The notes under the pieces: generated by a model | The model's input: the letters and a program-made list of their open reading frames with translations, nothing else | What the model was told of the DNA's origin: nothing | Databases searched by the model: none | Shown here: in pieces, positions 1 to 64,000 of the stretch | Layout of the letters: the number at the start of each line of letters is the position of its first letter | Numbering within the stretch: the first letter of the stretch is position 1 | Translations under genes and position numbers: made by a program | Origin: a virus | Taxonomy: Duplodnaviria > Heunggongvirae > Uroviricota > Caudoviricetes | IMG/VR virus record: IMGVR_UViG_3300050187_000003 | Location: 11,576-75,575 of that record | Direction: 5' to 3' (one strand) | DNA: 64,000 bases

Positions 1-129
1 GCGCCGAGCAGGCCGGCGGCGACCGCGGCCGCGACGGCGGCGTGGCGCAGGTTGGTGGTGATGGTCCGGCTGCTCGACGGCAGGTAGATCATTGGGGTCC
101 CCCTCTGGGTGGCGGCTGAGGGGGTCATG
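1..129 (-). CDS. partial CDS, N-terminus of secreted/membrane protein (continues off window)
   Basis: Reverse strand ATG near 129 (alt 102) gives MTPSAATQRGTPMIYLPSSSRTITTNLRHAAVAAAVAAGLLG, a hydrophobic signal-like N-terminus; the ORF runs off the window start. Confidence 0.3.
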
Positions 130-361
130 AGAGTCGTGGGCCGCGTGCCCACGCCACCGGCTGTCCGGCCTGCACAATCCCAACCGGCCGACTGACTCGC
201 ACTGGTGACAGATCAGTGCTACGGCGTCACTTACTGTCACGTTAACGGGGTGTTACGGCGTGCAAATTCCACGGACAGTGACCGCCAAAAGTGACCGCCG
301 TCACTGAACGGCAGACCCGGTGCGCAGACTGCGAGAGGACAGACCACTCCGGTCAGTCCGG

Positions 362-577
362 TCAGTCTGGGACGAACACACCCCGACCGGGCTCGCCTCT
401 GACGACGCCCTGCGCGCTGAGGATGAGCATCACCCGCTGCGCCGTCGACCGCGAAACGCTGTACAGGTCGGCCAGTTCGGTGTAGCTGGGCAGGCGAGAT
501 CCCGGCGGGTGCTCGCCCGATCGGATGCGGGCGGCCAGGTCGGCGGCGATCTCGTGCGCTGTCAAGCGGCGGGGCAT
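362..577 (-). CDS. short GntR-type winged-HTH protein (71 aa, HTH domain only)
   Basis: ORF translation LPSYTELADLYSVSRSTAQRVMLILSAQGVVRGEPGRGVFV matches the GntR N-terminal wHTH pattern. There is no effector domain, so it is either a mini-regulator or truncated. Confidence 0.5.
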   Translation of the reverse strand: MPRRLTAHEIAADLAARIRSGEHPPGSRLPSYTELADLYSVSRSTAQRVMLILSAQGVVRGEPGRGVFVPD

Positions 578-620
578 GTGTCTCCTGAGTCGGCCCGGCC
601 ATGATCGCTACCGCAGAAGA

Positions 621-646
621 TCAGGTCAATGTTCCCGTTGACCTGA
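621..646. promoter_or_regulatory. perfect inverted repeat TCAGGTCAA-N8-TTGACCTGA upstream of the GntR-like gene
   Basis: Seen directly: 9-bp arms with an 8-bp spacer, about 45 bp upstream of the 577 start codon. Candidate operator, or possibly an att-related site. Confidence 0.35.
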
Positions 647-997
647 TGAACCAGGTGAATCTAGTCTGCGGAACGTGACGGCGCGGTGATCCTGAGTCGG
701 CAACCCGGGGCCGCCGCGTCGTCCCCCATCTGTCCGGCACCCGAGGTACCCCCGTGCTGCGGGTGCCGGACCCCCCTCTCCTCGCACGGAGGCGACGATG
801 GTCATCCGCGACTGCGGCCGCGACTTCCCCGGCGACAGGCACCCGCGTCCCACCCAACCCCAACCCCCACCGCCGGCCGGCGGCCCGCTGCCGGGTGACC
901 CGTGCGACGGCGACGACCAGGCCCAAGCCGCCATCAACGCGGCCGCCGCACGCTGGGGTGCGGCGGCCGACAGCGGGCCGGACAGCCGGTGACCGGC

Positions 998-1225
998 ATG
1001 GACGACGGGCCCCAGGGCCCGGTGCTGCCGATCGACCTCGACGACGCGGCAGCGTCCATCCTCACGCTGCATCACGGCCCACCGCCACCACTGTGGCCAC
1101 GCTGCACCCGCTGCACCGGCGACGGCTGCACTGCGCTGACGTGGGCTGCCGTGCACCGTGCGGCACGCCGGGATGAGCTGGTCGCGGCAGGGGTGCGGGG
1201 GCATCCACTCCTAGCCTGGCCGTGA
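998..1225 (+). CDS. hypothetical small protein
   Basis: Internal Met of ORF 902..1225 (MDDGPQGPVLPIDLDD...). It is followed directly by the strong hairpin at 1243-1278. Coding status uncertain. Confidence 0.25.
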   Translation: MDDGPQGPVLPIDLDDAAASILTLHHGPPPPLWPRCTRCTGDGCTALTWAAVHRAARRDELVAAGVRGHPLLAWP

Positions 1226-1242
1226 CAGACCCCCCGGACAGC

Positions 1243-1278
1243 AAGATGCGCCCCCAACCCTGAGGGGTTGGGGGCGCA
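1243..1278. terminator. bidirectional intrinsic-terminator-like hairpin (16-bp perfect stem, 4-nt loop)
   Basis: GATGCGCCCCCAACCC-tgag-GGGTTGGGGGCGCATC lies between the convergent gene ends at 1225 (+) and 1279 (-). It probably marks the end of the prophage lysis operon. Confidence 0.6.
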
Positions 1279-1572
1279 TCAGTGAAGGGCGGCGACCGAG
1301 GTCGCCGCCGGTGGGCCGCCACCGCTGCTGGTGGCGGCCGGGAGGCTCGCGACCAGAGCGGGGATGGCCATCACCCTGGTGACGGCGCCGGTGACCGCGA
1401 CCACACCGGCGACGGCCGGCACAGTGTCGATCCCGGCCTCGACCGCCGCGAGCGGGATCAGCGGCAACGCGGCGATCGCGGCCGCGACGGCGGTCCGCAG
1501 AGTCGCCCGCCAGGGATGGCGGCACTGCGTCACGACAGTGGTGGGCATCATGTCCTCCTCAGGTTTTCGCAC
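1279..1572 (-). CDS. small membrane protein, holin candidate (2 predicted TM helices)
   Basis: 97-aa ORF with two hydrophobic segments (AVAAAIAALPLIPLAAV; VAGVVAVTGAVTRVMAIPALVA). Last gene of the lysis cassette, downstream of the endolysin. Confidence 0.4.
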   Translation of the reverse strand: MRKPEEDMMPTTVVTQCRHPWRATLRTAVAAAIAALPLIPLAAVEAGIDTVPAVAGVVAVTGAVTRVMAIPALVASLPAATSSGGGPPAATSVAALH

Positions 1573-1591
1573 GGGCTGGCGGGGGCGGCGG

Positions 1592-1846
1592 TCAGGCGGT
1601 GATGCGGGGCAGCAGCCCCACCGCCAGGGCAGCCACCGCGATCAGCACCGACATCGTCGGCAACGGCCACAGCCGGCGCTCAACCGTCCGGATCCGCTCC
1701 TCGTGGTCGGCCAGGTCGTCACGCACCGCCGTCTGCTGCTCGATCAGCACGTCGACGCGGCCGGTCAACCGGACCACGGCGTCGTAGATTTCGCGGCCGG
1801 TGATATGCACCGCGAGGGGGTCGCCCAGCGGCGGGCTGGGCATCAC
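1592..1846 (-). CDS. lysis-associated small protein with C-terminal TM anchor (holin/spanin-like candidate)
   Basis: 84 aa with a charged coiled N-terminal part and C-terminal MSVLIAVAALAVGLLP. Its start overlaps the endolysin stop (1843-1846). Confidence 0.35.
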   Translation of the reverse strand: MMPSPPLGDPLAVHITGREIYDAVVRLTGRVDVLIEQQTAVRDDLADHEERIRTVERRLWPLPTMSVLIAVAALAVGLLPRITA

Positions 1847-2526
1847 GTGCCGGCCGGCGGCGGCGCAGTCGGGCCGAGGCGGCGGGCGATCTCATCCACC
1901 ACCTCGCCGGCATCCAGACGACCCGCCTGCGCATCCTCCACCAGCCGGCGGATCGCCTCCGTCTCCCAACGGGCCGTCAGGCCCTGTTTGAGAAGGTCCT
2001 GCACCCGGGGCGGCGGGTCCGGCCACCCCGCCGCCGACGACGGAACACGGGTGTCGAGCAGCTCCCGCGCGATCGCAGCACAATCCTGCGGTGTGATGGG
2101 CACGATGTCCTCCTGGGGGGATGCGGGCGGTGGCCACAGCTGCCACGAGCTGGTGTCGTCGTAGGGTCCCGTCGAGCGGCCGTCGCGGCCGACGCCGACG
2201 GAGACGTGCACATGGGTGGCGTGCGGGTTGGAGCCGGAGTAGGGGCGCCACTCCTGGCCGGCAGACGCGATCCGCCGGTTGAAGATCACATATTTCAGCG
2301 CCGGATGGCCGCTGGTGCGCACCCGGTCGGCGAACCAGCCGAGGTCGAGACCCTTGTCGGCGAGCACGTCGACGGCGCACACCACACCCCGCGGGTTGGG
2401 GTTGTGGTCGGACCAGCCGGACGCGTGGGCCTGGTCGCCCAACGTCCACACGGTGGTGCCGGGCATCCGGGCACGGATCTCCGCCCGCAACACGACCAGA
2501 GACCCGGCCAAACGCCACGACATCAC
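1843..2526 (-). CDS. endolysin, peptidase M15-like (L-Ala-D-Glu peptidase type)
   Basis: Motifs SDHNPNPRGVVCAVD (SxHxxGxAxD-like) and HATHVHVSV (HxH) are typical of VanY/M15 peptidase lysin domains. Sits next to the holin candidates at the end of the structural module. Confidence 0.55.
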   Translation of the reverse strand: MMSWRLAGSLVVLRAEIRARMPGTTVWTLGDQAHASGWSDHNPNPRGVVCAVDVLADKGLDLGWFADRVRTSGHPALKYVIFNRRIASAGQEWRPYSGSNPHATHVHVSVGVGRDGRSTGPYDDTSSWQLWPPPASPQEDIVPITPQDCAAIARELLDTRVPSSAAGWPDPPPRVQDLLKQGLTARWETEAIRRLVEDAQAGRLDAGEVVDEIARRLGPTAPPPAGT

Positions 2527-2960
2527 ACCACCTCGAAAACGGTGACGGTCAGCCGGGTGTGACCGGCGTTGATTTCCATGTTCGCGGGCAGGGTTCCTCG
2601 CAGTGCGAGCGTGTGTGATCCGGCGGTGGCCAGGGTGCCCATCCAGTTCTGGCCGACGGTGCCACGGTCGTTGGCCGTGGCCGCACCCACCTGGAACAAC
2701 GCCTTGCCACCAGCCTCAACACCGTCAACGAACAGCAGACCCTCTCCGGCGGTTGTGGTGCCCGACCCGGCGGTGTCGAAGTCGAAGTTGGCCACGGCCG
2801 TCCACACCGCACCGTCGGTTTCGGTGGTGAGGGTGATCGACGCGCCGGTGATCGCCGTCGCGGTCACCGAACCCACCAAGTCCGACGAACACGACGCATG
2901 GTAAGTGTTTGGTTGAATTCGGTTGAACTGGTCGGCGGTGACCAGTGCTCCAGCATCCAT
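2523..2960 (-). CDS. hypothetical tail/fibre-associated structural protein
   Basis: 145-aa Thr/Gly/Ala-rich beta-type sequence between the minor tail protein and the lysin. Start overlaps the upstream stop. Confidence 0.4.
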   Translation of the reverse strand: MDAGALVTADQFNRIQPNTYHASCSSDLVGSVTATAITGASITLTTETDGAVWTAVANFDFDTAGSGTTTAGEGLLFVDGVEAGGKALFQVGAATANDRGTVGQNWMGTLATAGSHTLALRGTLPANMEINAGHTRLTVTVFEVV

Positions 2961-2975
2961 CAGGATGCTCTCCTC

Positions 2976-5159
2976 TCATCGGGCCAAACGCCACGGAGAC
3001 GCCACGGAGACGCCACTGCCGGCGGGGATGGTGATCTCGACGCCGTCGACGGGCGTTTGCGAAACGGTGATCGTCTGCGGGTCAGATGATCCCGTGCAGG
3101 CGGTGGCGGTCAGCCTGACCCCGCCGACCAGCACGTCAAAAGGAAAATTGGCGCTGTCAGTGGTCCACAGTGCCACCGTGCCGGCCGACCGCTGCACGCT
3201 CAGCGCCGTGTCGACGCCGGAGTCGAAATCAGCGGTGGTCTCCGACCCGGCCGTGTCCAGGCGGGTGGTGGTGCCGAGCACACCCACGGTCCACGGCTGG
3301 GCTGGGCGGCCCCACACCGCCGCGTCCCACACCGTCCCGGACTGCCACGTCTCCTCACCACCGGTGACCACAATCTCGGCGTCACCGGGCGGGTGCTGGG
3401 TCGGCAGGTTCGTGGCGAGCACCAAGGTGCCGGGGCGGACGGTCAGCCACTGCGTGATCAGCGACGGCGTGGCGTGAAGTTTGATCGCGATCCGGTCATA
3501 CCGTGGGCTTTCGTCCGTGCCCAGGTGCACCTGCCAGGAGGCGATGGCCGTCAGCCCGGTGTCGTCGACCAGGGCGTAGTCGTCCTGTCCGGGCAGCCTG
3601 CCGTGCCCGTCCACGTGCGCCTGGTCGACCGCCGTTGCGGCGGATCCGCCCGGCCGGCGGGCCGTCCACTGGTTGCGCATGTCGGCGGTGCTGGCCGGGA
3701 TCGGTCGGATGCCGGCCGGCACCTCCCTGGCCGACCCGTCCAGAGTGAGCACTGTGGACGGGTTGTAGCGGTGCTGACGGGGTATCAGCTCCAACCCCCA
3801 GCCGCCCAACTCATCGCCGAGGATCCCCCCGTCGACGAGCACACACGCATCGACCAGGGCGAGGTCGGTAGCCGCCGGCTGGTAGCCCATCCTGCTGATG
3901 TGTGCGGCGTCGACGGTGTCCACGACGGTCAGCGGGATGGTCGACGCGGAACACACCCGCACGATGCGGTCGACAGCGGTCTCACGCCAGAACGCCACTG
4001 TGGCGTTGCCGGTCAGCAGTCCGTAGCTGTCGCCGGCGTAGGCCGGCACCCAGGAGGGTGGCGAGGTGCCCTCCCACACCTGCACCTCGCCGATCCCGTG
4101 CACGCCGGTCGTCGACGCGCCGGCGGGGTTGAGGGTGACGGTGGCCGGCCAGCCCAGCGTCGACGACGTGACAGTGGCGGTCCAGGGTCCGCCGCCGCCG
4201 GGGGTGACATCACCCTGCGACGCGCCGTTGATCAGCAACTGCACCGAAATGTTGGAACCACTCTGGACGGCGGTCACCCGCCATTCGAAAAACGCGATGA
4301 AACTGGTGCCATCTTCGACGATCACGACGCTGTCGCGGCGCAGCTGGGTGTTGAAATTGGGACTGCCGGTGAGGCGAATGTCCCACACCGCACCGGTGGA
4401 ATCTGACCACTCGGCCAGGATGTAGGGGTTTGTTGCACCGGCGGCTGTCGCCTCTTCGGCGAAAAACTGCACCGTCCACGCCACCGGACTGATGCTGCCG
4501 GCCGCCGGCACGGGCCCGGTCAGGCGGCCACCGCCGGACAGGTCCGGCACGCTGCCCATGCCCTGCAAACCCGGATCGTTCGCCGCGAACTGGACGTCAC
4601 CGGTGGCGGTCAGGGGTGGGTGGCCGGGAATTCCGGATGCGCAACGGCCCGCATCCTGGCCGTCGTTGCACGGCCAGTAGGCGAGCAGCGTCTCGTCCTG
4701 GTCGGCGGAGGTGATGTCCTGGCCCAACGCCGTCGTCGTCGGCCGCTCACCCTGGTCGAGGAGGCCGGAGATGGAGGTGGCGGTGATCCGGGTGAGGGCG
4801 TGTTTGGCCGATCCGCCGGGCCACTCCACCGGCCACCCGGAATCAACGAAACCGCGGAACCTGACCACGAAGCCCGACCCGCTGTCGATGGCCCACTCGA
4901 CGGGCACACCGTTGACCAGGTGCGGGTAGTGCGGGCTGGCCGGGTGGCCCCAGGTGAACCGGCCATCGGCGTTGCGCAACGCCAGCGACAGGGTGTGTGG
5001 CTGGCGGCCGGTGGCGTTGCGGTCCCGCCCCCAGACGTGCCGCACCGGCGTGGAGGCGTGCAACCAGGCGGTGATGTCGGTCCACGACCAGGACGACGGG
5101 TCCGCGGCGCGGTCCGCGCCGAACGCCGCCCGCAACCGGGGTGTGAAAAGGACGCTCAC
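2976..5159 (-). CDS. minor tail protein (large, 727 aa)
   Basis: Directly downstream of the tape measure gene with a 4-nt stop/start overlap. Large size and beta-rich composition are typical of siphovirus distal-tail/minor tail proteins. Confidence 0.55.
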   Translation of the reverse strand: MSVLFTPRLRAAFGADRAADPSSWSWTDITAWLHASTPVRHVWGRDRNATGRQPHTLSLALRNADGRFTWGHPASPHYPHLVNGVPVEWAIDSGSGFVVRFRGFVDSGWPVEWPGGSAKHALTRITATSISGLLDQGERPTTTALGQDITSADQDETLLAYWPCNDGQDAGRCASGIPGHPPLTATGDVQFAANDPGLQGMGSVPDLSGGGRLTGPVPAAGSISPVAWTVQFFAEEATAAGATNPYILAEWSDSTGAVWDIRLTGSPNFNTQLRRDSVVIVEDGTSFIAFFEWRVTAVQSGSNISVQLLINGASQGDVTPGGGGPWTATVTSSTLGWPATVTLNPAGASTTGVHGIGEVQVWEGTSPPSWVPAYAGDSYGLLTGNATVAFWRETAVDRIVRVCSASTIPLTVVDTVDAAHISRMGYQPAATDLALVDACVLVDGGILGDELGGWGLELIPRQHRYNPSTVLTLDGSAREVPAGIRPIPASTADMRNQWTARRPGGSAATAVDQAHVDGHGRLPGQDDYALVDDTGLTAIASWQVHLGTDESPRYDRIAIKLHATPSLITQWLTVRPGTLVLATNLPTQHPPGDAEIVVTGGEETWQSGTVWDAAVWGRPAQPWTVGVLGTTTRLDTAGSETTADFDSGVDTALSVQRSAGTVALWTTDSANFPFDVLVGGVRLTATACTGSSDPQTITVSQTPVDGVEITIPAGSGVSVASPWRLAR

Positions 5160-7156
5160 GACCAGCCCCCGCCGGACTGCGGTGACAGGTGCCGCACCAC
5201 ATCCCCACCAGCCCTGAGACGGATGTCGTCGCGCAAACCGGCAACAATCCCATCGCCCCGAATTTTGAGGGTGATGGTGGTTTCGGCGTGCCCACTGCCA
5301 CCGCGGCCGGCGTCTGACAGGGGTTGCACCTGCGCACCACGTGGAAGGTGCAGCATCTCCGGCCCTGCCTCGCCGACGATGGCCATACCGGCGGCGCGAA
5401 TGTTACCGCCCTTCGCCAACATGGGCATCCGCGGCATGCTGAACCCGTTGCCGCCAACCCCGGGCACCCAATCAGGCAGGCTGAATCTGAGCCTGCCAGG
5501 ACCGTTGTTCCACATCCGTGAAATGGCGTTGAAACCAGCCCTGAATGGTGCGGTAATAATGCCACCAAGGGCGGAAAACGCCTCTCTCATCCGGCCTGGC
5601 AGCATTTTCAGCCAGTCCCACGTTTTGACAGCTGCACCCTTGATGCCAGCCCACACGGCTACCACTGCCCGTCCGACACCAGTCCAAAATCCGGAAAACA
5701 CCGTCCACCATGTTTGGGCAAGGCGGATAACAGTGTCGAAAACGAGTGTCCAGCCGGCGACGATCCAGTCCACGGCCCATTGGAACACGGCGACGACCGC
5801 GGTCCAGGTGGCCTGCCAGGCGGTTTGAAACCAGGTCGTCTGGGTGGCCACCCAGACGATGGCGGCGACCAGGGCGATGACCGCCAGGACAATCCAGGTG
5901 ATCGGGCTGGTCCACAGTGCCAGGTTCAGCACGACTTGGACGGCGGCCCAGACTTTGAGGGCGCCGATGATCAGCACGATGGCCCCGGCGAGCACGCCGA
6001 GCCCCACGGAGAGGGGGCCCACCCAGCCACTGTTCTCACTGAGCCAGCCGAAGGTGGCCTGGAGGTGGGGGACCGCGGCGGCGAGTTTTTCGATCAACGC
6101 GGCCTGCACCTGGTTCTTGAACGCCTGCAACTGCTGGCCAGCGTCTTTTTCGAAGGTTTCCGCCATCTCGGCAGCCGCGCCACCTGCGTCGGTCATTCCC
6201 TCGCCCAGACCGGCAAGGGAATCAAGGAACGCTGGGATGTCCGCCTTGTTCATGTCCTCCAGTGGGGTGCCGAACAAGGCGATGGCGGTGTTGGCTCGGT
6301 CGGCCGGGTCTTTGATGGACTGCAACCCGCCGACGATCTTCCCGAATGCGGCCTGCGCGGTGTCGCCTCCAGTGAGCAAATCGTTGGCCATCATGTGCGC
6401 GTCGAGGCCGATCGCGTCGAAAGCACCCGCCGTTTTATCGGACATGTCAGTAGCCAGCAATGTGAGTTCTTTGATGACGTCGCCGGTTTTGTCGATGCCG
6501 TAGGTGCCCTTTTGTGCGCCACGTGCGAGCAGTTCGAATGCCTGCGGGCCGTCGAAACCGAGGGCGGCGAAGAAGGTGCCGTACTCTTCGGCCGCATCCA
6601 AAATGTCTTCACGAAATTTGGGGCCGACCCGCTGTGATGTGCGGGCGATCAGGTCGAGCGCCTGCGTGCCGTCCTTGGCCAGTCCGTCGCGCATCACCAC
6701 CCCGGCCACACCGACGGCCTGACTCAGGTCAAACTCGAACGTCCTGGACAGGGCTTGTGCTTTGACCGTGAGGTCTTCCAGCATCTGCGCGTTCTGCGAG
6801 CCACCGGTCAGCCCGGAGCCGAAGACAGCGGAGGCGTCGGCCATGGCCTCGTCGATCGTCTGCGTGAAGCCACGCCCGAAGCTGCCGGCAGCGGCTGCCC
6901 CGGCAGCCTCTGCTGCCGCTGGGTCGCCGAGCTGGTTGCGCAGCTTCGCCTGCGCGCTGGACAGGTTCATGGCGGAGACGAGACCGGCGCCAATCCCGGC
7001 AGCGATCGCGGCACCGGCCACGGCGGCGCCGGCTTTCAGCGATTCGGCGTGCCGGTTGAACGCGCCCTTCGCCTTGTCAAGGTCGCGTTCGAACCGCCCG
7101 TGATCCGCCTTGAGGATCGTCGACAACTCACCGAGGACAAGCGCCACTGTCGCCAC
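5156..7156 (-). CDS. tail tape measure protein
   Basis: 666 aa with a long Ala/Gly-rich helical N-terminal half, internal hydrophobic segments (GWVGPLSVGLGVLAGAIVLIIGAL...) and a C-terminal region. Positioned after the tail assembly chaperones. Confidence 0.7.
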   Translation of the reverse strand: MATVALVLGELSTILKADHGRFERDLDKAKGAFNRHAESLKAGAAVAGAAIAAGIGAGLVSAMNLSSAQAKLRNQLGDPAAAEAAGAAAAGSFGRGFTQTIDEAMADASAVFGSGLTGGSQNAQMLEDLTVKAQALSRTFEFDLSQAVGVAGVVMRDGLAKDGTQALDLIARTSQRVGPKFREDILDAAEEYGTFFAALGFDGPQAFELLARGAQKGTYGIDKTGDVIKELTLLATDMSDKTAGAFDAIGLDAHMMANDLLTGGDTAQAAFGKIVGGLQSIKDPADRANTAIALFGTPLEDMNKADIPAFLDSLAGLGEGMTDAGGAAAEMAETFEKDAGQQLQAFKNQVQAALIEKLAAAVPHLQATFGWLSENSGWVGPLSVGLGVLAGAIVLIIGALKVWAAVQVVLNLALWTSPITWIVLAVIALVAAIVWVATQTTWFQTAWQATWTAVVAVFQWAVDWIVAGWTLVFDTVIRLAQTWWTVFSGFWTGVGRAVVAVWAGIKGAAVKTWDWLKMLPGRMREAFSALGGIITAPFRAGFNAISRMWNNGPGRLRFSLPDWVPGVGGNGFSMPRMPMLAKGGNIRAAGMAIVGEAGPEMLHLPRGAQVQPLSDAGRGGSGHAETTITLKIRGDGIVAGLRDDIRLRAGGDVVRHLSPQSGGGWS

Positions 7157-7263
7157 CTTCCCTTGTTGTCGGATCTTGGACTTGGTGCGGGGCGGGGATT
7201 GACCGTGGTGGGTAGGGTGCCGACCGGACCGCCACCACCGGACTCACTACTCAGGAGGACTGC

Positions 7264-7728
7264 GTGTCGTACCCGCAGCAGCCATATGGACAGCCCCAGC
7301 AGCCCCAGCAGCCACAGCAGGGTCAGGTCTACGGCCAGCCACCAGCACCGCCGGCGAAGCCGAAGAAGAAGGGCAACCCCGTCGTTGGCGCGCTCGCCCT
7401 GGTCGTCATCGCCGGACTGCTGGTCCTCTGCGGCGGTATCGCCGTCACCCAGCTCGGCGGCGGTGAACCGGAAGACCCGGTGACCGCCGACCGCAGCTTC
7501 GACGCGGAGGTGATGTGCCAGGAGCCGATCAAGCAGCGGCTGAAGGCACCGGCGACGGCGGAGTTTCCGCGCGCTGAAGTGGTCAAGAACGGGTCGATCT
7601 ACACCGTCACCGGTGGCGTCGACGCGGAGAACGTAGTCGGCGCGCAGATCCGCACCGACTACGTGTGCGTCATCGAGGACAACGGCGACGACACGTGGAC
7701 GACGATTCGGGTCGACCTCGCCGAGTAG
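7264..7728 (+). CDS. moron: membrane protein with Pro/Gln-rich N-terminus, one TM helix and an extracytoplasmic Cys-containing domain
   Basis: GTG start preceded by AGGAGGA. Opposite strand to the flanking tail genes, inserted between the chaperone and tape measure genes. Sequence reads QPQQPQQ...VVGALALVVIAGLLVLCGGIAV followed by a soluble domain. Confidence 0.55.
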   Translation: MSYPQQPYGQPQQPQQPQQGQVYGQPPAPPAKPKKKGNPVVGALALVVIAGLLVLCGGIAVTQLGGGEPEDPVTADRSFDAEVMCQEPIKQRLKAPATAEFPRAEVVKNGSIYTVTGGVDAENVVGAQIRTDYVCVIEDNGDDTWTTIRVDLAE

Positions 7729-8486
7729 CTACCCCTGCTGCTCGTCTGGGCTGAGGGCCCGCTGCAACCTCGACTCGATACTCAGTAGGCCGACGATCCG
7801 GGCCTGCAACCAACGCCACGACCGGGACCGCATCAGGTCCCGGTCGTCCGCGTCGATCTGGTAGTGCTGATGCAGGTCAGCCTCGATCAGCTCCCAGTGG
7901 CCGAGGATTTCCCCCCAGCTCACCCCTTCGCCGCGCCGCGCCCGGTCGACTTCTTCGGGAATTTCGTACCACTCGAAGTAGCCGGTTTCCGGGTGCCGCT
8001 GGCCGCGGCCGTACGGCTCCCGCCAGTCTTGGCCGGGGCCGCCTTCTTCGCCCTGCGTTGCGCCCGGTTGCCCGGGCGCAGCGCTTCCGGGCGGCCACCC
8101 GACCGCCACCACCGGGCGGCCGCGCTCTCGCCGCCCAGGATGTAGAAATAGACGGTCATCGCGCAGTACTCCACATAGGCGTCCGGCACCCCGGCCACCA
8201 CCATCCGGTCGTACGCGCCACCCAACACCCTCTGCGACAGCGTGAGGTGCCGGTCGCCGGGCAGGTCGGGCAGGGCGTCGATCGCCGCCGCGGCCGCTTT
8301 CAGCTCGTCTTCGCTTGACTCCTCGGAGACGCTGCCCGTCGTCTGGGCGACCAGCCGACACCACAGCCCCAGCTCCGCGCTGGCCAGCGGGACCGTGTAG
8401 CGACGCTCGGTACCGTCGCGGTCGGGAACCCCGGCCAGGATGAGGCCGGGGTCGAAGTAGCCGGTGAGGCCGTCAAATTCGGGCAT
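7729..8486 (-). CDS. tail assembly chaperone fusion product via putative -1 programmed frameshift (G-T-like)
   Basis: The overlapping -1 frame ORF (7729..8364) has a convincing C-terminal segment (GYFEWYEIPEEVDRARRGEGVSWGEILGHWELIEADLHQHYQID...). Heptamer CCCGGGC (X_XXY_YYZ in the zero frame) lies near 8070-8076, and GC3 switches frame around there. Confidence 0.4.
7920..8486 (-). CDS. tail assembly chaperone (G-like ORF)
   Basis: ORF between the major tail and tape measure genes. Starts at MPEFDGLTGYFDP..., with the start overlapping the major tail stop. Confidence 0.5.
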   Translation of the reverse strand: MPEFDGLTGYFDPGLILAGVPDRDGTERRYTVPLASAELGLWCRLVAQTTGSVSEESSEDELKAAAAAIDALPDLPGDRHLTLSQRVLGGAYDRMVVAGVPDAYVEYCAMTVYFYILGGESAAARWWRSGGRPEALRPGNRAQRRAKKAAPAKTGGSRTAAASGTRKPATSSGTKFPKKSTGRGAAKG

Positions 8487-9250
8487 CAGGTGTAGATGTA
8501 GTTGTCGGCCGCCGTGTCCGCGCTCTGGCCGGCGGCGGTGGTGACCCGCACGGCGACGGTGCCGGTGCCGGCCGGGGCCACCGCCACGATGTGCGAGTCC
8601 GAGACGACATCCCACTGCACGACCGCAACAGCGCCGAAGTCCACGTCGGTGACACCATCCGTCCCGTTGGGCATGAAGTGCTGGCCGAAAATCTCCACGA
8701 GGGTGCCGCCGGCTTCCACACCGGTTGCCGGGTCCAGGCCGGTCACCGTCGGCAACAGGGAGCCGGCCGGGTTGGTGATGTCGGCCAGGCCGCCCTGGCC
8801 CTGGAGCACGATGTCGAGGGTGTCGCGTCCCTTGCCACCCGGCATCGACCAGGACTTCACATAGGCTCGGCCTTCGTGGTTGTGGCCGTCGTCCAGGCCC
8901 TCGCGCTCGTAGAACCGGACGCCGAACTCGGCCTGCTCCACCCGGCTGGCGCGGTGGGCCTTGAATTGTGCGCGGAGGAACGCTTGGACGGTGTCGACCG
9001 CGGTCTGGGCTAGGTTGGTGCTGTAGGCGAGCTTGATCTCCAGCCGCCAGTTGTAGCCGGTGTTCGTCTCCCGCATCGCCCCCGCATCCGAGTACATTTC
9101 GTCTTCCTCGGTGCGCATCTCTTCGATGAGCTTCGCCTCTTCGACTCCGAACAGCTGGTTGTAGGCCGACGCCGGGTAGATGGCGGTGTCGAGGTCGATG
9201 CGGTGTGACCGCGCGAGCTGGGTCACGCGGGTGGTGGGGGTCGTCGCCAT
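8486..9250 (-). CDS. major tail protein with C-terminal Ig-like (Big-type) domain
   Basis: 254 aa. C-terminal segment ...DVDFGAVAVVQWDVVSDSHIVAVAPAGTGTVAVRVTTAAGQSAD is characteristic of Ig-like domains on major tail proteins. Strong RBS AGGAGAG upstream. Confidence 0.6.
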   Translation of the reverse strand: MATTPTTRVTQLARSHRIDLDTAIYPASAYNQLFGVEEAKLIEEMRTEEDEMYSDAGAMRETNTGYNWRLEIKLAYSTNLAQTAVDTVQAFLRAQFKAHRASRVEQAEFGVRFYEREGLDDGHNHEGRAYVKSWSMPGGKGRDTLDIVLQGQGGLADITNPAGSLLPTVTGLDPATGVEAGGTLVEIFGQHFMPNGTDGVTDVDFGAVAVVQWDVVSDSHIVAVAPAGTGTVAVRVTTAAGQSADTAADNYIYT

Positions 9251-9311
9251 GACGCCTCGCTCTCCTGGTTAGACGGAGAGTCGAATCACCCGACTCCCCT
9301 TACGAAGGTTG

Positions 9312-9327
9312 CAGCGCGCATGCGCTG
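9312..9327. other. intergenic hairpin (CAGCGC-gcat-GCGCTG) upstream of the major tail gene
   Basis: Seen directly in the 122-bp gap between the tail terminator and major tail genes. No T-run follows, so it is an RNA-processing or stability element rather than a terminator. Confidence 0.3.
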
Positions 9328-9372
9328 GACGAATGTTGCTCGCCACGTGATGGCCACCCCGCGCCAAGGGAA

Positions 9373-9810
9373 TCAGTCTAGTCGATGCGCGGTGGCCCTC
9401 ATCGCCTCGATGTAGAAATTCTCGGACCGAGACCACCGCCCGTTCGTGTCGGTGCCGAGGCTGGTGTACGACTGCCGCCACATGTCCACGATGGACACGC
9501 CGTTGAGGGTGCGCCGGCCGGAGCTGTCGAGCAGGTCGAACACCTCGTCCGCCAGGTCGTCGCAGTCGCGCGGATCGGTGCCGGCCCGAACCCGGATCTG
9601 GACGGCGGACAGGTGATCCTGCATGCCGCGCAAGGGGGTGCCGATCGGGTACGGGGCGAGGGTGATCAGCTTGTCCGGGGCCTGCGGGATGGCCCGGATG
9701 ACGATGGCGGTCTCGGCGTCCAGGTAGGCGCCGGTGGGTCGCCAGTCCCCGACGCCGGCGGCGTCGAGATGCTCGGCCAGGCCGGTCAGGAGGTCGGTCG
9801 TCCAGCCCAT
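9373..9810 (-). CDS. tail terminator protein
   Basis: 145 aa immediately upstream of the major tail gene, in the position and size typical of siphovirus tail terminators. Confidence 0.45.
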   Translation of the reverse strand: MGWTTDLLTGLAEHLDAAGVGDWRPTGAYLDAETAIVIRAIPQAPDKLITLAPYPIGTPLRGMQDHLSAVQIRVRAGTDPRDCDDLADEVFDLLDSSGRRTLNGVSIVDMWRQSYTSLGTDTNGRWSRSENFYIEAMRATAHRLD

Positions 9811-9811
9811 C

Positions 9812-10207
9812 TCAGCCTCCCAGCGGCTCGCCGGCGGCCTTCGCGATCAGGGCCAGCATGACGTCGCGTTCCTCGTGCATCGGCAGTTCGAGGTACTTGG
9901 CCTTGCGGCCTTCGTCGTGGCGGAGCGTCTGGTCTTCGTGCTGGCGTACCGCGTAGCTCCGATCGAAGCTGACCGCTGTTGCGCCACGGGCGTCGTCGCG
10001 GGACACCTCACCGCTGCGTTCGAGGTCGCCCTCCTCGTGGGGCACCAGCTCGCTCGACACCTGGAGCAGGTGTTCGGCGGCCAGCTCCAGCCCGTCCATG
10101 GTGGCGTCGGCGAGGATTGCCGCGATGCGGTCGCCGTTCCACTCCAGATCCAGCGCCATCGCGTCACTCCAGGCTGATTTCGAGGTGTTCGGGCAGCCCA
10201 AGGCCAT
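9812..10207 (-). CDS. head-tail joining protein (HK97 gp10-like, tail-attachment)
   Basis: Segment MALDLEWNGDRIAAILADATMDGLELAAEHLLQVSSELVP resembles the HK97 gp10 family. Position in the connector gene block supports it. Confidence 0.4.
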   Translation of the reverse strand: MALGCPNTSKSAWSDAMALDLEWNGDRIAAILADATMDGLELAAEHLLQVSSELVPHEEGDLERSGEVSRDDARGATAVSFDRSYAVRQHEDQTLRHDEGRKAKYLELPMHEERDVMLALIAKAAGEPLGG

Positions 10208-10511
10208 GGTCCGTCAGCCGGGACACGGCGAGCACCCGGGCGGCGGGACGATCAGGCACGGTGACTCTGCTCCCGGCCGGGCAGACCGTGTCCACCGGGG
10301 CGAACACGGTGCTGCTGGAGACCTGCTCGGCGCCGGCGGCGTCCTGGGTTTGCACCCGGACGAGCCGGCGGGTGTCCTCCACCACGCACGGCGTCACCGG
10401 TACGGCCGCGGCGAACACGTCGCCGAACGCCCCGGACCCCTGGTACGCCTGCACCTGCACGGTCGCCGGGGAAGGGATCGACGATACGCAGAACTCCTCC
10501 CACGTCGTCAC
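10164..10511 (-). CDS. head-tail adaptor / head closure protein
   Basis: 115-aa ORF in the connector block between capsid-side genes and the tail terminator. Confidence 0.35.
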   Translation of the reverse strand: MTTWEEFCVSSIPSPATVQVQAYQGSGAFGDVFAAAVPVTPCVVEDTRRLVRVQTQDAAGAEQVSSSTVFAPVDTVCPAGSRVTVPDRPAARVLAVSRLTDHGLGLPEHLEISLE

Positions 10512-10521
10512 AGCGCCTGCC

Positions 10522-11205
10522 TCACCATGTTTGTGGGCCGCCGCCGGTCAGTCCGGCCTGTTGCAGCAGTCGCCACGCCTGCGGGGACCAGTCGCCGCGC
10601 GGCCCAACCCCCGCACCGCCGGTACCGCCCAACGTTTGACGCTGTACCGCCAGCTTCCCAAGGGTGAAACTGGCGGGGCGGCCGGCGCCGACCAGGTTGG
10701 TGTCACCGGAGGCGCGTGCCCAGTCCGCCTGCGCGCACGTCGCGTCCAGCAGCGCTGCGATCACCGCGGCGGCGGTGGGCATGCCGTCGTCGTCGACGTC
10801 GTAGCAGGCGGTCAGCAGCATCTCGTCAACCAGCCTGCTTGCTTCGGCCAGGGCGCGGCGGGCACCAGATGGTGGTGCGGCACGCAGCCAGGTGGCCAGA
10901 TCAGCGGTGCTGGCGTACACGCGGGCACCGGCGGGCACGGCGGTCGGGTCAGGGGCGACGAGCACGGTGTTGCGTTGCTTGCCGGTGCCCGTGCCCGTGA
11001 CCGTCCACCGTTCCAGCCACTCGCCGGCCGTGGTCAGCTCAAATGGGTTGCTGGCCCAGGTGGCACCACCATCGGAGCTGGCAACCGCCGGGGCTGTGGT
11101 GGTGCCATCCGGGGCGATCACGGCGAGGGTGACGGCGGTGGTGGCGTCGAATGGCACCACGGTGAGCGTGGCGATGCGCCAGTCGCCCACGTCGGGCTGG
11201 GTCAC
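10522..11205 (-). CDS. hypothetical head-tail connector-region protein
   Basis: 227 aa, Ala/Thr-rich, within the structural operon. Confidence 0.35.
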   Translation of the reverse strand: MTQPDVGDWRIATLTVVPFDATTAVTLAVIAPDGTTTAPAVASSDGGATWASNPFELTTAGEWLERWTVTGTGTGKQRNTVLVAPDPTAVPAGARVYASTADLATWLRAAPPSGARRALAEASRLVDEMLLTACYDVDDDGMPTAAAVIAALLDATCAQADWARASGDTNLVGAGRPASFTLGKLAVQRQTLGGTGGAGVGPRGDWSPQAWRLLQQAGLTGGGPQTW

Positions 11206-11214
11206 GGTTGCCTC

Positions 11215-12192
11215 TCAGGTGCCGGATGCGGTCAGGGTTGAGGCGGCCTGCCCGGATGCGGTCAGGGTCGACTGCTGTCCGGATGCGGTCAGGGTGCCGG
11301 GAACCGGCGTCGCGAGGCGGCGGGCCTGGATGACCAGCACCCGGCCGGCGCGGATGACCGGTGGGGCGGTGACGACCAGTGGTGGTGTCGACTCTCCCCC
11401 CACTGGTGGTGGCGGATCGGCGAGACTCGCCCGCCAGATGATCGGCGCCGCCAGCAGCGGTCGCTTCGCTGGCACCACCACCACCAGCGGTGGTGGTGTG
11501 GTGATGTCGGACAGGCCACCGCGCGCGATGACCGCTGGGCGTGGCCGGGCTGACCGGGCCGGTGCGGCGACCACGATCGGCGCCGGCCTGGTCTCGGCCG
11601 GCGGATCGGCCAACGTGGACCGGACGATGATCGGCGTGTTCGGTACGGATCGGCCGAGTCGCGCCGGTGCCACGACCGGCGTGGGACGAACCACCGACGA
11701 CGCATCGAACACCACGTCAGCGAAATAGGACGACTGCTGTCCGGATGTGATCTCCGGAAATCCGTCGCCAACGTGGATGCGTCCGTTGCCATACGGTGAT
11801 CCGGACTGCGGCGCGGTCAGGTTGCCGTTGGTGACGCCCGCTGAGGTGAAGAAGTTCGTGGTCAGCACGAACCGGTCCGGTGTCACGTAGCAGGCCACGT
11901 AGTAGCTGCCCGCGGTCACCGAGACGCCGCCGGCCAGCGCCACCGTGTTCCACGCCGCCGCCGTCAGCGACCCGAACGTGGCCCGCCCCAACTCGACGCC
12001 TGCCGACTCTCCGGTGATCGAGTACAGCAGCCCGACGAACGCCGATGATGGTGCGGTGACCGGCGCGAACACACGAATATGTGTCACGGTGCCGTTCACG
12101 GCTGGTGTCCACACGGTGCCCAGCGTGTATTGCGTGGCGTCGGAGACATCGCCGGCGGCCGGCGTCTGAGTGGTGAAGATCGACTCGGCCAC
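11215..12192 (-). CDS. structural protein with N-terminal DUF4082-like beta domain, Pro-rich linker and C-terminal TLTASGQ tandem repeats
   Basis: N-terminal segment LGTVWTPAVNGTVTHIRVFAP...LLYSITG...SYYVACYVT...NGNLTAPQSGSPYGNGRIHVG fits the DUF4082 pattern. A long PPxV-rich linker follows. The C-terminus is encoded by a 27/30-bp tandem repeat (11215-11300). Confidence 0.45.
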   Translation of the reverse strand: MAESIFTTQTPAAGDVSDATQYTLGTVWTPAVNGTVTHIRVFAPVTAPSSAFVGLLYSITGESAGVELGRATFGSLTAAAWNTVALAGGVSVTAGSYYVACYVTPDRFVLTTNFFTSAGVTNGNLTAPQSGSPYGNGRIHVGDGFPEITSGQQSSYFADVVFDASSVVRPTPVVAPARLGRSVPNTPIIVRSTLADPPAETRPAPIVVAAPARSARPRPAVIARGGLSDITTPPPLVVVVPAKRPLLAAPIIWRASLADPPPPVGGESTPPLVVTAPPVIRAGRVLVIQARRLATPVPGTLTASGQQSTLTASGQAASTLTASGT

Positions 12193-12211
12193 CGGGGCTA
12201 CCTCAGCAGCC

Positions 12212-12682
12212 TCAGCAGCGTTCGAACCACAGCGCGGCCTGCACGTTCACCACGGCGGGCGCCGTGCAACGGATTACGAACCCGTTCGACACCGCACTGT
12301 CCGGGGTGTCGCCGAGCGGAAAATCGAGGATGACCAAACCGCCGTTGGGGGTGAGAGTCCAGTTGTCAACTGGCGTCAACACGGTCGGCTCCGCCGTCCA
12401 GTTCCGGGCCGCGGTGAATCCGGCCACGATCGACCGGCCGTACGCCTGCACAGGCGTGATGCTGGTGGAGTTGGTGCCGGGGCCGTTCGTAGCGAACGTC
12501 GCGACGCACAGCTCTACCAGCACCGGCACCGCCGACGCGGTCACACCGTCGAAACCGATGCGCAGCTTTTTCAGGTCGACGCCGAACGTTGACGGCGACG
12601 ACACACCAATGACGCTCTTCGCTGTCGCGGCGGACAGAGCGACCGTGGTGCCGGTGCTCGCAGTGTATCCAGCTTTAGCCAT
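12212..12682 (-). CDS. hypothetical structural protein (156 aa)
   Basis: Real start MAKAGYTAS... lies inside the longer ORF 12212..13456. Ser/Thr/Ala-rich beta-type sequence. Confidence 0.4.
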   Translation of the reverse strand: MAKAGYTASTGTTVALSAATAKSVIGVSSPSTFGVDLKKLRIGFDGVTASAVPVLVELCVATFATNGPGTNSTSITPVQAYGRSIVAGFTAARNWTAEPTVLTPVDNWTLTPNGGLVILDFPLGDTPDSAVSNGFVIRCTAPAVVNVQAALWFERC

Positions 12683-12750
12683 GATATGCCCATCTGTGGG
12701 TGTATCTCCCGGTCCGGCTGCGCAGCCGGACCGGGAGAGGAGCTGATCGG

Positions 12751-13335
12751 TCAGGTGATGATCACGCGCGGCACGAACGTCTTGGCGGTCGGCGTCGCGA
12801 TCGTGGCCGGCGCCGTGGTGGTCAGCGCCGACCCGGACGAGACGCTGAGGTTGCGCTCGCCGGTGACGACGGCGGGGTGGCCGATCGCCCCCAGCAGCGT
12901 GCACACCGACGTCGAGTTGACCATCACCGACGCCCAGTAGATGCCGGACGTGGTGATCGTCTGCGCTGTGGCGAGGGCGAGGGTCTTGGTGGTGTTCGCC
13001 GCCCACGCGGTCGAGGTCTGGTCGGCGGTCTGCGCGAGCAGCGCCGGCGTCGCCGCGCTGCTGAACAGGGCGAACCACCAGTTGGCGGGGGTTCCCACGG
13101 CGGTCGCCCCCGACCGGAAGGACAGGTTGGTGATGACGTCTCCGGCGTGAAGGTAGACCGCTACGGAGGTCATGACGGCGTCGGCCAGGGCGACGTGGCC
13201 GGTGTCGCCGGCGTCGTCGGTGAGGCCGGTCCGGGGCAGGTTGGACCGCCAGAAGGTGTCCGGCGACGCCGGGTCGGCAGCGTTGAGGTAGCCGAGGGCG
13301 TCGCGGATGTTGCGGGTGTAGCCACCGAGCTGCAT
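12751..13335 (-). CDS. hypothetical structural protein (194 aa)
   Basis: ORF with plausible protein-like sequence downstream of the capsid genes. The overlapping long ORF in the other frame (12212..13456 N-terminal part) is Arg/His-rich junk. Confidence 0.45.
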   Translation of the reverse strand: MQLGGYTRNIRDALGYLNAADPASPDTFWRSNLPRTGLTDDAGDTGHVALADAVMTSVAVYLHAGDVITNLSFRSGATAVGTPANWWFALFSSAATPALLAQTADQTSTAWAANTTKTLALATAQTITTSGIYWASVMVNSTSVCTLLGAIGHPAVVTGERNLSVSSGSALTTTAPATIATPTAKTFVPRVIIT

Positions 13336-13338
13336 CGC

Positions 13339-13701
13339 TCAGTCCTCCTTCGGGCCGAGGATCAGCTCGGCCAGCTCGTCGCGCTTGAACGCGGACGCAT
13401 CTTCGAGGGTGAGCCGCTTCTCGCCGGCCGCCTCGCTGGTCACGAACGCGACCCATGCGTCCTTGGTCGCACCCCGGGCCGGCGGCTCGACCTGCTCCGG
13501 CTCGACCTGCTCGGCGGCGACCGGTACCGGCTCCAGGGTGGTGACCGGCTCGACGCGGTAGTCCTTGCGGCGGAAGTAGGCGAGGGCCTTACGTCCGGCC
13601 GGCATACCGTCATCGACGGTCGCCTCACTCTTGGCGAACGCGACCCCCGCGACGACGCCGGTGAACTCCGGCGTCGGAGTGGTGACCTTGAACAGCGTCA
13701 T
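13339..13701 (-). CDS. hypothetical protein directly downstream of major capsid (head decoration candidate)
   Basis: MTLFKVTTPTPEFTGVVAGVAFAK... The ATG overlaps the capsid stop (ATGA). Confidence 0.4.
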   Translation of the reverse strand: MTLFKVTTPTPEFTGVVAGVAFAKSEATVDDGMPAGRKALAYFRRKDYRVEPVTTLEPVPVAAEQVEPEQVEPPARGATKDAWVAFVTSEAAGEKRLTLEDASAFKRDELAELILGPKED

Positions 13702-14762
13702 CACTGCACCTTGACCTTCCGGAGGACACCGCACGCCTTGGTGTTCTTCAGCACCAGGGCGACCGGACCCATCTCGACCTCGTAGGTCTTGTTCGCGCCC
13801 GGCTCGTTCATGCGCGGCATGTACGTTTCGACCAACGGCTTGCCCGCCACGGCCGCACCGTGAAGCGCGTCCATGCCGAACGTCGCCGCGTAGATGTCGG
13901 TCAGGCCGGTGATGGTGCTGCCGCCTCCACCTTCGTCGGCGTCGGCCGAGTAGATCGATACGATCGGGCTGGAGCCCTGCACGCCGTTGCCGAGGTCGAC
14001 CAGCGCCCAGTCGCCGTAGCGCTGGATCCGTCGGCCCAGGTCGTCCTTGTCCTCGGTGTAGAGGCCGGCCCAGCGGGCGAGGGCCCGGATCCGGGTGACG
14101 CTCTTGGTGTTGCCGAGGAGTGCCTTCTCGCCGGGTGGAACGACGCCAGGAGTGCCCTGGTCGCCGCCGCCGGTCTTGGACGGGGTGATCTCGGCCAACA
14201 TCTCGTCGAGCCGGTCCAGGGCGGCCATCGCAAGGGTCTGGCTGACGATGGTGCCGATGGTCCAGTCGAGGTAGCCGGCCGTGACCCCGTTGTCGAGGGG
14301 GTCGTACTCGGTGGTCGTGCCGGTCAGGCTCTTGTCGAGGCCGTCGAAGCCGAGCGCATTCACGGCGACATCGCCGTTGATCAGCTCCTCCTGCGCCTTC
14401 TGCTGCACCCCGGTGATGAGCTGCTGCATCTGGAACGTGGCTTCGTTCGTGGCGGCCTGGCCGAGGTTGGCCAGCACGCGGTCGACGTTGAAGGATCCGC
14501 CGAGGGGCTTGAGGTCGACGGTGTACCGCTCGCGCGCGGCCTGCCCCGGGGTGTACTCGGCGTTGATCGCCCGGAACTCGGCCCCGCGGGGGGTCGTGAG
14601 TCGGGTGTAGCCGTAGGTAAGGGTCGAGCCGCCGGTGGGGTTGACGGTGTCGTCCCAGACGATGCGGTCCAGAAGCCAGGAGTACCGCCGCAGGTTGTCG
14701 ATGACTGCGAATGCGACATCGTCCTGCACGTTCACCTGGGCCTGGGCGAGGGTGATAGCCAC
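13701..14762 (-). CDS. major capsid protein (HK97-fold type)
   Basis: 353 aa, positioned after the scaffold gene. Sequence features are typical of HK97-like capsid proteins (N-terminal delta-like region, ...GNTKSVTRIRALARWAGLYTEDK..., C-terminal ...PVALVLKNTKACGVLRKVKVQ). Confidence 0.65.
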   Translation of the reverse strand: MAITLAQAQVNVQDDVAFAVIDNLRRYSWLLDRIVWDDTVNPTGGSTLTYGYTRLTTPRGAEFRAINAEYTPGQAARERYTVDLKPLGGSFNVDRVLANLGQAATNEATFQMQQLITGVQQKAQEELINGDVAVNALGFDGLDKSLTGTTTEYDPLDNGVTAGYLDWTIGTIVSQTLAMAALDRLDEMLAEITPSKTGGGDQGTPGVVPPGEKALLGNTKSVTRIRALARWAGLYTEDKDDLGRRIQRYGDWALVDLGNGVQGSSPIVSIYSADADEGGGGSTITGLTDIYAATFGMDALHGAAVAGKPLVETYMPRMNEPGANKTYEVEMGPVALVLKNTKACGVLRKVKVQ

Positions 14763-14790
14763 GGTTGGCTACTCCTGTCCTGGTTGGTGG

Positions 14791-15414
14791 TTACTGCCCG
14801 TTGAGGCGGGCGGTGAGTGCGGCGCCGAGCGACGTGGGTCGCTGCCGACCGTTGTTGCCGCCGCCGTGGTCTGCCCCTTGGCGGGCCGGCCCTTGGCCTC
14901 CCGGGGCAGTGGCGGCGAGTTTCGGGTTGGCCTTGATGGCCTTCTTCATGGCGGCTACGACCTGGTCGTCGTAGTCGGCCGCCTCTGGGTCCAGCTCCTT
15001 GACGGTGTCGCGGAAGGTCGCGGAGTCGATGACGGCCACGGGGTCGGCGCCGGCCTTGTCGGCGTTCTCCCGTACGGCCAGCCTCAGGCTCTTGTCGCGG
15101 AACTTCTGGTCTTTCTGGTCCCGATCGGCTGCGGCGGTCTTGAGTTGTTCGGCCGGGTCTTCGTTGCCGCCGGGGGTGAGTCCGGCCGCTTTGAGGATCG
15201 CGTCGGTCCGCTCCTTGGCGGCCTTCGCCTCCGCCTTGGCTTTCTTCTCGGCTTCGCGGGCGGCGGCGATGCTGCGCTTGGCCCGGTCGGCGTCGAAGTC
15301 GCCATCGATCTTCGGCCCGTCGGCGGTGTCTGCGTCACTGCTGCCGGACTTACCGGCATCGTCGGAGCCTCCACCGTTGTCGCCAGGGTTGTCCGGATCA
15401 TCGTCGAGGTGCAT
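14791..15414 (-). CDS. capsid scaffolding protein
   Basis: 207 aa, highly charged and Ala/Lys/Glu/Asp-rich helical protein between the MuF-like and capsid genes. RBS AGGAGG upstream. Confidence 0.55.
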   Translation of the reverse strand: MHLDDDPDNPGDNGGGSDDAGKSGSSDADTADGPKIDGDFDADRAKRSIAAAREAEKKAKAEAKAAKERTDAILKAAGLTPGGNEDPAEQLKTAAADRDQKDQKFRDKSLRLAVRENADKAGADPVAVIDSATFRDTVKELDPEAADYDDQVVAAMKKAIKANPKLAATAPGGQGPARQGADHGGGNNGRQRPTSLGAALTARLNGQ

Positions 15415-15639
15415 CGATCGGCCTCCTTGAGGCGGTCGCGGGGTTGGGTGGTGCTTGCCGTGGCCTACCTTGAGGTCACGGAGACTCGTCGTCGGCCCGC
15501 GCGGCCGGGCCGACGCCCGGGGGCAGTGGGCGGTTCGGATCCACCGGCGGCCGGTGGTCGTAGCGTTGCGGCTGAGTGGGGGCGGCCTGTCGGCCCTGCG
15601 CCGACGTCGGCCGGTGACGGTCAGGATCAGCAGGGTTGG

Positions 15640-17544
15640 TCATGGTCGGGTCACCTCCACATCGACACGGCGGTACCCGTCCACCACACCATGATCGGCG
15701 ACCACGCGGTACCGCAGACCGCGCTCCAGCATGATTTCGGCCTCGGCGGCGACCTCGCGCGTGGACGCGTCGCCCAGGTCGGACAAGCGGATGGCGCCGG
15801 TGCCGCGGGGGACGAGGAGCCGCATCACGATGCCACCGCGGCCGGGCCCGCGTGGGTGGCCGAACCGTTCGGCGACGGCGGTGTCGGCGGTGCTGGATCC
15901 GTAGGCCCGGTCGGTCCACGTCCAGCCGGTGACGTCCTGGGTGGCCCAGTCCGCGCCGAACGCGGGGGTGGGTCGGAATCCGCGCTCGACGACGACGTCG
16001 CCGTTGAGGTGGGACGCGGCGAGGATGGCGTCCAGTGCGTCGACCTTCTCGGCGATCTCGGCGGTCGTGGCGGAGGCCCGGAGCTGGTCGTTGATGTCCT
16101 GGAACCAGGATCCGCGGTAGTCGGCGAGCGCGTAGGCGGCTGCCAGTCGGGGGCGGCGGTCGAGGCCACCGCCGAGGAGTTCGGGCGCTGGGCCGGTGGT
16201 GAGTCTGATCGGGGCGGTGTCCAGGGCTGCCTGGCGGGTGGCGGCGGCGGCGAACGGGTCGACTGGTGCGGGTGGCGGCGGGCGCGGTGTGACTGGTGCC
16301 GGTCGGGGCGGTGTGGGTGGCGTCAAGTCCTCGGCTTGGATGGGTGAGCCGGGTCCGCCGGTGAGCGGCCGGGGCTGCGAAACACCTGGGCCACCGGTGC
16401 GCGGGCCGGGGATGTTGCCGGCGCCGATCTGCTCGCGGTAGCTCAGCCGCTTCAGCTCGGGGTTGGCGGCGAGGTGCTTGCGCATCTCGCCCTGCCATGC
16501 GCGGACCTTCCCGCGTGCGCCCGCAGCGGCGGCCGGGTCCAGGGCGCTGGCTTCGCGTTCCTTCCACTTCCGGATGCCGCGCTCGATCTCGCGCTGCCGC
16601 TCCTTCGCCCGGTAGCCGTCCGGGTTCTCGGTCGGCCGAGTCGGCCGGCGGGTCGCACCGGGCAGAAACGCCCTGGCGGCATGTGAACAATTTGGGTGGA
16701 ATAGTCCAGCCGCGCGGGCCGCGGCCAGGCTGCCGGCGATGTCCACTGTGACCGTGCCGGCGCCCACCATCGAGGGCAGCTCCACCCGGCCCCGGATGCC
16801 GCCGGAGATGGAAAGGATCTTGCTTTCCCAGGGTCGACATTTTGGACATTCTCGGGGTGAATCGGACACGATGACCGTGTCCACACCGAGGCTGGTCAGC
16901 CGGTCCGTTTGGCCCTGCACAGCGGCCCGCTGCGTGACGGTCCGCGTGGCCATCTCCACATAGGAGGAGAGCCTCCACCGACGACCCGCGCTGTCGACGA
17001 AGGACGTGACACCCTGGTCGACCAGCCGCTGGTAGGCGTGCTGTGCGGCCTGCCTCCGGGTCTGCCCACCGGCGATGCTGACCGCGGTCGCCTGCTGGAT
17101 CACCTCGCGGTAGACGTCGAGCACGTGCCTGAGGACGTTGCTGTGCCGGGCCCCAATGTCGTCGACCAGGGCTGCGGCGAGGGACTCGACCGCAGCCACG
17201 CGGGGCACCTGCTGGATGACCGCGGCGAGCCGGCCCGCGTCCGGGTCACCGCGCAGCAGCGACGCCGGGAGGCCGACCGTGGCCAGGCCCTGCCCGGACC
17301 GGTAGGCGGCGGCGAGGGTGGACCGGATCTGGTCGGCGCCGGCCGCCTGGACGAGGCCGAGGACCCGCTCCGTTGCGGCGCGGAGGGTGGCCAGGGCGCC
17401 GAGTCGGGTGACGGCCCAGTCGGGTGCGTCCATGCCGGCCCGGAGCCGGCGGGTGATCTCCCGCAGGATCGCCTGCTCCGCCTCCTGGTAGAGACCGACG
17501 GTCGACGCCGTCACCGCTTCGATCTGGTCGCCGGTGAGCGCCAT
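15640..17544 (-). CDS. MuF-like minor capsid (head morphogenesis) protein fused to a C-terminal ADP-ribosyltransferase-like toxin domain
   Basis: MuF core segment ...RRWRLSSYVEMATRTVTQRAAVQGQTDRLTSLGVDTVIVSDSPRECPKCRPWESKILSI is followed by a Pro-rich linker. The C-terminal domain carries R/S/E-type ART motif candidates: YRGSW, YGSSTAD (STS-like) and AEAEIM (ExE-like). Confidence 0.55.
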   Translation of the reverse strand: MALTGDQIEAVTASTVGLYQEAEQAILREITRRLRAGMDAPDWAVTRLGALATLRAATERVLGLVQAAGADQIRSTLAAAYRSGQGLATVGLPASLLRGDPDAGRLAAVIQQVPRVAAVESLAAALVDDIGARHSNVLRHVLDVYREVIQQATAVSIAGGQTRRQAAQHAYQRLVDQGVTSFVDSAGRRWRLSSYVEMATRTVTQRAAVQGQTDRLTSLGVDTVIVSDSPRECPKCRPWESKILSISGGIRGRVELPSMVGAGTVTVDIAGSLAAARAAGLFHPNCSHAARAFLPGATRRPTRPTENPDGYRAKERQREIERGIRKWKEREASALDPAAAAGARGKVRAWQGEMRKHLAANPELKRLSYREQIGAGNIPGPRTGGPGVSQPRPLTGGPGSPIQAEDLTPPTPPRPAPVTPRPPPPAPVDPFAAAATRQAALDTAPIRLTTGPAPELLGGGLDRRPRLAAAYALADYRGSWFQDINDQLRASATTAEIAEKVDALDAILAASHLNGDVVVERGFRPTPAFGADWATQDVTGWTWTDRAYGSSTADTAVAERFGHPRGPGRGGIVMRLLVPRGTGAIRLSDLGDASTREVAAEAEIMLERGLRYRVVADHGVVDGYRRVDVEVTRP

Positions 17545-17548
17545 CGGG

Positions 17549-19165
17549 TCACTCCTCTACCGGCGGGCCTCCGCCTCCCTGCGGGTCGCCCGGGGGCGGG
17601 TTGTTGCCGGCCAGCGCACCCAACGCCGGGCCGACCTCCACCGTGGGCGGTGCGGCGTCGGCGATCCGGGCGACCTCCTCCCGGACCTGGATGTCGTCCC
17701 AGTCGGGGTGCACCATCCGCACGCGGGTCTCCGCTGAGACGGCCTCGGCGGCGTGGAGGAGTTGCAGGGTGCGCGCGACCGTCTCCGGCGTCTCACTGAC
17801 CGAGTCGCCGAACTCGACGTTCGGCCTGACCGGCTCCACTGCGGCGCCGAGCTGGGCGCGCTCCACGGCGAGGTGCAGCTCGACGTACTCCGCGATCGCC
17901 GGGCCCCAGGCGACGATCCGGTTGCCGCGGGTCGTGAAGCTCATGCGCTCGCGCGACTGGACCTCCGTCGCCGTCACCGCGACGTCGCCCTCGTCACCCA
18001 GGGTCTGCGAGGAGAGACCGGCGTGGCGCATCGCGACCTTGGTCAGTTCATCGATCGTGGCCCGGTGTTCTTCGACGCGGATGGCGAACTGGCTGATGGT
18101 GATGCCGGTGCCGCTGTCGGGTAGCGCGTTGACGGCGGCCCAGATTTCCCGTTCGGCGTCGAAGGTTGCGCCGGCACCGGGGCCGTTCGACTGGTGGAGC
18201 ATGTAGCTGGGGACGATGACTCGGCCGCGGCCGAGGCGCAGGTCCCGCATCCAGGACGTCCACGCCTCGTCGACCGCATCGAACCACTGCTCGGATCCGT
18301 CGAAGTCGCTGCGGCCCAGGTACTTCAGCATCGGCGCGGTGCGCCAGCGGCGTTGTGGGCCGGAGTTGGGGACGCGGACGACGTCCAGGCGATCGAGGCC
18401 GGTCGCCTGGCTGCTGTCCTGGTCGACATCCTCGGCGAGGTAGGAGGCGCCGTCGTGCTCGGTCAGCGGAATCGCGCGGCCGAGCTGGTCGGGGGTGCCC
18501 TCGTGGAGCTGGTAGACGATCCGGCCGACGCCGTTGATGACCTCGTGATGTTCAAGCAGGCGGACGACGGTGTTGCCGGAGCGGTCCAGCTCGGACCAGA
18601 AGGTGACGTCGATCAGCTTGCCCCAGCGCAGGTTTGGCAGGGCGCCGTCGGCGTGCACGACGCTGGGGAATGCTTTGTTCGACATCACCTCCTTGTCGAC
18701 GACCGGGCGGAGGTAGACGTCGCCGAGCACGCTGTTGGCCTCGGCAGCGTGCAACAGCAGGGAGTGCAGGCCGTCCTCGATCAGCTCATCGAGGCGGGTC
18801 TGAACCTCGGCGTCCTCGTGCGTGATCTGCGGCGGCTCGGAGAAGATCAGGTTGGCGACGGTGGCGGTGAGGTCGGCGGGGAGTGGGCAGTGCAGGCGGG
18901 CGTCGCGGGTGCCGACGGGTGGTGGGTTGCCCCACAGCCAGCGTGACAGGGTGCCGATGAGTCCGCCGGCGTACTGGCCGGCACGGACGCGTTCGCTTGG
19001 GCTGAGGGTGCGGTTGTTGGCTGCCCGGTTGAGGTACACCTCGCGGAGCCGGTCGGGGTCGCCGACGTACCACGCATCCCAGTCGCGGTAGGCGGTGTAG
19101 GCGGGTTGGTGGGCGGGTGGCGGCCAGGCGCCGCCGGTCGGGATCGGCACCGGGCCTCCATCCAA
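17549..19165 (-). CDS. portal protein
   Basis: 538 aa between the terminase large subunit and the MuF-like gene. Size and position are typical of a portal. Confidence 0.65.
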   Translation of the reverse strand: MDGGPVPIPTGGAWPPPAHQPAYTAYRDWDAWYVGDPDRLREVYLNRAANNRTLSPSERVRAGQYAGGLIGTLSRWLWGNPPPVGTRDARLHCPLPADLTATVANLIFSEPPQITHEDAEVQTRLDELIEDGLHSLLLHAAEANSVLGDVYLRPVVDKEVMSNKAFPSVVHADGALPNLRWGKLIDVTFWSELDRSGNTVVRLLEHHEVINGVGRIVYQLHEGTPDQLGRAIPLTEHDGASYLAEDVDQDSSQATGLDRLDVVRVPNSGPQRRWRTAPMLKYLGRSDFDGSEQWFDAVDEAWTSWMRDLRLGRGRVIVPSYMLHQSNGPGAGATFDAEREIWAAVNALPDSGTGITISQFAIRVEEHRATIDELTKVAMRHAGLSSQTLGDEGDVAVTATEVQSRERMSFTTRGNRIVAWGPAIAEYVELHLAVERAQLGAAVEPVRPNVEFGDSVSETPETVARTLQLLHAAEAVSAETRVRMVHPDWDDIQVREEVARIADAAPPTVEVGPALGALAGNNPPPGDPQGGGGPPVEE

Positions 19166-19212
19166 GTCAGGCCAGGCTGGCCAGGGTCAGCGGGTTGACC
19201 GCGCACGCGTCA

Positions 19213-19479
19213 TCAGACGCGCGGCGGCCAGTGCCAGCTACCACCGGCCGGGGCGTCCGAATCGTCGAACGGCACCGACTGGTTGAAGAACAGGCCGGTC
19301 GGGTTGAGGACGCACAGGTCGACGTGCGGCACACCGTGCTCCGGCACCGGGTCTCCGTCGCGGACGGCGGTGACGATCGCGGCCCGGGGCTCCGAGGTGA
19401 ACGCCTGGGTGCCGTCCGGGCGTGGCGGGGTGCCGTGGCTGACGTATTGGACGATCCGGCCGACGGTCGGCTTCTGCAC
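19213..19479 (-). CDS. hypothetical protein (88 aa)
   Basis: Small ORF between the terminase large subunit and portal genes. Confidence 0.3.
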   Translation of the reverse strand: MQKPTVGRIVQYVSHGTPPRPDGTQAFTSEPRAAIVTAVRDGDPVPEHGVPHVDLCVLNPTGLFFNQSVPFDDSDAPAGGSWHWPPRV

Positions 19480-19495
19480 GTGGTGCTCCTTCGGG

Positions 19496-20785
19496 TCAGG
19501 CCGCGAGGGTGACGGCGCTCCGGAGCAGCGGCCGCCAGAGCACTTCGGGCGTTTTTATGGCATATCTAGCAGCATCGATGCTGTGGTCGTCTGCCTTGAT
19601 CGGGGCGTCTGAACCGTCCCGGTCGACGGCCTTGTCATCCCAGGCGTAGCCGGGGATCTCTTCGATCAGGCCCTTGCATGACTGGTGCACGCGGAGCTGG
19701 TCGTTGCCGAGCAGGCTCGACATGAGCCGGATCCCGTCGAGGACGGAGTTGTCGGCGGCCGCCGAGGTCATGCCGTCCTCGATCAGCTGGAGCCGCAGCG
19801 ACCGGGCGGACGGGTCGACAACGGTCCACTCCGGGGCCAGGCCGGTGAGCCCGGTCGTGCCGGGCACTTCCAGGGCGCCGAGCCAGCGGCGGAGTTCGCG
19901 GGAGAGGCCGCGGTCGGTGAGCTGGCGGCGGGCGATGGCCGGGTCGTGCCGCCACTCGTGGGTCAGGTAGAGCCGTCCGTCGCGGCCGGCGCCGAGGATG
20001 AGGGCGGCGGTGGCGTTGCGGGTGCCGTAGTCGATGCCGATGCTGATCCAGCGGTGGATTTCCGGCAGGACTGGGATGACGTGGCGGTCTTCGTCCCACA
20101 TGTCGAAGACGGCGCCTTCGGCCTGGACCCAGTTGCCGAGGATGAACCGCTTGTACCACAGGCCGACGTACTCGATCTTGAGGTCGGCGACGTACGCGGG
20201 GTCGAGGTGCGGGTTGTCGTCGAGGGTGCTGTGCCAGGTACGCAGGTTCAGCTCGCCGACGCGTTGCAGGTACTTCTTGCGGAGCCAGTGGGCTGGGCTG
20301 TCGGGGTTGGTGGTGCCGAACAGCTGCGCGCCGGCCACGCTCAGCCGGGCGAGGACCTGGGTGAAGAACGCCTCCGGGATGGTGGTCAGTTCGTCGCCGT
20401 AGGCCAGGCACAGCGTCATGCCCCGGACCTTCGGCTCCGCCTTCGCGTCGTTGGCGCCCAGGACGTCGACCTCGCGGCCGAGGATGGTGCCGGTGGGTGC
20501 GCCCGTATTGTACCTGGTCAGCCTGGCCAGGGGGCCGAACAGGGCCGGGTCGGTGAGCACGGAGAACACGTTTCGGTTGACGGCCTCGCGGGTCTTGCCG
20601 AAGAGCAGGACCCTGCCCGATGTCGGCGCGGCGGCGACGGCGAGCAGGAACCGCAGCAGCGACGCGACCGTCTTGCCGGACCTGACCGAGCCCTGCCAGA
20701 TGTTGAGGCGGGCCGTGGACTCGACCACCGAGCGGAGGTGGATCGGGGACAGCGACCGGGTGACGACGTCGAGGTCAACCGGCAT
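19496..20785 (-). CDS. terminase large subunit
   Basis: Walker A WQGSVRSGKT lies near the N-terminus, with the ATPase and C-terminal nuclease-type regions after it. The likely start MPVDLDVV... is internal to ORF 19496..20869, which would otherwise overlap the small subunit by about 95 nt. Confidence 0.65.
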   Translation of the reverse strand: MPVDLDVVTRSLSPIHLRSVVESTARLNIWQGSVRSGKTVASLLRFLLAVAAAPTSGRVLLFGKTREAVNRNVFSVLTDPALFGPLARLTRYNTGAPTGTILGREVDVLGANDAKAEPKVRGMTLCLAYGDELTTIPEAFFTQVLARLSVAGAQLFGTTNPDSPAHWLRKKYLQRVGELNLRTWHSTLDDNPHLDPAYVADLKIEYVGLWYKRFILGNWVQAEGAVFDMWDEDRHVIPVLPEIHRWISIGIDYGTRNATAALILGAGRDGRLYLTHEWRHDPAIARRQLTDRGLSRELRRWLGALEVPGTTGLTGLAPEWTVVDPSARSLRLQLIEDGMTSAAADNSVLDGIRLMSSLLGNDQLRVHQSCKGLIEEIPGYAWDDKAVDRDGSDAPIKADDHSIDAARYAIKTPEVLWRPLLRSAVTLAA

Positions 20786-21233
20786 CGGACTCGGGCCCGG
20801 TGAGCTGGTCGTAGGCGGCGCCCAGGCCGCGGGCGAGGGCTCCGAGCATGCTCTTCGCGGCGTCAACACCAGGGTCGGCGTCGTGCTTGGTCAGGGCGAG
20901 ATGCTTGTCAATGAAGATGCCGTAGGCTATGGCCCAGCCCTTGGCGTCGTTGCCGTTTTCGGCGGTGAGGATGCTGGAGCGTAGGACGGTTGCGACGCCA
21001 ATCGTGCCGGTTGCCTCAGTTGCCCGGGCGGACCGGTTGTCGGCCTGGACGGCCTCGGTCGCCTTTTTGGTCGTTGATCGGTCAAACGGTGTCGAGATGC
21101 CTGCTTCGGCGGCGATGTTGGTGACGCTGGCCTTGCTGACCCCGTGGTCTCGGGCAATTTGGGCCCGGCTTTTCTGGCCTGCGCGGATGTCGTCTGCGCA
21201 GGCTGCGCGGATGTTGTCGGGGATCCGGGTCAT
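20775..21233 (-). CDS. terminase small subunit (HTH DNA-binding)
   Basis: 152 aa with an N-terminal HTH (KSRAQIARDHGVSKASVTNIAAEAG), immediately upstream of and overlapping the large subunit. Confidence 0.45.
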   Translation of the reverse strand: MTRIPDNIRAACADDIRAGQKSRAQIARDHGVSKASVTNIAAEAGISTPFDRSTTKKATEAVQADNRSARATEATGTIGVATVLRSSILTAENGNDAKGWAIAYGIFIDKHLALTKHDADPGVDAAKSMLGALARGLGAAYDQLTGPESDAG

Positions 21234-21306
21234 GGGTCACCTCCGCCGACCCTTGGCCGGTCTGGCTGTCGGCGGCGCGCCTTGCGCGCTACCGCTGTGC
21301 GTTCGG

Positions 21307-21380
21307 TGGCGGAGGCGTGATTTGAACACGCGGCCTCTGGGTTGTTGACCCAGCGAGCTACCGGGCTGCTCTACTCCGCT
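21307..21380 (-). tRNA. tRNA-like element: canonical D- and T-arms, atypical anticodon loop (TCAACAA, anticodon AAC, C33) and an A1:C72 acceptor mismatch
   Basis: Minus-strand sequence AGCGGAG-TA-GAGC-AGCCCGGTA-GCTC-G-CTGGG-TCAACAA-CCCAG-AGGCC-GCGTG-TTCAAAT-CACGC-CTCCGCC-A folds as a cloverleaf. No encoded CCA. Either a phage tRNA or a pseudo-tRNA/att remnant. Confidence 0.35.
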
Positions 21381-21539
21381 CCGGGTGGTGTGGGCCGGCG
21401 GTCCGCCACGGTGCCGCCGGCCCGACCACCACCGTGCCCGCACGCCAACCCCGGGGACTGCGGGCCTGGGGTTGGCTACAGCCCGGGAGCGGCGAGGCTC
21501 GACCGGGCTGCATGTGGGCACTTCCCCGGACGCTGCCGA

Positions 21540-22373
21540 TCACGCCTCGGGCGTGCGCAGCGGCGACCGAGGTCTTAGCTGGGAGCCGACGGCTTCCAGC
21601 TGCTCATTGACTGTTCCGAAGTGTCGGACCAGCATCTCTGTGTGCGCCAGCAGCTCGGGGTGCACGCGGAACCACTCGCCGTTGCGGGTGATCCGGTGCG
21701 CCTCGAACTGGTGGTGTCGCATCCGCTCCAGGTCGAGCGGTCCGGGTTCGAGCGCCAGCACCTCGTCATGGGGTAGGGCGTCGAGCCGGGAGCGGACGTT
21801 CACCGAGTGCCCGATCTTGATGCGGTCACTGAACCGGACGTAGTACACAAACGGCTGCCGGACCAGGGGCGGCGCGTCGGGCGAGCGCGGGGGCGGCGGG
21901 GGCTCCGGAGGCAGCTCCCAGACCTGGGTCAAGTGATCGTTCCAGTGGTGGAACGCGGCCCGCATGTGGTCTCGGCAGATCCGAAACGGGGCATCGGGGA
22001 CGGCGAAGCGGTTGCACTCCTGGCCGTTGTCCCGGAGAACGGTGCAGCGGGGGCGCCTCTGTTTCTGGGCAGGGTCCGTCTGCGGTTTTGTTGGGAGATT
22101 GTGCCCCGGCGTGGTGATCTTCTGCAACTCTCCGACGTGTCGGGCGCGTCCGCGTGGTTCCAGGCGGGCACGCCGTTCGGCGTACGCTACGTCCACATAT
22201 CGGTAGATGTTGCTGCGTCCGCCGTACCGGCCAGCGGGCTTGAGGAGGCCGCGTTTCGTCCAGTCGCGGATCATGTCCTCGGTGATGTCGTCGCCGAGGC
22301 GGGCGGCGGCTTCGGCGGTGGTGACGTACTGGACGCCGTCGACTACGAGGTAGCCCGGGTTAGGCTCGGTCAT
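21540..22373 (-). CDS. DNA-binding HTH (MerR/Xis-like) + GIY-YIG (T5orf172-type) nuclease domain protein
   Basis: N-terminal segment YVTTAEAAARLGDDITEDMIRDWTKRGLL is HTH-like. C-terminal segment FVYYVRFSDRIKIGHSVNVRSRLDAL matches GIY-YIG motifs. Adjacent to the terminase small subunit. Confidence 0.45.
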   Translation of the reverse strand: MTEPNPGYLVVDGVQYVTTAEAAARLGDDITEDMIRDWTKRGLLKPAGRYGGRSNIYRYVDVAYAERRARLEPRGRARHVGELQKITTPGHNLPTKPQTDPAQKQRRPRCTVLRDNGQECNRFAVPDAPFRICRDHMRAAFHHWNDHLTQVWELPPEPPPPPRSPDAPPLVRQPFVYYVRFSDRIKIGHSVNVRSRLDALPHDEVLALEPGPLDLERMRHHQFEAHRITRNGEWFRVHPELLAHTEMLVRHFGTVNEQLEAVGSQLRPRSPLRTPEA

Positions 22374-22451
22374 GTCGACCTCTCATCAGGTTGGCCATGC
22401 CCCGGGGCCGTTCGCAGCGGTCGCCGGGGTCTTTCGCGTTCGGGGCCGATT

Positions 22452-22787
22452 TTACCGTCCACGTACGACATTCCCGGCCGCTCCGCAGGTTGGGCACTGG
22501 TACCCCGTCGGTGGTGCCCCGTCGCACCGTGGGACGTCTTCGGCAAGCTCGGTGACCGAGCAGCCGAAGACGTCCGCAAGCGCGAACAACTCATTGGCTG
22601 TGATGTTCGTCGTCTGCCGGCTTCTGCTCTCGCGGTTGTAGATGATCACGGCGCTGGTCGGATAGCCCGCTTCTGTGAGGCGGCGGGCGAGTTCTTCCCC
22701 TGACCAGCCCCGGACCTTCCGCAGGCGGCGGGCGTTGGCGATCACCCGGCCGGAGATCTGAGATGGCGTGGTCTGGTCGGCGGTCAT
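22452..22787 (-). CDS. XRE-family HTH transcriptional regulator
   Basis: Segment ISGRVIANARRLRKVRGWSGEELARRLTEAGYPTSAVIIYNRE is a classic XRE HTH. The ATG overlaps the upstream stop (ATGA). Confidence 0.5.
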   Translation of the reverse strand: MTADQTTPSQISGRVIANARRLRKVRGWSGEELARRLTEAGYPTSAVIIYNRESRSRQTTNITANELFALADVFGCSVTELAEDVPRCDGAPPTGYQCPTCGAAGNVVRGR

Positions 22788-23410
22788 CAGGCGGCCTTCC
22801 TGTCGGTGGCGGTCAGGGTGGTGCGGAGCCAGATGTGCGGTGCGCCCTGCTCCCGGACGGGCATTCGGCAGGGGCATCCGTTGCCGGTGCAGGTGCATCC
22901 GGTGCCGCAGGTGATCGTCCACCGGTCGCGGGGGCCGGCGTCGTGGAGCTGGAGGAGGCGGACTCCGCAGGCGGGGCAGTCGCCGGGCCAGGCGGTCAAC
23001 CGGGGCGGGGGCGGCAGGGCGGTGTCGATCCGGGCGGTGAGTGCGCGGAAAAGTTGGGCGGCGGCTGCGGCGACGTCCGGGTGGAGGCGGGGGATGAGGG
23101 GCTGGAGGCGGGTCAGCGGGTCGATGGGGCTGGTCGGGGTGAGTTGGTCGGCGAGTCCGTGGAGGGTGGTGCCGACGAACACCGCAAGGTCGGCGAGGGG
23201 GTCGTGGTCGTGGCTGGTGTCGAGGAGGGCGAGGGTGCCGACGGGGTCGCCGTGCCCGCCCAGCGAGGATCGGCGGCCGAGTGCGCAGGAGCGGAGGCCG
23301 TCTGCGCCGTCGGGGACGGCGCGGCGGTGCTGGATGGTGCGGTGGAGGCGGCGGCGGGTGGTGTGGAGGGTCCAGGCGGTGGTGTGGGCGTGGAGGTTGT
23401 GGGGGTGCAT
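22787..23410 (-). CDS. Cys-rich putative zinc-finger protein
   Basis: C-terminal segment WPGDCPACG...WTITCGTGCTCTGNGCPC has high GC3 in this frame. RBS GAGAGG before the ATG. Contains copy 1 of the 36-bp repeat. Confidence 0.4.
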   Translation of the reverse strand: MHPHNLHAHTTAWTLHTTRRRLHRTIQHRRAVPDGADGLRSCALGRRSSLGGHGDPVGTLALLDTSHDHDPLADLAVFVGTTLHGLADQLTPTSPIDPLTRLQPLIPRLHPDVAAAAAQLFRALTARIDTALPPPPRLTAWPGDCPACGVRLLQLHDAGPRDRWTITCGTGCTCTGNGCPCRMPVREQGAPHIWLRTTLTATDRKAA

Positions 23411-23583
23411 GGCGGCCTCTCGGGGGGTTGGGGCCGGCCGCCCCGGGTGGGCGGCCGGCGGTGGTGGTGGTTAGCCGGCCCACAGCCAGGTGAGGCCGGC
23501 GGCGAGGGTGAGGGTGAGGGTGGCGGCGGCGAGGAGTTCGCCGCAGCCACGGGTGTGCGGTGTGGGACCACGCTCCGAGCTGC

Positions 23584-24930
23584 TCATGGCGTCCAGCCGT
23601 CCTGGTCGGCGGCGAACCGTTGGGCGAGGGCGGCGGCGTAGCCGCCCCGGTACGCCTGCCGGGCTGCCTCTCGGAGGATGTCGAGCTGAACCGAGGACCA
23701 TCCGTCGACGCCCTGTCGCAGCCCGCGTACGAGGGCGTGGAGCTGGTCGTCGGGGATGTCCTGGACCTGCGACGGTGCCGCAGGTGATCGTCCACCGGTC
23801 GCGGGGGCAGCGAGATCGGAGCGGGCCTCCATCAACTGAGCACGGGCGGCGGCCAGCTCGGCGATGAGCCAGCGGACCGCGTCGTCCGGCTCGCCGGACG
23901 GGATGTCCAGCCAGTGGGAGCAGTCGGCGGGCCACAGGGCGCCACGCAGCGTCAGGTCGGCGTTGCGCCGGTCGCGGAGTTCGGTCCAGGCCGCCCATCC
24001 CTGACGGGCGGCCTGGAGGGCGGTGCACCCCGACGCACCGGGGGAGGGGTGATCGGCCGGCAGCGGCGAGCTGAGCGGGCCGGAGGGCTCCCGATCCGGG
24101 CCGGCCGCATCCGCCGCCGCCCGCCTCTGGGCGTTGCTGGGGTCCGGTCCGACGGTTACCCACCCGTCGGCATGGGGGGTGGGGGTTTCGTCGGCCAGGG
24201 GGCCGCTGGGCGGGCTGGCGGCCCCCTGGGCGTGCGGTGGCGGAACCGGGGTCCCGTCGGTTGGGCGGAGGAGGCGGACGAGGGCGGCGGCGAACGGGTC
24301 GTGTGGGGCGGTGACCGCACTGTCGTGCCAGGCGTCGTGCCAGGCGTCGAGCAGCATCGAGACGGCCTCGGCCCGTTCGTCGTCGTTGAGGGCGTCGGCC
24401 AGGGCGTGGCGGGTGTTGGCGAGGAGGTTTTCGGCGGTGACCCAGTTGTCGTCGTCGAGGTTCTCCTCCACGCAACGCGGCAGGTTCTCCTGCGCACAAC
24501 GCGGCTGCACGGTGTCGTGGTTGCTCCACGCCTGGGCGGCCTGGTCGGCCAGGTCGCGGAGGCGGACGAGCAGTGTGCCGTTGCGGCGGATCTCGCGGGC
24601 CTGGGCGAGGCGCACGCCGTCGATCTCGGCGAGGCGTTGGCGGGCATGGGCCAGTTCGGCGGCGAGGCGGTCGCGCTCTTGCTCTGCGGTGGTGATGCGG
24701 TCGAGGAGGTCGTTGGTGATGGTCGGCTGGTGGTCGGTCATGGGGTGGTCCTCTCGGCTCTGTTGGCGGGTGTCCTGGCATCTGCGGTGCCAGGCGGTGG
24801 GGGTGGGCGGCCAGGTGGGCCAGGGGTCGGGTTCGGGTTCGGGTGGGTGGGCTTGGGCGCGGGTGATGGCGGTCTGCGCGGAGGCGTGGGCTTGGCGCTC
24901 GCGGGCGGTCCGGTGCCGAGGCGCGGTCAT
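23584..24930 (-). CDS. hypothetical coiled-coil protein (early region)
   Basis: High GC3 throughout. Convincing helical sequence (...LLDRITTAEQERDRLAAELAHARQRLAEIDGVRLAQAREIRRNGTLLVRLRDLADQAAQ...). Start MTAPRH... is preceded by an AGGAAC RBS. Contains copy 2 of the 36-bp repeat. Confidence 0.4.
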   Translation of the reverse strand: MTAPRHRTARERQAHASAQTAITRAQAHPPEPEPDPWPTWPPTPTAWHRRCQDTRQQSREDHPMTDHQPTITNDLLDRITTAEQERDRLAAELAHARQRLAEIDGVRLAQAREIRRNGTLLVRLRDLADQAAQAWSNHDTVQPRCAQENLPRCVEENLDDDNWVTAENLLANTRHALADALNDDERAEAVSMLLDAWHDAWHDSAVTAPHDPFAAALVRLLRPTDGTPVPPPHAQGAASPPSGPLADETPTPHADGWVTVGPDPSNAQRRAAADAAGPDREPSGPLSSPLPADHPSPGASGCTALQAARQGWAAWTELRDRRNADLTLRGALWPADCSHWLDIPSGEPDDAVRWLIAELAAARAQLMEARSDLAAPATGGRSPAAPSQVQDIPDDQLHALVRGLRQGVDGWSSVQLDILREAARQAYRGGYAAALAQRFAADQDGWTP

Positions 24931-25121
24931 CCGGGTTCCTGGTCGGGTGCCGCGAGCTGTTCGCTTCGGCAGAGTGCGCAGTTGTGGGCGAGTTGGCCGC
25001 GGTGGCGTCGGCAGCGCTGTGCCTCGTCCTGCCGGGCGCGGCGGTCGGTTTCCCACCGCTCGCGGGTCTTGCGGGCTTCGGCGCAGCGCCCGCCAGGTCG
25101 CGTACACCCGCCACACGCCGG

Positions 25122-25997
25122 TCACGCAGCTACTCCTGACCTGCACCCGTACGGCGAACAGCCGTCCGGATCGCCCAGCTCAGCGAGAGCATCGAAAATG
25201 TCCGGAGACCGGTCGGACCACTCCTTGCGCGTGACCCGGTTGATCGGTGCGATGGACAGCGGCACCCGAGACCGGTGCAGAAAAGCTTCTCCGTTGAGAG
25301 GCAGACCACGTGCCCCCCCCTTTCGGATTGCCTCATCGAACGCAACCGCGTCGGCCCACTCGTCTGGGTGGTTGTCGCGTAGATCCCTCCACTGGGCGTT
25401 GCCGTGGAACGGGCATCCGATGCAGGCTGACTTGGCGGTATCGCCCCAACCTCTGGCGTCAAGCCACCGCTGGCAGTCCTTGCGGGACATGCCGAGGTCA
25501 AGCAGCGGGTACCGCTTGGTGATGTAGGAGACGCCGTGGTTGTCGGATACGCGATGAATTTCGTCGACGGTGAAGCCGATCCATTGTTCGGCGGTACGCC
25601 CCTTGGGCACGCGCCTGAAGTCGGGGGCTGCAGCGCCGAGAAGCTCGCGGACCTTTCGACCGATCGGTGCCAGCTTGTACTCCGATGTGCACTGTCTGCG
25701 TCCCATGCCTTCGCTTCCGTCGGGGTTCCGGACAAAGTAGGGCACGGACGCGTACCGGTGGGCCGGGTCGAGCGAGTCGAAGCGCAGGTTGCCTTTGCTG
25801 ACTCGGTAAAGGGGGATGTTGGCTGCGTCGAGGACGGCGGCGATGCGGTCGAGTTGCTGGTAGACGCGGCGTGGCTCCCAGCCGGTGTCGGCGAAGATTG
25901 CGCCGTCCAGGCCGGGCAGGGTGCCGTCGGCGGCCATGAGCGCCAGCACGGTGCTCTGTACGCCGGCGCCGAGGGACAGGAGTCGGGTGGTGGTCAC
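25122..25997 (-). CDS. PAPS-reductase-like PP-loop ATP pyrophosphatase family protein (phage type, Cys-rich C-terminal region)
   Basis: N-terminal P-loop-like segment LLSLGAGVQSTVLALMAA (the SGGxDS-type position) and Cys motifs (CIGCPFH; CSPYGC). This family recurs in actinophage early regions. Confidence 0.5.
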   Translation of the reverse strand: MTTTRLLSLGAGVQSTVLALMAADGTLPGLDGAIFADTGWEPRRVYQQLDRIAAVLDAANIPLYRVSKGNLRFDSLDPAHRYASVPYFVRNPDGSEGMGRRQCTSEYKLAPIGRKVRELLGAAAPDFRRVPKGRTAEQWIGFTVDEIHRVSDNHGVSYITKRYPLLDLGMSRKDCQRWLDARGWGDTAKSACIGCPFHGNAQWRDLRDNHPDEWADAVAFDEAIRKGGARGLPLNGEAFLHRSRVPLSIAPINRVTRKEWSDRSPDIFDALAELGDPDGCSPYGCRSGVAA

Positions 25998-26245
25998 GCT
26001 GCTACCTCCTTCGGGGGTGCGGCCGGTGCGGCGAGTTGGTCGTGTTCGGGGCGTCCCGCCTCAGCCGCAGGCGTGTGGTCGGGGCAGCGGGGGCCGCACG
26101 GAAACAGCCGGGCCGGACCGTGGCAGTGGTCGTAGGCGCACACCAGTGCAGGCTTCGGCGGCCGGGCCGGGCCGGAACCGGTGTGCGCCGTGGTGGGCTG
26201 TCTGCGGCTTCGGGCCTCAGCCAACGACACCACCCGGCCCGTCAC
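25994..26245 (-). CDS. small Cys/His-rich protein (zinc-binding candidate)
   Basis: CAYDHCHGPARLFPCGPRCPDH. Start and stop are coupled (ATGA overlaps) to both neighbouring genes. Confidence 0.3.
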   Translation of the reverse strand: MTGRVVSLAEARSRRQPTTAHTGSGPARPPKPALVCAYDHCHGPARLFPCGPRCPDHTPAAEAGRPEHDQLAAPAAPPKEVAA

Positions 26246-26499
26246 GCCGCCACCCCCGACGGCTGGACCCGCACATCAGCCGGGCACTGCTCGTCCAACC
26301 AGCACAACACCCGTACCAGCGTCGACTGGTTGTATCCCCTGCCCGCCTCGAACCGGGACAACGCTGCCTGTGACACACCGATCTGGTCGGCAGCCTCGTA
26401 CTGGGTCAGGCGGAGAATCGCGCGCATGTCGGCGACCAGCAGGGGCAGCCGGTCGAGAACATCGGTGACGTTTCGGTAGCCGACGGCCTGGACGCTCAC
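26242..26499 (-). CDS. XRE-family HTH regulator
   Basis: GTG start preceded by GGGAGGTG. HTH segment LRLTQYEAADQIGVSQAALSRFEAGRGYNQSTLVRVL. Confidence 0.5.
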   Translation of the reverse strand: MSVQAVGYRNVTDVLDRLPLLVADMRAILRLTQYEAADQIGVSQAALSRFEAGRGYNQSTLVRVLCWLDEQCPADVRVQPSGVAA

Positions 26500-26681
26500 G
26501 CCGGCACCTCCCGCCGGGTCTCGTGGTGGGGCGGGCATTCGACCGAATGCCCGCAAGGGTGACCGATCGACAACACCAGGCCGTCACGGGCGGCGATCCG
26601 GGTGCCATCTGCGGAGAGCGTGACTGTCCGGCCTTCGCGGACGAAGAAGTCCGTGGCGAGCCAGTTCCAGCAGACCAACAT
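26496..26681 (-). CDS. small hypothetical protein (about 61 aa)
   Basis: MLVCWNWLATDFFVREGRTVTLSADGTRIAARDG... Its start overlaps the upstream stop and its stop overlaps the next GTG start, so it sits in a chain of translationally coupled genes. Confidence 0.25.
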   Translation of the reverse strand: MLVCWNWLATDFFVREGRTVTLSADGTRIAARDGLVLSIGHPCGHSVECPPHHETRREVPA

Positions 26682-27439
26682 CACGCCACCGCCGACGGCC
26701 GTGGCGACACGAACCGGGCCAACTCGAACTGGGCAACCACCCCGCTCACCTCGCCGCGCCGACCCGCGCGGGCCTTCGCCACAACCAGGTTGTCCCGGTT
26801 CGTAGATGCGAACCGGGACAGCATCACCACGGCGTCGGAAATCTCGGCCATCTGCCGCGACGGCAGATGATGCAGCATCGGGTGGCGCCATGCGTCGCGG
26901 ACCTGAGTGGTGACTACTACTGCGGCGTCCTTACTGTTGGCGATCTTCCGCAGCTCCTCTACGGCTTCGTAGCTGCGGAAGAAGGGGCTGTCCACGGCGA
27001 TGAGCCGGGCAGACGACTCGCGGACGAACCCCATGACGGTGGCTGCCGTCCGCGCCTCAATGACGGCGAGCGGGGCGGCGTTCCACGCAGGCTGCGCGGC
27101 GTGTAGACGCGTCGCCTCGGCCACGTCGGGTGCCGTCGTGTTCGGTACCGGCACCTCGGCCATGCCGGCGAGGATCCGGTTGTCTCGCTGAACGGGGTTG
27201 TACTCGCCGTCGATCAGCAGCGTAGGCACCCCCCGGTTGACGGCGTTGGCGCGGACGATCGTGTCGACCAGGGTGGTCTTTCCGGAGGCTGCGGATCCGG
27301 CGATCAGGTTGACGGTGCCGGGCCGGAAGCCACCGCCGAGGAGCGCGTCGAGCTCGGGCAGGCTGGTGGTGTAGCGATCAGGGGTCATGACAGTTCTCCT
27401 CGGGGCGGGGGTTGATGGGGTGGGGTAGGCGGTCATCAC
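26681..27439 (-). CDS. RecA-like / DnaB-C-terminal-like ATPase (KaiC/RadA superfamily)
   Basis: Walker A LIAGSAASGKTTL and Walker-B-like LLIDGEYNP. Lies directly downstream of DnaB. Confidence 0.45.
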   Translation of the reverse strand: MMTAYPTPSTPAPRRTVMTPDRYTTSLPELDALLGGGFRPGTVNLIAGSAASGKTTLVDTIVRANAVNRGVPTLLIDGEYNPVQRDNRILAGMAEVPVPNTTAPDVAEATRLHAAQPAWNAAPLAVIEARTAATVMGFVRESSARLIAVDSPFFRSYEAVEELRKIANSKDAAVVVTTQVRDAWRHPMLHHLPSRQMAEISDAVVMLSRFASTNRDNLVVAKARAGRRGEVSGVVAQFELARFVSPRPSAVA

Positions 27440-28767
27440 ACGATCGCCATGTCCACGAACCGCGACTTGTCCAGCTGTGCGGCGACTGTGACCTTGCCTT
27501 TGGTCGCCGACCGGGCTTTCAGGACAAAGACGTCGGCTTCGCCCATGCGTGGCGATTCGTGGTCGTAGTAGTCAGGCCGGTACAAGCCCAAGACCACGTT
27601 CGACGCATTGGCGATCGCCCGTGACCCACGCAGGTCACCTAGCTGTGGTTCTTTGTCCGTGCGGGTGTCGGCGTTGCCGTTGGCCTGGGAGGCTGCGATC
27701 ACGGGAACGTCGAGGTTGCCGGCCATGTTTTTCAGCCCTTGGCTGACGTCGCTGATCTGTTCCTGTTCGGTGTTGCCCCGCTTTGACGGCCGCACCAGCT
27801 GGTTGTAGTCGACGATCACCGCGTCCAAGCCGTGCTTGGCCGCTAGGACCCGGCAGTAGCCTTCCATCTGCTTGACGGTGATCTCGGACTGGTCGCACAG
27901 GAACAGCGGCGCTGTCGACATGGGGCCGAGGACGTTCGACATCCGCGACCAGTGGCGTTCGTCGAGGTCGCCGTCGCGAATGAAGCGGTAGGGGACGCCG
28001 GACTCTGCCGACAGGATGCGTTCGAACAACTCGTCGCAGGCCATTTCGAGGCTGAAGTGGGCCACCGTGTACTTTTTCTTGATCGACAGGTGCCGGGAGA
28101 TGTCGGTGAGGAAGAGCGACTTTCCGCCGCCGGTAGGCGCGACAACGGTGATCAGCTGCTTCTTCCGCAGCCCACCCAACATCTTGTCCAGGTCGATGAA
28201 CCCAGTCGGTAGGCCAGCGGGTGTGTCTTTGCGTTGCTCGATCGCGTCCAGGCGGTCGTTGACGAGTTCCCCCAACTGGACCATGACGCCGTTGGTGTTG
28301 CGGACTGGCCGGATCTGCTGGATGAGTTCCTCTGCCAGCGTGTGGGCCTGCTCCGATGTCCACCCTGAGGAGGTGGCGGCGTTGGTGATGCGGATACCGG
28401 CGGCCTGTAGGCGGCGGCGGGTCGCCATCTCCAAGACCCGGTCGACGTAGTAGCCGGCCTGCGCGACGGTCGGTACTGCGGCGACGCATCTGTGCAGGAA
28501 AAGCACGCCTCCGTCGTATGCGCCGAGTAGCCCTTGGTCGGCGAGGAACCCAGCCAGCGCCACTGGTTCGGTGGGAACACCGGATTCGTGCGCGGAGACG
28601 ATGTGCTCAAACAGGGTGCCGTGCCGGGGCTGGTAGAAGTCGATCGACCCGAGTTTGACGGCGACATCGTTGACGAGGCTGCTGTCAAGCATGAGCGTAC
28701 CGAGAATGATGCGTTCGGCGGCGATGTCGAAGGCCGGGGCTGCTTCAACGGTGTCGGTAGCGGTCAT
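27436..28767 (-). CDS. dnaB: replicative DNA helicase DnaB
   Basis: 443 aa. N-terminal DnaB domain, Walker A VVAPTGGGKSLFL, and motifs ...AHFSLEM..., ...VIVDYNQL..., ...IAASQANGNADTR... typical of DnaB. Confidence 0.75.
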   Translation of the reverse strand: MTATDTVEAAPAFDIAAERIILGTLMLDSSLVNDVAVKLGSIDFYQPRHGTLFEHIVSAHESGVPTEPVALAGFLADQGLLGAYDGGVLFLHRCVAAVPTVAQAGYYVDRVLEMATRRRLQAAGIRITNAATSSGWTSEQAHTLAEELIQQIRPVRNTNGVMVQLGELVNDRLDAIEQRKDTPAGLPTGFIDLDKMLGGLRKKQLITVVAPTGGGKSLFLTDISRHLSIKKKYTVAHFSLEMACDELFERILSAESGVPYRFIRDGDLDERHWSRMSNVLGPMSTAPLFLCDQSEITVKQMEGYCRVLAAKHGLDAVIVDYNQLVRPSKRGNTEQEQISDVSQGLKNMAGNLDVPVIAASQANGNADTRTDKEPQLGDLRGSRAIANASNVVLGLYRPDYYDHESPRMGEADVFVLKARSATKGKVTVAAQLDKSRFVDMAIV

Positions 28768-30092
28768 CGGGTCTCCTGGGGTAGCGGTGTTTCGCGGCCA
28801 GCGGCGATGGTGCGGGCGTAGTCGGCGAGTTGGTCCGCGGTCAGCCCGCGCTGGTAGAGGGCGCCGAACTGAGCGGTGATTTTCATCAGGTCGTCAACGC
28901 TGTGCCGGCCGGGGGCGACTTGTCGCCAAGCGGTTACGGCGGCGGCGACGGCCGGGTGGGTGCGTTCCCGGACTCGGATTGGCAGGCTGCTGCCGGTGCG
29001 GCAGAGCGGGCACAGCAGCAGGCCGGTGGTGGGGTGGGGGGTTTCACCGGCTGCGGTGCCGTGTTTGCAGTCAGGGTGGGTGCTTTGAAGTCTGAGGATC
29101 TGTTGTTCGAGCTGTTTGGCGCGGTTTTTGCGGATTTCATCGTAGATGGGGGTGAAGCTGCGGTTGCTGGTCATGGTTCGCAGGTAGCTGGCGTTGACGC
29201 GGGTGCCGTAGCGGTTGAGGACGGCGCGGTGGACGGCGGTGGCGTCGTCGGCGGTGGCTTCGGGGTGGCCGGCGGCGTGGAGCCCGTTGAGGATGATCTG
29301 GGTGGCTTGGGGTAGCTGGCTGATGGTTTTGGGGAACAGTGCTGGCTGGCGTCCTCGGTAGGGCTTGTTGAGGGGCGCTACGGGGGGTGTTGGTTTGCGT
29401 TCTGTGTTGGCGGGCTTGTTGGTTGGGTTGGCTGCCGGCGTCGGTGGGGTGGGGGGTTGTGAAGGTTCTCCGCGCAGCGCCGACGGTGTTGGTTCAAGGT
29501 TTAAAAACCTAGAAAAAGGAGAAGGCTCCCCCGTTAGTCCGCCAGGCGGACTAGTTTGGTCCGCCTGGCGGACTAAGGTTTCGTCATCTTGGTCCGCCAG
29601 GCGGACTAACGTTAGTCCGCCTGGCGGACTAACAGGGGCCTCATCTTGGTCCGCCAGGCGGACTAGGTCATCGACGAGCTTCAGGTTCGGACGTCCAGAA
29701 CGCCGTAACGCTCCGTCTACATTTGGTCCGCCTGGCGGACTGGCCTTCGGGGCCTTCCGGCGAGACGAACGCTTCGGCAACGTCACCTCGGCCTCGCCGA
29801 CCGACAGCTGATACCCCGACCGCGCCGTTGCCCCGTCCGCCACCCGCCGAACCCACCCGGCAGCCGTCAACACCTTCATCCACTCGGCAACCGACGACCG
29901 AGCCACCCCGGTCATCGACGCCAGTTGGTCGAGTGTCGGAGCATGGCTCAGCGGAACCTCGGCGGTGCTGGCCACGGACCGGCACAGCAGCGTCAGCATG
30001 ATCAGCCTGCCGGTGCCGTCAATGGAGGACGTGAACACTGCCGATTCCACCTCCCATCTGGTTGTCAAAGGGGGTCTCCTGCTGCTCGTCAT
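28764..30092 (-). CDS. replication initiator protein (N-terminal wHTH; iterons embedded in coding sequence)
   Basis: HTH segment LDQLASMTGVARSSVAEWMKVLTAAGWV. The internal repeated peptide motifs (PPGGLT / LVRLADQ) are encoded by the 15-bp palindromic iterons. Upstream of dnaB, analogous to lambda O/P. Confidence 0.5.
   Translation of the reverse strand: MTSSRRPPLTTRWEVESAVFTSSIDGTGRLIMLTLLCRSVASTAEVPLSHAPTLDQLASMTGVARSSVAEWMKVLTAAGWVRRVADGATARSGYQLSVGEAEVTLPKRSSRRKAPKASPPGGPNVDGALRRSGRPNLKLVDDLVRLADQDEAPVSPPGGLTLVRLADQDDETLVRQADQTSPPGGLTGEPSPFSRFLNLEPTPSALRGEPSQPPTPPTPAANPTNKPANTERKPTPPVAPLNKPYRGRQPALFPKTISQLPQATQIILNGLHAAGHPEATADDATAVHRAVLNRYGTRVNASYLRTMTSNRSFTPIYDEIRKNRAKQLEQQILRLQSTHPDCKHGTAAGETPHPTTGLLLCPLCRTGSSLPIRVRERTHPAVAAAVTAWRQVAPGRHSVDDLMKITAQFGALYQRGLTADQLADYARTIAAGRETPLPQETR
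29495..29745. repeat. origin of replication: AT-rich block plus six copies of the 15-bp palindromic iteron GTCCGCCWGGCGGAC
   Basis: Seen directly. Copies at 29537, 29559, 29592, 29615, 29649 and 29726, with conserved flanks TTRGTCCGCC...GGACTAA. AT-rich GGTTTAAAAACCTAGAAAAAGGA at 29495-29520. Confidence 0.7.
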
Positions 30093-30121
30093 CGGGGGTG
30101 TGCTTGGCGGGGCTAGGCGGC

Positions 30122-30328
30122 CTAGGTGTTGTCCCACCGGGCGAGCCAGTGGCAGGACCACTGGTGGCCGCAGCGGCGGTGCCGGTAGAGGGCGATGAGG
30201 GCGTCGCCTTCGGTGGTGGTGGCGTAGGGGACGACGACGCCGCTCCAGTCCTTGTATGTCTGGCACTTGTCGCTGAACGGCGGGGCGGTTGGCCGGTCCT
30301 TGGCTGCTATCTCGAACGAGTAGGTCAC
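30122..30328 (-). CDS. small zinc-ribbon-like protein
   Basis: GTG start with GGAG upstream. ...YRHRRCGHQWSCHW... plus KCQTYKDW. Confidence 0.3.
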   Translation of the reverse strand: MTYSFEIAAKDRPTAPPFSDKCQTYKDWSGVVVPYATTTEGDALIALYRHRRCGHQWSCHWLARWDNT

Positions 30329-30329
30329 T

Positions 30330-30433
30330 CGGGCTGCTCCCGTCTGCTCAGCGCGAAACTGTTTGATCAAGCTCTCACAAGATCCTACAGGGGAAGGTAC
30401 AGAACTACTACCAGGGAAGGTAGCATGTGAGCC
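30330..30433. promoter_or_regulatory. lower-GC intergenic region with direct repeats (CAGGGGAAGGTA / CAGGGAAGGTAGC) upstream of the plus-strand antitoxin gene
   Basis: Seen directly. Contains TTGATC and an AT-richer stretch. Divergent from the minus-strand replication genes. Confidence 0.35.
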
Positions 30434-30727
30434 ATGACGGTCATCGCAGGGCAACCCCTGCCACGAACTCAGTACGGAAGTCGTTACGATCTGGAGGTGA
30501 CCAGACGCGTAATGATGGGAATCCAGGAGCTGCGACTGCGGCTCAAGGAACGCGTTTCCGCAGTACAGGACGGCATCCACACCGTCTTCACCCGCCACGG
30601 CCGACCCGTTGCCGTGCTCGTCGACATCGACTGGTACCGGCGCGCCGTGGACGCCATCGGCGATGCCCCGCTCGGGTTCGAGAACCCCGAGCCGCTGCCC
30701 GACAGGACATGGAACGACGGCAGCTAG
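30434..30727 (+). CDS. Phd/YefM-family type II antitoxin homolog (orphan; no cognate toxin gene found)
   Basis: Segment IQELRLRLKERVSAVQDGIHTVFTRHGRPVAVLVDIDWYRRAVDAI matches the Phd/YefM fold signature. Start may be at 30434 or at the internal ATGATG near 30512. Plus strand, opposite to the lytic genes. Confidence 0.55.
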   Translation: MTVIAGQPLPRTQYGSRYDLEVTRRVMMGIQELRLRLKERVSAVQDGIHTVFTRHGRPVAVLVDIDWYRRAVDAIGDAPLGFENPEPLPDRTWNDGS

Positions 30728-31543
30728 CCGGTTCACGACGCCACCTGCCCGGTAGTCGGGTTGAGCTCGCCAGGCCGGGCGGCGAGCCGGGTGCGCGGGG
30801 TCTGATCGGAGATAGTCAACGGTGTGCCCCTTTCCGGACGGAGCTACGGGCAGGCTTGAGTGCGGCGAGGATTGCGGCACGGTCGGCCCCCGGTGTGGAA
30901 GCCTCATCGGCCAAACGGTGGGCGCGTTCCCGGACGCGTGTGGGGCTGTCCGCTGTCAACTTCCGGCGGCGTGCCGGCAGCGGGCTAACGACTTGGCGGC
31001 CTCGGCGCAGCATCAGCGGTCCTGTCCGCTGTCGGCTGGCCGCCGTTCGAGTCGGACATCACAGACGAGCCCGGCGCGGGTGTCGGTGTATTCCATCCAG
31101 CCGGGGCCGGACCGAAACTTGCGGTCACGTTCCCGCATCCGGGCCCGAGTCGGGAAAGGTATGGGTGGCCGGTGGCGGGTCGGCGGGACCGTGGTGGACG
31201 ACGCCGATGGTCCACGGCCCGGAAGGAATTGCGCTCATGCCGCAGCCTGGCCGGGGCCGAACTGGTCGAGAATGAGTTGCCGCAGTTGGCTGGCGGACCC
31301 CGGCGTCCCAATGTCGCTATCCGAGTGACACGCGTCGGGTAGTGGCGGTAGGCCGGTGTCTGGCCAGCATGTTCGGCAGCGCGCGCCGTGCGCCAGGTGC
31401 CGGCGGCGAGCGAAGGGGGTGCCGCACGCCAGGACAACGTCAACAGTGAGCATCTGGGTATTCCGTTCTGTCGATGGATGGGTGGGAACGGGGCGGCGCG
31501 GCCCGCCACACGAGCAGACCGCGCCAACCAGCAGGACAGAGGG

Positions 31544-32443
31544 CTACTGTGCTGGCGTCTGCACCGGGTTACCGCCACCCAGGCAGAACCCCGGCTCCCG
31601 GGCATGCTTGTCCGCGAGTTCCAAACAGCGCACCACCGGATCCACATCGGCGTTCGTTTCCGACACCTGCTTCTGAATCTCAGCGTTACGCCGGTCCTGC
31701 TCCAGGTTCTTCGCCGCCAACACCTTCTGCTGGAACGCCTCAATGCTCTGCTGGGTCTTCTCGTCGTAGCGGATGATCCCGATCACCGTCGCCAGCACGT
31801 CAACGTCTCCGCCGATCCGAGCCTCGATGATCGACTGCGCCTTCTCCGCCAGCGGACCGGTCTGCGGTGCCATCACCTGCCCGGTCTCCTCGTTCACGTT
31901 CGCCAACGGGTCGTGGTCGGCGAACGTGTCAAGCAGCGCGTTGACGATGTTCTGGTCGACCCGCGTCCCAACGAAGTTGCCGAAGTCCCGCTTGTACGAC
32001 GCCCACTGCTCCGGTGCCTGAGCCGAGTCGGTCGTCCACTCGACCAGAACGTCCACGCACGCCTTCTGCAGGCCGGCGATCCGCACCCACACGCAGTTGT
32101 TGTCGCCGCGGCGGTCGAACGCCTGCCGTGAGGCGTCCCAGTCGTCGACCTTCTGCCACGGGGCCACCCACTGCAGACCAGGCCCGGTCACCTCACCGGT
32201 GGGCTTGTTCCAGGAGGTGACGATGCCGACGTTGCGGGTCGGCACCGTGTACGCGGATGAGAACAGCAGCAGCACAACGGCTAGGCCGAGTCCGCCGGCG
32301 CCGATGCCCTTGGAGACAGACCGGTTGGAGCCGGTGGTGGTGACGGCTACCGCGAGAGCCAAGGCTCCGGCGACCCCGCAGAGGATGGCGAGGATGAACG
32401 AAACGGGCATCAGGGGTTGACCTTCCGGTAGTTGTTGCGCCAC
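31544..32443 (-). CDS. SPFH/band-7 (stomatin/HflK-like) membrane protein
   Basis: N-terminal TM (FILAILCGVAGALALAVAV), then VPTRNVGIVTSWNKPTGEVTGPGLQWVAPWQKVDDWDASRQ (the SPFH core pattern) and a C-terminal coiled region IEAFQQKVLAAKNLEQDRRNAEIQKQ. Confidence 0.55.
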   Translation of the reverse strand: MAQQLPEGQPLMPVSFILAILCGVAGALALAVAVTTTGSNRSVSKGIGAGGLGLAVVLLLFSSAYTVPTRNVGIVTSWNKPTGEVTGPGLQWVAPWQKVDDWDASRQAFDRRGDNNCVWVRIAGLQKACVDVLVEWTTDSAQAPEQWASYKRDFGNFVGTRVDQNIVNALLDTFADHDPLANVNEETGQVMAPQTGPLAEKAQSIIEARIGGDVDVLATVIGIIRYDEKTQQSIEAFQQKVLAAKNLEQDRRNAEIQKQVSETNADVDPVVRCLELADKHAREPGFCLGGGNPVQTPAQ

Positions 32444-32676
32444 TCGGTGACGCGTTTACGGGTTGGGGTGGTGAGGATGCTGAACTCGCCGGTCAGGTCT
32501 GCTGGCGGCGAGTTCAGGTCGGCGAGAATCTGCTCGGCCTCCCGGCACAACTTGACGCACCGGCGAACCTGCCTGCGGCTGTCGACCCGGCCGGTCGAGC
32601 GGCGGCCAATCACGATGCCGATCGCGTAGCCGACCATGCCGGCGATGCTGATAGCGGCGACGATCGCGAAGCCCAT
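32410..32676 (-). CDS. small membrane protein (N-terminal TM, basic C-terminal tail), co-operonic with the SPFH gene
   Basis: MGFAIVAAISIAGMVGYAIGIVIG... Overlaps the SPFH start by 34 nt, and its start abuts the lipoprotein stop. Confidence 0.4.
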   Translation of the reverse strand: MGFAIVAAISIAGMVGYAIGIVIGRRSTGRVDSRRQVRRCVKLCREAEQILADLNSPPADLTGEFSILTTPTRKRVTEWRNNYRKVNP

Positions 32677-32945
32677 CAGCGTCGAATCCTTGCCGGCTTG
32701 GGGGTGGGCTTGCCGTCCGACCTCGCCACTCCAGCCGCCGTCTTCTTCGGCTGGGCTGTCGGCGTCGGCTTACGGGTAGCTGGCGGTTTGCCGTAGCAGT
32801 CCTCGTCGCCTTCCAACAGGTCGCCGAAGTCGCAGTCCGGCACATCCTCGGCAGGCTGCTGCGGTGTGGCCTTTCCGTCGCAGGCCGCGAGCACCGGGAC
32901 AGCGGCCACGACGCCGGCCATGGCGAGGAAACTTCGGCGGCGCAT
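32676..32945 (-). CDS. Tat-type secreted lipoprotein (89 aa)
   Basis: MRRRSFLAMAGVVAAVPVLAAC: twin-arginine RRxFL motif plus lipobox LAAC. Mature part is Pro/Lys/Thr-rich with a DCDFGDLLEGDEDCYG motif. Confidence 0.5.
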   Translation of the reverse strand: MRRRSFLAMAGVVAAVPVLAACDGKATPQQPAEDVPDCDFGDLLEGDEDCYGKPPATRKPTPTAQPKKTAAGVARSDGKPTPKPARIRR

Positions 32946-33508
32946 CAGAACAACGGCCTGTCGTTGAAGCCGGTGAGCACGTTGTAGATGGCCGCCGTCC
33001 AGCGGCAGTCACCGAGCGCGGTGTGCCGGTCGTATTCGTCCGGGTCTACACCGACCGCACGAGAGATGTCGTCCGACTTCCCGCTCGCCGGCACCGCGCC
33101 GTCTCGGCCGAGTAGCCAGCCTTCCGCCATGTCGATGACGTCCTTGGGCCGGTACCAGCGGGACGGCATGATGCCGTTGACGCGCATCCGTCGGTCCAGG
33201 GTTTCGGTGTCGAACGACGGGTTCGAACCGGCAGCAACCGCACCCCGGAGGTAGCGTTCGGCTTCGGTTAGCGCCTGGAGTTCGCTGACGGCCGAACCCA
33301 TCCCGGTGAATCCGGGGTGCCGCTCGTAGAATCGGCCCACGTTCAGCGCGGTCAGGTCGGCGTTACCGAGGTCGCAGTCCTCGGCGCGGATTATCCACGA
33401 CCGCTCACGTACGCCGCTCTCGTCGCGGCGGATGACGGCGATTTCCCACGGCCGCCGGTCCGGGCCAAGACTCGTCGTCTCACAGTCCAGAAAACACAGA
33501 GGTCTCAC
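32945..33508 (-). CDS. DnaQ-like 3'-5' exonuclease (DEDDh)
   Basis: Exo I FLDCETTSL, Exo II NPSFDTETL and Exo III HTALGDCRWTAAIY motifs. Confidence 0.6.
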   Translation of the reverse strand: MRPLCFLDCETTSLGPDRRPWEIAVIRRDESGVRERSWIIRAEDCDLGNADLTALNVGRFYERHPGFTGMGSAVSELQALTEAERYLRGAVAAGSNPSFDTETLDRRMRVNGIMPSRWYRPKDVIDMAEGWLLGRDGAVPASGKSDDISRAVGVDPDEYDRHTALGDCRWTAAIYNVLTGFNDRPLF

Positions 33509-33517
33509 AACATGCTC

Positions 33518-34369
33518 CTATGCGGCAAGGCCGACATCGCGTCGGCTCAACTGGTTGGCGAGCTCACGAAGCCCGGCGAGGGTCGTCCCCGACAGGCCGT
33601 GCATACGGGCGAACCGGGACGCGCCGCCGCCCCGGCCGCAGTGCCACAACAGCGCAAGCGCCCAGTCCTCACGGGTCGGCAACGCAGACAACGGCAGGTC
33701 CCCTGCCGCTGCCCGTTCGATCGCAACAGGGTCATCGCCGGGTTCCGGCCCATCGCGGCCAGCCAACGACGGTTGCTCGGCCGGGTCGTCAATGTCTTCC
33801 CACGCCAGCGGCGGCGCCCACCCGTACCGTGCCGCCATGTTCACGGCCCGCTTCGACCCGCCAAGCGTCATCGACAAGCGTTCGTACGTGTCGGCGATAG
33901 CCCAGTGGCTGGCTTCGCTGATGGCCGGCGAGGTGGCGTGGGCGAGTTCCCACGCCCACTGAAGATGCCGGTGGCCGCACTGGGTGGCGATGGCAGTCAA
34001 CGTCCAGCCGATGGCGACTAGGGCCTGTACGCGTCGGGTTGCACCGATGGTGGGCACGAGGCCGGCGCGGATGACCGCTGTCGGTTGGACGGCGAGGATC
34101 GCTGCCGCTGTCGACCCGTGGACTACCTTCCTGGGCTGGTAGAGGACGCTGTAGATGGTGTTGTGGGCGAGGTGGGCGTGGCGGGCGATGGCACGCAGGC
34201 TCATGCCGTTTCGCCGAAGGTGATCGATGTGGTCAAGGACTGCTTGGGCTGGCATTTGGGGCTGCCAGGTGCCGGCTTTGATCGCGGCCCTTCTGCGTCG
34301 GTCGTAGGCGGTGGACACTCGTTGGCAGCCGCCGCATCCCGCGACGAACCTGCGGTGGTGGCAACTCAT
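33518..34369 (-). CDS. hypothetical DNA-binding protein with multiple HTH-like segments
   Basis: N-terminal Cys cluster CHHRRFVAGCGGC. HTH-like segments (MSLRAIARHAHLAHNTIYSVL; LSGTTLAGLRELANQL). Between the DnaN and exonuclease genes. Confidence 0.35.
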   Translation of the reverse strand: MSCHHRRFVAGCGGCQRVSTAYDRRRRAAIKAGTWQPQMPAQAVLDHIDHLRRNGMSLRAIARHAHLAHNTIYSVLYQPRKVVHGSTAAAILAVQPTAVIRAGLVPTIGATRRVQALVAIGWTLTAIATQCGHRHLQWAWELAHATSPAISEASHWAIADTYERLSMTLGGSKRAVNMAARYGWAPPLAWEDIDDPAEQPSLAGRDGPEPGDDPVAIERAAAGDLPLSALPTREDWALALLWHCGRGGGASRFARMHGLSGTTLAGLRELANQLSRRDVGLAA

Positions 34370-35520
34370 CGGGTGACCCGGATGGGCCGGATGGGCATGA
34401 TCAGGTAGCGGTAGCTGGTGTCAGGGCTGTCGTCGTCGCCGAGCGGGGCGAGCACTGCCGGTTTGACAGCGTCCACGAACGAGAAGTGCCCCCGCTTCGA
34501 GCCGACCGCGTGGAGGCCGTCGATCAGGTACTGCGGGTTGAAACCGATGGTCAGCGGCTCGCCGGTGAAGGCTGCCTCCATCGCCTCACTGGCCCGGGCA
34601 TCCTCGGTCCCGCCCGCCTCGACAACCAGCCCGTCGGCGCTGAAACTGAGCAGCACCGGCGTAGCGCGTTCGGCGACCAGAGCGACCCGTTTCACCACTT
34701 CGCCCATGTGCGCGACGTCGACGACGGCGGTGGCGTTGACGACGGTCGGGAACAGGCTGCGGACGGGCGGATAGTTGGTGCCGTCCAGCAGTCGGGTGGT
34801 GGTGGTACGAAGGGGTCCGGCGAATCCGGCGACACCGTCCCGGGTGGTTTCGCCGAGTCCGATCCGGACGACCCCGGCGGCTGCCCCGAGGGCTTTGGCG
34901 GCGGCTGCGAGGGTGGACGCTGGCACCAGCGCGGTCAGGTTGATGTTTGCGTCTGTGGGCTGCCATTCGATCTCCCGGACCGCGAGCCGGTACCGGTCGG
35001 TGGCCAGCAGGGACATTTGTCCGGCGGACAGTTCGACGCGGACGCCGGTCATCATCGGCAACGAACCGTCCCGGCCCGCGGCGACCGCGACCTGCGCGAC
35101 GGCGGCGGCGAAGGCCGGCGCGTCGACACCGCCGGCGCTGGCTGGCATGTCCGGCAGCGTCGGGTAGTCCTCCACCGGCATCGTGGGCAGGGTGAATCGT
35201 GCACTGCCACAGACCAGTTCGAGGTGCGCGCCGACCGCTGCGAGGTCGACGGGCTTGGCGGGCAGCGCCTTCGTGATCTCGGCGAGCAGCCGGCCGGACA
35301 CAAGACCATCGAGCCCGTCGTCGTCGGCGCGGGTGACGCCGCCGACGACGACGGTGGTCGACACCTCGTAGTCGAAGCCAGACACCTTCAGGGTGCCGTC
35401 GGAGGTGAGGGTGAGGTGGGCACCGGATAGGACTGGCACCGCCGGCCTGGACGGCAATGCCCTGGCTACCGCGGTGGCCGCGTCGGCAAGTTCCCGGGGG
35501 TCGTTGATACGGACAGTCAT
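34366..35520 (-). CDS. dnaN: DNA polymerase III beta sliding clamp (DnaN)
   Basis: 384 aa. Start MTVRINDPRELADAATAVARALPSRPAVPVLSGAHLTL... has three-domain clamp-like organisation and ends ...YRYLIMPIRPIRVTR. Confidence 0.7.
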   Translation of the reverse strand: MTVRINDPRELADAATAVARALPSRPAVPVLSGAHLTLTSDGTLKVSGFDYEVSTTVVVGGVTRADDDGLDGLVSGRLLAEITKALPAKPVDLAAVGAHLELVCGSARFTLPTMPVEDYPTLPDMPASAGGVDAPAFAAAVAQVAVAAGRDGSLPMMTGVRVELSAGQMSLLATDRYRLAVREIEWQPTDANINLTALVPASTLAAAAKALGAAAGVVRIGLGETTRDGVAGFAGPLRTTTTRLLDGTNYPPVRSLFPTVVNATAVVDVAHMGEVVKRVALVAERATPVLLSFSADGLVVEAGGTEDARASEAMEAAFTGEPLTIGFNPQYLIDGLHAVGSKRGHFSFVDAVKPAVLAPLGDDDSPDTSYRYLIMPIRPIRVTR

Positions 35521-35882
35521 GCGGGCTCTCCCGTGGGGTTTTTGCGGTAGACAAGTCGCAGCGGTCCGGCCTGTTTCAGCAGGTTTTCGCGTTCGCAGGC
35601 GTAGCGGTCGCTGTCGATGAGCACGTTGTTGTCGCCGACATCGACGAGCAACGGGTTGCCGAACCGGTCGACCCACACGTCGCCGTGGATGGGCGGCCAT
35701 TCCGGAGGGGCGACCACGGTTACGGTGACCGATTTTCCGAGGTGTACTTTGATGCCGGTGTCAGGGTCGTCCAGGGTGAGGAGCACCCAGGCGCCGGGTT
35801 GTGAGTCTGCGACCTTGCCCCGGATCGTGACGTCGAGCACGGTGTTCGGCTCGTAGCGGGTCGGCGGGGTGGGCGGACTCAT
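35517..35882 (-). CDS. hypothetical beta-rich protein, paralog of 42015..42317
   Basis: VADSQPGAWVLLTLDDPDTGIKVHLGKSVTVTVVAPPEWPPI is shared with the second copy. RBS GGGAGA upstream. Confidence 0.45.
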   Translation of the reverse strand: MSPPTPPTRYEPNTVLDVTIRGKVADSQPGAWVLLTLDDPDTGIKVHLGKSVTVTVVAPPEWPPIHGDVWVDRFGNPLLVDVGDNNVLIDSDRYACERENLLKQAGPLRLVYRKNPTGEPA

Positions 35883-35940
35883 CAGGATTCTCCCGTGGGC
35901 GTGGTGGTTTTGCGGTGGTTGCCGGCCCAGGCAAAGGCGC

Positions 35941-36309
35941 TCACCGGGATGCCTCATCGGCGGATGCCTGTCGGTGCAGGCTGGTCGCGAGTTGGTCGAG
36001 CTCTTCGGCGTGCTGGGCGGCTGCGGCCAGCCGGCACTCCCACCGGGTGGCATCGCCAACCGCGTCTATTACCTCCAGCCACTCCAGGTCTAGGTCGCCG
36101 TCGTAGCCAGGGTTCGCGCGGTCGACCGGGTGGTCCGCCTCACGGTCGGCGGACAGGGCGGCGTCCAGGCGCAGTTGAGCGGCGGACAGGTAGCGGCGGT
36201 AGCGGCGGACGGTGCACCACAGTTGCTCGGCTGTCGTCAAGGCGTCCCGTACGGCGTCAGGGTGGACGTGGCGCCGGCTACGCGGGACGCCTGGGTGGTG
36301 ATCGGCCAT
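35941..36309 (-). CDS. hypothetical protein (122 aa)
   Basis: Internal start MADHHPGV... with RBS AAAGGAAC. The upstream part of the longer ORF is Arg-rich junk. Confidence 0.35.
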   Translation of the reverse strand: MADHHPGVPRSRRHVHPDAVRDALTTAEQLWCTVRRYRRYLSAAQLRLDAALSADREADHPVDRANPGYDGDLDLEWLEVIDAVGDATRWECRLAAAAQHAEELDQLATSLHRQASADEASR

Positions 36310-36398
36310 GTCAGGTTCCTTTCTGCTGTGCGGTTCGGGCTGGTCGGATACCGCTCGCCCCGGGAGTGCTGGGTCCGGGACTGCGGAACGCCGGCCAG

Positions 36399-36653
36399 TC
36401 AGTCCTGGAGGACGATGGTGGGCTGATCGGGGAGCACCCACACGGCGTCGGCGTGCTTGAGATGTTCGTGGAAACCCATCGGGTCGCTGTCGCCGCTGTC
36501 GAACCAGCGTTCCTCCGGGTTTGCTCCCCACCGACCGGCTTCGGCGTCGTCCCGCCAGACGACCTTGTGCTCGTCGGGGCACACCAGGATGACGATCCTG
36601 GTGCCGTCTGGCGGTTCGGACATGTGGCGGTTGATGGTCTGTTCGGTGTGCAC
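36399..36653 (-). CDS. hypothetical protein (84 aa)
   Basis: Plausible small acidic protein. The start overlaps the upstream stop. Confidence 0.3.
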   Translation of the reverse strand: MHTEQTINRHMSEPPDGTRIVILVCPDEHKVVWRDDAEAGRWGANPEERWFDSGDSDPMGFHEHLKHADAVWVLPDQPTIVLQD

Positions 36654-36656
36654 AGG

Positions 36657-36896
36657 TCAGTCCTCCTCGGGTAGTGCGCGGATCTGGGCGGCGGTGTCCG
36701 CCCAGTCAGTCAGGTCAATGTCGATGTCGTCGGGGGTGAGTGCTGCGGTGGCGGTGTGGCGGCGGCTGATTTCGTCGTCCGCCTCGCAGAGGGGGCAGAC
36801 GCATGCACCCGATCGGATGTCGCGGACGATCTGGGTGAGGATCACAGCTGCGACGGCCAGGGCCAGCGCGACGGCGACCGTCATGGCAGCAGACAT
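36657..36896 (-). CDS. small membrane protein with CxxC motif
   Basis: MSAAMTVAVALALAVAAVILTQIV...ACVCPLCEADDE. Confidence 0.3.
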   Translation of the reverse strand: MSAAMTVAVALALAVAAVILTQIVRDIRSGACVCPLCEADDEISRRHTATAALTPDDIDIDLTDWADTAAQIRALPEED

Positions 36897-37182
36897 CGCG
36901 TCACCACCGGCACCCATGAGGCGTTGCAGGCGCACGACTCGTGTGGGGTCATGGCCCCGCAGCAGGGCAGCTCGCGGGCTGCGGGCCACACGTGGACGGT
37001 GCCGTCTCGGGTGATGGCCACGCCCTCCACTCCCGGGGGCAGCGGTGTGCTGGTCGGGGTTTCCATGTCCCGCGAATAGCCAACCCCCGTGTCGGCGCCG
37101 CTCACCGGTCGGCCCCGACGGACCAGACGATCGCGGCGAGGACCGCCGCTGTCTGGTCCGGGTCCAGCCCGGACACCCTTGA

Positions 37183-37533
37183 TCACGGCGTCACCTCTGG
37201 CGGCTGCCCCGCGCCCCCGCAGCCGACACGCCCTGACCGGACCCGCTCCACCTGATGTGGCTGAATCCGACCCCCAACATCAAGTGCCCACACGTCGCCG
37301 CATCCGGGGCACACCCCGGTCGAATCCGGCTCATCGCCGAGTACAGATGCCGGTAGCGGCGGTATGACCGCGGACAGCCGTTGACATTCGGCACACACCC
37401 GCGCCGGGGGAATCTGGTGAAGTGGGATGGACTGCAACGCCGCACCGCACACCGCCAGACCGGGCTGGACGCTGCGCACCCAGTGCGCAACGGTGGCACC
37501 CTCACGGCCGTATCCGGTCAGCGGTCCAGGCAC
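37183..37533 (-). CDS. hypothetical zinc-ribbon protein
   Basis: CAECQR...CPGCGD Cys4 pattern. Uncertain start. Confidence 0.25.
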   Translation of the reverse strand: MPGPLTGYGREGATVAHWVRSVQPGLAVCGAALQSIPLHQIPPARVCAECQRLSAVIPPLPASVLGDEPDSTGVCPGCGDVWALDVGGRIQPHQVERVRSGRVGCGGAGQPPEVTP

Positions 37534-37850
37534 GACGCCACCTCCTCACTGTGTCGTAACGTGAACCGGTGGACACGCCCGTCAGCCGCGACGACCAGCC
37601 GGACCGGCGTCGTCTGTCCCGTGGCGGTGGTGCCGCGTTCCACCGGGGTGGTACCGCCCCAAATGCCGTACGGCTCACGGCGCTCCACCGCGTACCGCAG
37701 GCACTCGACTTGCACCGGGCAGCGACGGCAGACCCGCTTCGCAGCCGCCGAATTTTTGGCGTTGACGGTCGGCTCAGGGTGGTATAGCGCGGGATCCGCG
37801 CCCCGACACGCGGCGTGTTTCCACCACGGGGCAACGTCGATGACGCTCAC
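37518..37850 (-). CDS. WhiB-like Fe-S transcription factor (copy 2)
   Basis: GTG start with GGAAAGG RBS. ...HAACRGADPALYHP...AKRVCRRCPVQVECLRYAVERREPYGIWGG. Confidence 0.55.
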   Translation of the reverse strand: MSVIDVAPWWKHAACRGADPALYHPEPTVNAKNSAAAKRVCRRCPVQVECLRYAVERREPYGIWGGTTPVERGTTATGQTTPVRLVVAADGRVHRFTLRHSEEVASCLDR

Positions 37851-38137
37851 CGGGCGAACCTTTCCCCTGTGCGGCGATTGACGTCGCGCCGTTCGTCTTC
37901 GGAGAGTCCACCCCACACCCCGGAGTCCTGCCCGGTGTCCAGCGCCCACCGCAGGCACTCGTTGCTCACCGGGCAGCGACGGCAAACAGATTTCGCCTGC
38001 TCGACCTGCTGGATGGCCGGCCCGGACGTTCCGACCGGGAAGAACAACTCTGGGGGTTCGTTGCGGCAAACGGCGTGGTGCTGCCAGTGTCCGATGGATG
38101 TGCTGTTGTGGTGGTTTCGGACGTTGCCGTACCGCAT
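37847..38137 (-). CDS. WhiB-like Fe-S transcription factor (copy 1)
   Basis: ...HAVCRNEPPELFFP...AKSVCRRCPVSNECLRWALDTGQDSGVWGGLSEDERR. Its stop overlaps the GTG of copy 2. Confidence 0.55.
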   Translation of the reverse strand: MRYGNVRNHHNSTSIGHWQHHAVCRNEPPELFFPVGTSGPAIQQVEQAKSVCRRCPVSNECLRWALDTGQDSGVWGGLSEDERRDVNRRTGERFAR

Positions 38138-38145
38138 GCCCCGGC

Positions 38146-38664
38146 TCACCGCAGAACCCCGTTCGCGACAGCCAACAACACATCGGCGTGACACGCCTCG
38201 GACAGTGGACACCAGCACGCCAAGTCCCGGCCAGCGAGCTCGGCGCGCACCATCTCCGGCGTTACATACTCGCGGCGACGAGACTTCACCGGCCCCGTCC
38301 AGTAGCCGAGGAACCGTCCGCCTGGCGACGCGGCCAGCATCGACGGTGTGGGATCACCCAGCAGTGCACGCCGATGCGTTTCGACGCACTCGGCGCGGGT
38401 CATGTACCGCACCTTGTGTCGTGTGACCCGGCCGTCGGGGTGGTGGATGTCGTGGTCGTCGCCGTCGGCGGAAACCCGGCCTTCGTACTCCCACTCCGCT
38501 GCCGGGTCGATACCGCCCGGCACGCGGGCGAGACCGGTGTAGGTGCGGTGCCCGAACGGGTTGCCCCACTTGGTGGGGCGGCCGACGTAGATGGCGCCTT
38601 CCGGCATTCGCCAGCCGGCGGCGCGGCTGCGCTGGACACGGCGGGGCAGGGTCGTGATGGTCAT
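38146..38664 (-). CDS. DUF4326-like domain protein
   Basis: C-terminal motif GRDLACWCPLSEACHADVLLAVANG is typical of DUF4326. Internal start MTITTL... Confidence 0.5.
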   Translation of the reverse strand: MTITTLPRRVQRSRAAGWRMPEGAIYVGRPTKWGNPFGHRTYTGLARVPGGIDPAAEWEYEGRVSADGDDHDIHHPDGRVTRHKVRYMTRAECVETHRRALLGDPTPSMLAASPGGRFLGYWTGPVKSRRREYVTPEMVRAELAGRDLACWCPLSEACHADVLLAVANGVLR

Positions 38665-38924
38665 CGGCTGGTTTCCTTCCATGCGGCGGGACGGCAATAG
38701 CGGAGCCACATTGCGGCCGGCAGCAGCGCCGCCAACCCGACAACCAGGCCGGGCGCAGGGAAACCGGCCAGTACGGTCAGCAGCCCGGACACGGCCAGGC
38801 AGCCGGTAGAGGCCAGCCACAGGCGACCCTCAGCGGGCCGTCCGGCCTCGAAGAATCCGCCGAGTGACGTCAGGATGCCGGCGGCCAGCATGGCGACTGC
38901 TGCGGCGGTGAACGTGAACGTCAT
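38661..38924 (-). CDS. small membrane protein (3 predicted TM segments)
   Basis: MTFTFTAAAVAMLAAGILTSLGGFF...LAVSGLLTVLAGF...LVVGLAALLPAAMWL. Confidence 0.35.
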   Translation of the reverse strand: MTFTFTAAAVAMLAAGILTSLGGFFEAGRPAEGRLWLASTGCLAVSGLLTVLAGFPAPGLVVGLAALLPAAMWLRYCRPAAWKETSR

Positions 38925-40036
38925 GCCGGCACCGCCACGACCGCGGCCGGGAACTCGTCCCACGTGCGGCCGTCCAACTCGCGGCCAGCACGCCCTCTGA
39001 CGACCCGCCACGGCCGGTCCCGGTCCCACGCGCTGGTGCCATTGACGACGTCCCAGTCCATGAACGTGTCGGCGGGCATCTGCGATGGCGGTACGTGATC
39101 ACCCCACTGCTTCAGGAAAAAGGGGGTGCCAGCGGCGGTCACCTGGTCTCGTAGGTCGCGTACCCAAGCGAGTTCCATCGGCCGGGACTTCGGCCCGGTC
39201 TCACCGCCGACGACAACCCAACCCAGGCTGGCCCGGCGCTCCCATGCCCCTCCGACGCGCTCCATGCCATCGATGTGCGCGCCATCCGGGGCGTCCAGCA
39301 GCGGATCGGTGACCGGCCGCGTCCACGCTAGGTGTTCGCTCAGGTCGACGTGCCCGAGTAGCGGCTCCATCGACAGCCACCGCACAGCAGCCGGGGTGCC
39401 CAGCAGTGCCGGGATACGCAGGTCGGCGGTCTTCTGATCCTCCACCGACACACCCACATGCAGATTCGGCAACGGCCAGCCGTGGATCACTGATTCGATC
39501 TGGTCCCACAGCACGGCGTTCTTCCGGCGCTGGTACTCGGCGGCCACCCGGCGGGGGACCTGCACCCCGTCGACCTCACCGGCTGCCAGTAGGTACGCCT
39601 GGTCGAGAACCTGGATGCGGAACGATGGCGAGTTCAGCAGCGATCGCATCCGACAGTGCCGCTTCGTCAACAGCTGAAAAGTGTGCTGCGGCGCCATCGC
39701 CATGACGGCGAACACCTGGGCGATGAAGGTCTCGGGGACGTCCTTGTGGAACAGGTCGGACTGCGAGTTGACGAAGATTCGCTGCGGTTTGCGGACCTTC
39801 AACGGGTCGGCCAGACGGCCCGGGAGGAGGTTGATGCGGCCGGTCCAGTCGAGGCGTCCGTCGCGACGTTCGGTGAGCCCGGCGAACGCGGTGGAGATTT
39901 TCGGGTTGGGGTGGCCGGCTCGGATGGTCGCGGTGTTGATGGCGTAGCAGCCGTCACATCCGGCGGACACGCGTTCGCAGCCGAGTAACGCATTCCATGT
40001 CAGATCGGCCCATTCTATGCGGGTCTGGGTGCTCAT
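38921..40036 (-). CDS. phage Gp37/Gp68-family protein (DUF5131-like)
   Basis: MSTQTRIEWADLTWNALLGCERVSAGCDGCYAI... is the conserved N-terminus of this family. 371 aa. Confidence 0.55.
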   Translation of the reverse strand: MSTQTRIEWADLTWNALLGCERVSAGCDGCYAINTATIRAGHPNPKISTAFAGLTERRDGRLDWTGRINLLPGRLADPLKVRKPQRIFVNSQSDLFHKDVPETFIAQVFAVMAMAPQHTFQLLTKRHCRMRSLLNSPSFRIQVLDQAYLLAAGEVDGVQVPRRVAAEYQRRKNAVLWDQIESVIHGWPLPNLHVGVSVEDQKTADLRIPALLGTPAAVRWLSMEPLLGHVDLSEHLAWTRPVTDPLLDAPDGAHIDGMERVGGAWERRASLGWVVVGGETGPKSRPMELAWVRDLRDQVTAAGTPFFLKQWGDHVPPSQMPADTFMDWDVVNGTSAWDRDRPWRVVRGRAGRELDGRTWDEFPAAVVAVPA

Positions 40037-40047
40037 CGGGGGTCTCC

Positions 40048-40302
40048 TCAGTGGTCTGGGTTGGTGAGGTGGGCGCAGCAGCCGGCGAGCCATCCGCCTT
40101 CGCCGTCGGCCCGGATCAGGTCTCCGGCGGCGAACGGCTGGTCGCACACACATCTGCCGGGCCAGCGGGCCGCGATGATCGGCCCGGGACCTTCGCCGTC
40201 ACCGCGGCGGGTGGTCGCCGGTTCGGCGTCGAGGTCGGGGATGTTGCGGCAGTGGGCGCAGCCCGACTTGAAAAGCTCGGTCAACTCGCATAGGTCATCC
40301 AC
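40048..40302 (-). CDS. small Cys-rich protein
   Basis: CAHCR...CVCD...CCAH pattern. 84 aa. Confidence 0.3.
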   Translation of the reverse strand: MDDLCELTELFKSGCAHCRNIPDLDAEPATTRRGDGEGPGPIIAARWPGRCVCDQPFAAGDLIRADGEGGWLAGCCAHLTNPDH

Positions 40303-40948
40303 GGTCCACCGCCGTGCAGTCCAGGCACTCGCCGGTCACATCCGGTGCCGGCATCCCGTGGATTGCGGCAGCTACCTCGTCGTTGGTGATGTCGCCGAGG
40401 AACCGCCCGCAGCCGTTGCAGGCCCGTTTCACCGTGAACCGGCGGCCGGTTGCGGTACGCACCTCCGGTGTCCACGTCCGACCCGGCGGAACACCTTCGA
40501 GGTCAACGACAGTGACGGTGACGTTGCCGCGAGGCGGTGCCGGGTCGTGCACATCAAGGTGGTAGCCGTCGAGATACTTCGGGTTGTCGTCCGGGATCAG
40601 CCCGTAGCCGACGGCCGCTGCCCCATTCGATTTGCCGGACGGCATCCGAACGAACGGCGGCCCGAACCCGTCGACGATGGCTTTGCAGGTGGGCCGCAGG
40701 TTGTCGGGGTCACGCAGGTTGCTGTTCGGCGGCTGGATGATGATGTCGATCCGAACCCGGCGCAGCCCGGTGGGGAGCTTCGCCTGTTTCGCGGAGGCCC
40801 ACGTGGCGGTGCGCCACGAGGACACGGCGGCGGCGTGGGTGTGCCGGTTGCGGCGGTGGTTCGCGGAGATGAACTCGGCAGGCGGTGGGAGGTTGACCGT
40901 CCAGATGCGGGGCTTGAAGGACACGGCGGTCATCGGGCACCACGCCAC
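40295..40948 (-). CDS. RusA-like Holliday junction resolvase
   Basis: VRIDIIIQPPNSNLRDPDNLRPTCKAIVDGF...LIPDDNPKYL matches the RusA catalytic Asp pattern. Confidence 0.45.
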   Translation of the reverse strand: MAWCPMTAVSFKPRIWTVNLPPPAEFISANHRRNRHTHAAAVSSWRTATWASAKQAKLPTGLRRVRIDIIIQPPNSNLRDPDNLRPTCKAIVDGFGPPFVRMPSGKSNGAAAVGYGLIPDDNPKYLDGYHLDVHDPAPPRGNVTVTVVDLEGVPPGRTWTPEVRTATGRRFTVKRACNGCGRFLGDITNDEVAAAIHGMPAPDVTGECLDCTAVDRG

Positions 40949-41433
40949 TCGGCAACCGGGTCGAGTTGCGCTGTGACAGCCTCAACCGTTTTCGCGGTGG
41001 GCGTCCACACCCCGAGCGCCCCACGGCAGTGCACCGGGTGTTTCAGTGGGCGCACACGGGTCAGGACCAGATGCACGGCCTGGCGGGTGCTGCGGGGGCC
41101 GTGGTGCCACAGCTCACCCCACGGCTGGCAGCAACCCGCCGGATGTGTGTGGTTGACGTCGATTAGTTCGGCGTGGTGTACGTCAACGAGTTCGGCGACG
41201 GCGATGACCGCGCCGAGCGGACGCCCGGCGCTGGCGTTGGCGCCCCGCAGCGCCCGGACACGCGGGTCCGACTCGGCGTGCACGTCGACCTTGCGGCCGG
41301 CGTGGATGAGCAGCGGTCCACGCCATTCGGTTCCGGCGCCCCGGTTCTCCACCCTCTTCGCGGCGTCCGCAGTGGTGGCGATGCAGGACGCCCATGGCTC
41401 CTGAACGGTGATCGCCCGGTGATGCCCGGTCAT
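40930..41433 (-). CDS. ASCH-domain (PUA-like) protein
   Basis: ITVQEPWASCIATTADAAKRVENRGAGTEWRGPLLIHAG fits the ASCH pattern. Confidence 0.4.
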   Translation of the reverse strand: MTGHHRAITVQEPWASCIATTADAAKRVENRGAGTEWRGPLLIHAGRKVDVHAESDPRVRALRGANASAGRPLGAVIAVAELVDVHHAELIDVNHTHPAGCCQPWGELWHHGPRSTRQAVHLVLTRVRPLKHPVHCRGALGVWTPTAKTVEAVTAQLDPVAEWRGAR

Positions 41434-41500
41434 CGGGCACCGTCCAGGGCTGCGGCCGGCATCGGCCCTGCGATGACGCACAAGTCACGCAGCCAGGACA

Positions 41501-41746
41501 TCACGCCACCGCCTCAACGTTGTGCGGGCACCGGGCCAGCATCAGCGGGTAGAACTCCCGCCCGTACCGAACGTGGTCGACATGCACCACGTGCACCCCT
41601 CGGGCGCGGGCGTGGCGCTCATCGACCCGGGTGTCGTACATGGCGTCCCACGCGGCTTCTTCGGTTCGGCAGCGCGAGGTCTGCTCCACCAGCCCGAACG
41701 GGCATTCGCAGGCGTTGAGAAACACGAAGTGCCAGCGGGCCATCAC
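41501..41746 (-). CDS. hypothetical protein (81 aa)
   Basis: ORF only. Confidence 0.25.
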   Translation of the reverse strand: MMARWHFVFLNACECPFGLVEQTSRCRTEEAAWDAMYDTRVDERHARARGVHVVHVDHVRYGREFYPLMLARCPHNVEAVA

Positions 41747-42051
41747 GCCTCCTTCGGGGCGGCGTACTCGGCCAGCGCTTCGTCGAGCCCGACGACCCGA
41801 CCCGGCTTGTAGTCCCGCGCGTATCCGCGTGGCGCCGCCGTCACGACCCCGTCGGCGTCGAGCTCGAAGTAGTCGTACGTGGTGGTCTGCGACGTCGACG
41901 TGCCCCGAGTGGACGCCAGCACGCGGATCAGGTACCCGCCGTTATTGCGCCGGGCCACGGCCGGGCAGAACTTCTCGCCCCAGAAGTAGCTGGCCAACTG
42001 GAAGCGGCGATCGATCATGGAGAACGGGATGGTCGGCACGGTCTTGGGCAT
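41743..42051 (-). CDS. hypothetical protein (about 102 aa)
   Basis: Internal start MPKTVPTIPFSMIDRRFQLASYFWGEKF... Confidence 0.3.
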   Translation of the reverse strand: MPKTVPTIPFSMIDRRFQLASYFWGEKFCPAVARRNNGGYLIRVLASTRGTSTSQTTTYDYFELDADGVVTAAPRGYARDYKPGRVVGLDEALAEYAAPKEA

Positions 42052-42317
42052 GGTTGCCTCCTCAGGCGGTAGGGAAGTCGGCACCCGCAGGCGCCGGAAG
42101 GGCAGATAGGAACGTGACGCCAGTCCGGAGTGTCCTCGATCGGCGGCCACTCCGGCGGGGCAACCACGGTGACGGTGACCCCTTCACCGAGGTACACCTT
42201 GATCGGGTCCTGGGTGGGCAGGTCGAGCACCACCCAGGCTCCGGGCTCGGAGTCGACGATCCGGCCTTCCACTGTGACCTTGGCGAGGGTTTTGTTCTCG
42301 TAGCTGATCTCGGCCAT
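42015..42317 (-). CDS. hypothetical beta-rich protein, paralog of 35517..35882 (divergent C-terminus)
   Basis: VDSEPGAWVVLDLPTQDPIKVYLGEGVTVTVVAPPEWPPI is shared with the other copy. The DNA is about 75% identical over roughly 130 bp. Confidence 0.4.
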   Translation of the reverse strand: MAEISYENKTLAKVTVEGRIVDSEPGAWVVLDLPTQDPIKVYLGEGVTVTVVAPPEWPPIEDTPDWRHVPICPSGACGCRLPYRLRRQPCPRPCRPSRSP

Positions 42318-42877
42318 CAGACCGCCTCCTTCGCCTGCTGCTCGGCCGCCTCAACAGCCTCCAACGCGGCGTGGAACTCCGACAGGCGACGCGGCGTCCA
42401 CGTGCACGTCGCCGACGAGTTGAGCAAGTCGCCCGGCTTGCCCCGGTAGCAGGCCCACAGCGTCCCGTCCTGCTCGAAGATCACCGGCTCGTAGTTCAGG
42501 ACCCGCCCGCCGCCGGCCGGGCGGGTCGAGAAACGGGGCAGACCATGACCGGTCAGAACAGCGCGGACGTCCGACGGCTGATGCGCCTCCAACCAGGCAC
42601 GGGCGTTGTCGCCCGGCATGCCGCGACGGGGTTCCAGGTTGCCGCGCACAAGACGCCACCCGTCGGGCACTTGGCCGCTGCCGTCCGGGATCAGGGCGAT
42701 AATCCGGTCGCGGGCGTGGAAGATGCCCTGGCGGACGATGGTGCCCTTGGCGCCGGGCATGGCGTCGATTGCGGCCCGCATCGTCTGGTGGTGGGCGTGT
42801 TCGGCGGTCATCGTGTCCCGCCAGGCGGCGAGCGCAGCCGGGTCGGTGGTGGAGTAGGCGTACCGGTCGCTCATCAC
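42317..42877 (-). CDS. hypothetical protein (186 aa)
   Basis: ORF with protein-like composition. Start overlaps the upstream stop. Confidence 0.35.
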   Translation of the reverse strand: MMSDRYAYSTTDPAALAAWRDTMTAEHAHHQTMRAAIDAMPGAKGTIVRQGIFHARDRIIALIPDGSGQVPDGWRLVRGNLEPRRGMPGDNARAWLEAHQPSDVRAVLTGHGLPRFSTRPAGGGRVLNYEPVIFEQDGTLWACYRGKPGDLLNSSATCTWTPRRLSEFHAALEAVEAAEQQAKEAV

Positions 42878-43287
42878 GCCACCCGCCGCCCGGCGTCCTG
42901 CGCCAACTCGTACAGCCGCTCGTGTTCCTCGCCCGACAGCGCCTCCGCCTTGTCCTCGAACTGGGCTGCGTGCTCGCTGGCGGTCTCACCGTCCAACTCC
43001 TTCAGCCGGGGGTCGTCGAGGTAGCGGCACGGGTAGTTCTCGACCGCGTAGTCGTTGCCCTCGTTCTCGCGCTTGTGCAGGTGCATCAGCGCCGCGCCCT
43101 TGTCGATGTCGGACATGTCGTCCCAGCCGGGCAGGGAGATGAACGCGAGCCGGTCGGCTGCGGCTACGAACGTCCGGGCTGCCTCGACCAGGGCCGCGTC
43201 GGAGGTGTCTTGGCTTGCGGTGTGCGCCTGGAGCGCGGTGCGGGCGTCGGCTACGGCAGTTCGGGCTTCGGCCAGATCGTTGGTCAT
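42874..43287 (-). CDS. hypothetical acidic helical protein (137 aa)
   Basis: ORF, start/stop coupled to its neighbour. Confidence 0.35.
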   Translation of the reverse strand: MTNDLAEARTAVADARTALQAHTASQDTSDAALVEAARTFVAAADRLAFISLPGWDDMSDIDKGAALMHLHKRENEGNDYAVENYPCRYLDDPRLKELDGETASEHAAQFEDKAEALSGEEHERLYELAQDAGRRVA

Positions 43288-43323
43288 TGGTTGCCTCCTG
43301 GGGCGTTGGGTGGGGGGAGGGTG

Positions 43324-43824
43324 CTACCTGGAGCTGGTGGCGGTGGAGCGGACGATGCGCTGCACCGGAATCCCGGCCGTTGTCATGCGGCGGATGCAGT
43401 CAGCGGTGCCCGACGAGTTGTCGAGATGGAAGGCAACACCCCGGTCGGGGTTGTCGGCGACCATCACCCCGTTGCGGTAGTTGCCGGCGGCCGGGCAGTA
43501 CCCGGTGCCGTCAGTGCGGATACGGCGATGCTGTGGCCGGCAGCCGGTCTGGCAGGGTGCCGACCAGTCCGCCGGGTACACCCGCTCCGACACGTCCAGC
43601 GGGTGCGGCAGGTCGTGCACCCAGCGGTGGGCCAGCCAGTCCCCTGACCGGGCCGGGATACGACCGGTAGCCGGATCAGGTTTCGGGTAGCAGCCGCCGT
43701 GCATCACGACAAGGCCGGAAGCGCCTTGGGTGACAGCGCTGCTGGCGTAGCCGTCCAAGACGTCACGGAGCAGCCCGGCATCCGTCCAGGCACGAGAAGC
43801 GGTCACCAGCAGACGGAAGATCAT
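43324..43824 (-). CDS. DUF2493 / SLOG-family (YspA-like) protein
   Basis: LLVTASRAWTD...GLVVMHGGC...WAHRW...AAGNYRNGVMV matches the SLOG/DUF2493 pattern. Confidence 0.4.
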   Translation of the reverse strand: MIFRLLVTASRAWTDAGLLRDVLDGYASSAVTQGASGLVVMHGGCYPKPDPATGRIPARSGDWLAHRWVHDLPHPLDVSERVYPADWSAPCQTGCRPQHRRIRTDGTGYCPAAGNYRNGVMVADNPDRGVAFHLDNSSGTADCIRRMTTAGIPVQRIVRSTATSSR

Positions 43825-44336
43825 GCCGCTGCTCCTGCCGGCTTGTCGGCGTACCGGCCGTCAACGGTCAGGTACACCCACCGGGACCCGGCCAGCAGCA
43901 CCGCCACCTGCGCCGGGTTGTCGGTCGAGCGGAGAATCCAGCCGCCCTCAGCCCGGTAGGTGCGCGGCCGGGAGTGGACCATCCCGTGACAGCCGGAACT
44001 ACCGGACCCGCACAGCAGGATCAGGTTGGTAGGGGAGTTATTGACCCCATGCGACTTCAGCACCCGATGGTGTACCGACCAGCCGAAGCCGCGACCCGCC
44101 GGCCACAAGATGGTTCCGCAGCGGACACAGCATCCCTGGTCGTGGCCCCACACCAGGCGGACGGTCGCCTCATCCGGGCCGCTGTCAGCCGGCCGGCGCG
44201 ACCGCTTCGACCGGGGCTTTCGGGTCAGCGCCGAGCCGGGGGAAAACGTCGACCACGGCACGGTGCCGTCAGCAGCCAGCCGGGCACGGCGCTTCGGCGA
44301 CATCGCAGCCAGCGACGTCTTACGCAGCAGACTCAC
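43821..44336 (-). CDS. HNH endonuclease
   Basis: CVRCG...HHRVLKSHGVNNSPTNLILLCGSGSSGCHGMVH shows the HNH motifs. Confidence 0.55.
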   Translation of the reverse strand: MSLLRKTSLAAMSPKRRARLAADGTVPWSTFSPGSALTRKPRSKRSRRPADSGPDEATVRLVWGHDQGCCVRCGTILWPAGRGFGWSVHHRVLKSHGVNNSPTNLILLCGSGSSGCHGMVHSRPRTYRAEGGWILRSTDNPAQVAVLLAGSRWVYLTVDGRYADKPAGAAA

Positions 44337-44527
44337 GACCGCTCACCACCGGCCGTGTCACGAACGAACTGGGGCAGGTCGTTGCCGACGACGTCGCGGT
44401 ACGCCTCGGCCATGCCCCGATAGCGGACAGCCGTAGCGACATCGAGTGTTTCCCACGCTTCCCGTGCCAGCCGCTCATAGGTGCGCTGCTTCGCAGTGAT
44501 TTGTGCTGCGAGAGGTGCCAGGTTCAC
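44333..44527 (-). CDS. hypothetical protein (64 aa)
   Basis: ORF, coupled to its neighbours. Confidence 0.25.
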   Translation of the reverse strand: MNLAPLAAQITAKQRTYERLAREAWETLDVATAVRYRGMAEAYRDVVGNDLPQFVRDTAGGERS

Positions 44528-45624
44528 GACGCCACCTGCGTCTTCTTGGCTTCTTCCATCGCGCCCAGGAACCGGCGCATGTCATCCGCCGACGCCTCAT
44601 CCGACGACCTGCCCACCAGTTGGCAGAAGCTCCGCTCCAACTCGGCCTTGTCATCCCACGGCGACTCCGCCAGGATCTGCCCCCACAGGCTGTCCAACTC
44701 GTCGACCACCACCGCGTCCACCGGGGCGACCGGACCAGGCGAGGACGAAGCAGGTTGGGCTGCTCGGATCGCCGCCGCCTTCTGCTCGAACATCACCCGC
44801 AGATCCGCCGGGATCTCCCCACCGTGCGAACCCTTCACCTGCTCGGCCAGCCCATACAGGGCGTTCAAGTTCTTCGCCGCATCGATCAGCGACGGGTAGT
44901 CCACTGCGGCGGCGATCGCCGTCCGGACCTCACCCGCCACCGCCGCGCTATTCCGGGCCGCGATCAGGTCCTGCACCCGGCCGGACATCAACTGCTTCGG
45001 CGTCAACGCATCCACATGCAGCGTCGGCACCGCGAAGTTGAACGTCTTCGCCTCACCGTTGACCTGCCGGGTTACCGTCCGCTGATCCAGCACGAGCCGG
45101 GCCGGGATCGCCCCTTGCGCCATCGCCAACAACTGGGCAACACCAGGCAGCTCGACGGCCGCGTAGTAGGAGCCGGTGTCGACCCGCCACGCGCCCAAGC
45201 CGGGAACGTCTTCCAGCATCACCCGCAGCCGGGTGTGCATCTTGCAGTCCCGCGCCTCCGGGTCACACAGGCACGCCGACTTCGTGATCTTCTCATGCTG
45301 GCCATCGCAGCGCCGCAGACAGCCGCCCTTCGACCACATCTCGTACCACTGGTTGTCGGACGGGTCCTGCGGCGGCACCACCACCGGCACCTCGCTGGTG
45401 TTGGTGATGACCTGCCACTGGCCGGCACCCTTCGGCGGCTGCCACGGCTGGACGGAGCCGCCGTACAACTCGGCGATCCGCTCGATCAGCGCCTTCCGGG
45501 GCGAGGTGAACCGGAGCCGGTCCAACTTGCCCGGCCGGGTCTTGCCGCTCGCCGTCTGAACGAGGACACCGAGCCGGATACGGCCGACCTCGGTCTGCTG
45601 CTGTTGGAGCTGAATGATCGGCAT
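44524..45624 (-). CDS. hypothetical protein, candidate recombination partner (SSAP-like by synteny) of the adjacent exonuclease
   Basis: 366 aa. N-terminal beta-rich region with a Cys cluster (GGCLRRCDGQHEKITKSACLCDPEARDCKMH). Directly downstream of the Cas4-like exonuclease, with start/stop overlap. Function is inferred from position only. Confidence 0.35.
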   Translation of the reverse strand: MPIIQLQQQQTEVGRIRLGVLVQTASGKTRPGKLDRLRFTSPRKALIERIAELYGGSVQPWQPPKGAGQWQVITNTSEVPVVVPPQDPSDNQWYEMWSKGGCLRRCDGQHEKITKSACLCDPEARDCKMHTRLRVMLEDVPGLGAWRVDTGSYYAAVELPGVAQLLAMAQGAIPARLVLDQRTVTRQVNGEAKTFNFAVPTLHVDALTPKQLMSGRVQDLIAARNSAAVAGEVRTAIAAAVDYPSLIDAAKNLNALYGLAEQVKGSHGGEIPADLRVMFEQKAAAIRAAQPASSSPGPVAPVDAVVVDELDSLWGQILAESPWDDKAELERSFCQLVGRSSDEASADDMRRFLGAMEEAKKTQVAS

Positions 45625-46499
45625 CAGGATTCCTTCGGGAGGTTCACGGGACGGGACAGGACAGTCCCGAGAGGAGAGGTCAGGCCCTCAACGACACGAA
45701 GCATGTGGACAAACTTGGCGTGGTTCTCCGGGGTCAGATGCACCTCACGCATCTGCACCTTGTCCGGCCGGACGTGCAGAATCAGGCCGGCCTGCACCGG
45801 CGGCATCGGCAACTCCGACCCGTCCGGCAGCAACACTGCGTCGGCGCCCGCGTAGGCGTTGACCTGCCAGCCCTCCGAGTGGGCGAGGTGCTTGCCGGAC
45901 TTGATGTCGTCCACCACCGCCAGCCCGGCGAGGTGCTTCAGCTTCGGCGGCAGCGGCGAGTCGTCGGGGAACCGCAGGATGCCGTCGAGCGTGCCGGCGT
46001 ACCCCCACTTACGGGAGATCACCGTCATCTCGGCTGCCTCGAACTGCGGCCGGTACAGGCGACGCCACCGCCGGTACCGGGCAACGTAGGGGGCGATGTC
46101 GTCATCGACGTGGAAGCCTTCGCCGAACAGTTCCATCTGCTCGGCGGCGTCGTGGATACGGCGGCCACGGTCACCGGCGTCGTCACGAACCTGGTTGTGC
46201 TGGTTCGCCAGCCAGTACACGGCGCAGTCGGGGCACTGCCCGCAGGCGTTGTCGGTGCGGGTGGCGTTGCACGGCAGGTTACGGGAGCAGCGGTTCAGCC
46301 ACGGCAACCGATCGACGGCGGCCTGGGCAGCGAGTCGCGCGGACCAGTCGGGTAGCCCGAACTTGGCGATGTAGCCGAGGACGGTGGTGACGGAGATGAA
46401 CCGTTCGCCGGTGACGGGGTGGATGTAGTAGCGGGAGCCGGTGTGCGGGTCGGTTTCGGCGTTGGCCGGACCGGCGGGTTTCTCGGCGGTGACTGTCAT
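45624..46499 (-). CDS. PD-(D/E)XK exonuclease, Cas4/RecB-like with 4-Cys cluster
   Basis: ...CSRNLPCNATRTDNACGQCPDC... plus PDDEXK-like core (...VVDDIKSGK...). Internal start MTVTAEKPAGPAN... Confidence 0.5.
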   Translation of the reverse strand: MTVTAEKPAGPANAETDPHTGSRYYIHPVTGERFISVTTVLGYIAKFGLPDWSARLAAQAAVDRLPWLNRCSRNLPCNATRTDNACGQCPDCAVYWLANQHNQVRDDAGDRGRRIHDAAEQMELFGEGFHVDDDIAPYVARYRRWRRLYRPQFEAAEMTVISRKWGYAGTLDGILRFPDDSPLPPKLKHLAGLAVVDDIKSGKHLAHSEGWQVNAYAGADAVLLPDGSELPMPPVQAGLILHVRPDKVQMREVHLTPENHAKFVHMLRVVEGLTSPLGTVLSRPVNLPKES

Positions 46500-46657
46500 C
46501 GGCTTCCCGCCTGCCTTTCGTTGCTGTTGTCGCTGGGCTTCTTGCTGTGGCAGTCGCATGCGTTCAGGTCGCGGGCGCAGCCGACGCACACCTGCTTGTG
46601 GCCGTTGCGGATGCGGGCCGCATTCACAAGTTGCGGGTAGTCGCCGATGTCGGTCAC
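46496..46657 (-). CDS. possible small Cys-rich ORF (53 aa)
   Basis: GTG start. VTDIGDYPQLVNAARIRNGHKQVCVGCARDLNACDCHSKK... The stop overlaps the exonuclease ATG. Confidence 0.2.
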   Translation of the reverse strand: MTDIGDYPQLVNAARIRNGHKQVCVGCARDLNACDCHSKKPSDNSNERQAGSR

Positions 46658-46949
46658 CGGGCACCGCCCGTCTTCGCCCGCACGTGCGCCTCACCAGCCG
46701 CCTGGGCGTGTCCGGCAGACAGCAGGCCGGCGCGGCGGGCACGCCGGACAGCGATCCGCCAACGCGGGTGGCCTTCCGACACCCACACCCGGTAGTCGGC
46801 CACGAAGTCGGCGTCGGACCTGGTCAACCTGGGGTGGTCGATGTGGATGCCGTGTGCCCGTGCCCGCTCGTAGCAGGCGGTGCACCGCAGGCGTGCCCGA
46901 TGCCGGCGGTCAGGGTGACAGGCCGGACGGCGGCGGCTCAGGACCGCGC

Positions 46950-47384
46950 TCACAGCAGCCACCTCGCGTCGTCGCCGCCGTAGCCGCGCCGCACCGGACG
47001 GTCGCCGTCGTTGAGGTCCAGGCCCGCAGCCGCTTGGGCGACCCACGACGTGTCGAACGGATACGGATCGGTAGTCACCACTCCCAACGCCTTCGCCAAC
47101 CGCAGCAACCCGGCAATACCGTGCTGCCTGAGCCAGCCCACGTCCAAAGTCACTGACGCGTCGTCTCGACCAACCTCGGCCTCGTACAGAACATGGCCTG
47201 ACAACGTGGTCGGCGAGTCCATCCACGCCTTGATGACCTCGTTACCGCGCGTCCACTCGTGTACCCGCAAGAGGTCGCCGTCGCAGCCGCAACTGCATCC
47301 CTCCTGATGCCAGCGGGTTGTGTGTCGCCACCCGCTGACACGAAGGCTCTGCATCAGCCTGCGGATTTGCGTCGGGGAGATCAT
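46950..47384 (-). CDS. hypothetical protein (144 aa)
   Basis: Internal start MISPTQIRRLMQSLRVSGW... Confidence 0.35.
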   Translation of the reverse strand: MISPTQIRRLMQSLRVSGWRHTTRWHQEGCSCGCDGDLLRVHEWTRGNEVIKAWMDSPTTLSGHVLYEAEVGRDDASVTLDVGWLRQHGIAGLLRLAKALGVVTTDPYPFDTSWVAQAAAGLDLNDGDRPVRRGYGGDDARWLL

Positions 47385-47710
47385 CGGCCGCCATCCTGCG
47401 ATCCGCGCTGGACGCGTGCCCCGATCTCGCAGCACGGTTCGTCGGGTTCGTCCGCGCATTCGGCACAGCAGTCGAGGTCTTCCTTCGGCTCACCGGCCAG
47501 GTACGACAGCACCGCCTGCGCCATGACCTGCATACCGGCGTTGTAGCCCTTGCCGTGCTCCGACAGGCCAGGGCCTTGGAAGATCGGCGGGGGACCGGAC
47601 GCGTAGCTGTTGCACAGCCGGACCACGTGGCGAAGCGCGTCACGCATCTGCTCGGCGGTCATCTGGTTGACCTGCTCCGGGCTCACCGCGCCCAGCTCGG
47701 CGGCGCTCAC
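47381..47710 (-). CDS. hypothetical protein (109 aa)
   Basis: ORF with a C-terminal acidic Cys cluster DCCAECADEPDEPCCE. Confidence 0.3.
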   Translation of the reverse strand: MSAAELGAVSPEQVNQMTAEQMRDALRHVVRLCNSYASGPPPIFQGPGLSEHGKGYNAGMQVMAQAVLSYLAGEPKEDLDCCAECADEPDEPCCEIGARVQRGSQDGGR

Positions 47711-48051
47711 CTGGTCACCGCCGGCCGGTCGGTCAGCGCGGTGCGCACCGCGCTGAGGATCAGCCCGGAGAGGGCGTCACGGTCCGCCGGGTCCGGCAGT
47801 CGCTGCACCACGTCGAGCAGCAGGTGCAGCGACACCACCGACGCGGCGGCACCATCGCCAAGCGAGCAGGCCAGCGACAGGGCAATCCACTGCTGGACAG
47901 GGAGGTCGCGGGCCGCACCGGCGGCCAGGTCCATGTGCAGGCCGCGCCAGTCGACGGCGGCCACCGCGTCGACGGTGTCAATCAGGGAGGCGACGTCGGC
48001 TTCGCGCATGTAGCGGCCCGGCTTGGGGACGGTGTAGCTCACAAGCACCAC
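47707..48051 (-). CDS. hypothetical protein (114 aa)
   Basis: First gene of a leftward operon, next to the divergent control region. Confidence 0.3.
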   Translation of the reverse strand: MVLVSYTVPKPGRYMREADVASLIDTVDAVAAVDWRGLHMDLAAGAARDLPVQQWIALSLACSLGDGAAASVVSLHLLLDVVQRLPDPADRDALSGLILSAVRTALTDRPAVTR

Positions 48052-48142
48052 CTTACGAAATGATCTTCCGAATTTGACTTACGGAACAAGCTTACGATCC
48101 CGGAAGGGATTTCCGCAACAAACTTCCGGTACCCTCTTCGCC
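48052..48142. promoter_or_regulatory. divergent lower-GC control region with repeated TTCCG/CGGAA half-sites
   Basis: Seen directly: TTCCGAATTTGACTTACGGAA and CGGAAGGGATTTCCG inverted repeats. Confidence 0.4.
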
Positions 48143-48415
48143 ATGACCGAGCGAGACGACCCGCTGACCGAACTCGCCGAAGCCTCCACCCGCTTCCGCG
48201 AACTCGACGCGGCACGCAACGCCGCCCACCAGCAGGTCATCTCCGCCGCGCTCAACGCACTCCGACAAGGCCACCAAGCCGGCGACGTCTACCGGCTCGT
48301 GCCCTTCACCAGCACCCACATCCGTGCGATCGCCAGACTGGAAGGCATCCCCGCCAGCCGACCAGGGAAGCGGTCGACCAAACGCAAACCGCCCCCGCCT
48401 AGCGACAACGCCTGA
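48143..48415 (+). CDS. hypothetical plus-strand protein (90 aa), likely lysogeny-expressed/regulatory
   Basis: MTERDDPLTELAEASTRFRELDAARNAAHQQVISAALNALRQ... One of only a few plus-strand genes in the prophage. Preceded by the operator-like repeats. Confidence 0.35.
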   Translation: MTERDDPLTELAEASTRFRELDAARNAAHQQVISAALNALRQGHQAGDVYRLVPFTSTHIRAIARLEGIPASRPGKRSTKRKPPPPSDNA

Positions 48416-48423
48416 CCGGCCCG

Positions 48424-48840
48424 TCACGAAGCCTCGGCCCATTCGGCGAACCACGCCTCCAACGGCACCCGCCGGGCCTCACCAGCACCCGGCACCCGCT
48501 CATCACCCAGGTCGCACGTGCACGCGCAGTAGCCCTCCGGGCTGGTCGGCGGCAAATCCAGCAGCATGATCCGCAGCCCAGCATCAAGCGACCGGCAAAA
48601 CCGGTGCCCACCCCGACGACACCAGCCACACAACACCGCCACCCCCGCCGGCACGTCGACCAGGCCGGCGTCCTCAACGCACAGCGGACACGTCGCATTC
48701 GGCGGCCCGAACGTCAGCCGCCACGCGCACGCGTTGCACACCCGCAGCAACTGGTCATGGCCGCGCTCACACGCCAGATCGACGACGACCACACCGGATG
48801 GGTGCCCACCGTCGACATCGCACGGCTCAGCCACGGCCAC
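48424..48840 (-). CDS. Cys-rich zinc-finger-like protein (138 aa)
   Basis: CERGHDQLLRVCNACAW...CPLC...CGWC...CACTCDLGD. Confidence 0.35.
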   Translation of the reverse strand: MAVAEPCDVDGGHPSGVVVVDLACERGHDQLLRVCNACAWRLTFGPPNATCPLCVEDAGLVDVPAGVAVLCGWCRRGGHRFCRSLDAGLRIMLLDLPPTSPEGYCACTCDLGDERVPGAGEARRVPLEAWFAEWAEAS

Positions 48841-49370
48841 CGCCGACTGGACGTACCCGGCGCGGCTCGAACCGTCGCCATGCCAGCCCCTGCACTTGGC
48901 CGTGCTCGTCTACACCGATCTCGTAGGTGTCGAGCCACACCGCGAACCACGGCCCCACCGGACGACCCCGCACCCCGCCGCCTTCGGTGTCAACCCAGCC
49001 GGCACACCCACAGTCAGCCACGTTGCAGGACTGCTCGATGTGCCGGTCCGGCGCCCGCAACCCGGTGCGCTCCCCGGCAACCACCGGACACGCCTTGGCC
49101 GAGTAGGCGGCGCACTCCGGATGCAGAGCTGCCTCCGCCGTGTACCGCTCCTCCACCTGCACCGCCGTGGCCAGCACCACCACCGGGCGTCCCAACTTTT
49201 GGCCGCATATCTGGCACAACCCGTCGGTTATGCAGCGCAACGCCTTCGACCGAGGAACGGCACCGAACACAGGGCGGCAGTCGGCGAGGGTGACCGACAC
49301 GTGGGGGACAACCCGCCCGCCGACGAGTGGCCGGTGGGCGCAGCGGGCGGGCACGGCAAGGTCAGCCACG
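48827..49370 (-). CDS. hypothetical Cys-rich protein (start uncertain)
   Basis: The C-terminal 170 aa of ORF 48827..49531 are protein-like (...LCQICGQKLGRPVVVLATAVQVEERYTAEAALHPECAAYSAKACP...). Confidence 0.25.
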
Positions 49371-49643
49371 GCGCACCTGCCGCTGCCGGGGGATGACCGC
49401 GGTCGGCATGTCCCCGCGCCGCACGACCCGCGTGAAGTCCGGGTCCACGTACGACGGCGTCTGCCACACCCCGCCCGGCGACGCGTGGCCCGTCTCGAAA
49501 CGCACCACCCGGCGGGCGCGGACCAAACCACGAGGACGCCGACGCCGCTGCCACGACCCGGCCAGCAGCCCGCCAGCCACCCCGATCAACGCCGACCCAG
49601 CCAGGAACGACTCCAACGGAAAAGCCACCATCAACGTCAACAT
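49362..49643 (-). CDS. small membrane protein
   Basis: MLTLMVAFPLESFLAGSALIGVAGGLLAGSW... Confidence 0.25.
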   Translation of the reverse strand: MLTLMVAFPLESFLAGSALIGVAGGLLAGSWQRRRRPRGLVRARRVVRFETGHASPGGVWQTPSYVDPDFTRVVRRGDMPTAVIPRQRQVRRG

Positions 49644-49969
49644 CAGCGGTCGCCCGCCCCGACGCGCATGACAACCGTCTCCGACGGATCCTCAGCCCGA
49701 CCAACACCATGCCCACACAACGTTCCTGTCGCGTGCGGGCGCGGACGGCGTACCCGAACCGGCAACTCCACCGTCACCGCCGCTTCCGGTTCCGGCACCA
49801 ACTGCGGCGGCAACGCCGCCCCGGCGAGCCTCCCCGTCACCGCAATCACAACAGCGCCGGCAGCCAACCCGCCAAGCATCGACCACGTCAACAGATAGCC
49901 GACCAGCTGCGGCAACCCCCACCCAGACCACCACAGAACAGTCGCCAAAGACGACCCCCAGCCGATCAC
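49643..49969 (-). CDS. membrane protein (2 TM)
   Basis: WGSSLATVLWWSGWGLPQLVGYLLTWSMLGGLAAGAVVIAV... Confidence 0.3.
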   Translation of the reverse strand: MIGWGSSLATVLWWSGWGLPQLVGYLLTWSMLGGLAAGAVVIAVTGRLAGAALPPQLVPEPEAAVTVELPVRVRRPRPHATGTLCGHGVGRAEDPSETVVMRVGAGDR

Positions 49970-50379
49970 ACCTGCACCCCGTCCCCGTTGATTGCCGTCT
50001 CATACGGCCGCGTGTGAGCCCGAAACCGGGCAGCCAAATCCGGCGGCAACCCGCCGAGCAGTTCATCCACCGCCCGCAACCGGGCCACCGCACGGTTGCC
50101 GTAACGGCGCTCCACCTCCAACACCCGCCGCTCATCAGCGAGGCGCAACCGAAACGCCTCATCGGCGGCAGCCAACTCGGCCCGCAGCCGAACCGTTTCG
50201 GCACGCCATTCCGCGTTCAACTTGGTGATCTGCCCCCGCAGCCGGTCCGCCTGGGCGTCCACCTCACGGGACTGCCCGCGTTCGAACATCAACTGGGCTC
50301 GCAGCCCGATCACCAAGTCGACCAGCGATCCCTGTCGTGACAGCCACAGCTTGGTGCGCTCCCACCACGACACGCTCAT
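49966..50379 (-). CDS. coiled-coil protein (137 aa)
   Basis: Helical heptad-like sequence with Arg/Glu/Leu/Ala richness. Confidence 0.35.
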   Translation of the reverse strand: MSVSWWERTKLWLSRQGSLVDLVIGLRAQLMFERGQSREVDAQADRLRGQITKLNAEWRAETVRLRAELAAADEAFRLRLADERRVLEVERRYGNRAVARLRAVDELLGGLPPDLAARFRAHTRPYETAINGDGVQV

Positions 50380-50900
50380 ACCGCACGCCGTTCGACCCGA
50401 TGCCGCCCCGACGTCGACCAGGTGTTCGCCAGCTGCGGCACCCGGCGGTGCTGGGCGATCCGCCGTCCATGTAGCCGCGAATCCGCATCCGGACAGCAGA
50501 CCGTGACAGTCGTCGGGGTTGGACGGCGGATCGCCCCGTCCGCCCAGCCCCCAGCCTGGGATTCGGGGTGCGGCAGCAGCCGGTTAGCGGCATCGACCTG
50601 CTCATGCCACACCAACACGGTGTCCGCCACCGGTTTCACCGCGGCGATCACCGCCGTGTCGTGGGCATCCACAGCAGACCTCTGGGATGCCGTGGACTTC
50701 GCTTCGAGCCCGCTACCACGGGTAGTCCAGTAGCGGCGCATCGCCAGTTGGCGGGCCCCGCCGGGCCGCGGCGTCGACATCCGCCGGGGGTCGACGTTGA
50801 CGCCGAGCATCTGCCACAGTGCGCTGATGACGATCGCCGCGATAGCGGCGACAACAGCACCCCACCCCCAGCCGATGATGGTGTCCTCAAGCCCGGTCAC
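50376..50900 (-). CDS. membrane protein (GTG start)
   Basis: VTGLEDTIIGWGWGAVVAAIAAIVISALWQML... Confidence 0.35.
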   Translation of the reverse strand: MTGLEDTIIGWGWGAVVAAIAAIVISALWQMLGVNVDPRRMSTPRPGGARQLAMRRYWTTRGSGLEAKSTASQRSAVDAHDTAVIAAVKPVADTVLVWHEQVDAANRLLPHPESQAGGWADGAIRRPTPTTVTVCCPDADSRLHGRRIAQHRRVPQLANTWSTSGRHRVERRAV

Positions 50901-51054
50901 CGGGTTGCCTCGGCCCGCTGCCCGAAGACATCGTCTGGGATGGCCGGATGGGCGAGCCGGGCTTTGCGTGTGCACACCGCACTGGCCGGACTTCGCCGGG
51001 GGCCGCGCCCCACATCTGAGCCCACCACCAAATCCGTAAACATCAATCAACCTC

Positions 51055-51276
51055 CTAAAAGGGACCCCGGGCCGGGTCCGGGCGACGCCGAAACCTCACG
51101 GGAGTCGGCAAAGAAACCGGGGCCGCCGGATCGGCGACCGTGCCCGTGGCGGCGTACCGCCACACATCAAGGCAGCCGACACGACCATCGACATGAACCC
51201 AGCCGTCAGAAGCACGAGTCGCCGACCGTCCACAATGGCGACATACGTCGATCACCGGCCGCATCAGGCAGCCCAC
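51055..51276 (-). CDS. possible small zinc-ribbon protein
   Basis: CRHCG...C motif. Weak. Confidence 0.2.
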   Translation of the reverse strand: MGCLMRPVIDVCRHCGRSATRASDGWVHVDGRVGCLDVWRYAATGTVADPAAPVSLPTPVRFRRRPDPARGPF

Positions 51277-52208
51277 CCATCCAGCAGAGACAACTGCCCG
51301 ATCTCGCCAAGCCCCCGGGACAACGACGACGCCTGCGTGGACAACGCCTGCTCACGCCACGTCAACGCCCAACGGAAACAGTTCCGACAGTCCGTCTCCC
51401 GGCGCAGCCCTGTCACCGGGTGCGGCCTTGACAGATGCCGGCAGCCCGGACGCATCACCTGCTCATCGCGGGCAACCTTCGACCAGGCTTGGCTGTCCGC
51501 GGTGGACAGCAGATGCCCGGCAACCCGCAGCGCGTTGATAGACACGCCGAAACCGTGCAGTCGCATTCCCAAACCGAGTTCGGCGATGGTGCCCAACACA
51601 CGGGCCACCCCCGTCTGCGAACCACGCCGGCACACCGACCCGACGCCGACCCGCAATCCGGCCAGGTCGACCCCGTTCTGCCGGTACATGTCGACGTGGG
51701 CGACGTACTCCCACGGATGCCAGCCCTGCAAGGTGGGCAGCCAGTTGATGAACGGAAACTCCTCGGCCAGATAGCAGTAGTTCTCGACCGTCAACTCCTG
51801 GTGCTCCCGAACCGTTTTCCCGGTGCGGGCGAGGACCTGCGGCTCACACGGCCAGTCCTGGATGCCAACAAAGTCGGGCATCAACTCCCGCGAGCTGTGG
51901 CCGACCGCCTCGGTGAAGTCGACCCACATCGACCCGTAGTCGTCGGGCCACCGCCTCCACGGGTGATCCCGCCGGCCGTTGCTCAGCATGAGAGCGGCGT
52001 ACGAGTCGCCAGCCCACGGGGTGCCGAACGTCTGCACGGGCCAGTCGTCGCCCTGCCCCTCGTAGACGCTCCTGTATTTAGCCAGGGTGGTGGCGGAGAT
52101 GAACAGCGGCACGGGGGAGTCGCGCAGGTGATGCGGATGCCCGACGCCCAGGTAGAAGCCGAACCGGCACGGACGTCCCGGCTGGGCAGGCGAACACTCC
52201 CTGCTCAT
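51264..52208 (-). CDS. tRNA-guanine transglycosylase (TGT)-superfamily protein, DpdA-like candidate
   Basis: FGFYLGVGHP...PLFISATTL...LHGFGV... plus a C-terminal Cys/His cluster (PGCRH...DCRNC) resembling the TGT zinc site. Confidence 0.4.
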   Translation of the reverse strand: MSRECSPAQPGRPCRFGFYLGVGHPHHLRDSPVPLFISATTLAKYRSVYEGQGDDWPVQTFGTPWAGDSYAALMLSNGRRDHPWRRWPDDYGSMWVDFTEAVGHSSRELMPDFVGIQDWPCEPQVLARTGKTVREHQELTVENYCYLAEEFPFINWLPTLQGWHPWEYVAHVDMYRQNGVDLAGLRVGVGSVCRRGSQTGVARVLGTIAELGLGMRLHGFGVSINALRVAGHLLSTADSQAWSKVARDEQVMRPGCRHLSRPHPVTGLRRETDCRNCFRWALTWREQALSTQASSLSRGLGEIGQLSLLDGWAA

Positions 52209-52474
52209 GTCGGCATCCCGAATGTTCCGGCAAGGCAGAACACCGCTAGCCCGAACACCAGTAGTCCCACGACGAGCAGCGCCGTAGCCCGGACCCGGAC
52301 CCACGTCGACTTCACGTTCACGTCAGACGGCCGACGGGGCAGGCGAATCATGAGCCCGCCTTCGCGGGGGTCTCCGAGGCTGCGCAGTCGGCGTGCGCCA
52401 GCCCGAGCAACTGGCCGGTCAACCAGACAGACGGCTGCCCGAACAGCAGTGGCACCCCGCAGCCTCGTTTGCAC
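52205..52474 (-). CDS. small membrane protein
   Basis: C-terminal ATALLVVGLLVFGLAVFCLAG. Confidence 0.25.
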   Translation of the reverse strand: MQTRLRGATAVRAAVCLVDRPVARAGARRLRSLGDPREGGLMIRLPRRPSDVNVKSTWVRVRATALLVVGLLVFGLAVFCLAGTFGMPT

Positions 52475-52737
52475 ACTGCCCGAACCTGATCGGCCTTAGG
52501 CATCCTGCCTTTCCCGCCGCTCACATCCAGACGCGGCAGCGGACTCACCGGACACCGCCCGGCACCGCAGAAAACCGTATCCCCCAGTACGCGATGTCGG
52601 TCCAGCACGGCAGAATTCGGGGTCCGCGCGGACCGTTCGGGAACGTCGGCGGAGGAAACGTCGGGCGTGTCGGCCCGGGCCGCGGCTGCCGATCACTCTC
52701 ACGAGGCGGCGTATCCGCCGATCGGCTAGCATTCAGG

Positions 52738-53259
52738 TCAGTCAAAGGGGACTCCTTGAGGTCTCAGGTGCCCGCCGGGATCCGACCCCCGGCGGGCACC
52801 ACTCGTTACTCGTTTCCGGGGGGAGAAAGCTGTCGCCGTCCCGGCCGGTACGGCGGTACCGGCCGGGACTTTGCGCCCCGCGGTGAGGTTGGCGGTGGCT
52901 AGCCGGGCGTCGGCCTCACCTGCACAGTCCAGCGGGTGGCATGTGGTGGGGAAGGCGGATGCGGGGGTGCGGCTCGACGTGTCCTGCACATCCCCCTGCG
53001 TCCCGGCCGCCGCTGATTGCGGGATCACACGCTCCGTCAGGGACGGGATCACCGCGGCGGCCGGGACGTTGAGGTCTGCCGACGCCGGGCGTACGGGGGC
53101 CACGCCGGCAGACGACTGGGGTAGTGCGGCGGGAAACGCCGCGGCGGAGGGCCGGTCGGGTACCCAGGTCGGGAACGGCCCACCCCAGTCGATGATCCAT
53201 CCGGCGGACTTCATGGGTTCGGCGCCGCCGGCGGCGGTGATCTGGGCGTGGGGATGCAT
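52738..53259 (-). CDS. hypothetical low-complexity protein
   Basis: ORF only. Ala/Pro-rich. Confidence 0.25.
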   Translation of the reverse strand: MHPHAQITAAGGAEPMKSAGWIIDWGGPFPTWVPDRPSAAAFPAALPQSSAGVAPVRPASADLNVPAAAVIPSLTERVIPQSAAAGTQGDVQDTSSRTPASAFPTTCHPLDCAGEADARLATANLTAGRKVPAGTAVPAGTATAFSPRKRVTSGARRGSDPGGHLRPQGVPFD

Positions 53260-53440
53260 CAGGCGGCCCGTCGGTACGTGGCCGGCCGGGCTGTCGTGAG
53301 GTGCTTGACAGACGCCAGCGGTAGGTGCTCTGGATCCTCAGCGGTCGACGCCAGCCACCGAAGGTGCTCGACCGTCTCGTGGGTGAGCGCAGGCGCGTAC
53401 GCCACGGCCAGGTTCAGCAGATTCTGGTCGGCGGGACTCA

Positions 53441-53683
53441 TCACGCTGCCCGCTGGGCGGCCGTGACGCGCGGGTAGATGTTGTCGATGCCCTCGACATC
53501 GAGGGCATCTGCCATACGGTCAAGGACTGGCAGCGACGGCTGGCAAACGCCGCCGAAGATCCGGTGGAGTTGTTGCCGGCTGAGTCCACACGCCGCGGCC
53601 TGCTCCGCGATGGTGCGATGTCCGCGCTGGACAGCCGCGGCGTGGAAGGCGCAGCGGTCGAAGCGCCGGGATGTAACGGCCAT
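53441..53683 (-). CDS. HTH DNA-binding protein (Cro/excisionase-like), divergent from the cI-like repressor
   Basis: ...HRTIAEQAAACGLSRQQLHRIFGG... is an HTH. First gene of the leftward early operon. Confidence 0.45.
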   Translation of the reverse strand: MAVTSRRFDRCAFHAAAVQRGHRTIAEQAAACGLSRQQLHRIFGGVCQPSLPVLDRMADALDVEGIDNIYPRVTAAQRAA

Positions 53684-53844
53684 GCGACGAACGTAGTCGG
53701 TCGTTGACGCAGTACACAAGGTCGTCGGGGGTCGACTTTTTCTATGCGATGTTGTGGACCTACGACTTGCGGGGCCTGGGACCACAACGCAATCAACCTG
53801 AGAGCCGCCGATGTACACAACCAGTGACGTAACAGCCATGCGAC

Positions 53845-54273
53845 ATGACGGGCAACTTCACCGACTCGTACTATCGCCCCATGACACACGCACGCGATAC
53901 CGGCGGAGTTGACACTCCCGGACGCCGCTTCGCAGTACTCATCTCAGACGCACGCAGCCGCGCGGGCATGACCCAGGAGCAACTCGTCGACGTCTCCGGT
54001 GTCACCCGCCAGACGATCATCAGGTACGAGTCCGGGCGGGCAGTCAACCCCAAACCACTCGACGTCCGCGCAGTTTGCCTCGCACTCGGACTGCACCCCC
54101 GCGAAGCGGCCATCGCACTCGGCTACTGCACTCGCGAGGAAATGGGAGCAGCCACACCATCAGACCCCACCACCGACGAGGTCACAACAATCCTCCAAGA
54201 CACACGCATCCCAGACACAGACCGACAATCCTGGATCCAGTACCTGCGGTACCTGCACAACAAAGCCAGCTAA
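53845..54273 (+). CDS. cI-like XRE-family repressor
   Basis: GMTQEQLVDVSGVTRQTIIRYESG is an HTH. Plus strand, adjacent to the integrase and divergent from the Cro-like gene. Confidence 0.55.
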   Translation: MTGNFTDSYYRPMTHARDTGGVDTPGRRFAVLISDARSRAGMTQEQLVDVSGVTRQTIIRYESGRAVNPKPLDVRAVCLALGLHPREAAIALGYCTREEMGAATPSDPTTDEVTTILQDTRIPDTDRQSWIQYLRYLHNKAS

Positions 54274-55727
54274 ACAGCAAGCCCCGCTGGGGAAACAAGG
54301 CCGTCGCTCCGCCACCGCTCACCCCACGTCACGTCATCGCCACGCCACCGCGACCGGGCCAGCCTCCACACCGACCACCTGCCACCCTTGCCGACCTGAC
54401 CTAACACCAGCGGATCAACCAACGCGCGGATGAACTCCCGTCGGACCCCCACCGGCAGCGACCCCCACCGGCCAGGCACGTCCACGCCCGCGTACTCAGC
54501 CAACACCGGCGGCGTCGACAACACCTCAACCCGCCGCTGCACGGATTCAATCTGCGGAACCAACTTCGACTCGACCGCGGCCAGCGACGCCGCCGAGATC
54601 GGCGAATCCGGGTCAGCCGCCTGCGCCACGAACTCGGACAGCCGATCCTTCAGCCGCCGCAACTCGGCCAGAGCCTCATCGAAGTCCTCCCGCTTCTGCG
54701 GAGGCGCGAACACCCTGGCCGCCGCCGGGTCCTCCAACCTCTGCCTGATCAGGTAGTCCACAGCCGGCTCAATGTCGGACACCCGCACCGACACCCCCCC
54801 GCATCCCCGACGGTGGCAGACGTACCGGGTCGAACGCAGGGTTCGCAACACCCCGCCGCAGCAGCCGCACACCGCGGCCCCGGACAATTCGTGAGCGAGC
54901 GCCGAATCCTGATGATGTCGACGGCCTGGCGCACGCAACAACGCCCGCAGACGGCACTGTTCGTCCTCCGACAGCAGAGCTGGCCACAGCCCATCAGACA
55001 CAACAACACCGTTGTGGACCCGCTTCGCCGCATAGCCGGGGTTGAGCAACAGTCGGGCAATCCCGTGCCCGGTCCACTGTCCGCCCTTCGGGGACAGAAT
55101 TCCCCTCCGGTTGAGGGATTGGGCCTGCGAGTTGAGCGATACCCCCCGCATTGTGTCCTTAGCCAGACGCCGAACCAGGTCCGCCCGGTCCGAGTCCAAG
55201 ACCTGCTCGACCAGATGTCCGCGTTCGTCGTAGACACGGGTGTAGCCGTACATCAGCGGTCCAGGTGGTTTCCCCCTGACCGCCAGGTCCCGTGCGCCGT
55301 CACGGGCGCGTTGCGCGATCACCTCCGACTCCCGTTCCGAAATCATGCCCTCGCGCATCAGCGCCTCACGGTCGCGCTGCCTACGGGGGTCGTAGGTTTC
55401 CGGGTCGCCGCCGAATACCCGGATCAGGGTGCCCTTCTCCCTGCACAGGTCGAGCAGCGCCACCCAGGGGCCCATCTCGCGGGATCCGCGGCTGGTCTCC
55501 CACAGCGACAGCATCCGACAGTGCCCGGAGCTGATGTGTTTCAGCAGGGCGGTGTAGTCGGGTCTTGTCTTGCGGGCGTATCGGGACGCGGACAGGTCCG
55601 GGTCGCACCATGCCCGACCTGGGGTGAGGTTTTCGCGGTCGCAGTCGGCGAGCCAGTCGCGTTCCTGGCGTGCGACGGATCGACCTGCGTCGGCGGTGGA
55701 TTTCCGTAGGTATGCGTCGGAGATCAC
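54270..55727 (-). CDS. int: large serine recombinase (serine integrase)
   Basis: N-terminal resolvase catalytic domain (AYLRKSTAD...R), a recombinase domain, and a Cys-rich zinc ribbon (CGCCGG...CHRRGCGG) with a coiled-coil region. Confidence 0.75.
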   Translation of the reverse strand: MISDAYLRKSTADAGRSVARQERDWLADCDRENLTPGRAWCDPDLSASRYARKTRPDYTALLKHISSGHCRMLSLWETSRGSREMGPWVALLDLCREKGTLIRVFGGDPETYDPRRQRDREALMREGMISERESEVIAQRARDGARDLAVRGKPPGPLMYGYTRVYDERGHLVEQVLDSDRADLVRRLAKDTMRGVSLNSQAQSLNRRGILSPKGGQWTGHGIARLLLNPGYAAKRVHNGVVVSDGLWPALLSEDEQCRLRALLRAPGRRHHQDSALAHELSGAAVCGCCGGVLRTLRSTRYVCHRRGCGGVSVRVSDIEPAVDYLIRQRLEDPAAARVFAPPQKREDFDEALAELRRLKDRLSEFVAQAADPDSPISAASLAAVESKLVPQIESVQRRVEVLSTPPVLAEYAGVDVPGRWGSLPVGVRREFIRALVDPLVLGQVGKGGRWSVWRLARSRWRGDDVTWGERWRSDGLVSPAGLAV

Positions 55728-55790
55728 CCCGGCATGCTATCTGTCTGCCTGTTGCCCGTCTAGCTTGGCGCAGGGACAAGGGGCAGACTC

Positions 55791-56108
55791 TCAACTGGGT
55801 GAAGCCCCCTGTTGTTCCCGCAGGGGGTCCCACTGTCCGGGCCGGTTGCGGCCGTTGATGTGCCGTACCACGCCGGGGGGCTGCCGGTCGCTCTCGCCGT
55901 GGGCGTAGCCCTGCCACCATGCGGACTGTTTGGTTTTGATGGTTGCCTGGTAGACGGCGACCCCGACGGCGAGCATGCCTGAGAAGCACGCGCCGAGGGC
56001 CACGAGAGCGATCCCCCATGTTGCCGTCGGGGTGGGGATGAGGACGCCAACGAACAGTGCCGCTGCGACAGTGGCCGCGGCGACTGTTCGAAGTGTTCGG
56101 GGGTCCAC
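55791..56108 (-). CDS. membrane protein (2 TM), GTG start with AGGAGA RBS
   Basis: VDPRTLRTVAAATVAAALFVGVLIP...WGIALVALGACFSGMLAVGVAVY... Sits between the integrase and the putative att region. Confidence 0.4.
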   Translation of the reverse strand: MDPRTLRTVAAATVAAALFVGVLIPTPTATWGIALVALGACFSGMLAVGVAVYQATIKTKQSAWWQGYAHGESDRQPPGVVRHINGRNRPGQWDPLREQQGASPS

Positions 56109-56399
56109 GGGTTCTCCTGGGAGTGGGGAGGGGGGACGCTGAGCGATCAAGGGTCTCAGGGTAGTGCCTGCGTGCCGGTGGTTGCAGACCCGGCGCTGAG
56201 TAGCACGGCCCCGGGGGTTGAGTAGATCGCCCGTTGGCGTGGGTTGGCCGCGAGTAAGGCTCAGTTAACTTTGCCGTAACCGGCGATGTGCAAATGCCAC
56301 GGCTGAAACGCAATGCGGGCATTTTGGTGCAGTCGTGGATTGATCCCCACCGCTATTGCGTCGCAGATGGCGCAACGACAGGCATCCAGCACTCTCTGT

Positions 56400-56419
56400 G
56401 CCCCGCTCGCTAGCGGGGC
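56400..56419. other. perfect 7-bp stem hairpin GCCCCGC-tcgcta-GCGGGGC in a roughly 480-bp non-coding tract
   Basis: Seen directly. The region 56160-56640 has no convincing ORF. Candidate prophage/host junction (att) region. Confidence 0.3.
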
Positions 56420-56595
56420 AAACTGGAAACGATCTCAACAGGATACCCGACAACTGCCCGACGGTAACCCGCAACCACCAGAAGATCAACTCGTTGATAC
56501 GGCAACACAAAGCGGCCCCGCATCCTGGCTGGACACGAGGCCGCACGGTGGACGCCGACAAAATCCCGGCACCGGACCGCCAGCGCGACAAGATC

Positions 56596-56808
56596 CTAAC
56601 CAGACGGCCGGGACGACAACTCCCCATCCACCGCCCGCAGCAGCGCCAACGTCAACTGGCCGGCCTGGGCCGGCGACGCCGCACCCTTCGGACCCGGCGT
56701 GTCGAACGTACCGGCAGCGAGGTGGGCGGCAACCAGGTCTAAGCCGGCCAGCAGATTGGCCCGCACCTCCTTCAACGCCGCCACCGGCACATGCCCCAAC
56801 CCGGTCAC
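56596..56808 (-). CDS. small protein (70 aa) translationally coupled to the upstream nucleotidyltransferase
   Basis: Its start overlaps the NTase stop. Sequence is helical. Confidence 0.3.
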   Translation of the reverse strand: MTGLGHVPVAALKEVRANLLAGLDLVAAHLAAGTFDTPGPKGAASPAQAGQLTLALLRAVDGELSSRPSG

Positions 56809-57485
56809 GCCGCGTCCAGGTAGGCGACACGCACCCGGCGCAGAAAGTCCACCACCCGCGCCCGATCCGGTACAGCCGGCAACACACTCGCCGTCGCCCC
56901 GAACAGCGCGTCCTCCCGCTCGTACACCGCCAGCATCTGCTCCGACGACATGTCGTCGAACGCGAAGTAGTCGTCGGGGTCGCCGACATGGACTGTCAGG
57001 ACACCGGTCGACAGCAGTTCACGGCCCGACCGCAGCAGCCGAAGAATGTGCCTCGCATGCTTCGTCGTCCGCTTCCGGGTATCAGCGCTGAACGAGCCGT
57101 CACTGCGGCCCGCCAACCGGGCGGCCTGCTGCCGGGCGTACCCGCCGTACGCCGACTTCACCACCTGTTCGGAGAGGAACGCCGACCGCATCCCGACCAA
57201 CTCGGCGCCGAACCGGGGGTCGACGGTTTCCAGCAGCGCCGGGGGTAGGTGCAGCAGTTCGGTGATCGTCGGGTTGCACTTCAAGGCGAGCCGCAGGTAC
57301 TTGCCGACCTCGTGCAATGTCGAGTCCGGCTTGGTGGTGACGAGGGTTTCGCGGGTGCCGTGCCAGTCCAGGCCGGCGACCTCGACGGTGGGGGCGACGA
57401 AGACCCCCAACCTGTCGACGTCGGAACCTTCCCGGGTCAGCCCGTAGGCGGTCGACCCGACGACGCCCTCCAACAGCACGCGCAT
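56805..57485 (-). CDS. nucleotidyltransferase (Pol-beta superfamily, minimal NTase fold at N-terminus)
   Basis: GSTAYGLTREGSDVDRLGVFV matches the GS...DxD NTase signature. A helical domain of about 130 aa follows. Confidence 0.5.
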   Translation of the reverse strand: MRVLLEGVVGSTAYGLTREGSDVDRLGVFVAPTVEVAGLDWHGTRETLVTTKPDSTLHEVGKYLRLALKCNPTITELLHLPPALLETVDPRFGAELVGMRSAFLSEQVVKSAYGGYARQQAARLAGRSDGSFSADTRKRTTKHARHILRLLRSGRELLSTGVLTVHVGDPDDYFAFDDMSSEQMLAVYEREDALFGATASVLPAVPDRARVVDFLRRVRVAYLDAA

Positions 57486-57499
57486 GTCAGAAGTCTACG

Positions 57500-58037
57500 T
57501 CCGCGCACAGCCACCCACAGGAACGCCCTCCGCGATGCCGCCATACTCGGCATGCTCGCCGAGCTCGGTCTGCGTGTCGGTGAGGCCCTGCGTCTCGACC
57601 TGGAGTCGATGCGACACAACCGCGGACACCGCACCGTCCGCGTGACCGGCAAGGGCGGCCAGCAACGGGAACTGCCGATCCCGGCGCCGCTCGGGCGGGC
57701 CCTGGACGCGTGGCTGGCGGTGCGCGGCGACCAACCCGGGCCGCTCTTCGTCACCAGCAGCGGCGCCTGCGTCGACCAGCCGGCCGCGTTCCGCATGGTC
57801 CGCCGGGTCGCCAAAGCCGCCGGACTGCCGAACGCCGAACAGCTGAGCCCGCACTCGCTGCGGCACACCGCAGCGACTGCCGCGCTCGACGAGGGTGCAG
57901 CACTCCGCGACGTCCAGGACATGCTCGGCCATGCCGACCCGCGCACGACTCGCCGGTATGACCGGTCGCGGGGTTCGCTCGACCGAAGCCCCGCGCATCT
58001 GCTTGCCCGGCTGTTCGCCGACGACGGCGAGGGGTGA
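57500..58037 (+). pseudogene. N-terminally truncated tyrosine recombinase (catalytic domain only)
   Basis: ...HRNALRDAAILGMLAELGLRVGEALRL...HSLRHTAAT...LGHADPRTTRRYDR carries the R..HxxR..Y catalytic motifs. No core-binding domain is present, because the upstream frame is antisense to the NTase gene. Confidence 0.5.
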
Positions 58038-58186
58038 CCACCCCTTCCCGTTTCGCTCAGCGACCGTGACCATCCCGGTCCGGCCGTGGAACGGGAAGGG
58101 TCTGCGCGCCGCGCCTTCGGGGGTACGCAAGGTGCCGACTCTCGCTCTCTTGTTGATCTTATTCATCGATGCACGAGGGGGGTACA

Positions 58187-58353
58187 AGGTGTACATGTAC
58201 ACCTGTCCCCCTCGGACCCCGAGAATCGGTTACGCGGAGTAGTCGGCCGACAGCACGCCTGACCTGCGTAAATATAAGTTGATGTTGAAAACGGGGGGAC
58301 TTTCAAGATACGGATGCATGGGTGGCAGGGGTACATGTACACCTGTACACCCC
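58187..58353. repeat. two copies of the 16-mer GTACATGTACACCTGT (the first inside the 18-bp perfect palindrome AGGTGTACATGTACACCT) flanking an AT-richer stretch
   Basis: Seen directly at 58191-58206 and 58331-58346. The first copy is embedded in the roughly 41-bp imperfect palindrome CGAGGGGGGTACAAGGTGTACATGTACACCTGTCCCCCTCGG. Confidence 0.5.
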
Positions 58354-58377
58354 GCGTACCCCTCGCTCCTGACGTGG

Positions 58378-59811
58378 TCATGCAGGCACCGCATCCCCGG
58401 TCGTCAGTACGTTGTCGTCCACGAAGGTCAACCATCCCCGGCCGATGGCGTAGGCGATCGCAGCGTCAAACAGTGGTCGGTCCCGTTTGGCGATCCGCTT
58501 GCGCTCCATCCCTCGCGTGGTTGGGCCGTCTTCCTGAATGTGCCGTGCGATGAGCCGGGCCAGCCGGTCTACGTCGGTGTCTGCGCTGGACTTGGCGAGG
58601 TGCGCTCGTAGCTCCCGCTCGACGTGCGCCTCAGTCTGCTTCTCGAACTTCTCGTTGGCGATGTCCTTCCCCTGTTGGATCAGCCGGTCGCGGACGGAAC
58701 ATGAGGTGTCCCAGATGACCCGGGCTAGCCGCCAATCGTCGAGTGTCACTTTCATGCGGCCGTCGAAGACGGCGAGCAGTCCGGCGACCTTGCACAGCAT
58801 CAGGGAGATGTGCGAGTCCATCGGGTCGTCGATGGCGTCGCCGCGAGCGCGGGTGAGATTGCGCTGCCACAGTTCGGTCCGGATGTCTTCGTGGCAGGTG
58901 ATGGTGCCGGCACCGATGGACCCCTGTTGCATGTCGTCCGGGTCCAGTAGGAGATTGAGCCGTTCAGGCCGCGCCGGGGGTGTGTCCGGGATGTTGGGGT
59001 CGGTGGCGCTGAACCACAGGAACCGCTGGGGGGTGCCGGGGCCGACGTCTGCGAGCAAGGGTTGCGCCGTGTCCGGCTGGTAGCCGATGACCATCCCCAT
59101 TGCGTACTCCCCGCCGGGGAGTAGGCGGGTCGTTTCCTCGCGGGCGTTGGCCTGCCCGAGTGGGGTACCGGCCCATGCGGAGCGAAGCGCAGGGCCGATG
59201 GTGGTTCCGGACCGTTCGATCATCTTCGTCAACGCTTCGCCCTCGTCGAGGAAGAAGAACACGTTGCGCCGGACCAGGTCCCGGACCTTCTCGGTCTTCG
59301 GGTCACCCTTTTTCGGGCCACTCCGGTGGATCTCGCCGGTTTCGCGTTCGATGATGCCCATGTACGCCTCGACCATGCCTTCGCCGGTGCCGAGGCCAAT
59401 GCCGTCGCGGAACATGCCGTCTTGCTGCAGGTAGTGGGGAAGGTTCGGTGCGATTTCCTGCGCGACTTGGCGTGCTGCGGACTTGCCGGCTCCAGATGGA
59501 CCGACGACGGCGCAGAACATGTTAAGGATGCCCGGAGTGAGACCGAAGTCGAACTTGATCTTCGGGTGGATCATCGCAGAGGTGCGGGCGAAGACGTTGG
59601 CGAACACAGCGTCGGCGCTGCGCCCGTAGTAGTGGGCTGCGTCGCGGATCGTGGCGAGGTAGGGGCGTTCCTCCCAGAACGAGGGGGGCAGGTTGGGTAG
59701 CCGCCCGGTGGGCTTGCCCGGCGCCGGGCTGATGCCGACGCCGGGTTGTTCGTCCCAACCGGAGGGCCACAGGTCGGGGTCGAACGCTGCCGTCATTGTC
59801 GCCTCATCCAT
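58378..59811 (-). CDS. P-loop NTPase, DUF3987-like replicative helicase candidate of an integrative element
   Basis: Walker A VVGPSGAGKS and Walker-B-like VFFFLDEGE. The start MDEATMTAAF... overlaps the primase stop. Confidence 0.45.
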   Translation of the reverse strand: MDEATMTAAFDPDLWPSGWDEQPGVGISPAPGKPTGRLPNLPPSFWEERPYLATIRDAAHYYGRSADAVFANVFARTSAMIHPKIKFDFGLTPGILNMFCAVVGPSGAGKSAARQVAQEIAPNLPHYLQQDGMFRDGIGLGTGEGMVEAYMGIIERETGEIHRSGPKKGDPKTEKVRDLVRRNVFFFLDEGEALTKMIERSGTTIGPALRSAWAGTPLGQANAREETTRLLPGGEYAMGMVIGYQPDTAQPLLADVGPGTPQRFLWFSATDPNIPDTPPARPERLNLLLDPDDMQQGSIGAGTITCHEDIRTELWQRNLTRARGDAIDDPMDSHISLMLCKVAGLLAVFDGRMKVTLDDWRLARVIWDTSCSVRDRLIQQGKDIANEKFEKQTEAHVERELRAHLAKSSADTDVDRLARLIARHIQEDGPTTRGMERKRIAKRDRPLFDAAIAYAIGRGWLTFVDDNVLTTGDAVPA

Positions 59812-60641
59812 CAGGCTGGCTGCCGTTCGCGGTTGAGCGCCTGGTCGACGGCGTGGGTGAACGCGGCCGGGCCGAGCTGGGTGTACAGGTCGCGTGCGTC
59901 TTGGCCGTTTGCGGGCCACAAAACTGCGGGGTTGAGCCCGGCGGCCACGAGCCGTTGGTAGGCGCGGCGGCCGGCGGGGTCGTGGTCGGGGACGTGGACC
60001 AGCCGCCGGTAGTTGCCGAGCAGGCGTGCGAGTCGGGCGGTGGGTATGGTCGCCGCTGACCCTGCCCAGGTGGTGGCGTAGATGCCGCGTAGTGCGTCGA
60101 CTGACGATTCGGATTCGACCAGCACCACCGGTTCGTCGAGGGCGACGGCCTGCCGTATCTCGGCCTGCCGGTAGATCGGCAAGTCGGCGAGGCTGACACC
60201 GATGAGTCCGGGAACCAGCCCGCCGGTGGGGGTGCGGGTCTCCCACAGCACCTCTTTCGCCCCAGCCTGGTTACGCCACCTGAACAGCACGGCACGGACG
60301 TAGTCGTGTTGGGCGACCAGCCGGAACCCGCGTGACGCCGGGCTACCCGTCCGCAGGACGACCGGCGGAAACGCGACGGCCAGCCGGACCATGGCGGCGT
60401 AGTCGCCGGGGGTCATGCGCGGCGGGGTGTGGAGACGTGCGGGTGCGCACCGCAGCGCGGCCAGGATTTCGTCCAAGCTGCAGCCGGCAAAGCAGCGCAG
60501 CACGACCTGCCCGGTGCGGCCTTCCCGTACCGACAGGGACGGTGAGCCGTCGCGGTGGGCCGGGCACTGCCGGATCTTGCCGCCGGTCGGCTGGCTTCCT
60601 GCCTGGTCGAGCAGGGCGGACATCCACCGGTAGGCGTTCAT
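59811..60641 (-). CDS. DnaG-like primase (CHC2 zinc finger + Toprim)
   Basis: CPAHRDGSPSLSV is a CHC2 primase zinc finger. Toprim Glu at PVVLVESESSVDAL and the DxD at VPDHDPAG. Confidence 0.55.
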   Translation of the reverse strand: MNAYRWMSALLDQAGSQPTGGKIRQCPAHRDGSPSLSVREGRTGQVVLRCFAGCSLDEILAALRCAPARLHTPPRMTPGDYAAMVRLAVAFPPVVLRTGSPASRGFRLVAQHDYVRAVLFRWRNQAGAKEVLWETRTPTGGLVPGLIGVSLADLPIYRQAEIRQAVALDEPVVLVESESSVDALRGIYATTWAGSAATIPTARLARLLGNYRRLVHVPDHDPAGRRAYQRLVAAGLNPAVLWPANGQDARDLYTQLGPAAFTHAVDQALNRERQPA

Positions 60642-60985
60642 ACGGCCACCGCCGGAAACGTGTCCCTGACCATCCGGTAGTTGCCGAGGTTACGGAACCA
60701 GCCGACCAGCAGGGTCGACTGTGCCCATCCGAGACGGGCGTACAAGTCGTAGGCGGTGCCGTGTAGCGGCCGGTCCGCGCTTCCGTAGGCGTCGAGCACC
60801 CAGCGGACGTCGCCGCTGGTGTCGTCGGCATCGGTGAGGTAGCCGACCAGCCTGGCGATGGTGTGGGCGGTGTTCCAGCCGAGAATCCGGCACATGTCGA
60901 CGGCCAGCGACTCGTAGGCGTGTCCGCCTGCTTCGTCGAGTAGCCGGCGTGCATGGTCAGCCCAGTAGGTAGCGGTGGTGTTCAT
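60638..60985 (-). CDS. hypothetical protein (115 aa)
   Basis: ORF, coupled to the primase. Confidence 0.3.
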   Translation of the reverse strand: MNTTATYWADHARRLLDEAGGHAYESLAVDMCRILGWNTAHTIARLVGYLTDADDTSGDVRWVLDAYGSADRPLHGTAYDLYARLGWAQSTLLVGWFRNLGNYRMVRDTFPAVAV

Positions 60986-61281
60986 GCGGCCACCCGCCCC
61001 ATCCGCCCCATCCGCCGCCGCGCCTCCTGCCGGCGCTGCACTGGGGTCAGCATGTAGGCGCGGCCCCGTACCGGGCAGACCCGTCGTACCCGGCCGGACA
61101 ACAGCCGGGCAGCCTCACCGACTCGGTGAAGGTGCATGCCGGTGCAGTGCGGGCAGCGCAGCACCGCGACGGCCCACAGCGTGCGCCCGCGGCAGGGCGG
61201 ACCAGCGTAGGCGCGGGCCGTGGGTAGCGTTCCTCCGACCGGCGGAAGACCGGCAGCCGGCAGACCGGTTAGTCTGGACAC
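60982..61281 (-). CDS. possible zinc-ribbon protein
   Basis: LRCPHCTGMHLHRV...RVCPVRG. Coupled to its neighbour. Confidence 0.25.
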   Translation of the reverse strand: MSRLTGLPAAGLPPVGGTLPTARAYAGPPCRGRTLWAVAVLRCPHCTGMHLHRVGEAARLLSGRVRRVCPVRGRAYMLTPVQRRQEARRRMGRMGRVAA

Positions 61282-61515
61282 AGACTCGTGCTCCTGATGA
61301 GGTGGAGTGGGGGTCGGCGGTGGCGGTGTGCCGGGGGTTGGTGCCCCGGCCCCGCTTTTTTCGTGCTCATGCGGCGTCTCTCACTGCCCGCTGGCGCATG
61401 ATCCCGACGGGCAGGTCCGGACGCAGCAGGACTGCGAGTCGGATGCGCAGTGCCGGGCTGAGTGGTGGCCGCGGAATCGGGTTCGCCCGGACGTAGGCCC
61501 GGATCTCGTCGCGGG

Positions 61516-61782
61516 TCATGCCGCCGCCTCGGCCATGTCCGCGAGGCGTTCCAGGAGTCGCAGGTAGCGGAGCGCGGACTGTCCGGTCGGTCGGGCGTTC
61601 CCCGTTTCCCACTTCCAAACGGCTCCGAGGCTGACTCCGACCTCCTCCGCGATCTCGTTGAGGCTGACGTTGGCGGACTGCCGGATGCGGCGGGCTTCGC
61701 CACTTGCGGCCAACTGGCGAACCCTGACTAGGCGCTGGAGCTGTGTCATGCCCCAGTCTCGCTTCTTCGCCATTAACTCCAT
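61516..61782 (-). CDS. XRE-family HTH regulator
   Basis: VSLNEIAEEVGVSLGAVWKWETGNARPTGQSALRYLRLLERL. Start at M1 or M12. Confidence 0.5.
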   Translation of the reverse strand: MELMAKKRDWGMTQLQRLVRVRQLAASGEARRIRQSANVSLNEIAEEVGVSLGAVWKWETGNARPTGQSALRYLRLLERLADMAEAAA

Positions 61783-61882
61783 TGTTGCTGTTGGCGAAGC
61801 CGCCCCGGGCTTCCAACGTAGGGTGATGCCTGGGCTAAGCCTGATCTATGACAAGTCGAGGTCAGTGCGGTAGAACTACTCC

Positions 61883-62480
61883 ATGGCCGACCAACCGGAT
61901 GCAGAGCGGTTCTGGCATGTGGACCAGAGACTCTGGGGGATCACCGCCATGTCAACGTCGGCCGCCACCTACCAGGGACTTGAACTGCCCTCCTGGTTCG
62001 ATGCGGCCTACGCGGTCGAAGCGGACAGCCTGACCATCGCGATCCGCGTAAGAGTTCACCCGGAAACCGGCCTCATCCCGGCAGGTGTCACAGTTCACGA
62101 CAACCACCCAACAGCCACCTACCGGGACGCTGTCGCGCTCCTCAAGGGCGTTCCGATGGACAACCTTCTTCACGATGCGGCACTGATGGCTGCCGGAGCA
62201 TGGGCATGGGAACAAGGTCGTCGGGCACTGGGGATCCCGTCCGACCAAGCATGGACAGGACGCGGCCTTTCCGCGGATCACCAGCAGGAACTCGACCGTC
62301 GGGTCGAGAAGGTCCGCGACAAGGCTCACGGCGCCCCCCGGCCGCAGCGCCGCAGATCGACTACGCCCGACCTCCTGCGGGAGGCCGTGTCCGTCTACCG
62401 TGCTGCAGTTGAGACTGGACGCCCGCCTACGGTCGCGGTGTCGGAGTCTTTCCATGTGTCCCACAGGACTGCCGCACCGT
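61883..62480 (+). CDS. hypothetical protein divergent from the XRE regulator (C-terminal end uncertain)
   Basis: ORF 61883..62689. The first roughly 200 aa are protein-like, and the tail becomes Pro/Arg-rich. Confidence 0.3.
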
Positions 62481-62553
62481 CAGCCCGATCGACCTCCACA
62501 TGGCCACGACAGCCCGCCGGTCATCGACCACAAACGCCACCTCGTAGACGCCT

Positions 62554-62871
62554 TCAACGCAGTCCCGGTACAGGCGTTCCTATCAACCCGGCCGAGAACG
62601 AGAACACCTGCCATCCGCCGCCATCGGCGGCGCAGTCACACGGCTCACACTTGCGGACGGTCCCTTGCAGCCCGGCCCGGTTGCCGTGAACGATCCGGGC
62701 ACCGTGCCATGGGATCGGCTCCCACTGCTGGCGGCTGGCCGCGTGGTACAGGCGGTAGGCGGCACGGCGCTGGGTGGTGGCGCGGCGGGCAGCCAGTTCG
62801 GTTGACGCCTTCGCGGCGAGTTCGGCGAGCTCCCGGCCGGTGAGACTGCCAACATCCACACGGGCGGCCAT
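62554..62871 (-). CDS. hypothetical protein
   Basis: Internal start MAARVDVGSLTGRELAELAAK... Confidence 0.25.
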   Translation of the reverse strand: MAARVDVGSLTGRELAELAAKASTELAARRATTQRRAAYRLYHAASRQQWEPIPWHGARIVHGNRAGLQGTVRKCEPCDCAADGGGWQVFSFSAGLIGTPVPGLR

Positions 62872-63128
62872 CAGTGCCACGCCTCGGTGTACAGCTGGGT
62901 GGCCCACCGGTAGCCGGCGTCGTCGGCGTCTGCAGCTTTCGGGCCGTCCACGTGGGTGTCCCAGCGGTGCGTGCCGGCCCGGTCCCCGCACCACGGCGGA
63001 CCGGGCCGGCACCAGGGGTCAGGCCGGGGCGGGCGTACCGCGGAGCACCTCGTGCTCACACGCCTCGGACACCTCGGCCACCACACCCTCGAACGCGCGG
63101 GCGATCACGTCGGCCGGGCGCGGGCCGG

Positions 63129-63845
63129 TCATGTCGGGTCGATGGGTTCGCCGGTGATCGCTTCGACCACGGCGGCCACCAGGTCGCGGGCGACCGGTGG
63201 GGTGACGGCGTTGCCGAGCATCCGGACCTTGTCCCGAATCGAGGTGCCGAGTAGCACGTAGCCGGGCCGGAACGCCATCCCACCGCGGATCTCGTCGACG
63301 GTGAGCATCCGGAACGTGCAGTCCTGCACCGGCACGCGGGTGCCGATCAGGGCGTCACCGGCTACCGAGGTCTGTGCCGGAAGCGGGTCGGTCAGTGCCC
63401 ATTCGCCGAGGTGCTCCCACTTGAGCACGTCGGTGACGTTCTCCACGACCACCGCCCGATATCGATGGACCTCGGTGAACCTCGGGACGTCCTGCATCAG
63501 CATCCGTGACCGGATCGCGGCCTCATCCGGCAACGGCTCATCGTCGTCGGTGAACATGTCGAGCTGCACCGGTTTGCCGTCGTAGTCGACCTTCCGGCCC
63601 TTGGCCACCGACCAGTTGGTGCACTCCGGGGAGAACCAGGCGATGTCCGTGCGCGGGTGCCGGGCCGGGTCGATGCGCTGGATGTCCTCCCGGTCGTGGT
63701 CGGTGTCCGGGAAGTTCGCCTGATGCGTGTCAATCGCGAGCTGCCAGTGGTTCGACGCCATCACCACCCGCACCCCGGGCACCTGGTGCATGCCCGTCGA
63801 CGACCCGCCGGCGCCGCAGAAGTAGTCCGCCACGGTCAACGTCAT
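63129..63845 (-). CDS. DNA (cytosine-5)-methyltransferase-like protein (compact)
   Basis: Motif I DYFCGAGG, ENV (VVVENV) and motif X-like MLGNAVTPP. The PC catalytic motif is non-canonical (SPECTNW). Confidence 0.5.
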   Translation of the reverse strand: MTLTVADYFCGAGGSSTGMHQVPGVRVVMASNHWQLAIDTHQANFPDTDHDREDIQRIDPARHPRTDIAWFSPECTNWSVAKGRKVDYDGKPVQLDMFTDDDEPLPDEAAIRSRMLMQDVPRFTEVHRYRAVVVENVTDVLKWEHLGEWALTDPLPAQTSVAGDALIGTRVPVQDCTFRMLTVDEIRGGMAFRPGYVLLGTSIRDKVRMLGNAVTPPVARDLVAAVVEAITGEPIDPT

Positions 63846-64000
63846 GCCACACCTTGGTTGCGGGAGCGGTCAACGACCTCGTTGGCGATGGACTCGAAGT
63901 CACGGTTGTAGCCGAAGACGGGCGTTCCGCCTTTCAACCTGACCCCGACAGCGCCAGTCCAGCCGCCGCCGGGGTCCGGTTCGATGCGTCCAAGCACCAC
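63843..64000 (-). CDS. partial CDS (C-terminal end), coupled to the methyltransferase start
   Basis: ...GGGWTGAVGVRLKGGTPVFGYNRDFESIANEVVDRSRNQGVA*. ATGA overlap with the downstream gene. Confidence 0.2.

Follow-up and report, generated by a model that had tools for sequence, protein, structure and literature searches.

Background

Fusions of phage MuF proteins to ADP-ribosyltransferase (ART) domains are already known, among them Bxa, the EFV toxin, and proteins of the Microbacterium phages Percival, Goodman, and Johann. Bxa, the one well-studied MuF-ART, is a polymorphic toxin of the Bacteroides stercoris prophage PhiBxa that ADP-ribosylates arginines and is toxic; homologues of its N-terminal domain carry other toxin domains, with small ORFs after the gene, and the flanking neighbours of Bxa itself are an immunity gene of the ARH1 ADP-ribosylhydrolase type (BAH) and a protein inhibitor (Bsi) (PMC11699363). 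The EFV toxin, from a prophage of Enterococcus faecalis V583, combines MuF with a C-terminal ART on a lysogenic phage, and both ART activity and toxicity to yeast have been reported (PMC5576092). Percival gp4 and its counterparts in Goodman and Johann are annotated as "ADP-ribosyltransferase domain and MuF-like fusion protein" and are predicted virion components (PMC7302621). The Pfam families PF06152 and PF04233 form one MuF superfamily, in which SPP1 gp7 is the sole case known as a portal-bound, low-copy virion component (Jamet et al. 2017, PMC5576092). Iyer et al. placed the MuF-fused ARTs in the Alt/VIP2 family, many of whose ARTs are fused to MuF.

The protein described here was found in a 64-kb window, by which we mean the whole stretch of viral DNA analysed, and extends the known MuF-ART class by an example that is actinobacterial, from a temperate phage, and of the MuF2 type. 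Because the joining of a head protein to an ART has already been described in other phages, this 634-aa protein is a new, well-supported but ordinary example of a known architecture, and the fusion alone is unsurprising to a specialist. The fusion itself is confirmed, and the interpretation offered by a first-pass annotation of the sequence is supported: profile searches, the structural model, the fold, and the alignment with VIP2 agree on a minor head protein of the MuF superfamily, a Pro-rich linker, and a C-terminal ART-like domain.

A MuF2-ART fusion gene in a phage head module

The fusion gene (634 aa) lies, with its stop codon, at 15640..17544 on the minus strand. The first-pass annotation had listed this ORF without stating its strand; it opens with ATG on the minus strand, while a plus-strand translation of the same interval contains many stops. 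GC at codon position 3 was 0.88-0.89 in both domains, equal to that of the adjoining portal and capsid genes, indicating a real gene, and the same protein was called with no differences in an independent assembly (P0001). We rejected a recent insertion of the ART module from a foreign source, since codon-position GC there is indistinguishable from the remainder of the gene and composition therefore shows no sign of such an event.

The N-terminal domain (aa 3-358; 16471..17538, minus strand) matched PF06152 (Phage_min_cap2, "MuF2") with an E value of 2e-71 and 241 bits over 365 of 366 profile positions, and it also matched PHROG head-morphogenesis families (phrog_12049, E 1e-104). The Pfam profile search reported no match to PF04233 anywhere in the protein, even at E <= 1. 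The domain is therefore of the MuF2 type; the earlier assignment to the Mu F / SPP1 gp7 (PF04233, MuF1) type named the right superfamily and the wrong family within it. The CPKC motif that had been pointed out was found at aa 233-236 and belongs to a Cys/His cluster (C233-P-K-C236 ... H283-P-N-C286-S-H288; 16681..16848, minus strand) in which C233, C236, H283, P284, C286, and H288 did not vary across an alignment of 32 homologues. This cluster could possibly be a zinc site. In the structural model the MuF2 domain was mostly helical, with block-mean pLDDT values mostly between 73 and 92, except in a low-confidence loop at aa 100-114.

As is characteristic of the MuF superfamily, the gene lies directly downstream of a portal gene in a packaging and head module. 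The genes, all on the minus strand, run in the order terminase, portal, MuF-ART, scaffold, and capsid, which was the same in 11 related loci. The terminase large subunit (19496..20785) matched PF03237 and PF04466, and the SPP1-type portal gene (17549..19150; PF05133, E 1.7e-5) stops at 17549, leaving 4 nt to the MuF start at 17544. A charged, helical protein of 207 aa with no Pfam match (14791..15414) is scaffold-like, as judged by its position between the MuF and capsid genes; it is homologous to the same-position ORF of Micromonospora phage pMLP1, with which it has a common C-terminus, '...KANPKLAATA...GRQRP.SLGAALTARLNGQ'. The major capsid protein (13701..14762) gave a weak match to PF20911 (GP7), a family also matched in a relative (L003). 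A Pfam scan from the terminase through the capsid genes detected no protease families, giving a head module that looks SPP1-like and has no protease. For want of a prohead protease in this module, the cleaved C-terminal fragment that the first-pass annotation had suggested looking for in virions is unsupported.

Two genes of the window indicate a temperate phage, one for a serine integrase (54270-55727) and one for a Gp3-like recombination directionality factor (44524-45624), and homologues reside in bacterial chromosomes of 5-10 Mb, in keeping with the prophage setting of MuF polymorphic toxins. The element is a temperate siphovirus-type prophage related to pMLP1, from a Micromonosporaceae-like actinobacterium, with relatives in Micromonospora, Actinoplanes, and Solwaraspora.

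Fold and active site of the C-terminal domain

By fold and motifs, the C-terminal domain (aa 456-634; 15643..16179, minus strand) is a real ADP-ribosyltransferase of the VIP2/C3-like R-S-E clade, and it is presumably catalytically active. An ART of roughly 180 aa had been proposed here from the letters alone, and an R-S-E ART of 175-180 aa is what we found. PF03496 (ADPrib_exo_Tox) matched aa 472-614 with 33.7 bits in the full protein and 38.1 bits in the isolated domain (gathering score 23.4), PHROG ART-toxin families matched as well, and the AF2 model of the domain had a pLDDT of 89.2 and a pTM of 0.86. Foldseek returned 137 PDB matches at E <= 1e-3, and the best 50 of these 137 were all ART toxins, with TM of about 0.6-0.66; one of the 50 was an ART-ARH toxin-immunity pair. 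The top fold matches in the PDB were VIP2 (1qs2, E 7e-11), C3bot1, CDTa, Certhrax, and iota Ia, each with a probability of 1.00. Viral fold matches included a "Head morphogenesis protein," the Percival MuF-ART fusion (E 1e-8), and "Alt RNA polymerase ADP-ribosylase."

In a phmmer search of the PDB the single ART sequence found Vip2 only marginally (E 0.7), and a family profile was needed to reach it at E 1e-21, all three catalytic motifs being in register. A word-indexed homology search gave no matches for the isolated domain and an NCBIfam profile search no meaningful match, while an exhaustive HMMER search recovered 1142 cluster representatives, which makes this a common domain, not an orphan.

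The alignment with VIP2 places the catalytic arginine at R521 (VVERGF; 15982..15984), opposite the arginine of VIP2 "VYRW"; the STS-type motif at S550-S551-T552 (within YGSSTAD, aa 548-554; 15889..15897), opposite "YMSTS"; and the ExE motif at E601-A-E603 (AEAEIML, with AEAEIM at aa 600-605; 15736..15744), opposite "EKEILL," all on the minus strand. R521, S550, and E603 did not vary in 28 MuF-ART homologues. Among 38 wider homologues R521 and E603 were again invariant and S550 was at least 90% conserved; position 601 was mostly E or Q across the ART family. The middle motif reads S-S-T, not the canonical S-T-S. The ExE motif suggests arginines as possible target residues, and R521, S550, E601, and E603 together provide an active-site map for mutagenesis.

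Two of the R-S-E candidates in the first-pass annotation, YGSSTAD and AEAEIM, thus hold their place, and the third, YRGSW, gives way to R521. We rejected YRGSW (R477) as the catalytic motif because the position is variable among homologues (R/Q/T/A/E) and the segment aligns with the N-terminal Y..IN..LR helix of VIP2. Structural comparison, on which the earlier reading had been left to stand or fall, found both the ART fold and the R-S-E residues.

Comparison with described ADP-ribosyltransferases

The exotoxins VIP2, C3, iota/CDTa, and Certhrax (PF03496) share with the domain described here its fold and its R / S-T-S / E-x-E catalytic architecture, at an identity of only 15-20%. They are secreted, as binary or stand-alone toxins, and act on eukaryotic actin, Rho, and similar targets, whereas this ART is tethered to a head protein. 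Percival, Goodman, and Johann are actinobacteriophages whose MuF-like minor capsid protein carries a VIP2-like ART; they are lytic (clusters EH and EJ), in contrast to the temperate prophage here, and a tblastn search with our ART did not recover Percival at E <= 0.01, the ART sequences being too distant. The EFV toxin differs in having a MuF1 N-terminus (PF04233) and a Firmicutes host, where the present protein is MuF2 and actinobacterial. Bxa is likewise from another phylum (Bacteroidota, against Actinomycetota here), and here the N-terminal domain belongs to PF06152; activity has been demonstrated for Bxa and is predicted for the 634-aa protein.

The only annotated phage records with detectable ART sequence similarity were Streptomyces phage Marky gp10 and its relatives, at 29-31% identity. 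Marky gp10 ("ADP-ribosyltransferase," 1112 aa) also ends in an ART and is encoded in the head region, after portal and protease genes, but its carrier is different and much longer, with no MuF Pfam domain detected. A further parallel is T4 Alt, a capsid-packaged RNA-polymerase ADP-ribosyltransferase of the R-S-E type that the phage head delivers to the host upon infection, a route that can be proposed for the present protein by likeness; Alt-family proteins were among the structural matches of our model. Alt is not known to carry a MuF domain; it is directed to the prohead, and the T4 prohead protease processes it, a step for which the terminase-to-capsid genes here contain no recognizable protease family.

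Cargo exchange at a fixed junction

Close homologues have the MuF2 domain in common up to a sharp junction (GAGNxP, at about aa 378), marked here by the motif REQIGAGNIP (aa 370-379; 16408..16437, minus strand), in which R370, E371, G374, G376, and P379 were invariant. Beyond this point the proteins diverge. In 49 of 120 homologues the protein stops 2-4 residues past the motif and has no extension; 68 of the 120 carry an extension of at least 150 aa, which is an ART in only 27 and something else in the other 41. Nine of the non-ART extensions were scanned, and all but that of pMLP1, whose orthologue carries a PI3/PI4-kinase-like domain, had no confident Pfam match. Across an N-terminal identity of 60-88%, the cargo past the junction may thus be absent, an ART, PI3/PI4-kinase-like, GNAT-like, or an unannotated domain, and the nearest N-terminal relatives (88%, 86%, and 77% identity) have no ART. 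A constant N-terminal MuF domain with variable C-terminal effectors among close homologues is the pattern of MuF polymorphic toxins, and the cargo module is exchangeable on the MuF2 scaffold.

Between the junction and the ART lies a Pro/Ala-rich linker (aa 379-455; 16180..16410, minus strand) with 23 prolines in 77 residues, which is probably disordered and differs in sequence and length between homologues. The full-length model showed two confident modules on either side of a segment with a pLDDT of about 30; values were below 50 throughout aa 366-426.

A small ORF coupled to the cargo

Directly downstream of the fusion gene is a Pro-rich ORF of 55 aa (15476..15643, minus strand), which begins with an ATG that overlaps the stop codon of MuF-ART (ATGA). 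It is among the genes called in the Logan assembly and had no match in Pfam, and the peptide is probably disordered. Its codon statistics in the window itself were ambiguous (GC1/2/3 of 0.82/0.64/0.79); homologues with 70% amino acid identity (E 9e-21) stand behind the two closest ART subtypes, with a GC3 of 0.90 in one of them (L007).

We compared 12 loci, 9 with an extension and 3 without. A stop-overlapping small ORF was present in all 9 loci with an extension (weak in L012) and in none of the 3 without. Loci with the same cargo type had homologous small ORFs, as seen with the ART subtype and with the GNAT-like pair P0002/P0044, and other cargo types had unrelated ones. We therefore rejected the 55-aa ORF as a universal companion of MuF-ART genes: its conservation did not reach beyond the three closest loci and the closest ART subtype, and the mini-ORFs of other ART subtypes are unrelated to it. 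The mini-ORFs of the L004 and L005 ARTs are acidic. Because the small ORF switches together with the cargo type, it is a candidate immunity partner, as expected of a small ORF (<150 aa) directly downstream of a MuF polymorphic toxin, and the 55-aa ORF is the best candidate for a partner that would neutralise the ART in the producing cell.

At this locus the resemblance to Bxa extends to cargo variety and small ORFs and stops at the antidote. The 55-aa ORF is the only such neighbour here, unlike at Bxa, and no adjacent ARH1-like immunity gene was found. A scan of the 83 called genes of the 64-kb window against Pfam (20 singly and 63 as concatenates) detected no ARH, Macro, or NADAR families at E <= 1e-3 to 1e-2. 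The missing gene for removing ADP-ribose (ARH or Macro, among the called genes of the window) is a difference from the Bxa locus that counts against the delivery mechanism proposed below.

A broader reading, which we regard as rather doubtful, is that the Micromonosporaceae MuF2 scaffold might be a general cargo-delivery platform in which each cargo has its own coupled mini-ORF, and that the 55-aa peptide might be a new non-enzymatic ART inhibitor or chaperone inherited along with this subtype of ART. Together with its relatives, the locus offers a compact, natural set for tests, in which one head scaffold carries no cargo or an ART, kinase-like, or GNAT-like cargo, each cargo with its own mini-ORF. 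With this set one could ask whether enzymes really enter cells by way of MuF proteins, and what role the small ORFs have.

Proposed delivery and its alternatives

We consider it probable that the 634-aa protein is a two-module virion protein whose ART, with an intact R521 / S550-S-T / E601-x-E603 active site, would be delivered with the DNA to ADP-ribosylate host proteins. By analogy with SPP1 gp7, module 1 (aa 1-378) would bind the portal and bring the protein into the capsid in one or a few copies; module 2 (aa about 456-634), a predicted VIP2/C3/Alt-like mono-ADP-ribosyltransferase, would be tethered to it by the putatively disordered Pro-rich linker. The fusion would be packaged as cargo and leave the capsid along with the DNA to enter the next host cell, where the injected ART could use NAD+ to ADP-ribosylate host proteins early in infection. 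Host takeover, counter-defence, or a biased lysis-lysogeny outcome may be the purpose, and the 55-aa ORF, translationally coupled to the stop codon, travels with this ART subtype. That MuF-toxin fusions are packaged and injected had been put forward in the first-pass annotation as fact; it is a published hypothesis and not established, and the authors of the Bxa study call the biological role of MuF toxins unknown (PMC11699363). Our literature searches for virion proteomics of MuF-ART fusions and for pMLP1 found nothing. A capsid holds only 1-2 copies of SPP1 gp7, which would make for a very small enzyme dose and counts against this mechanism. The nature of the candidate partner, a Pro-rich 55-aa peptide with ambiguous codon statistics in the window and conservation in three loci, also weighs against it, as does the S-S-T form of the middle motif.

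The same delivery route could serve a different purpose, in which the recipient is harmed and phage replication is not helped. In this second model of Jamet et al. 2017 (PMC5576092), the protein would be a polymorphic toxin for bacterial competition: phage released from lysogens would poison or arrest non-immune competitors, and the downstream small ORF would protect the lysogens. Polymorphic C-termini on a conserved N-terminal trafficking domain, a small ORF that switches with cargo type and is missing where there is no cargo, and the temperate lifestyle all fit such a toxin, and Bxa is bactericidal and requires immunity proteins (PMC11699363). We nevertheless think it unlikely here. With the small ORF placed in the late (head) operon, nothing points to its expression in lysogens, and a cell would have to be intoxicated by one or two enzyme molecules from each virion.

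Low copy number bears also on what the domain would do once inside. If it were an NAD+ glycohydrolase (NADase) instead of a protein transferase, it would act by depleting the NAD+ of the recipient; toxins with the ART fold and NAD(P)+ glycohydrolase activity exist (e.g., Tne5), and background NADase activity is common in R-S-E ARTs. The closest relatives of this domain (VIP2, C3, CDTa, Certhrax, ExoT/S, and Vis) are protein or small-molecule transferases, however, and a few molecules per capsid are a poor means of NAD+ depletion, which makes this very unlikely.

The kinship with VIP2, C3, and iota-type exotoxins against eukaryotic cells might instead point to a fitness factor of the lysogen, freed when induced cells lyse and acting on other organisms through extracellular or eukaryotic targets, with MuF no more than an evolutionary carrier; Bxa modifies host epithelial proteins and promotes gut colonisation (PMC11699363). 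We find such an exotoxin highly improbable for a 634-aa protein that lacks a signal peptide as well as any binding or translocation component, that comes from an apparently soil-type actinomycete (its relatives being Micromonospora, Actinoplanes, and Solwaraspora), and whose gene lies inside the head operon, translationally coupled to its neighbours on either side. That the C-terminal domain is a catalytically dead remnant serving as structural decoration is barely credible: it has no specific support, although the S-S-T motif is non-canonical, and R521, S550, and E603 are kept across divergent homologues at 25-60% identity, the coding statistics are normal, and the fold is confident.

A MuF2 head protein carries a predicted ADP-ribosyltransferase domain

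The MuF-ART gene (15640-17544, minus strand) is an ATG-initiated ORF encoding 634 amino acids. The plus strand of this interval is broken by stops, codon-position GC (0.73/0.55/0.88 in the N-terminal part, 0.75/0.54/0.89 in the C-terminal part) is the same as in the neighboring portal and capsid genes, and public assemblies hold an identical called protein. Searching Pfam, we found a full-length profile match to PF06152 (Phage_min_cap2) on aa 3-358 (E = 2e-71), with PF04233 unreported even at E ≤ 1; PHROGs head morphogenesis and minor head protein families matched at E values of 1e-104 and 8e-91. Because PF06152 and PF04233 belong to one superfamily, in which PF06152 is the "MuF2" branch (Jamet et al. 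2017, PMC5576092), the first-pass annotation of the protein as MuF-like was right, and its placement in the Mu F/SPP1 gp7 family was one step too specific.

The CPKC motif ascribed to this module is present at aa 233-236. All 32 homologues compared share C233, C236, H283, P284, C286, and H288, which suggests that the C-x-x-C ... H-P-x-C-x-H cluster of the MuF2 domain (C233, C236, H283, C286, H288; 16681-16848, minus strand) is a putative metal site, possibly binding zinc. To our knowledge, no such cluster has been discussed in MuF proteins. The anticipated Pro-rich linker (aa 379-455) has 23 prolines in 77 positions and differs in length and sequence among homologues; in the full-length AlphaFold model, aa 366-426 (pLDDT about 30) lie between two confident modules.

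In the C-terminal part, PF03496 (ADPrib_exo_Tox) matched aa 472-614 and scored 33.7 bits (gathering threshold, 23.4), rising to 38.1 bits when the domain was searched alone, and the PHROGs ADP-ribosyltransferase (ART) exoenzyme toxin family matched the protein at E = 4e-4. An AlphaFold model of aa 439-634, with 28 homologues as input, had a mean pLDDT of 89.2 and a pTM of 0.86. Foldseek against the PDB yielded 137 matches (E ≤ 1e-3), and the best-ranked matches listed were ART toxins: VIP2 first (1qs2, E = 7e-11), then C3bot1, CDTa, and the Listeria ART-ARH toxin, followed by Certhrax, C3larvin, iota Ia, and Vis. A profile built from 38 diverse homologues matched Vip2 chains at E = 1e-21, aligning "VyRG" with "VYRW," "ayvSTt" with "GYMSTS," and "EaElLL" with "EKEILL"; the corresponding residues are R521, S550-S551-T552, and E601-A-E603. 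None of R521, S550, and E603 varies among 28 MuF-ART homologues, and R521 and E603 are also constant across the 38 wider homologues. The STS-like and ExE motifs proposed at first pass, which are in register with "GYMSTS" and "EKEILL," are therefore correct, and the proposed arginine is not: R477 of YRGSW varies (R/Q/T/A/E) among homologues and sits in an N-terminal helix motif, Y..IN..LR, aligned with VIP2 "YARQDYKEINNYLR."

Both the ART fold and the catalytic triad, sought as a check on the ART reading, are present, so that reading stands. Judged from sequence and model, the domain is a VIP2/C3-type ART with a predicted intact active site, and we consider the identity of the protein's modules nearly certain. 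The ART domain is widespread: a search at E ≤ 1e-3 gave 1142 cluster representatives, many of them within proteins of 1000-3400 aa. In Streptomyces phage Marky, one forms the C-terminus of a 1112-aa "ADP-ribosyltransferase" encoded in the head region.

The gene lies beside the portal in a temperate phage

GC3-based gene calling gave 83 genes in the window, nearly all on the minus strand. The gene order, all on that strand, is terminase large subunit (19496-20785; PF03237 and PF04466), an 88-aa ORF, SPP1-type portal (17549-19150; PF05133), MuF-ART, a 55-aa ORF, scaffold-like protein (14791-15414), and major capsid protein (13701-14762; weak PF20911), followed by tail genes including a tail terminator, DUF7426, and a tape-measure-like gene. 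The other arm encodes, among others, DnaB, a DnaN clamp, two WhiB proteins, and, on the minus strand, a DUF5131 protein (38921-39970; E = 5e-70), a Gp3-like recombination directionality factor (44524-45624; PF18897, E = 7e-40), a DpdA homologue (51264-52208; PF23859, E = 7e-43), and a large serine recombinase (54270-55727). The phage is temperate. The Gp3-like factor and recombinase form a phiC31-like integration/excision pair, and the presence of a DpdA homologue in a prophage suggests 7-deazaguanine DNA modification. Past the serine integrase, 56596-63845 seems to be a remnant of a second mobile element, with an RlaP nucleotidyltransferase, a DUF3987 protein, a Toprim-like protein, a partial C5 cytosine methylase, and a truncated tyrosine integrase (57552-58037, plus strand).

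Cargo domains vary together with downstream mini-ORFs

We examined the 120 homologues that best matched the full-length protein, from Micromonospora, Salinispora, Actinoplanes, Solwaraspora, and others. Their N-terminal domains are 60-88% identical up to an invariant junction, R-E-x-x-G-x-G-x-x-P (aa 370-379), beyond which 49 of the 120 end within 2-4 residues and 68 extend by at least 150 aa; ART was detectable by BLASTP in only 27 of these 68. In the closest N-terminal relatives, at 88%, 86%, and 77% identity, the extension is different or missing, and the best annotated relative, Micromonospora phage pMLP1, is 76.5% identical over aa 1-378 only. Non-ART extensions include PI3/PI4-kinase-like (pMLP1/P0014) and GNAT-like domains and several without a Pfam match. 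As read from these sequences, a conserved N-terminus with varied C-termini marks a polymorphic effector system whose trafficking domain is conserved.

Most extensions on the MuF2 scaffold are non-ART (for example P0002, P0013, P0022, P0038, P0041, P0044, P0045, P0059, and pMLP1, L001 4001-5944), and most of those scanned had no confident Pfam match; these may be uncharacterised phage-delivered effectors. The GNAT-like domain common to P0002 and P0044 has an RGKGFASEF motif. Some MuF2 homologues (P0040, P0084, P0108, and P0109) have an intein (PF14890) within the MuF domain.

The 55-aa Pro-rich ORF (15476-15643, minus strand), whose ATG overlaps the MuF-ART stop codon (ATGA), was also called by an independent assembly annotation. 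Its product, with the motif YDxRPPVDPxRPLPPGVGP, shows 70% identity (tblastn E = 9e-21) to same-position ORFs behind P0003 and P0006, the two ART subtypes nearest to this one. More distant ART subtypes precede unrelated acidic ORFs of 39 and 57 aa; an ORF of about 74 aa, again unrelated, follows the pMLP1 kinase-like gene, and homologous 85- and 86-aa ORFs follow P0002 and P0044, which have the same GNAT-like cargo type. Mini-ORFs overlapping the MuF-gene stop lie at L003 about 4853-4993, L007 4341-4517 (coding-type GC3 of 0.90), L004 4725-4844, L005 4872-5045, L008 4552-4809, L011 3408-3668, and L001 5937-6161. Mini-ORF sequence shifts with cargo type, the overlap being found in every cargo-bearing locus examined, though at ART locus L012 the candidate, of 48 aa, is weak; none followed the three MuF2 genes examined that lack an extension (L009, L010, and L013). 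That cargo domains and mini-ORFs are paired across the clade is the most useful by-product of the analysis.

A proposed route into the host and its alternatives

MuF was described as a toxin-trafficking domain by Zhang et al. 2012, and MuF toxins, including the ART-bearing EFV toxin of an Enterococcus faecalis V583 prophage, were defined by Jamet et al. 2017 (PMC5576092). MuF-ART fusions are already documented, including by Iyer et al. and in Microbacterium phages Percival, Goodman, and Johann (Jacobs-Sera et al. 2020, PMC7302621); the gene here adds a further example. Sequence, fold, and context place it in the MuF2 branch of the MuF superfamily, among ARTs of the R-S-E clade, and in the class of MuF polymorphic toxins, and the first-pass interpretation is supported once its family (PF06152) and catalytic arginine (R521, not R477) are corrected.

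The locus combines a MuF2 module, a flexible linker, a portal-adjacent gene in a temperate phage, exchangeable cargo, and a cargo-specific mini-ORF. Most likely, the capsid would carry the MuF-ART protein, which would be ejected along with phage DNA and ADP-ribosylate host proteins early in infection, probably on arginines because of the ExE motif, while the mini-ORF would protect the producing cell. We hold this overall mechanism to be reasonably probable; for the delivery route itself, packaging and ejection with DNA, we put the chances at about even. MuF fusions have been proposed to be packaged and injected, and SPP1 gp7 is portal-bound at 1-2 copies per capsid. Alt-family proteins are among the structural matches of the ART model. 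T4 Alt is a head-packaged, injected ART; its protease processing has no counterpart found here, as no protease was found among the called genes of the head module.

The alternatives differ mainly in purpose or chemistry. An interbacterial toxin with lysogen immunity is unlikely, and both an NADase and an extracellular or lysis-released fitness factor like Bxa are improbable. Bxa is the Bacteroides prophage MuF-ART toxin for which a 2024 study (PMC11699363) showed arginine ADP-ribosylation, toxicity, and two immunity proteins. The Bxa locus has an adjacent ARH1-type immunity gene, whereas no ADP-ribosylhydrolase or Macro domain was detected among genes called across the 64-kb window, and the two loci therefore differ. 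That the domain is dead is hardly credible.

Variable slots flank the module in related prophages

The unannotated 88-aa ORF between terminase and portal (19213-19479, minus strand; C-terminal end WPPRV) is weakly related to the same-slot ORF of related locus L003 (E = 7e-4), which matches that of L007. The same slot holds a Tad2-like gene in L005 (864-1139) and an Acb2/Tad1-hairpin gene in L008 (147-407), both of anti-defence sponge families. A reverse-strand lipoprotein gene with lipobox LAGCG, absent from the window, is inserted between MuF-ART and scaffold in three related prophages (L003 4999-5394, L004 4832-5242, and L005 5042-5413, with DUF732 in L005); this inserted gene looks like a moron.

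What the first reader, a model, noticed from the sequence alone, without database searches (positions are those of the whole stretch)
25122..25997. PP-loop (PAPS-reductase-like) enzyme plus a distal TGT/DpdA-like gene: possible 7-deazaguanine-type DNA modification
A PAPS-reductase-like PP-loop protein sits at 25.1-26.0 kb. A TGT-superfamily protein with a C-terminal Cys/His zinc-site-like cluster sits at 51.3-52.2 kb. DpdA-type transglycosylases together with PP-loop/QueC-like enzymes are the hallmark of phage 7-deazaguanine DNA modification, which works as an anti-restriction measure. The two genes lie about 25 kb apart in the same early transcription unit. The PP-loop gene heads a chain of four translationally coupled genes: HTH, small ORF, Cys/His protein, PP-loop.
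Basis: inference. Interest (0 to 1): 0.6.

Follow-up and report, generated by a model that had tools for sequence, protein, structure and literature searches.

The report
Two unrelated phage DNA-modification genes

Summary
ORF 25122-25997(-) encodes a 291-aa PP-loop protein of the phage "PAPS reductase-like" family (PHROG_424, E 7e-46). ORF 51264-52208(-) encodes a 314-aa DpdA (Pfam PF23859, E 1e-42) with a TGT fold, conserved Asp residues and a Cys/His zinc site.

The proposed link between them is not supported.
- The PP-loop protein is not QueC-like. Its nearest profiles and folds are SspD/DndC, APS/PAPS reductases and Fe-S tRNA thiolases; QueC ranks far lower.
- No FolE, QueD, QueE or QueC gene was found among the ORFs scanned.
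- Within 10 kb of 80 viral PAPS-like loci there is no PF23859 DpdA. Only 1 of 80 DpdA loci carries a PAPS-like gene.
- The PAPS-like gene more often sits beside DNA methyltransferases. This DpdA clade recurs beside Mom and N4/N6 methyltransferases.

The window holds a temperate siphovirus prophage of a Micromonosporaceae-like host. It carries an orphan DpdA, a class already described, one member of which (phage Orion) showed no modified DNA. It also carries an independent, highly conserved sulfur-transfer-type PP-loop gene of unproven function.

Both are new members of known kinds; interest is low. A minority of phages place PAPS-like genes next to TGT-like genes, and that lead remains open.

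The parts
25122..25997 (-). 291-aa PAPS-reductase-like PP-loop protein with a probable Fe-S site. Invariant Cys at 103, 175, 192, 195, 280 and 285; motifs SLGAGVQS and DTGWEP; low-confidence (probably flexible) Cys-bearing C-terminal tail.
51264..52208 (-). 314-aa DpdA-family DNA guanine transglycosylase. It is an orphan: no preQ0 synthesis genes were found nearby.
   Evidence: Pfam PF23859 E 1e-42 and PHROG_1279. TGT/DpdA fold. D68, S69, D238, C256, C274, C277 invariant and H258 nearly invariant. Identical protein P0121 in another assembly.
25994..26245 (-). 83-aa Cys/His small ORF (CAYDHCH...PCGPRCPDH). Its stop overlaps the PAPS-like start (GTGA). It is not conserved next to PAPS-like genes elsewhere.
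   Evidence: Only one weak tblastn hit in the 84 fetched loci, and none of the window's neighbouring genes recur next to PAPS-like genes.
26242..26538 (-). HTH_3 / MqsA-like DNA-binding protein. Its stop overlaps the start of the 83-aa ORF.
   Evidence: Pfam HTH_3 E 3e-6; junction sequence.
26681..28767 (-). Replication module upstream of the chain: DnaB helicase (27436-28767) and a DnaB_C/RecA-like ATPase (26681-27439), joined by GTGA overlaps.
   Evidence: PHROG_19 E 2e-93; Pfam DnaB_C; junctions.
29529..29742 (.). Six copies of the palindrome TAGTCCGCC(A/T)GGCGGACTA in a gene-poor gap. It is a likely operator or iteron array lying between the DpdA block and the replication/PAPS block.
   Evidence: the repeat finder family D1 and inverted repeats I1-I14.
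53441..55727 (.). Lysogeny switch that marks the prophage end: cro-like HTH (53441-53719, -), repressor (53845-54273, +) and large serine integrase (54270-55727, -). DpdA is the sixth gene of the leftward early array.
   Evidence: PHROG_95 integrase E 2e-58 and repressor hits. Pfam Resolvase/Recombinase and HTH on the identical contig.
2976..20785 (-). Virion module showing that this is a siphovirus prophage: terminase, portal, head morphogenesis, major head, connectors, major tail, chaperone, tape measure, minor tail.
   Evidence: PHROG hits.

Best explanation
The window holds most of an integrated temperate siphovirus. Its nearest relatives occur in Micromonosporaceae genomes. The phage carries two independent single-gene accessory cassettes of the DNA-modification / anti-restriction type.

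(1) An orphan DpdA sits in the immediate-early array, about 1.2 kb downstream of the cro-like gene. It is a TGT-fold base-exchange enzyme. If it is active, it would swap guanines in phage DNA for a 7-deazaguanine base that the host must supply, because no precursor-synthesis gene was found in the phage.

(2) A PAPS-reductase-like PP-loop protein ends the replication-gene chain. Its six invariant cysteines suggest an Fe-S cluster plus a catalytic thiol on a flexible C-terminal tail. It most resembles sulfur-handling PP-loop enzymes: SspD/DndC of DNA phosphorothioation, APS/PAPS reductases, and Fe-S tRNA thiolases. The most likely role is a stand-alone sulfur-transfer or redox step acting on nucleic acid or on a sulfonucleotide. 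That step would help the phage evade phosphorothioate-based or other host restriction.

Shown here: gene identities, folds, conserved residues, genomic positions, and the lack of co-occurrence. Inferred: enzymatic activity, substrates, and the anti-defence role.
For: Identities and folds.

Prophage layout.

No Que genes among the 69 ORFs scanned.

Independence of the two genes:
- 80 IMG/VR PAPS-like loci (+-10 kb) contain no PF23859-type DpdA at E<1e-5. Only 1 of 80 DpdA loci (L234) holds a PAPS-like gene.
- The complete phages NS-I, prophi91-1 and PotPie, and the early regions of phiT45-1 and prophiGD21-3, have the PAPS-like gene without DpdA.
- About 400 mycobacteriophage records have this DpdA type, whereas every mycobacterial PAPS-like record listed comes from M. 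abscessus.
- The window's neighbours of the PAPS-like gene recur in none of 84 loci.

Mosaic behaviour:
- In a related Micromonospora prophage the 87%-identical PAPS-like gene follows a C5 methyltransferase in the early slot where this window has DpdA.
- A methyltransferase lies within 4 kb in 27 of 80 PAPS-like loci.
- Of five DpdA-clade contexts examined, three (Asanoa, M. zingiberis, M. pisi) place it beside Mom, two of those also beside an N6_N4 methyltransferase. None of the five has Que genes or PAPS_reduct within 10 kb.

Literature:
- The largest group of DpdA phages encodes DpdA only. DNA of phage Orion, a member of that group, had no 7-deazaguanine (PMC6884629).
- Phage PAPS reductases are described as DndC/SspD homologues in anti-defence hotspots. 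One is reported to promote evasion of host Dnd (PMC13551039).
- The M. abscessus prophage homologues are noted as DndC-like early genes (PMC8092301).
Against: - No activity has been measured for either protein.
- The PAPS-like gene has no DndA/D/E or SspA/B/C partners in the window, so a phosphorothioation role would need host components.
- The loop SLGAGVQS lacks the Asp of the ATP-pyrophosphatase PP-motif. From memory, it resembles the PAPS-reductase variant, which also fits a plain sulfur-assimilation role.
- A minority of loci do place a PAPS-like gene within 4 kb of a TGT-like gene. These are L072 (PHROG_887, E 2e-41), L234, and phage Aoka plus four IMG/VR loci carrying the Aoka gp40-like family.
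- The co-occurrence tests saw only +-10 kb around each gene, while the window's pair is 25 kb apart.
- The prophage runs off the left edge of the window, so late-region genes are unseen.
Confidence: 0.65

Rival explanations
1. The PAPS-like PP-loop enzyme and DpdA cooperate in a 7-deazaguanine-type DNA modification. For example, the PP-loop enzyme activates or converts the base before or after DpdA inserts it.
For: - Both genes are in one prophage on the same strand.
- PP-loop enzymes (QueC, Gat-QueC) do act in known pathways (PMC6884629).
- PAPS-like genes sit within 4 kb of TGT-like or putatively TGT-like genes in L072, L234, phage Aoka, L023, L026, L033 and L036. One other contig carries both genes about 12 kb apart, seen as L011 and L184.
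Against: - The protein is not QueC-like by Pfam, loop motif or structure rank.
- No FolE, QueD or QueE gene was found to make a deazapurine substrate.
- 75 of 80 PAPS-like loci and 79 of 80 DpdA loci lack the partner within 10 kb.
- Several complete phages have one gene without the other.
- The gp40-like family is not demonstrably TGT-like here: no Pfam hit, and hhalign probability 12%.
- None of the three term searches of the library that combined PAPS reductase with DpdA or 7-deazaguanine returned a paper linking the two families.
Confidence: 0.1
2. The PAPS-like gene is a true auxiliary metabolic gene. It would be a CysH-type (P)APS reductase that boosts host sulfate assimilation during infection, unrelated to DNA.
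For: - The best Foldseek hits are CysH PAPS reductases.
- The DTG...E motif and the SxGxxQS loop resemble PAPS reductases (the comparison is from memory).
- An NrdH-like glutaredoxin lies near the gene in 6 of 80 loci.
- Virome papers treat phage PAPS reductase as an AMG (PMC13369170).
Against: - The Pfam PAPS_reduct score is below the family cut-off.
- The C-terminus is GCSPYGCRSG rather than the ECG[LI]H catalytic motif (motif recalled from memory).
- The SspD profile scores higher than PAPS_reduct, 48 against 16 bits, though the two come from different libraries.
- The gene sits among early replication and modification genes and is often next to DNA methyltransferases or DUF5131.
- It keeps 77-92% identity across actinobacterial genera in mobile contexts.
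Confidence: 0.12
3. DpdA here is inactive in practice, or has a non-deazaguanine role, because the host supplies no preQ0. Phage DNA would then be unmodified by it, as in mycobacteriophage Orion.
For: - Orion encodes DpdA only and its DNA had no 7-deazaguanine. Mycobacteria lack the preQ0 pathway (PMC6884629).
- No Que genes were found in the window, or within 10 kb of the five DpdA homologues examined.
Against: - The catalytic Asp and zinc-site residues are strictly conserved across the clade, which implies selection for activity.
- The clade is embedded in modification islands with Mom and methyltransferases.
- The preQ0 status of the host is unknown.
Confidence: 0.3

Closest known systems
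Phage DpdA of the 'DpdA-only' group (e.g. Mycobacterium phage Orion, Salmonella phage 7-11; Hutinet et al. 2019, PMC6884629)
   Same: - It matches the Pfam DpdA family and has the TGT fold.
- The Asp residues and zinc site are conserved.
- It is encoded in a phage early region without FolE, QueD, QueE, QueC or an amidotransferase.
   Different: - It shares only 38% identity or less with mycobacteriophage DpdAs.
- It belongs to an actinobacterial clade found in prophages and other mobile elements, often next to Mom and N4/N6 methyltransferases.
- Its modification status is unknown.
Bacterial Dpd system (DpdA-DpdB-DpdC plus restriction genes)
   Same: The DpdA-type transglycosylase fold; 7ui4 is among the structural matches.
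   Different: - No PADLOC Dpd hit for this protein.
- No ParB-like DpdB or DUF328 DpdC was found in the window.
- The context is a phage, not a defence island.
Actinobacteriophage 'PAPS reductase-like domain protein' (PHROG_424; M. abscessus prophage gp20/gp23, Nocardia phage NS-I, Gordonia phage PotPie gp2)
   Same: - It shares 50-69% identity over the full length.
- It has the same invariant Cys set.
- It occupies an early or replication-region position.
   Different: Only the local neighbours differ. Some homologues carry a DnaJ-type zinc-ribbon insert.
SspD / DndC (PAPS-reductase-family PP-loop proteins of DNA phosphorothioation)
   Same: - The profile match to SspD covers residues 6-226.
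- Several conserved cysteines are compatible with an Fe-S cluster such as the one DndC carries (PMC8569181).
   Different: - It is stand-alone: no SspA/B/C or DndA/D/E is found nearby.
- The loop lacks the canonical SGGxDS sequence.
- No evidence exists for phosphorothioate in this phage's DNA.
QueC (7-cyano-7-deazaguanine synthase)
   Different: - No Pfam QueC match.
- The loop motif and the cysteine pattern differ.
- Twenty-seven other PP-loop structures rank higher.

Membership tests
DpdA (Pfam PF23859) / TGT superfamily | Profile match above the curated threshold | tested here: met
   146.4 bits against a cut-off of 27, E 1.1e-42, residues 50-321. PHROG_1279 E 9e-46.
DpdA (Pfam PF23859) / TGT superfamily | TGT-type barrel fold | tested here: met
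   AF2 pLDDT 84. Foldseek gives Z. mobilis TGT at E 1e-6, probability 1.00, and DpdA 7ui4 at E 8.6e-6.
DpdA (Pfam PF23859) / TGT superfamily | Catalytic Asp pair and Cys/His zinc site | tested here: met
   D68-S69, D238, C256, C274 and C277 are invariant and H258 nearly invariant in 35 homologues. Equating them with TGT Asp102/Asp280 and the TGT zinc ligands rests on motif position; it was not checked in 3-D.
Phage 7-deazaguanine DNA-modification pathway (DpdA + FolE/QueD/QueE/QueC +/- amidotransferase) | Co-encoded preQ0 synthesis genes | tested here: not met
   None found among the 69 ORFs scanned with PHROGs, Pfam or NCBIfam. The prophage part beyond the left window edge is unseen.
Phage 7-deazaguanine DNA-modification pathway (DpdA + FolE/QueD/QueE/QueC +/- amidotransferase) | 7-deazaguanine nucleosides in virion DNA | not testable with these tools
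   This needs LC-MS/MS. The DpdA-only phage Orion was unmodified (PMC6884629).
QueC | QueC profile match and SGGxDS PP-loop | tested here: not met
PAPS/APS reductase (CysH, Pfam PF01507) | Profile match above the curated threshold | tested here: not met
   16.1 bits against a cut-off of 22.5, N-terminal 63 residues only.
PAPS/APS reductase (CysH, Pfam PF01507) | PP-loop alpha/beta fold similar to CysH | tested here: met
PAPS/APS reductase (CysH, Pfam PF01507) | C-terminal ECG[LI]H catalytic cysteine motif (recalled from the literature) | tested here: not met
   The C-terminus is ...DPDGCSPYGCRSGVAA with invariant C280 and C285. It is a Cys-bearing low-confidence tail, but with a different motif.
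SspD/DndC (DNA phosphorothioation) | Profile similarity to SspD/DndC | tested here: met
   PADLOC SspD PDLC02782, E 3.1e-13, 48 bits, residues 6-226. PADLOC has no curated threshold.
SspD/DndC (DNA phosphorothioation) | Partner genes (cysteine desulfurase, DndD/SspC ATPase, DndE/SspB) | tested here: not met
   No such hits among the window ORFs scanned. None recurs among neighbours in 84 loci.
SspD/DndC (DNA phosphorothioation) | Phosphorothioate linkages in DNA | not testable with these tools
   This needs iodine cleavage or LC-MS of PT dinucleotides.
Phage PAPS reductase-like family (PHROG_424) | Profile match and full-length homology to annotated phage members | tested here: met
   PHROG_424 E 7.4e-46. 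50-69% identity over at least 97% of the length to NS-I, prophi91-1, PotPie and Aoka proteins.

The most novel reading that the evidence does not exclude
A subset of actinophages may couple a PAPS-reductase-like sulfur-transfer PP-loop enzyme with a TGT-superfamily transglycosylase to install a base modification that has not yet been described. A thio- or otherwise sulfur-derived purine analogue is one possibility.

This would explain two things:
- orphan DpdAs persist with intact catalytic residues in hosts that may lack preQ0;
- three different TGT-like subfamilies are each found at least once within 4 kb of a PAPS-like gene (L072, L234, and the Aoka gp36/gp40 type loci).
Probability: 0.08. 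Interest if true: 0.7.

Novelty: new member of a known kind. Interest (0 to 1): 0.22.

Why it matters
The evidence instead shows two already-catalogued accessory gene families sharing one mosaic prophage.

Two useful points remain.
- Phage "PAPS reductase" genes are widely scored as sulfur-metabolism AMGs in viromes. Here the gene behaves like a single-gene DNA-modification or anti-defence cassette: it often sits next to methyltransferases, it is SspD-like, and its fold is closest to Fe-S thiolases. That argues against reading it as plain metabolism.
- Orphan DpdAs in Actinobacteria still lack a known substrate source. This open question was already raised in 2019.

Tried and rejected
- Megablast of both regions against phage genomes found no match.
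- NCBIfam gave nothing for either protein.
- Single-sequence and profile searches of the PDB with DpdA gave no significant hit.
- The PAPS-like profile hit only one PDB entry, 21fy 'PptA', at E 1.4e-4. Four literature searches for PptA did not identify it.
- I could not confirm that the Aoka gp40-like family (PHROG_15826, named 'DpdA-like' in GenBank) is TGT-like.
  - There was no Pfam hit and no TGT or DpdA hit in the PDB.
  - hhalign against DpdA gave probability 12% over 49 N-terminal columns that include the WA-D-(S/N)-G motif. I left this as inconclusive.
- Promoter and terminator scans of 24.5-44 kb found no more sites than shuffled sequence.
- Piel et al. 2022, cited for a phage PAPS reductase that counters Dnd, could not be read. 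That claim rests on the citing paper.
- I considered a DndC-type system and a Dpd defence island, and rejected both for lack of partner genes.
- I considered the chain HTH > Cys/His ORF > PAPS-like as an operon-level system, and rejected it because none of those neighbours recurs in 84 loci.

Full report
**Setting**

The window is about 68% G+C and almost every gene is on the minus strand. Read in that direction, the landmarks are:
- a large serine integrase (54270-55727), a divergent repressor (53845-54273) and a cro-like HTH gene (53441-53719);
- a long array of early genes that includes a Gp3-like recombination directionality factor (44524-45624), an exonuclease, RusA, WhiB, a beta-clamp, DnaQ-like exonuclease and DnaB;
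- then terminase, portal, major head, connector, major tail, chaperone, tape-measure and minor-tail genes.

This is a temperate siphovirus prophage. No lysis cassette was seen and tail genes reach the left edge, so the prophage probably continues beyond coordinate 1. The 56-64 kb stretch beyond the integrase looks like a different element. The closest protein relatives come from Micromonospora, Asanoa, Krasilnikovia and Actinoplanes.

**Observation**

ORF 25122-25997(-) is a 291-aa protein with a GTG start behind a GAAGGAGG ribosome-binding site.
- It matches PHROG_424 'phosphoadenosine phosphosulfate reductase' at E 7e-46.
- Its Pfam PAPS_reduct score is only 16 bits, below the 22.5-bit cut-off.

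ORF 51264-52208(-) is a 314-aa protein.
- It matches Pfam DpdA (PF23859) at E 1e-42.
- An identical protein and gene call exist in another assembly.

Four-nucleotide GTGA overlaps join HTH > 83-aa Cys/His ORF > PAPS-like. The same overlaps join DnaB > DnaB_C-like > 62-aa ORF. The PP-loop gene is the last gene of its chain, not the first. A single transcription unit spanning 25 kb is not shown: a gene-poor 2.4-kb gap lies between the two genes and holds six copies of the palindrome TAGTCCGCC(A/T)GGCGGACTA (29529-29742).

**The DpdA**

The AF2 model (pLDDT 84) matches Z. mobilis tRNA-guanine transglycosylase structures (E about 1e-6, probability 1.00). It also matches the solved 'DNA preQ0 insertase DpdA' 7ui4. 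D68-S69 and D238 are invariant across 35 homologues of 38-74% identity. They lie at positions expected for the two catalytic aspartates.

No FolE, QueD, QueE, QueC, amidotransferase or QueF-like gene was found among the 69 ORFs scanned. Those scans covered nearly all called ORFs of 100 aa or more.

Hutinet et al. (PMC6884629) describe this situation as their largest group. Seventy-six phages encode DpdA only, and the paper calls their modification status 'difficult to predict'. Of the two tested, Orion had no 7-deazaguanine, because neither the phage nor M. smegmatis makes preQ0. Salmonella phage 7-11 had only trace dADG.

I examined five homologues of this DpdA clade in bacterial genomes.
- In Asanoa siamensis and Micromonospora zingiberis the gene order is Mom, N6_N4 methyltransferase, DpdA, and the DpdA start overlaps the methyltransferase stop.
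- In M. pisi, DpdA has Mom two genes downstream.
- The two Nocardia contexts show neither.
- None of the five has Que genes or a PAPS_reduct gene within 10 kb.

**The PP-loop protein**

More than 5,600 homologous clusters exist. Identity is 77-92% across genera as distant as Micromonospora and Rhodococcus.

Alignment shows the motifs S-x-G-x-G-V-Q-S and D-T-G-W-E-P, and six invariant cysteines at 103, 175, 192, 195, 280 and 285. The last two lie in a low-confidence C-terminal tail.

Structure comparisons place the protein among sulfur-handling PP-loop enzymes.
- Foldseek puts CysH PAPS reductases, LarE, GMP synthase and TrmU on top.

PADLOC gives a match to SspD, the PAPS-reductase-family protein of the Ssp phosphorothioation system (E 3e-13, residues 6-226). 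The only PDB sequence relative is an entry named PptA (21fy, E 1.4e-4), which I could not trace in the literature.

The protein is therefore a sulfur-handling type of PP-loop enzyme, probably with an Fe-S cluster. It is not a QueC.

**Are the two genes linked?**

I fetched 80 IMG/VR loci around PAPS-like genes, 80 around DpdA genes of this type, and 75 around the short 'DpdA-like' family of Arthrobacter phage Aoka gp40. Each locus has up to 10 kb of flank. I scanned them with HMMs built here.

| Locus set | Partner sought within 10 kb | Loci with partner |
|---|---|---|
| 80 PAPS-like | PF23859-type DpdA (E<1e-5) | 0 |
| 80 PAPS-like | PHROG_887 TGT-like gene | 1 (L072, 0.9 kb downstream) |
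| 80 PAPS-like | Aoka gp40-like gene | 4 |
| 80 DpdA | PAPS-like gene | 1 (L234) |
| 75 gp40-like | PAPS-like gene | 1 |

One contig carries both genes about 12 kb apart (seen as L011 and L184).

Complete genomes and early regions give the same picture.
- NS-I, prophi91-1 and PotPie, and the early regions of phiT45-1 and prophiGD21-3, have the PAPS-like gene and no DpdA.
- Aoka has the gp40-like gene 1.3 kb away.
- In the phage database the 63 PAPS-like records and the 27 gp40-like records share only Aoka. About 400 DpdA records are M. smegmatis phages, and those do not appear in the PAPS-like list.

The window's own neighbours of the PAPS-like gene (the HTH gene, the Cys/His ORF and the 448-aa ORF) recur in none of the 84 loci. 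After dereplication into 57 groups, the most frequent neighbours are a DNA methyltransferase (10 groups), a DUF4326-like protein by motif recognition (9 groups) and DUF5131 (7 groups). A methyltransferase lies within 4 kb in 27 of 80 loci.

In a related Micromonospora prophage the 87%-identical gene follows a C5 methyltransferase a few kb from the integrase. That is the slot where this window has DpdA.

Both genes therefore behave as independent, mobile, single-gene cassettes of the early DNA-modification region. The few adjacencies to TGT-like genes could simply reflect that shared neighbourhood. I could not show enrichment over chance. I also could not confirm that the gp40-like family is TGT-like.

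**Mechanism**

DpdA most likely performs post-replicative base exchange of guanine for a host-supplied 7-deazaguanine. If the host makes no precursor, it would do nothing.

The PAPS-like protein most likely carries out a cysteine- and Fe-S-dependent sulfur-transfer or redox step. The literature describes phage PAPS reductases as DndC/SspD homologues that sit in anti-defence hotspots. One paper cites work in which a phage PAPS reductase promoted evasion of a host Dnd system (PMC13551039). The M. abscessus prophage homologues, 53-55% identical to this protein, were noted as DndC-like early lytic genes (PMC8092301). Other authors treat such genes as sulfur-metabolism AMGs (PMC13369170) or leave the function open (PMC11437467). 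NrdH-like glutaredoxins near the gene in 6 of 80 loci fit thiol-redox chemistry. All activity statements here are inferences.

**Verdict**

There is a bona fide DpdA, so deazaguanine modification is possible. The PP-loop gene is not part of a recognised or statistically supported partnership with it.

Both genes are new members of known kinds. Interest is low. One modest open lead remains: the minority of actinophage loci where PAPS-like and TGT-like genes are adjacent.

Noticed in passing
window 29529-29742: Six copies of the palindrome TAGTCCGCC(A/T)GGCGGACTA, spaced 22-77 nt apart. They lie in a 2.4-kb gene-poor gap just upstream (minus-strand sense) of the DnaB-to-PAPS-like gene chain. This is a likely operator or iteron array, possibly the phage origin or a middle-operon control region.
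   Followed up: partly
window 38921-40036 (-): A DUF5131 protein (Pfam E 3.6e-81). It also hits the PADLOC candidate-defence models PDC-M41B and PDC-M30B, and weakly hits 'radical SAM mobile pair protein A'. DUF5131 is the immediate upstream neighbour of PAPS-like genes in 7 of 57 dereplicated loci elsewhere.
   Followed up: partly
window 56500-64000: The stretch beyond the serine integrase looks like a separate mobile element. It holds an RlaP-type nucleotidyltransferase (56805-57485), a primase/helicase-like protein (58378-59811), a primase-like protein (59811-60641) and a C5 DNA methyltransferase (63129-63845).
   Followed up: no
L004 27570-28604 (Aoka gp36) and protein P0013: Some PAPS-like homologues carry an insert with two CxxCxGxG (DnaJ-type zinc-ribbon) motifs at the same position, after about residue 91 of the window protein.
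   Followed up: no
window 25122-25997 and its homologues: The PAPS-like protein keeps 77-92% identity across genera (Micromonospora, Krasilnikovia, Actinoplanes, Rhodococcus), while its flanking genes are not conserved at all. That is unusually strong conservation for a phage accessory gene.
   Followed up: partly
L241 8089-11233; L246 8035-11236; L247 10001-13645: In Micromonosporaceae genomes this DpdA clade recurs next to a Mom-family gene. In L241 and L246 an N6_N4 methyltransferase lies between them and its stop overlaps the DpdA start, forming small DNA-modification islands.
   Followed up: partly
L072 10001-12657; L234 446-3252; L023, L026, L033, L036; L004 27570-30518: A minority of viral loci place a PAPS-like gene within 4 kb of a TGT-like gene (PHROG_887 in L072; PF23859 type in L234) or of the Aoka gp40-like family (PHROG_15826, called 'DpdA-like' in GenBank). 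I could not establish whether this exceeds chance.
   Followed up: partly
PDB entry 21fy chain C ('PptA'): This is the only solved-structure sequence relative of the PAPS-like family (profile E 1.4e-4, covering the CxxC region). I could not find its publication or function.
   Followed up: partly
window 21305-21380 (-): A tRNA-Val (anticodon AAC) lies between the small-terminase-region ORF and the MerR/T5orf172-like gene.
   Followed up: no
L245 13608-13865 and 5 other PAPS-like loci: An NrdH-like glutaredoxin is encoded close to the PAPS-like gene in 6 of 80 loci. prophiGD21-3 also has a cysteine dioxygenase-like gene two genes upstream.
   Followed up: no
window 22400-25150: Long overlapping ORFs occur in several frames, and a 448-aa Ala/Pro/Asp-rich ORF (23584-24930) has no homologue in any library searched. 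The overlapping ORFs are most likely high-GC artefacts around one orphan gene.
   Followed up: no

Follow-up and report, generated by a model that had tools for sequence, protein, structure and literature searches.

A candidate replication origin inside the initiator gene of an actinomycete prophage

Results

A putative initiator gene and its neighbours

The stretch of phage DNA analysed here (64 kb in length; hereafter the window) contains a minus-strand gene for a 434-aa protein that we interpret as a replication initiator, and the coding sequence of this gene harbors six copies of a palindromic repeat next to an AT-rich island (Table 1). The enclosing ORF spans 28764-30266 (-), and its likeliest start is the TTG at 30068. 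An AGGAGA Shine-Dalgarno sequence (30075-30080) lies 6 nt upstream of this codon, homologues of the protein begin with MTTRWEVE, and the in-frame GC3 ahead of 30068 does not look like that of coding sequence; on these grounds the extended 500-aa ORF from 30266 was dropped as the true start. P0001 is an identical 434-aa protein.

Table 1. Features of the initiator gene and of the genes downstream of it, in window coordinates
Feature	Coordinates	Strand	Description
Initiator gene	28764..30068	-	434 aa, TTG start; N-terminal winged-helix domain (predicted), origin-encoded linker and conserved C-terminal domain
N-terminal DNA-binding domain (predicted)	29751..30068	-	aa 1-106; winged helix-turn-helix; weak Pfam, AlphaFold2 and Foldseek matches
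Iteron 1 (gene order)	29726..29740		GTCCGCCWGGCGGAC; codon phase 1; SPPGGP; 77 bp from iteron 2
Iteron 2	29649..29663		Codon phase 0; VRLADQ
Iteron 3	29615..29629		Codon phase 1; SPPGGL
Iteron 4	29592..29606		Codon phase 0; VRLADQ
Iteron 5	29559..29573		Codon phase 0; VRQADQ
Iteron 6	29537..29551		Codon phase 1; SPPGGL; closest iteron to the AT island
AT-rich island, proposed DNA-unwinding element	29493..29523		Pyrimidine-rich coding strand; still translated, SPFSRFLNLE
Linker remainder	29355..29492	-	Pro/Thr-rich, inter-domain; length and sequence vary among homologues
C-terminal domain, conserved	28767..29354	-	aa 239-434; helical; Cys/His motif; proposed helicase-recruiting module
DnaB-type replicative helicase gene	27436..28767	-	Pfam DnaB_C 9e-66, DnaB N-terminal domain 4e-17; PHROG 19 at 2e-93
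DnaB_C-only / RecA-like ATPase gene	26681..27439	-	Pfam DnaB_C 4e-11, KaiC, AAA_25; PHROG recombinase and DNA-repair families

The N-terminal domain is predicted to be a winged helix. It matches the Pfam families HTH_IclR, HTH_Crp_2, MarR_2 and GntR at E = 2e-4 to 2e-3, all under the curated cut-offs; the AlphaFold2 model, of low confidence (pLDDT 55-75), has the secondary structure H-H-H-H-E-E, and the best Foldseek matches in the PDB, weak at E about 0.08, are all winged helices of the MarR, Fur or TFE kind. An earlier note, made from the sequence alone, had placed the repeats inside the ORF of a winged-helix initiator, and both the minus-strand ORF and the winged-helix domain were recovered here, albeit with weak Pfam matches. 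Beyond this domain the AlphaFold2 model falls below pLDDT 35 over aa 99-258 of its 442 aa, and the peptide encoded by the iterons is predicted to be a disordered linker; in the remainder of the linker the in-frame GC3 drops to 0.4-0.7. The C-terminal domain carries an invariant C334-x-H336...C353-x-x-C356 motif (encoded at 29001-29069), matches no known family and gave nothing informative in a fold search. We propose that it recruits the helicase, on the grounds only of its position and the invariably adjacent DnaB gene. Searches of PHROG and NCBIfam returned no family match for the initiator protein, nor did the Rep_3/RepA families of Pfam and NCBIfam match it, RepL reaching E = 0.21 only.

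The genes that follow are tightly packed. Read directly from the sequence, the ATG of the helicase gene overlaps the TGA of the initiator gene (ATGA), and the helicase gene in turn shares a 4-nt overlap with the ATPase gene, which belongs to the same operon and is missing from that place in two related loci (L001 and L002); it is uncertain whether this ATPase is part of the origin machinery. A beta clamp gene and an exonuclease gene lie near the initiator. No P-like loader gene was seen, and the phage has its own DnaB-type helicase. GC skew over the window has no inflection at the iteron site, and no known RNA family was found in the origin region.

An array of six palindromic iterons within the coding sequence

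The 15-mer GTCCGCCWGGCGGAC occurs in six exact copies that together span 29537-29740, and nowhere else in the 64-kb window. With up to two mismatches allowed, 0.79 matches are expected by chance, and none of 100 shuffles reached six; the relaxed form GTCCGCNNNGCGGAC with one mismatch has a single extra site, an unrelated one at 5100. The flanks of the copies are conserved, so that the true unit is a 21-bp near-perfect palindrome, TTRGTCCGCCWGGCGGACTAR (as a 21-mer, TTAGTCCGCCWGGCGGACTAA). These results bear out the six copies and conserved flanks of a 15-bp palindrome described in the earlier note. The spacings of about 22-34 bp given there hold for four of five intervals (22, 33, 23 and 34 bp in plus-strand order) and fail for the last, which is 77 bp. 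The block takes up nt 329-532 of the 1305-nt gene, between the winged-helix domain and the C-domain.

The iteron centres are phased. The period is 11.15 bp in the window (R = 0.97, a value that 0.4% of a simple null model reach). Similar phasing was found at locus L011 (11.4 bp, R = 1.0) and in lambda (11.25 bp, R = 0.87).

An AT-rich island beside the array

The sequence GGTTTAAAAACCTAGAAAAAGGA, at 29498-29520, is 74% AT over 23 nt in a window of 68.6% GC. Only one other place in the 64 kb (58262-58293) is equally AT-rich in 23- or 30-nt windows, so that the strong AT island that had been noted directly before the repeats is among the top two places in the window for AT content. It precedes the iterons on the plus strand, and in the direction of the gene it lies 15 nt past the last of them. 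The island sits within a box, CTCTCC..TTTTAA..ACCAACACC, whose DNA sequence is conserved in relatives with 46-48% protein identity.

Related loci and the pairing of N-domains with iterons

The layout is conserved in Salinispora and Micromonospora prophages, with repeat arrays at a matching place in the gene, phasing of about 11.2 bp and DnaB downstream. A DnaB gene follows the initiator in 10 of the 10 related loci whose downstream genes were examined, and in every relative the repeat array lies between the two protein domains. The Salinispora-type loci (L001, L002 and L004-L007) have six iterons each, of the form GTCCGC-N3-GCGGAC, at gene nt 332 (329 in the window). Their spacings in gene order are 77, 34, 33, 23 and 22 bp, as against 77, 34, 23, 33 and 22 bp in the window, and the two arrays differ in that one iteron is displaced by exactly 10 bp. 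L011 likewise has six GTCCGC-N3-GCGGAC iterons, with the centre GAG and one GAC and one CTC variant.

In two other loci, L003 and L008, the C-domain is common to the window protein (53% identity) and the N-domain is unrelated; the palindrome there is GGGTGGCA-N5-TGCCACCC, present as four full copies and two half-sites. L008 is a prophage integrated in a 6.4-Mb chromosome. One type of N-domain (type A) thus goes with GTCCGC-N3-GCGGAC in 8 loci and the other (type B) with GGGTGGCA-N5-TGCCACCC in 2, the C-domain being the same. A third iteron type, GGGTCCGGAGGACCC, was found at L009, followed by an AT-rich stretch. In these sequence comparisons the iteron sequence changes with the N-domain while the C-domain is kept, as seen at the DNA level for two N-domain types and as judged from peptide repeats for the rest. 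The proposed unwinding element is less constant. An AT-rich tract is also seen in L001, L002 and L005 as well as L009. The type-B loci have a weaker or different one, a G-free 11-mer triplet standing in place of a clearly AT-rich island, so that the element differs between members of the family.

A wider survey extended the family to 155 representative clusters, in which the C-domain is nearly always at the end of proteins of 350-480 aa. Of the 44 members examined, 32 have repeated peptides in the part of the protein that precedes the C-domain. The N-domain of one protein with the same C-domain, P0018, matches actinophage proteins annotated in RefSeq as 'replication initiation protein' at 29-42% identity in 270 phage records. 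The window initiator itself had no relative among 50,697 phage records (tblastn; DNA and protein searches) or 72,556 plasmid records (DNA and protein searches). Scans of genomes and metagenomes with C-domain patterns gave no confirmed relatives, and the broader C-domain alignment was too divergent for such scans; viral contigs gave no hits in three single-protein scans, and a word-indexed protein search with a broad C-domain profile returned two proteins only. Several database entries, among them the NCBI annotation of Micromonospora sp. WMMD558, hold the C-terminal half of the protein only, which we attribute to the origin-encoded linker misleading gene callers.

The iterons are constrained as DNA

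As the earlier note had recognised, the iterons also encode a repeated peptide, VRLADQ or VRQADQ in one phase and SPPGG(L/P) in the other. The codon phases of the iterons are 1,0,1,0,0,1 in the window and 1,0,1,1,0,1 in both L001 and L002, and L003 uses three phases; the lambda iterons, taken as a positive control, are read in phases 0,2,2,1. Since the repeats occur in two codon phases, selection acts on the DNA and not on the peptide. The displaced iteron illustrates the point: iteron 4 encodes VRLADQ in phase 0 in the window, and the iteron of the same rank in the Salinispora-type relatives, 10 bp on, is in phase 1 and encodes GPLSG. In an alignment of the relatives the DNA arms of the iterons are invariant, also where the peptides differ, and the centres and flanks vary. 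The iterons are therefore constrained as DNA. A peptide pair of the same kind in L011, VREAD/SPRGG, corresponds to GTCCGCGAGGCGGAC and was seen at the DNA level. A test for such cross-frame peptide pairs over 46 family members gave 1998 hits as against 1266 in shuffles and was too noisy.

Discussion

Our results make it likely that a temperate, siphovirus-like prophage of a high-GC actinomycete, probably a member of the Micromonosporaceae, has its vegetative replication origin at 29493-29740, inside the gene for its own initiator. The support for this reading comes from architecture and comparative evidence, from which we infer binding, unwinding, helicase recruitment and firing. We picture a sequence of events in which dimers of the N-terminal winged helix would bind the six 21-bp palindromes, with the arms GTCCGC and GCGGAC as the recognition elements. 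With dyad centres at multiples of about 11.2 bp, these dimers would be aligned on one face of the helix and could form a wrapped, O-some-like complex, the strain of which would melt the AT-rich island. The C-domain with its putative Zn motif would then bring the phage DnaB-type helicase, the product of the translationally coupled gene, to the melted DNA. The part of the protein that the origin encodes would be no more than a flexible link between the two domains.

Palindromes bound by a winged-helix protein could also be operators. A reading in which they serve transcription only, for autoregulation or as a roadblock in the replication operon, with either the winged-helix protein or another repressor bound to them and the origin elsewhere, gains something from the weak Pfam matches, all of the MarR/IclR/GntR type and hence typically palindrome-binding repressors, and from the many initiators that autoregulate through their own binding sites. 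We nonetheless consider it unlikely. The six phased sites lie about 330 nt into the coding region with no promoter-like site nearby, an AT-rich island adjoins them, and in every relative the DnaB gene is linked to the sites and the array is found between the domains. In addition, a separate operator-like palindrome pair is present at 58188-58343.

Still less probable is the idea that the array is a centromere-like partition site of a prophage kept outside the chromosome, with the winged-helix protein as its centromere-binding protein. The centromeres of plasmids and phages often consist of short phased repeats in clusters, to which small HTH or RHH proteins bind, and the operon does contain an ATPase gene (26681-27439). 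However, this ATPase is DnaB_C/RecA-like rather than ParA-like and is missing in L001 and L002, and the genes neighbouring the initiator gave no match to ParA/ParB families in Pfam or PHROG. The element also has genes for a large serine recombinase and for a Gp3-like recombination directionality factor, which indicate that it integrates, as L008 has done in its host chromosome, and the plasmid records contained no relative.

The array would be very improbable as a packaging site of the pac or cos type, or as another kind of recombination site within the gene. Some pac sites are repeated boxes inside genes, but here the terminase gene (19499-20890) is about 9 kb from the array, which lies in the replication module, and the repeat sequence follows the N-domain of a replication-module protein, not the terminase. 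Finally, the view that the repeats were selected as a repetitive peptide linker with incidental DNA palindromy can appeal to an ORF that no relative interrupts in this region and to the in-frame GC3, which at 0.72 still exceeds the GC of the other two codon positions. It is effectively refuted by the reading of one 15-mer in two phases as the unrelated peptides VRLADQ and SPPGGL, by the reading GPLSG in place of VRLADQ at iteron 4 in relatives, and by arms that are invariant where the peptides differ, in a region predicted to be disordered.

Two more local candidates were rejected. A Dcm-type methylation switch at the CCWGG centre is at odds with the centres TCA and GAG in relatives, and CCWGG is enriched (288 vs. 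210 expected). A terminator formed by a hairpin and T-run at 29518-29532 is one of three such sites as against 1.8 expected, in keeping with chance.

An origin within the initiator gene thus remains our preferred reading, and the sequence comparisons indicate that a layout known from lambda and P22 is very probably built here from an uncharacterised protein family. The design of these phages, in which the linker part of the initiator gene carries the origin, is found again in another phylum, in proteins without detectable relationship to theirs. We tentatively raise the possibility that the arrangement is an independent, convergent invention and not a diverged lambda O: an initiator family of actinomycete phages, of at least 155 clusters, in which N-domains may be swapped together with their matching iterons in the linker, and in which an undescribed Zn-binding helical domain could load the phage-encoded DnaB directly, with no loader of the P/DnaC type. 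If it is convergent, the phasing of about 11.2 bp common to this family and lambda would point to a physical requirement of wrapped initiator-origin complexes. The natural swaps of N-domain and iteron also provide material on the evolution of initiator specificity.

To our knowledge, hardly any replication origin has been mapped in an actinomycete phage. In the sole experimental study that we found, the origin was guessed to lie in or near repA, and repeats were not seen (PMC7157519). The locus described here offers a precise candidate origin with its cognate initiator, from a family that occurs in prophages of Micromonospora and Salinispora. Both genera have few genetic tools and would benefit from a small replicon.

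Among known systems, the resemblance to lambda is the one that the earlier note had put forward, as a lambda O-type origin within the initiator. The architecture stands, in its domains, iterons, AT island, codon phases and partner gene; membership of the lambda O family does not. The isolated N-domain had no match to PF04492 (Phage_rep_O) even at E <= 1, as against 5.7e-36 for lambda O in the same run, and BLASTP of the initiator against lambda O gave E = 0.79, no homology. The term 'lambda O-type' therefore describes an architecture and not a family. Ori-lambda lies in the middle of the initiator gene, with inverted-repeat iterons of 18-19 bp that each bind an O dimer, and an adjoining AT-rich stretch, about 40 bp long, where unwinding takes place; six iterons are present in Stx phages, and lambda O with in-frame deletions in the origin-encoded part still functions (PMC7466680, PMC6022878). 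The number of iterons in the Stx phages is that of the window, and the tolerated deletions fit a dispensable linker. In lambda the iterons start at nt 349 of a 900-nt gene (nt 329 of 1305 in the window), the AT-rich tract comes after the last iteron, several codon phases are used with phasing of about 11.25 bp, and the O and P genes share a 4-nt overlap, as the initiator and DnaB genes do here. Unlike lambda, in which O delivers host DnaB by way of the loader P, the window phage encodes its own DnaB-type helicase, and its GC-rich iterons are near-perfect palindromes, the first set apart by a 77-bp gap.

The Rep proteins of iteron plasmids and phage-plasmids (P1 RepA, pPS10/RK2/R6K and the mycobacteriophage RepA prophages) offer a second comparison, with a winged-helix initiator, phased sites and an AT-rich unwinding element; replication that depends on RepA has been demonstrated for parABS actinophages of cluster A. 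Classical iterons are, however, intergenic direct repeats, whereas those of the window are palindromes in coding sequence, and the window initiator has no Rep_3 or RepA match, belongs to an element that integrates and has no plasmid relative. Through the N-domain of P0018 there is also a likeness to gp73 of Gordonia phage Fairfaxidum and similar 'replication initiation' proteins, which ties the family to the replication modules of isolated actinophages, although that N-domain is of another type than the one in the window, the C-domain is absent from the phage proteins and their annotation is computational.

The downstream partner is a DnaB-type helicase and not a P-type loader, and this makes P22, with gene 18 followed by gene 12, the closest analogue. 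There are differences: gp18 is annotated as 'replication initiation O-like' whereas the window protein lacks a PF04492 match, the host of P22 is enterobacterial as opposed to an actinomycete at 68.6% GC, and the C-domain of the window protein bears a Cys/His motif and matches no known family. Nevertheless, the rep_origin of P22 (32840-32984) is annotated inside gene 18 (32488-33303), as the candidate origin of the window lies inside the initiator gene, and gene 12, for a DnaB-like helicase, overlaps gene 18 by 4 nt, an arrangement that the window reproduces in gene order, in its ATGA overlap and in the type of partner.

Results

A six-copy palindromic array beside an AT-rich island

A pattern search of the 64-kb window found exactly six copies of GTCCGCCWGGCGGAC, starting at 29537, 29559, 29592, 29615, 29649 and 29726 (spacings of 22, 33, 23, 34 and 77 bp), and no further site anywhere in the window with up to two mismatches. 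At that tolerance 0.79 matches are expected by chance, and none of 100 shuffles reached six; relaxing the centre to GTCCGCNNNGCGGAC with one mismatch added a single, unrelated site at 5100. The flanks of the iterons are conserved, and the repeat unit is therefore a 21-bp near-perfect palindrome, TTRGTCCGCCWGGCGGACTAR. An AT island, GGTTTAAAAACCTAGAAAAAGGA, lies beside the array at 29498-29520 in a window of 68.6% GC, and only one other spot, 58262-58293, is equally AT-rich in 23- or 30-nt windows. The six repeats of the earlier note (29537-29740) and its adjacent AT-rich island are thus both borne out.

Two side observations concern these elements. A 16-bp palindrome, GGTGTACATGTACACC, occurs twice (one exact copy, one with one mismatch) 140 bp apart within 58188-58343, on either side of the second AT-rich spot; the pair looks like operators around a promoter. 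The iteron centre is CCWGG, a motif enriched rather than avoided in the window (288 found, 210 expected), which also holds a match to the N-terminal part of a C-5 cytosine methyltransferase (63132-63869, minus strand).

The array lies within the proposed initiator gene and is constrained as DNA

The iterons fall within a minus-strand ORF, 28764-30266. Its true start is most likely the TTG at 30068, because an AGGAGA Shine-Dalgarno sequence lies 6 nt upstream, MTTRWEVE forms the N-terminus of homologues at the corresponding point, and upstream of 30068 the longer reading frame shows no GC3 signature of coding sequence. The protein, 434 aa long, divides into three segments. For residues 1-106 the predicted secondary structure is H-H-H-H-E-E, matches to the winged-helix families IclR, Crp, MarR and GntR are weak and sub-threshold, and the best structural hits of a low-confidence model, themselves weak (E ~0.08), are exclusively MarR, Fur or TFE winged helices. 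Residues ~107-238, whose coding sequence comprises the iterons, the AT island and a Pro/Thr-rich tract, are predicted to be disordered (pLDDT <35), and in-frame GC3 drops there from ~0.85 to 0.4-0.7. The C-domain completes the protein. Upstream of the initiator, a small Cys/His-rich ORF (30122 to ~30330, minus strand) ends 54 nt before the start codon, and a C-terminal motif like its own, ..GDxLxAxYxHxRCGxxW, is present in a small protein of the related locus L011 (7551-7796).

In gene orientation the six iterons occupy codon phases 1,0,1,0,0,1, yielding SPPGG(P/L) when read in phase 1 and VR(L/Q)ADQ when read in phase 0, which upholds the earlier claim of repeated peptides encoded within the initiator ORF. 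The array could be read simply as a peptide repeat, but that view cannot account for an identical DNA word being translated in two frames, and selection is therefore on the iteron DNA and not on the peptide. Lambda, our positive control, has its four annotated iterons in phases 0,2,2,1; within the O gene their array begins at nt 349, compared with nt 329 in the window initiator, and a 78% AT tract directly follows it.

The iteron centres are best fitted by a period of 11.15 bp (R = 0.97), a fit reached by 0.4% of a rough, simple random-spacing null model made for this analysis. Corresponding values are 11.4 bp (R = 1.0) for L011, 11.25 bp (R = 0.91) for the related locus L009 and 11.25 bp (R = 0.87) for the four lambda iterons (L014 435-519). 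Phasing at ~11.2-11.4 bp, not 10.5 bp, in the window, L001, L009, L011 and lambda points to a wrapped nucleoprotein complex with every dyad on the same helix face.

Iteron type and N-domain change together among relatives

The window initiator has only a handful of close homologues. All examined relative loci share its layout, with a DnaB gene after the initiator in each. Salinispora-type prophages (L001, L002, L004-L007) encode proteins 46-48% identical to it and carry six GTCCGC-N3-GCGGAC iterons each, from gene nt 332. Their spacings are 77, 34, 33, 23 and 22, versus 77, 34, 23, 33 and 22 in the window; a shift of one iteron by exactly 10 bp has changed its codon phase. L011 also has six such iterons, with centre GAG in four and GAC and CTC once each. 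An alignment of these type-A origins shows variable centres and flanks but unchanging GTCCGC/GCGGAC arms, and a conserved box, CTCTCC..TTTTAA..ACCAACACC, downstream of the last iteron.

Two loci designated type B, L003 and L008 (Micromonospora sp. WMMD558; an integrated prophage), retain the C-domain but combine it with an unrelated N-domain; their iterons, in the same place, are four complete copies and two half-sites of another palindrome, GGGTGGCA-N5-TGCCACCC. In L009 the iterons are of a third type, GGGTCCGGAGGACCC, with an AT-rich stretch after them. Iteron sequence therefore changes along with the N-domain, whereas C-domain and helicase are retained, as would be expected of an N-domain that binds the iterons. 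Type-B relatives have, in place of a plain AT island, three tandem 11-mers (ACCCCTCAnAn) after the iterons (L008 8019-8055, L003 ~795-830, L010 ~40-75), on a strand that is G-free for ~45 nt; these may be a different unwinding or single-strand-binding element.

An exhaustive profile search placed the C-domain in 155 representative clusters, nearly always C-terminal in proteins of 350-480 aa and joined to several N-domain types. Repeated peptides precede it in 32 of the 44 members inspected. The N-domain type of one homologue, P0018, matches actinophage proteins named "replication initiation protein" in RefSeq, in 270 phage records. At L008 (CP186061.1), the public annotation of the 390-aa ORF at 7542-8714 has the C-terminal 237 aa only (P0007), and P0006 and P0008-P0010 are likewise C-terminal halves, some cut by contig ends; gene callers seem to have been misled by the origin-encoded linker.

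The surrounding element

The initiator stop overlaps the ATG of the DnaB-type helicase gene (ATGA). The ATPase that follows may be a loader, a recombinase or a regulator; Salinispora-type relatives have no counterpart at this position. The divergent 97-aa ORF, separated from the replication operon by a lower-GC intergenic region, matches Phd/YefM at E = 1.9e-6 (28.0 bits, below the cut-off of 29.8). The window is a temperate siphovirus-like element that also encodes terminase, portal, beta clamp and exonuclease, together with a large serine recombinase and a Gp3-like recombination directionality factor that make up a phiC31-style integration/excision pair. Its DpdA homologue points to a possible 7-deazaguanine modification of the phage DNA.

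Selected features of the element
Feature	Position	Strand	Remark
MuF-like minor capsid protein 2 fused to ADP-ribosyltransferase (ART) toxin-type domain	15643-17556	-	
tRNA-Val (anticodon AAC)	21305-21380	-	just downstream of terminase region
DnaB_C-only / KaiC / RecA-like ATPase, 252 aa	26681-27439	-	after DnaB gene, 4-nt overlap
97-aa ORF	30434-30727	+	divergent; sub-threshold Phd/YefM antitoxin match
Gp3-like recombination directionality factor	44527-45687	-	
DpdA homologue	51267-52322	-	E = 1e-42
Large serine recombinase	54273-55736	-	

Discussion

We consider it very probable that the iteron array is an origin inside its own initiator gene. We envision a scenario in which initiator dimers would use the winged helix to bind the palindromes, building up an O-some-like complex; this complex would melt the adjoining AT island, and the C-domain would bring in the co-translated DnaB-type helicase, allowing the origin to fire. 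Read instead as operator-only sites, a partition site or a packaging site, the array fits the context and the comparative data less well than as an origin, and the same holds for the peptide repeat. An origin inside an initiator gene is unsurprising in principle, but this one is well defined and directly testable. The locus could serve as a replicon, and the family could provide a naturally occurring set of swaps in initiator specificity.

Experimental work on actinophages identified RepA-dependent prophage replication but located no repeats, and an origin within repA was speculation only (PMC7157519). Every sequence-level feature of a lambda/P22-type origin is present at the window locus. The earlier note had called it a lambda O-type origin within the initiator; architecture and comparative genomics favor that arrangement, but membership of the lambda O family is rejected, with no PF04492 match in the window initiator (against 5.7e-36 for lambda O itself in that run) and a BLASTP E of 0.79 against lambda O. 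By analogy, the module would work like a lambda/P22 origin, yet it is not classifiable as a lambda O homologue. P22 comes closest among known systems: its annotated rep_origin lies within gene 18, which shares a 4-nt overlap with gene 12 (DnaB-like). We read the window locus as the lambda/P22 design built into a so far uncharacterised family of initiators from actinomycete prophages.
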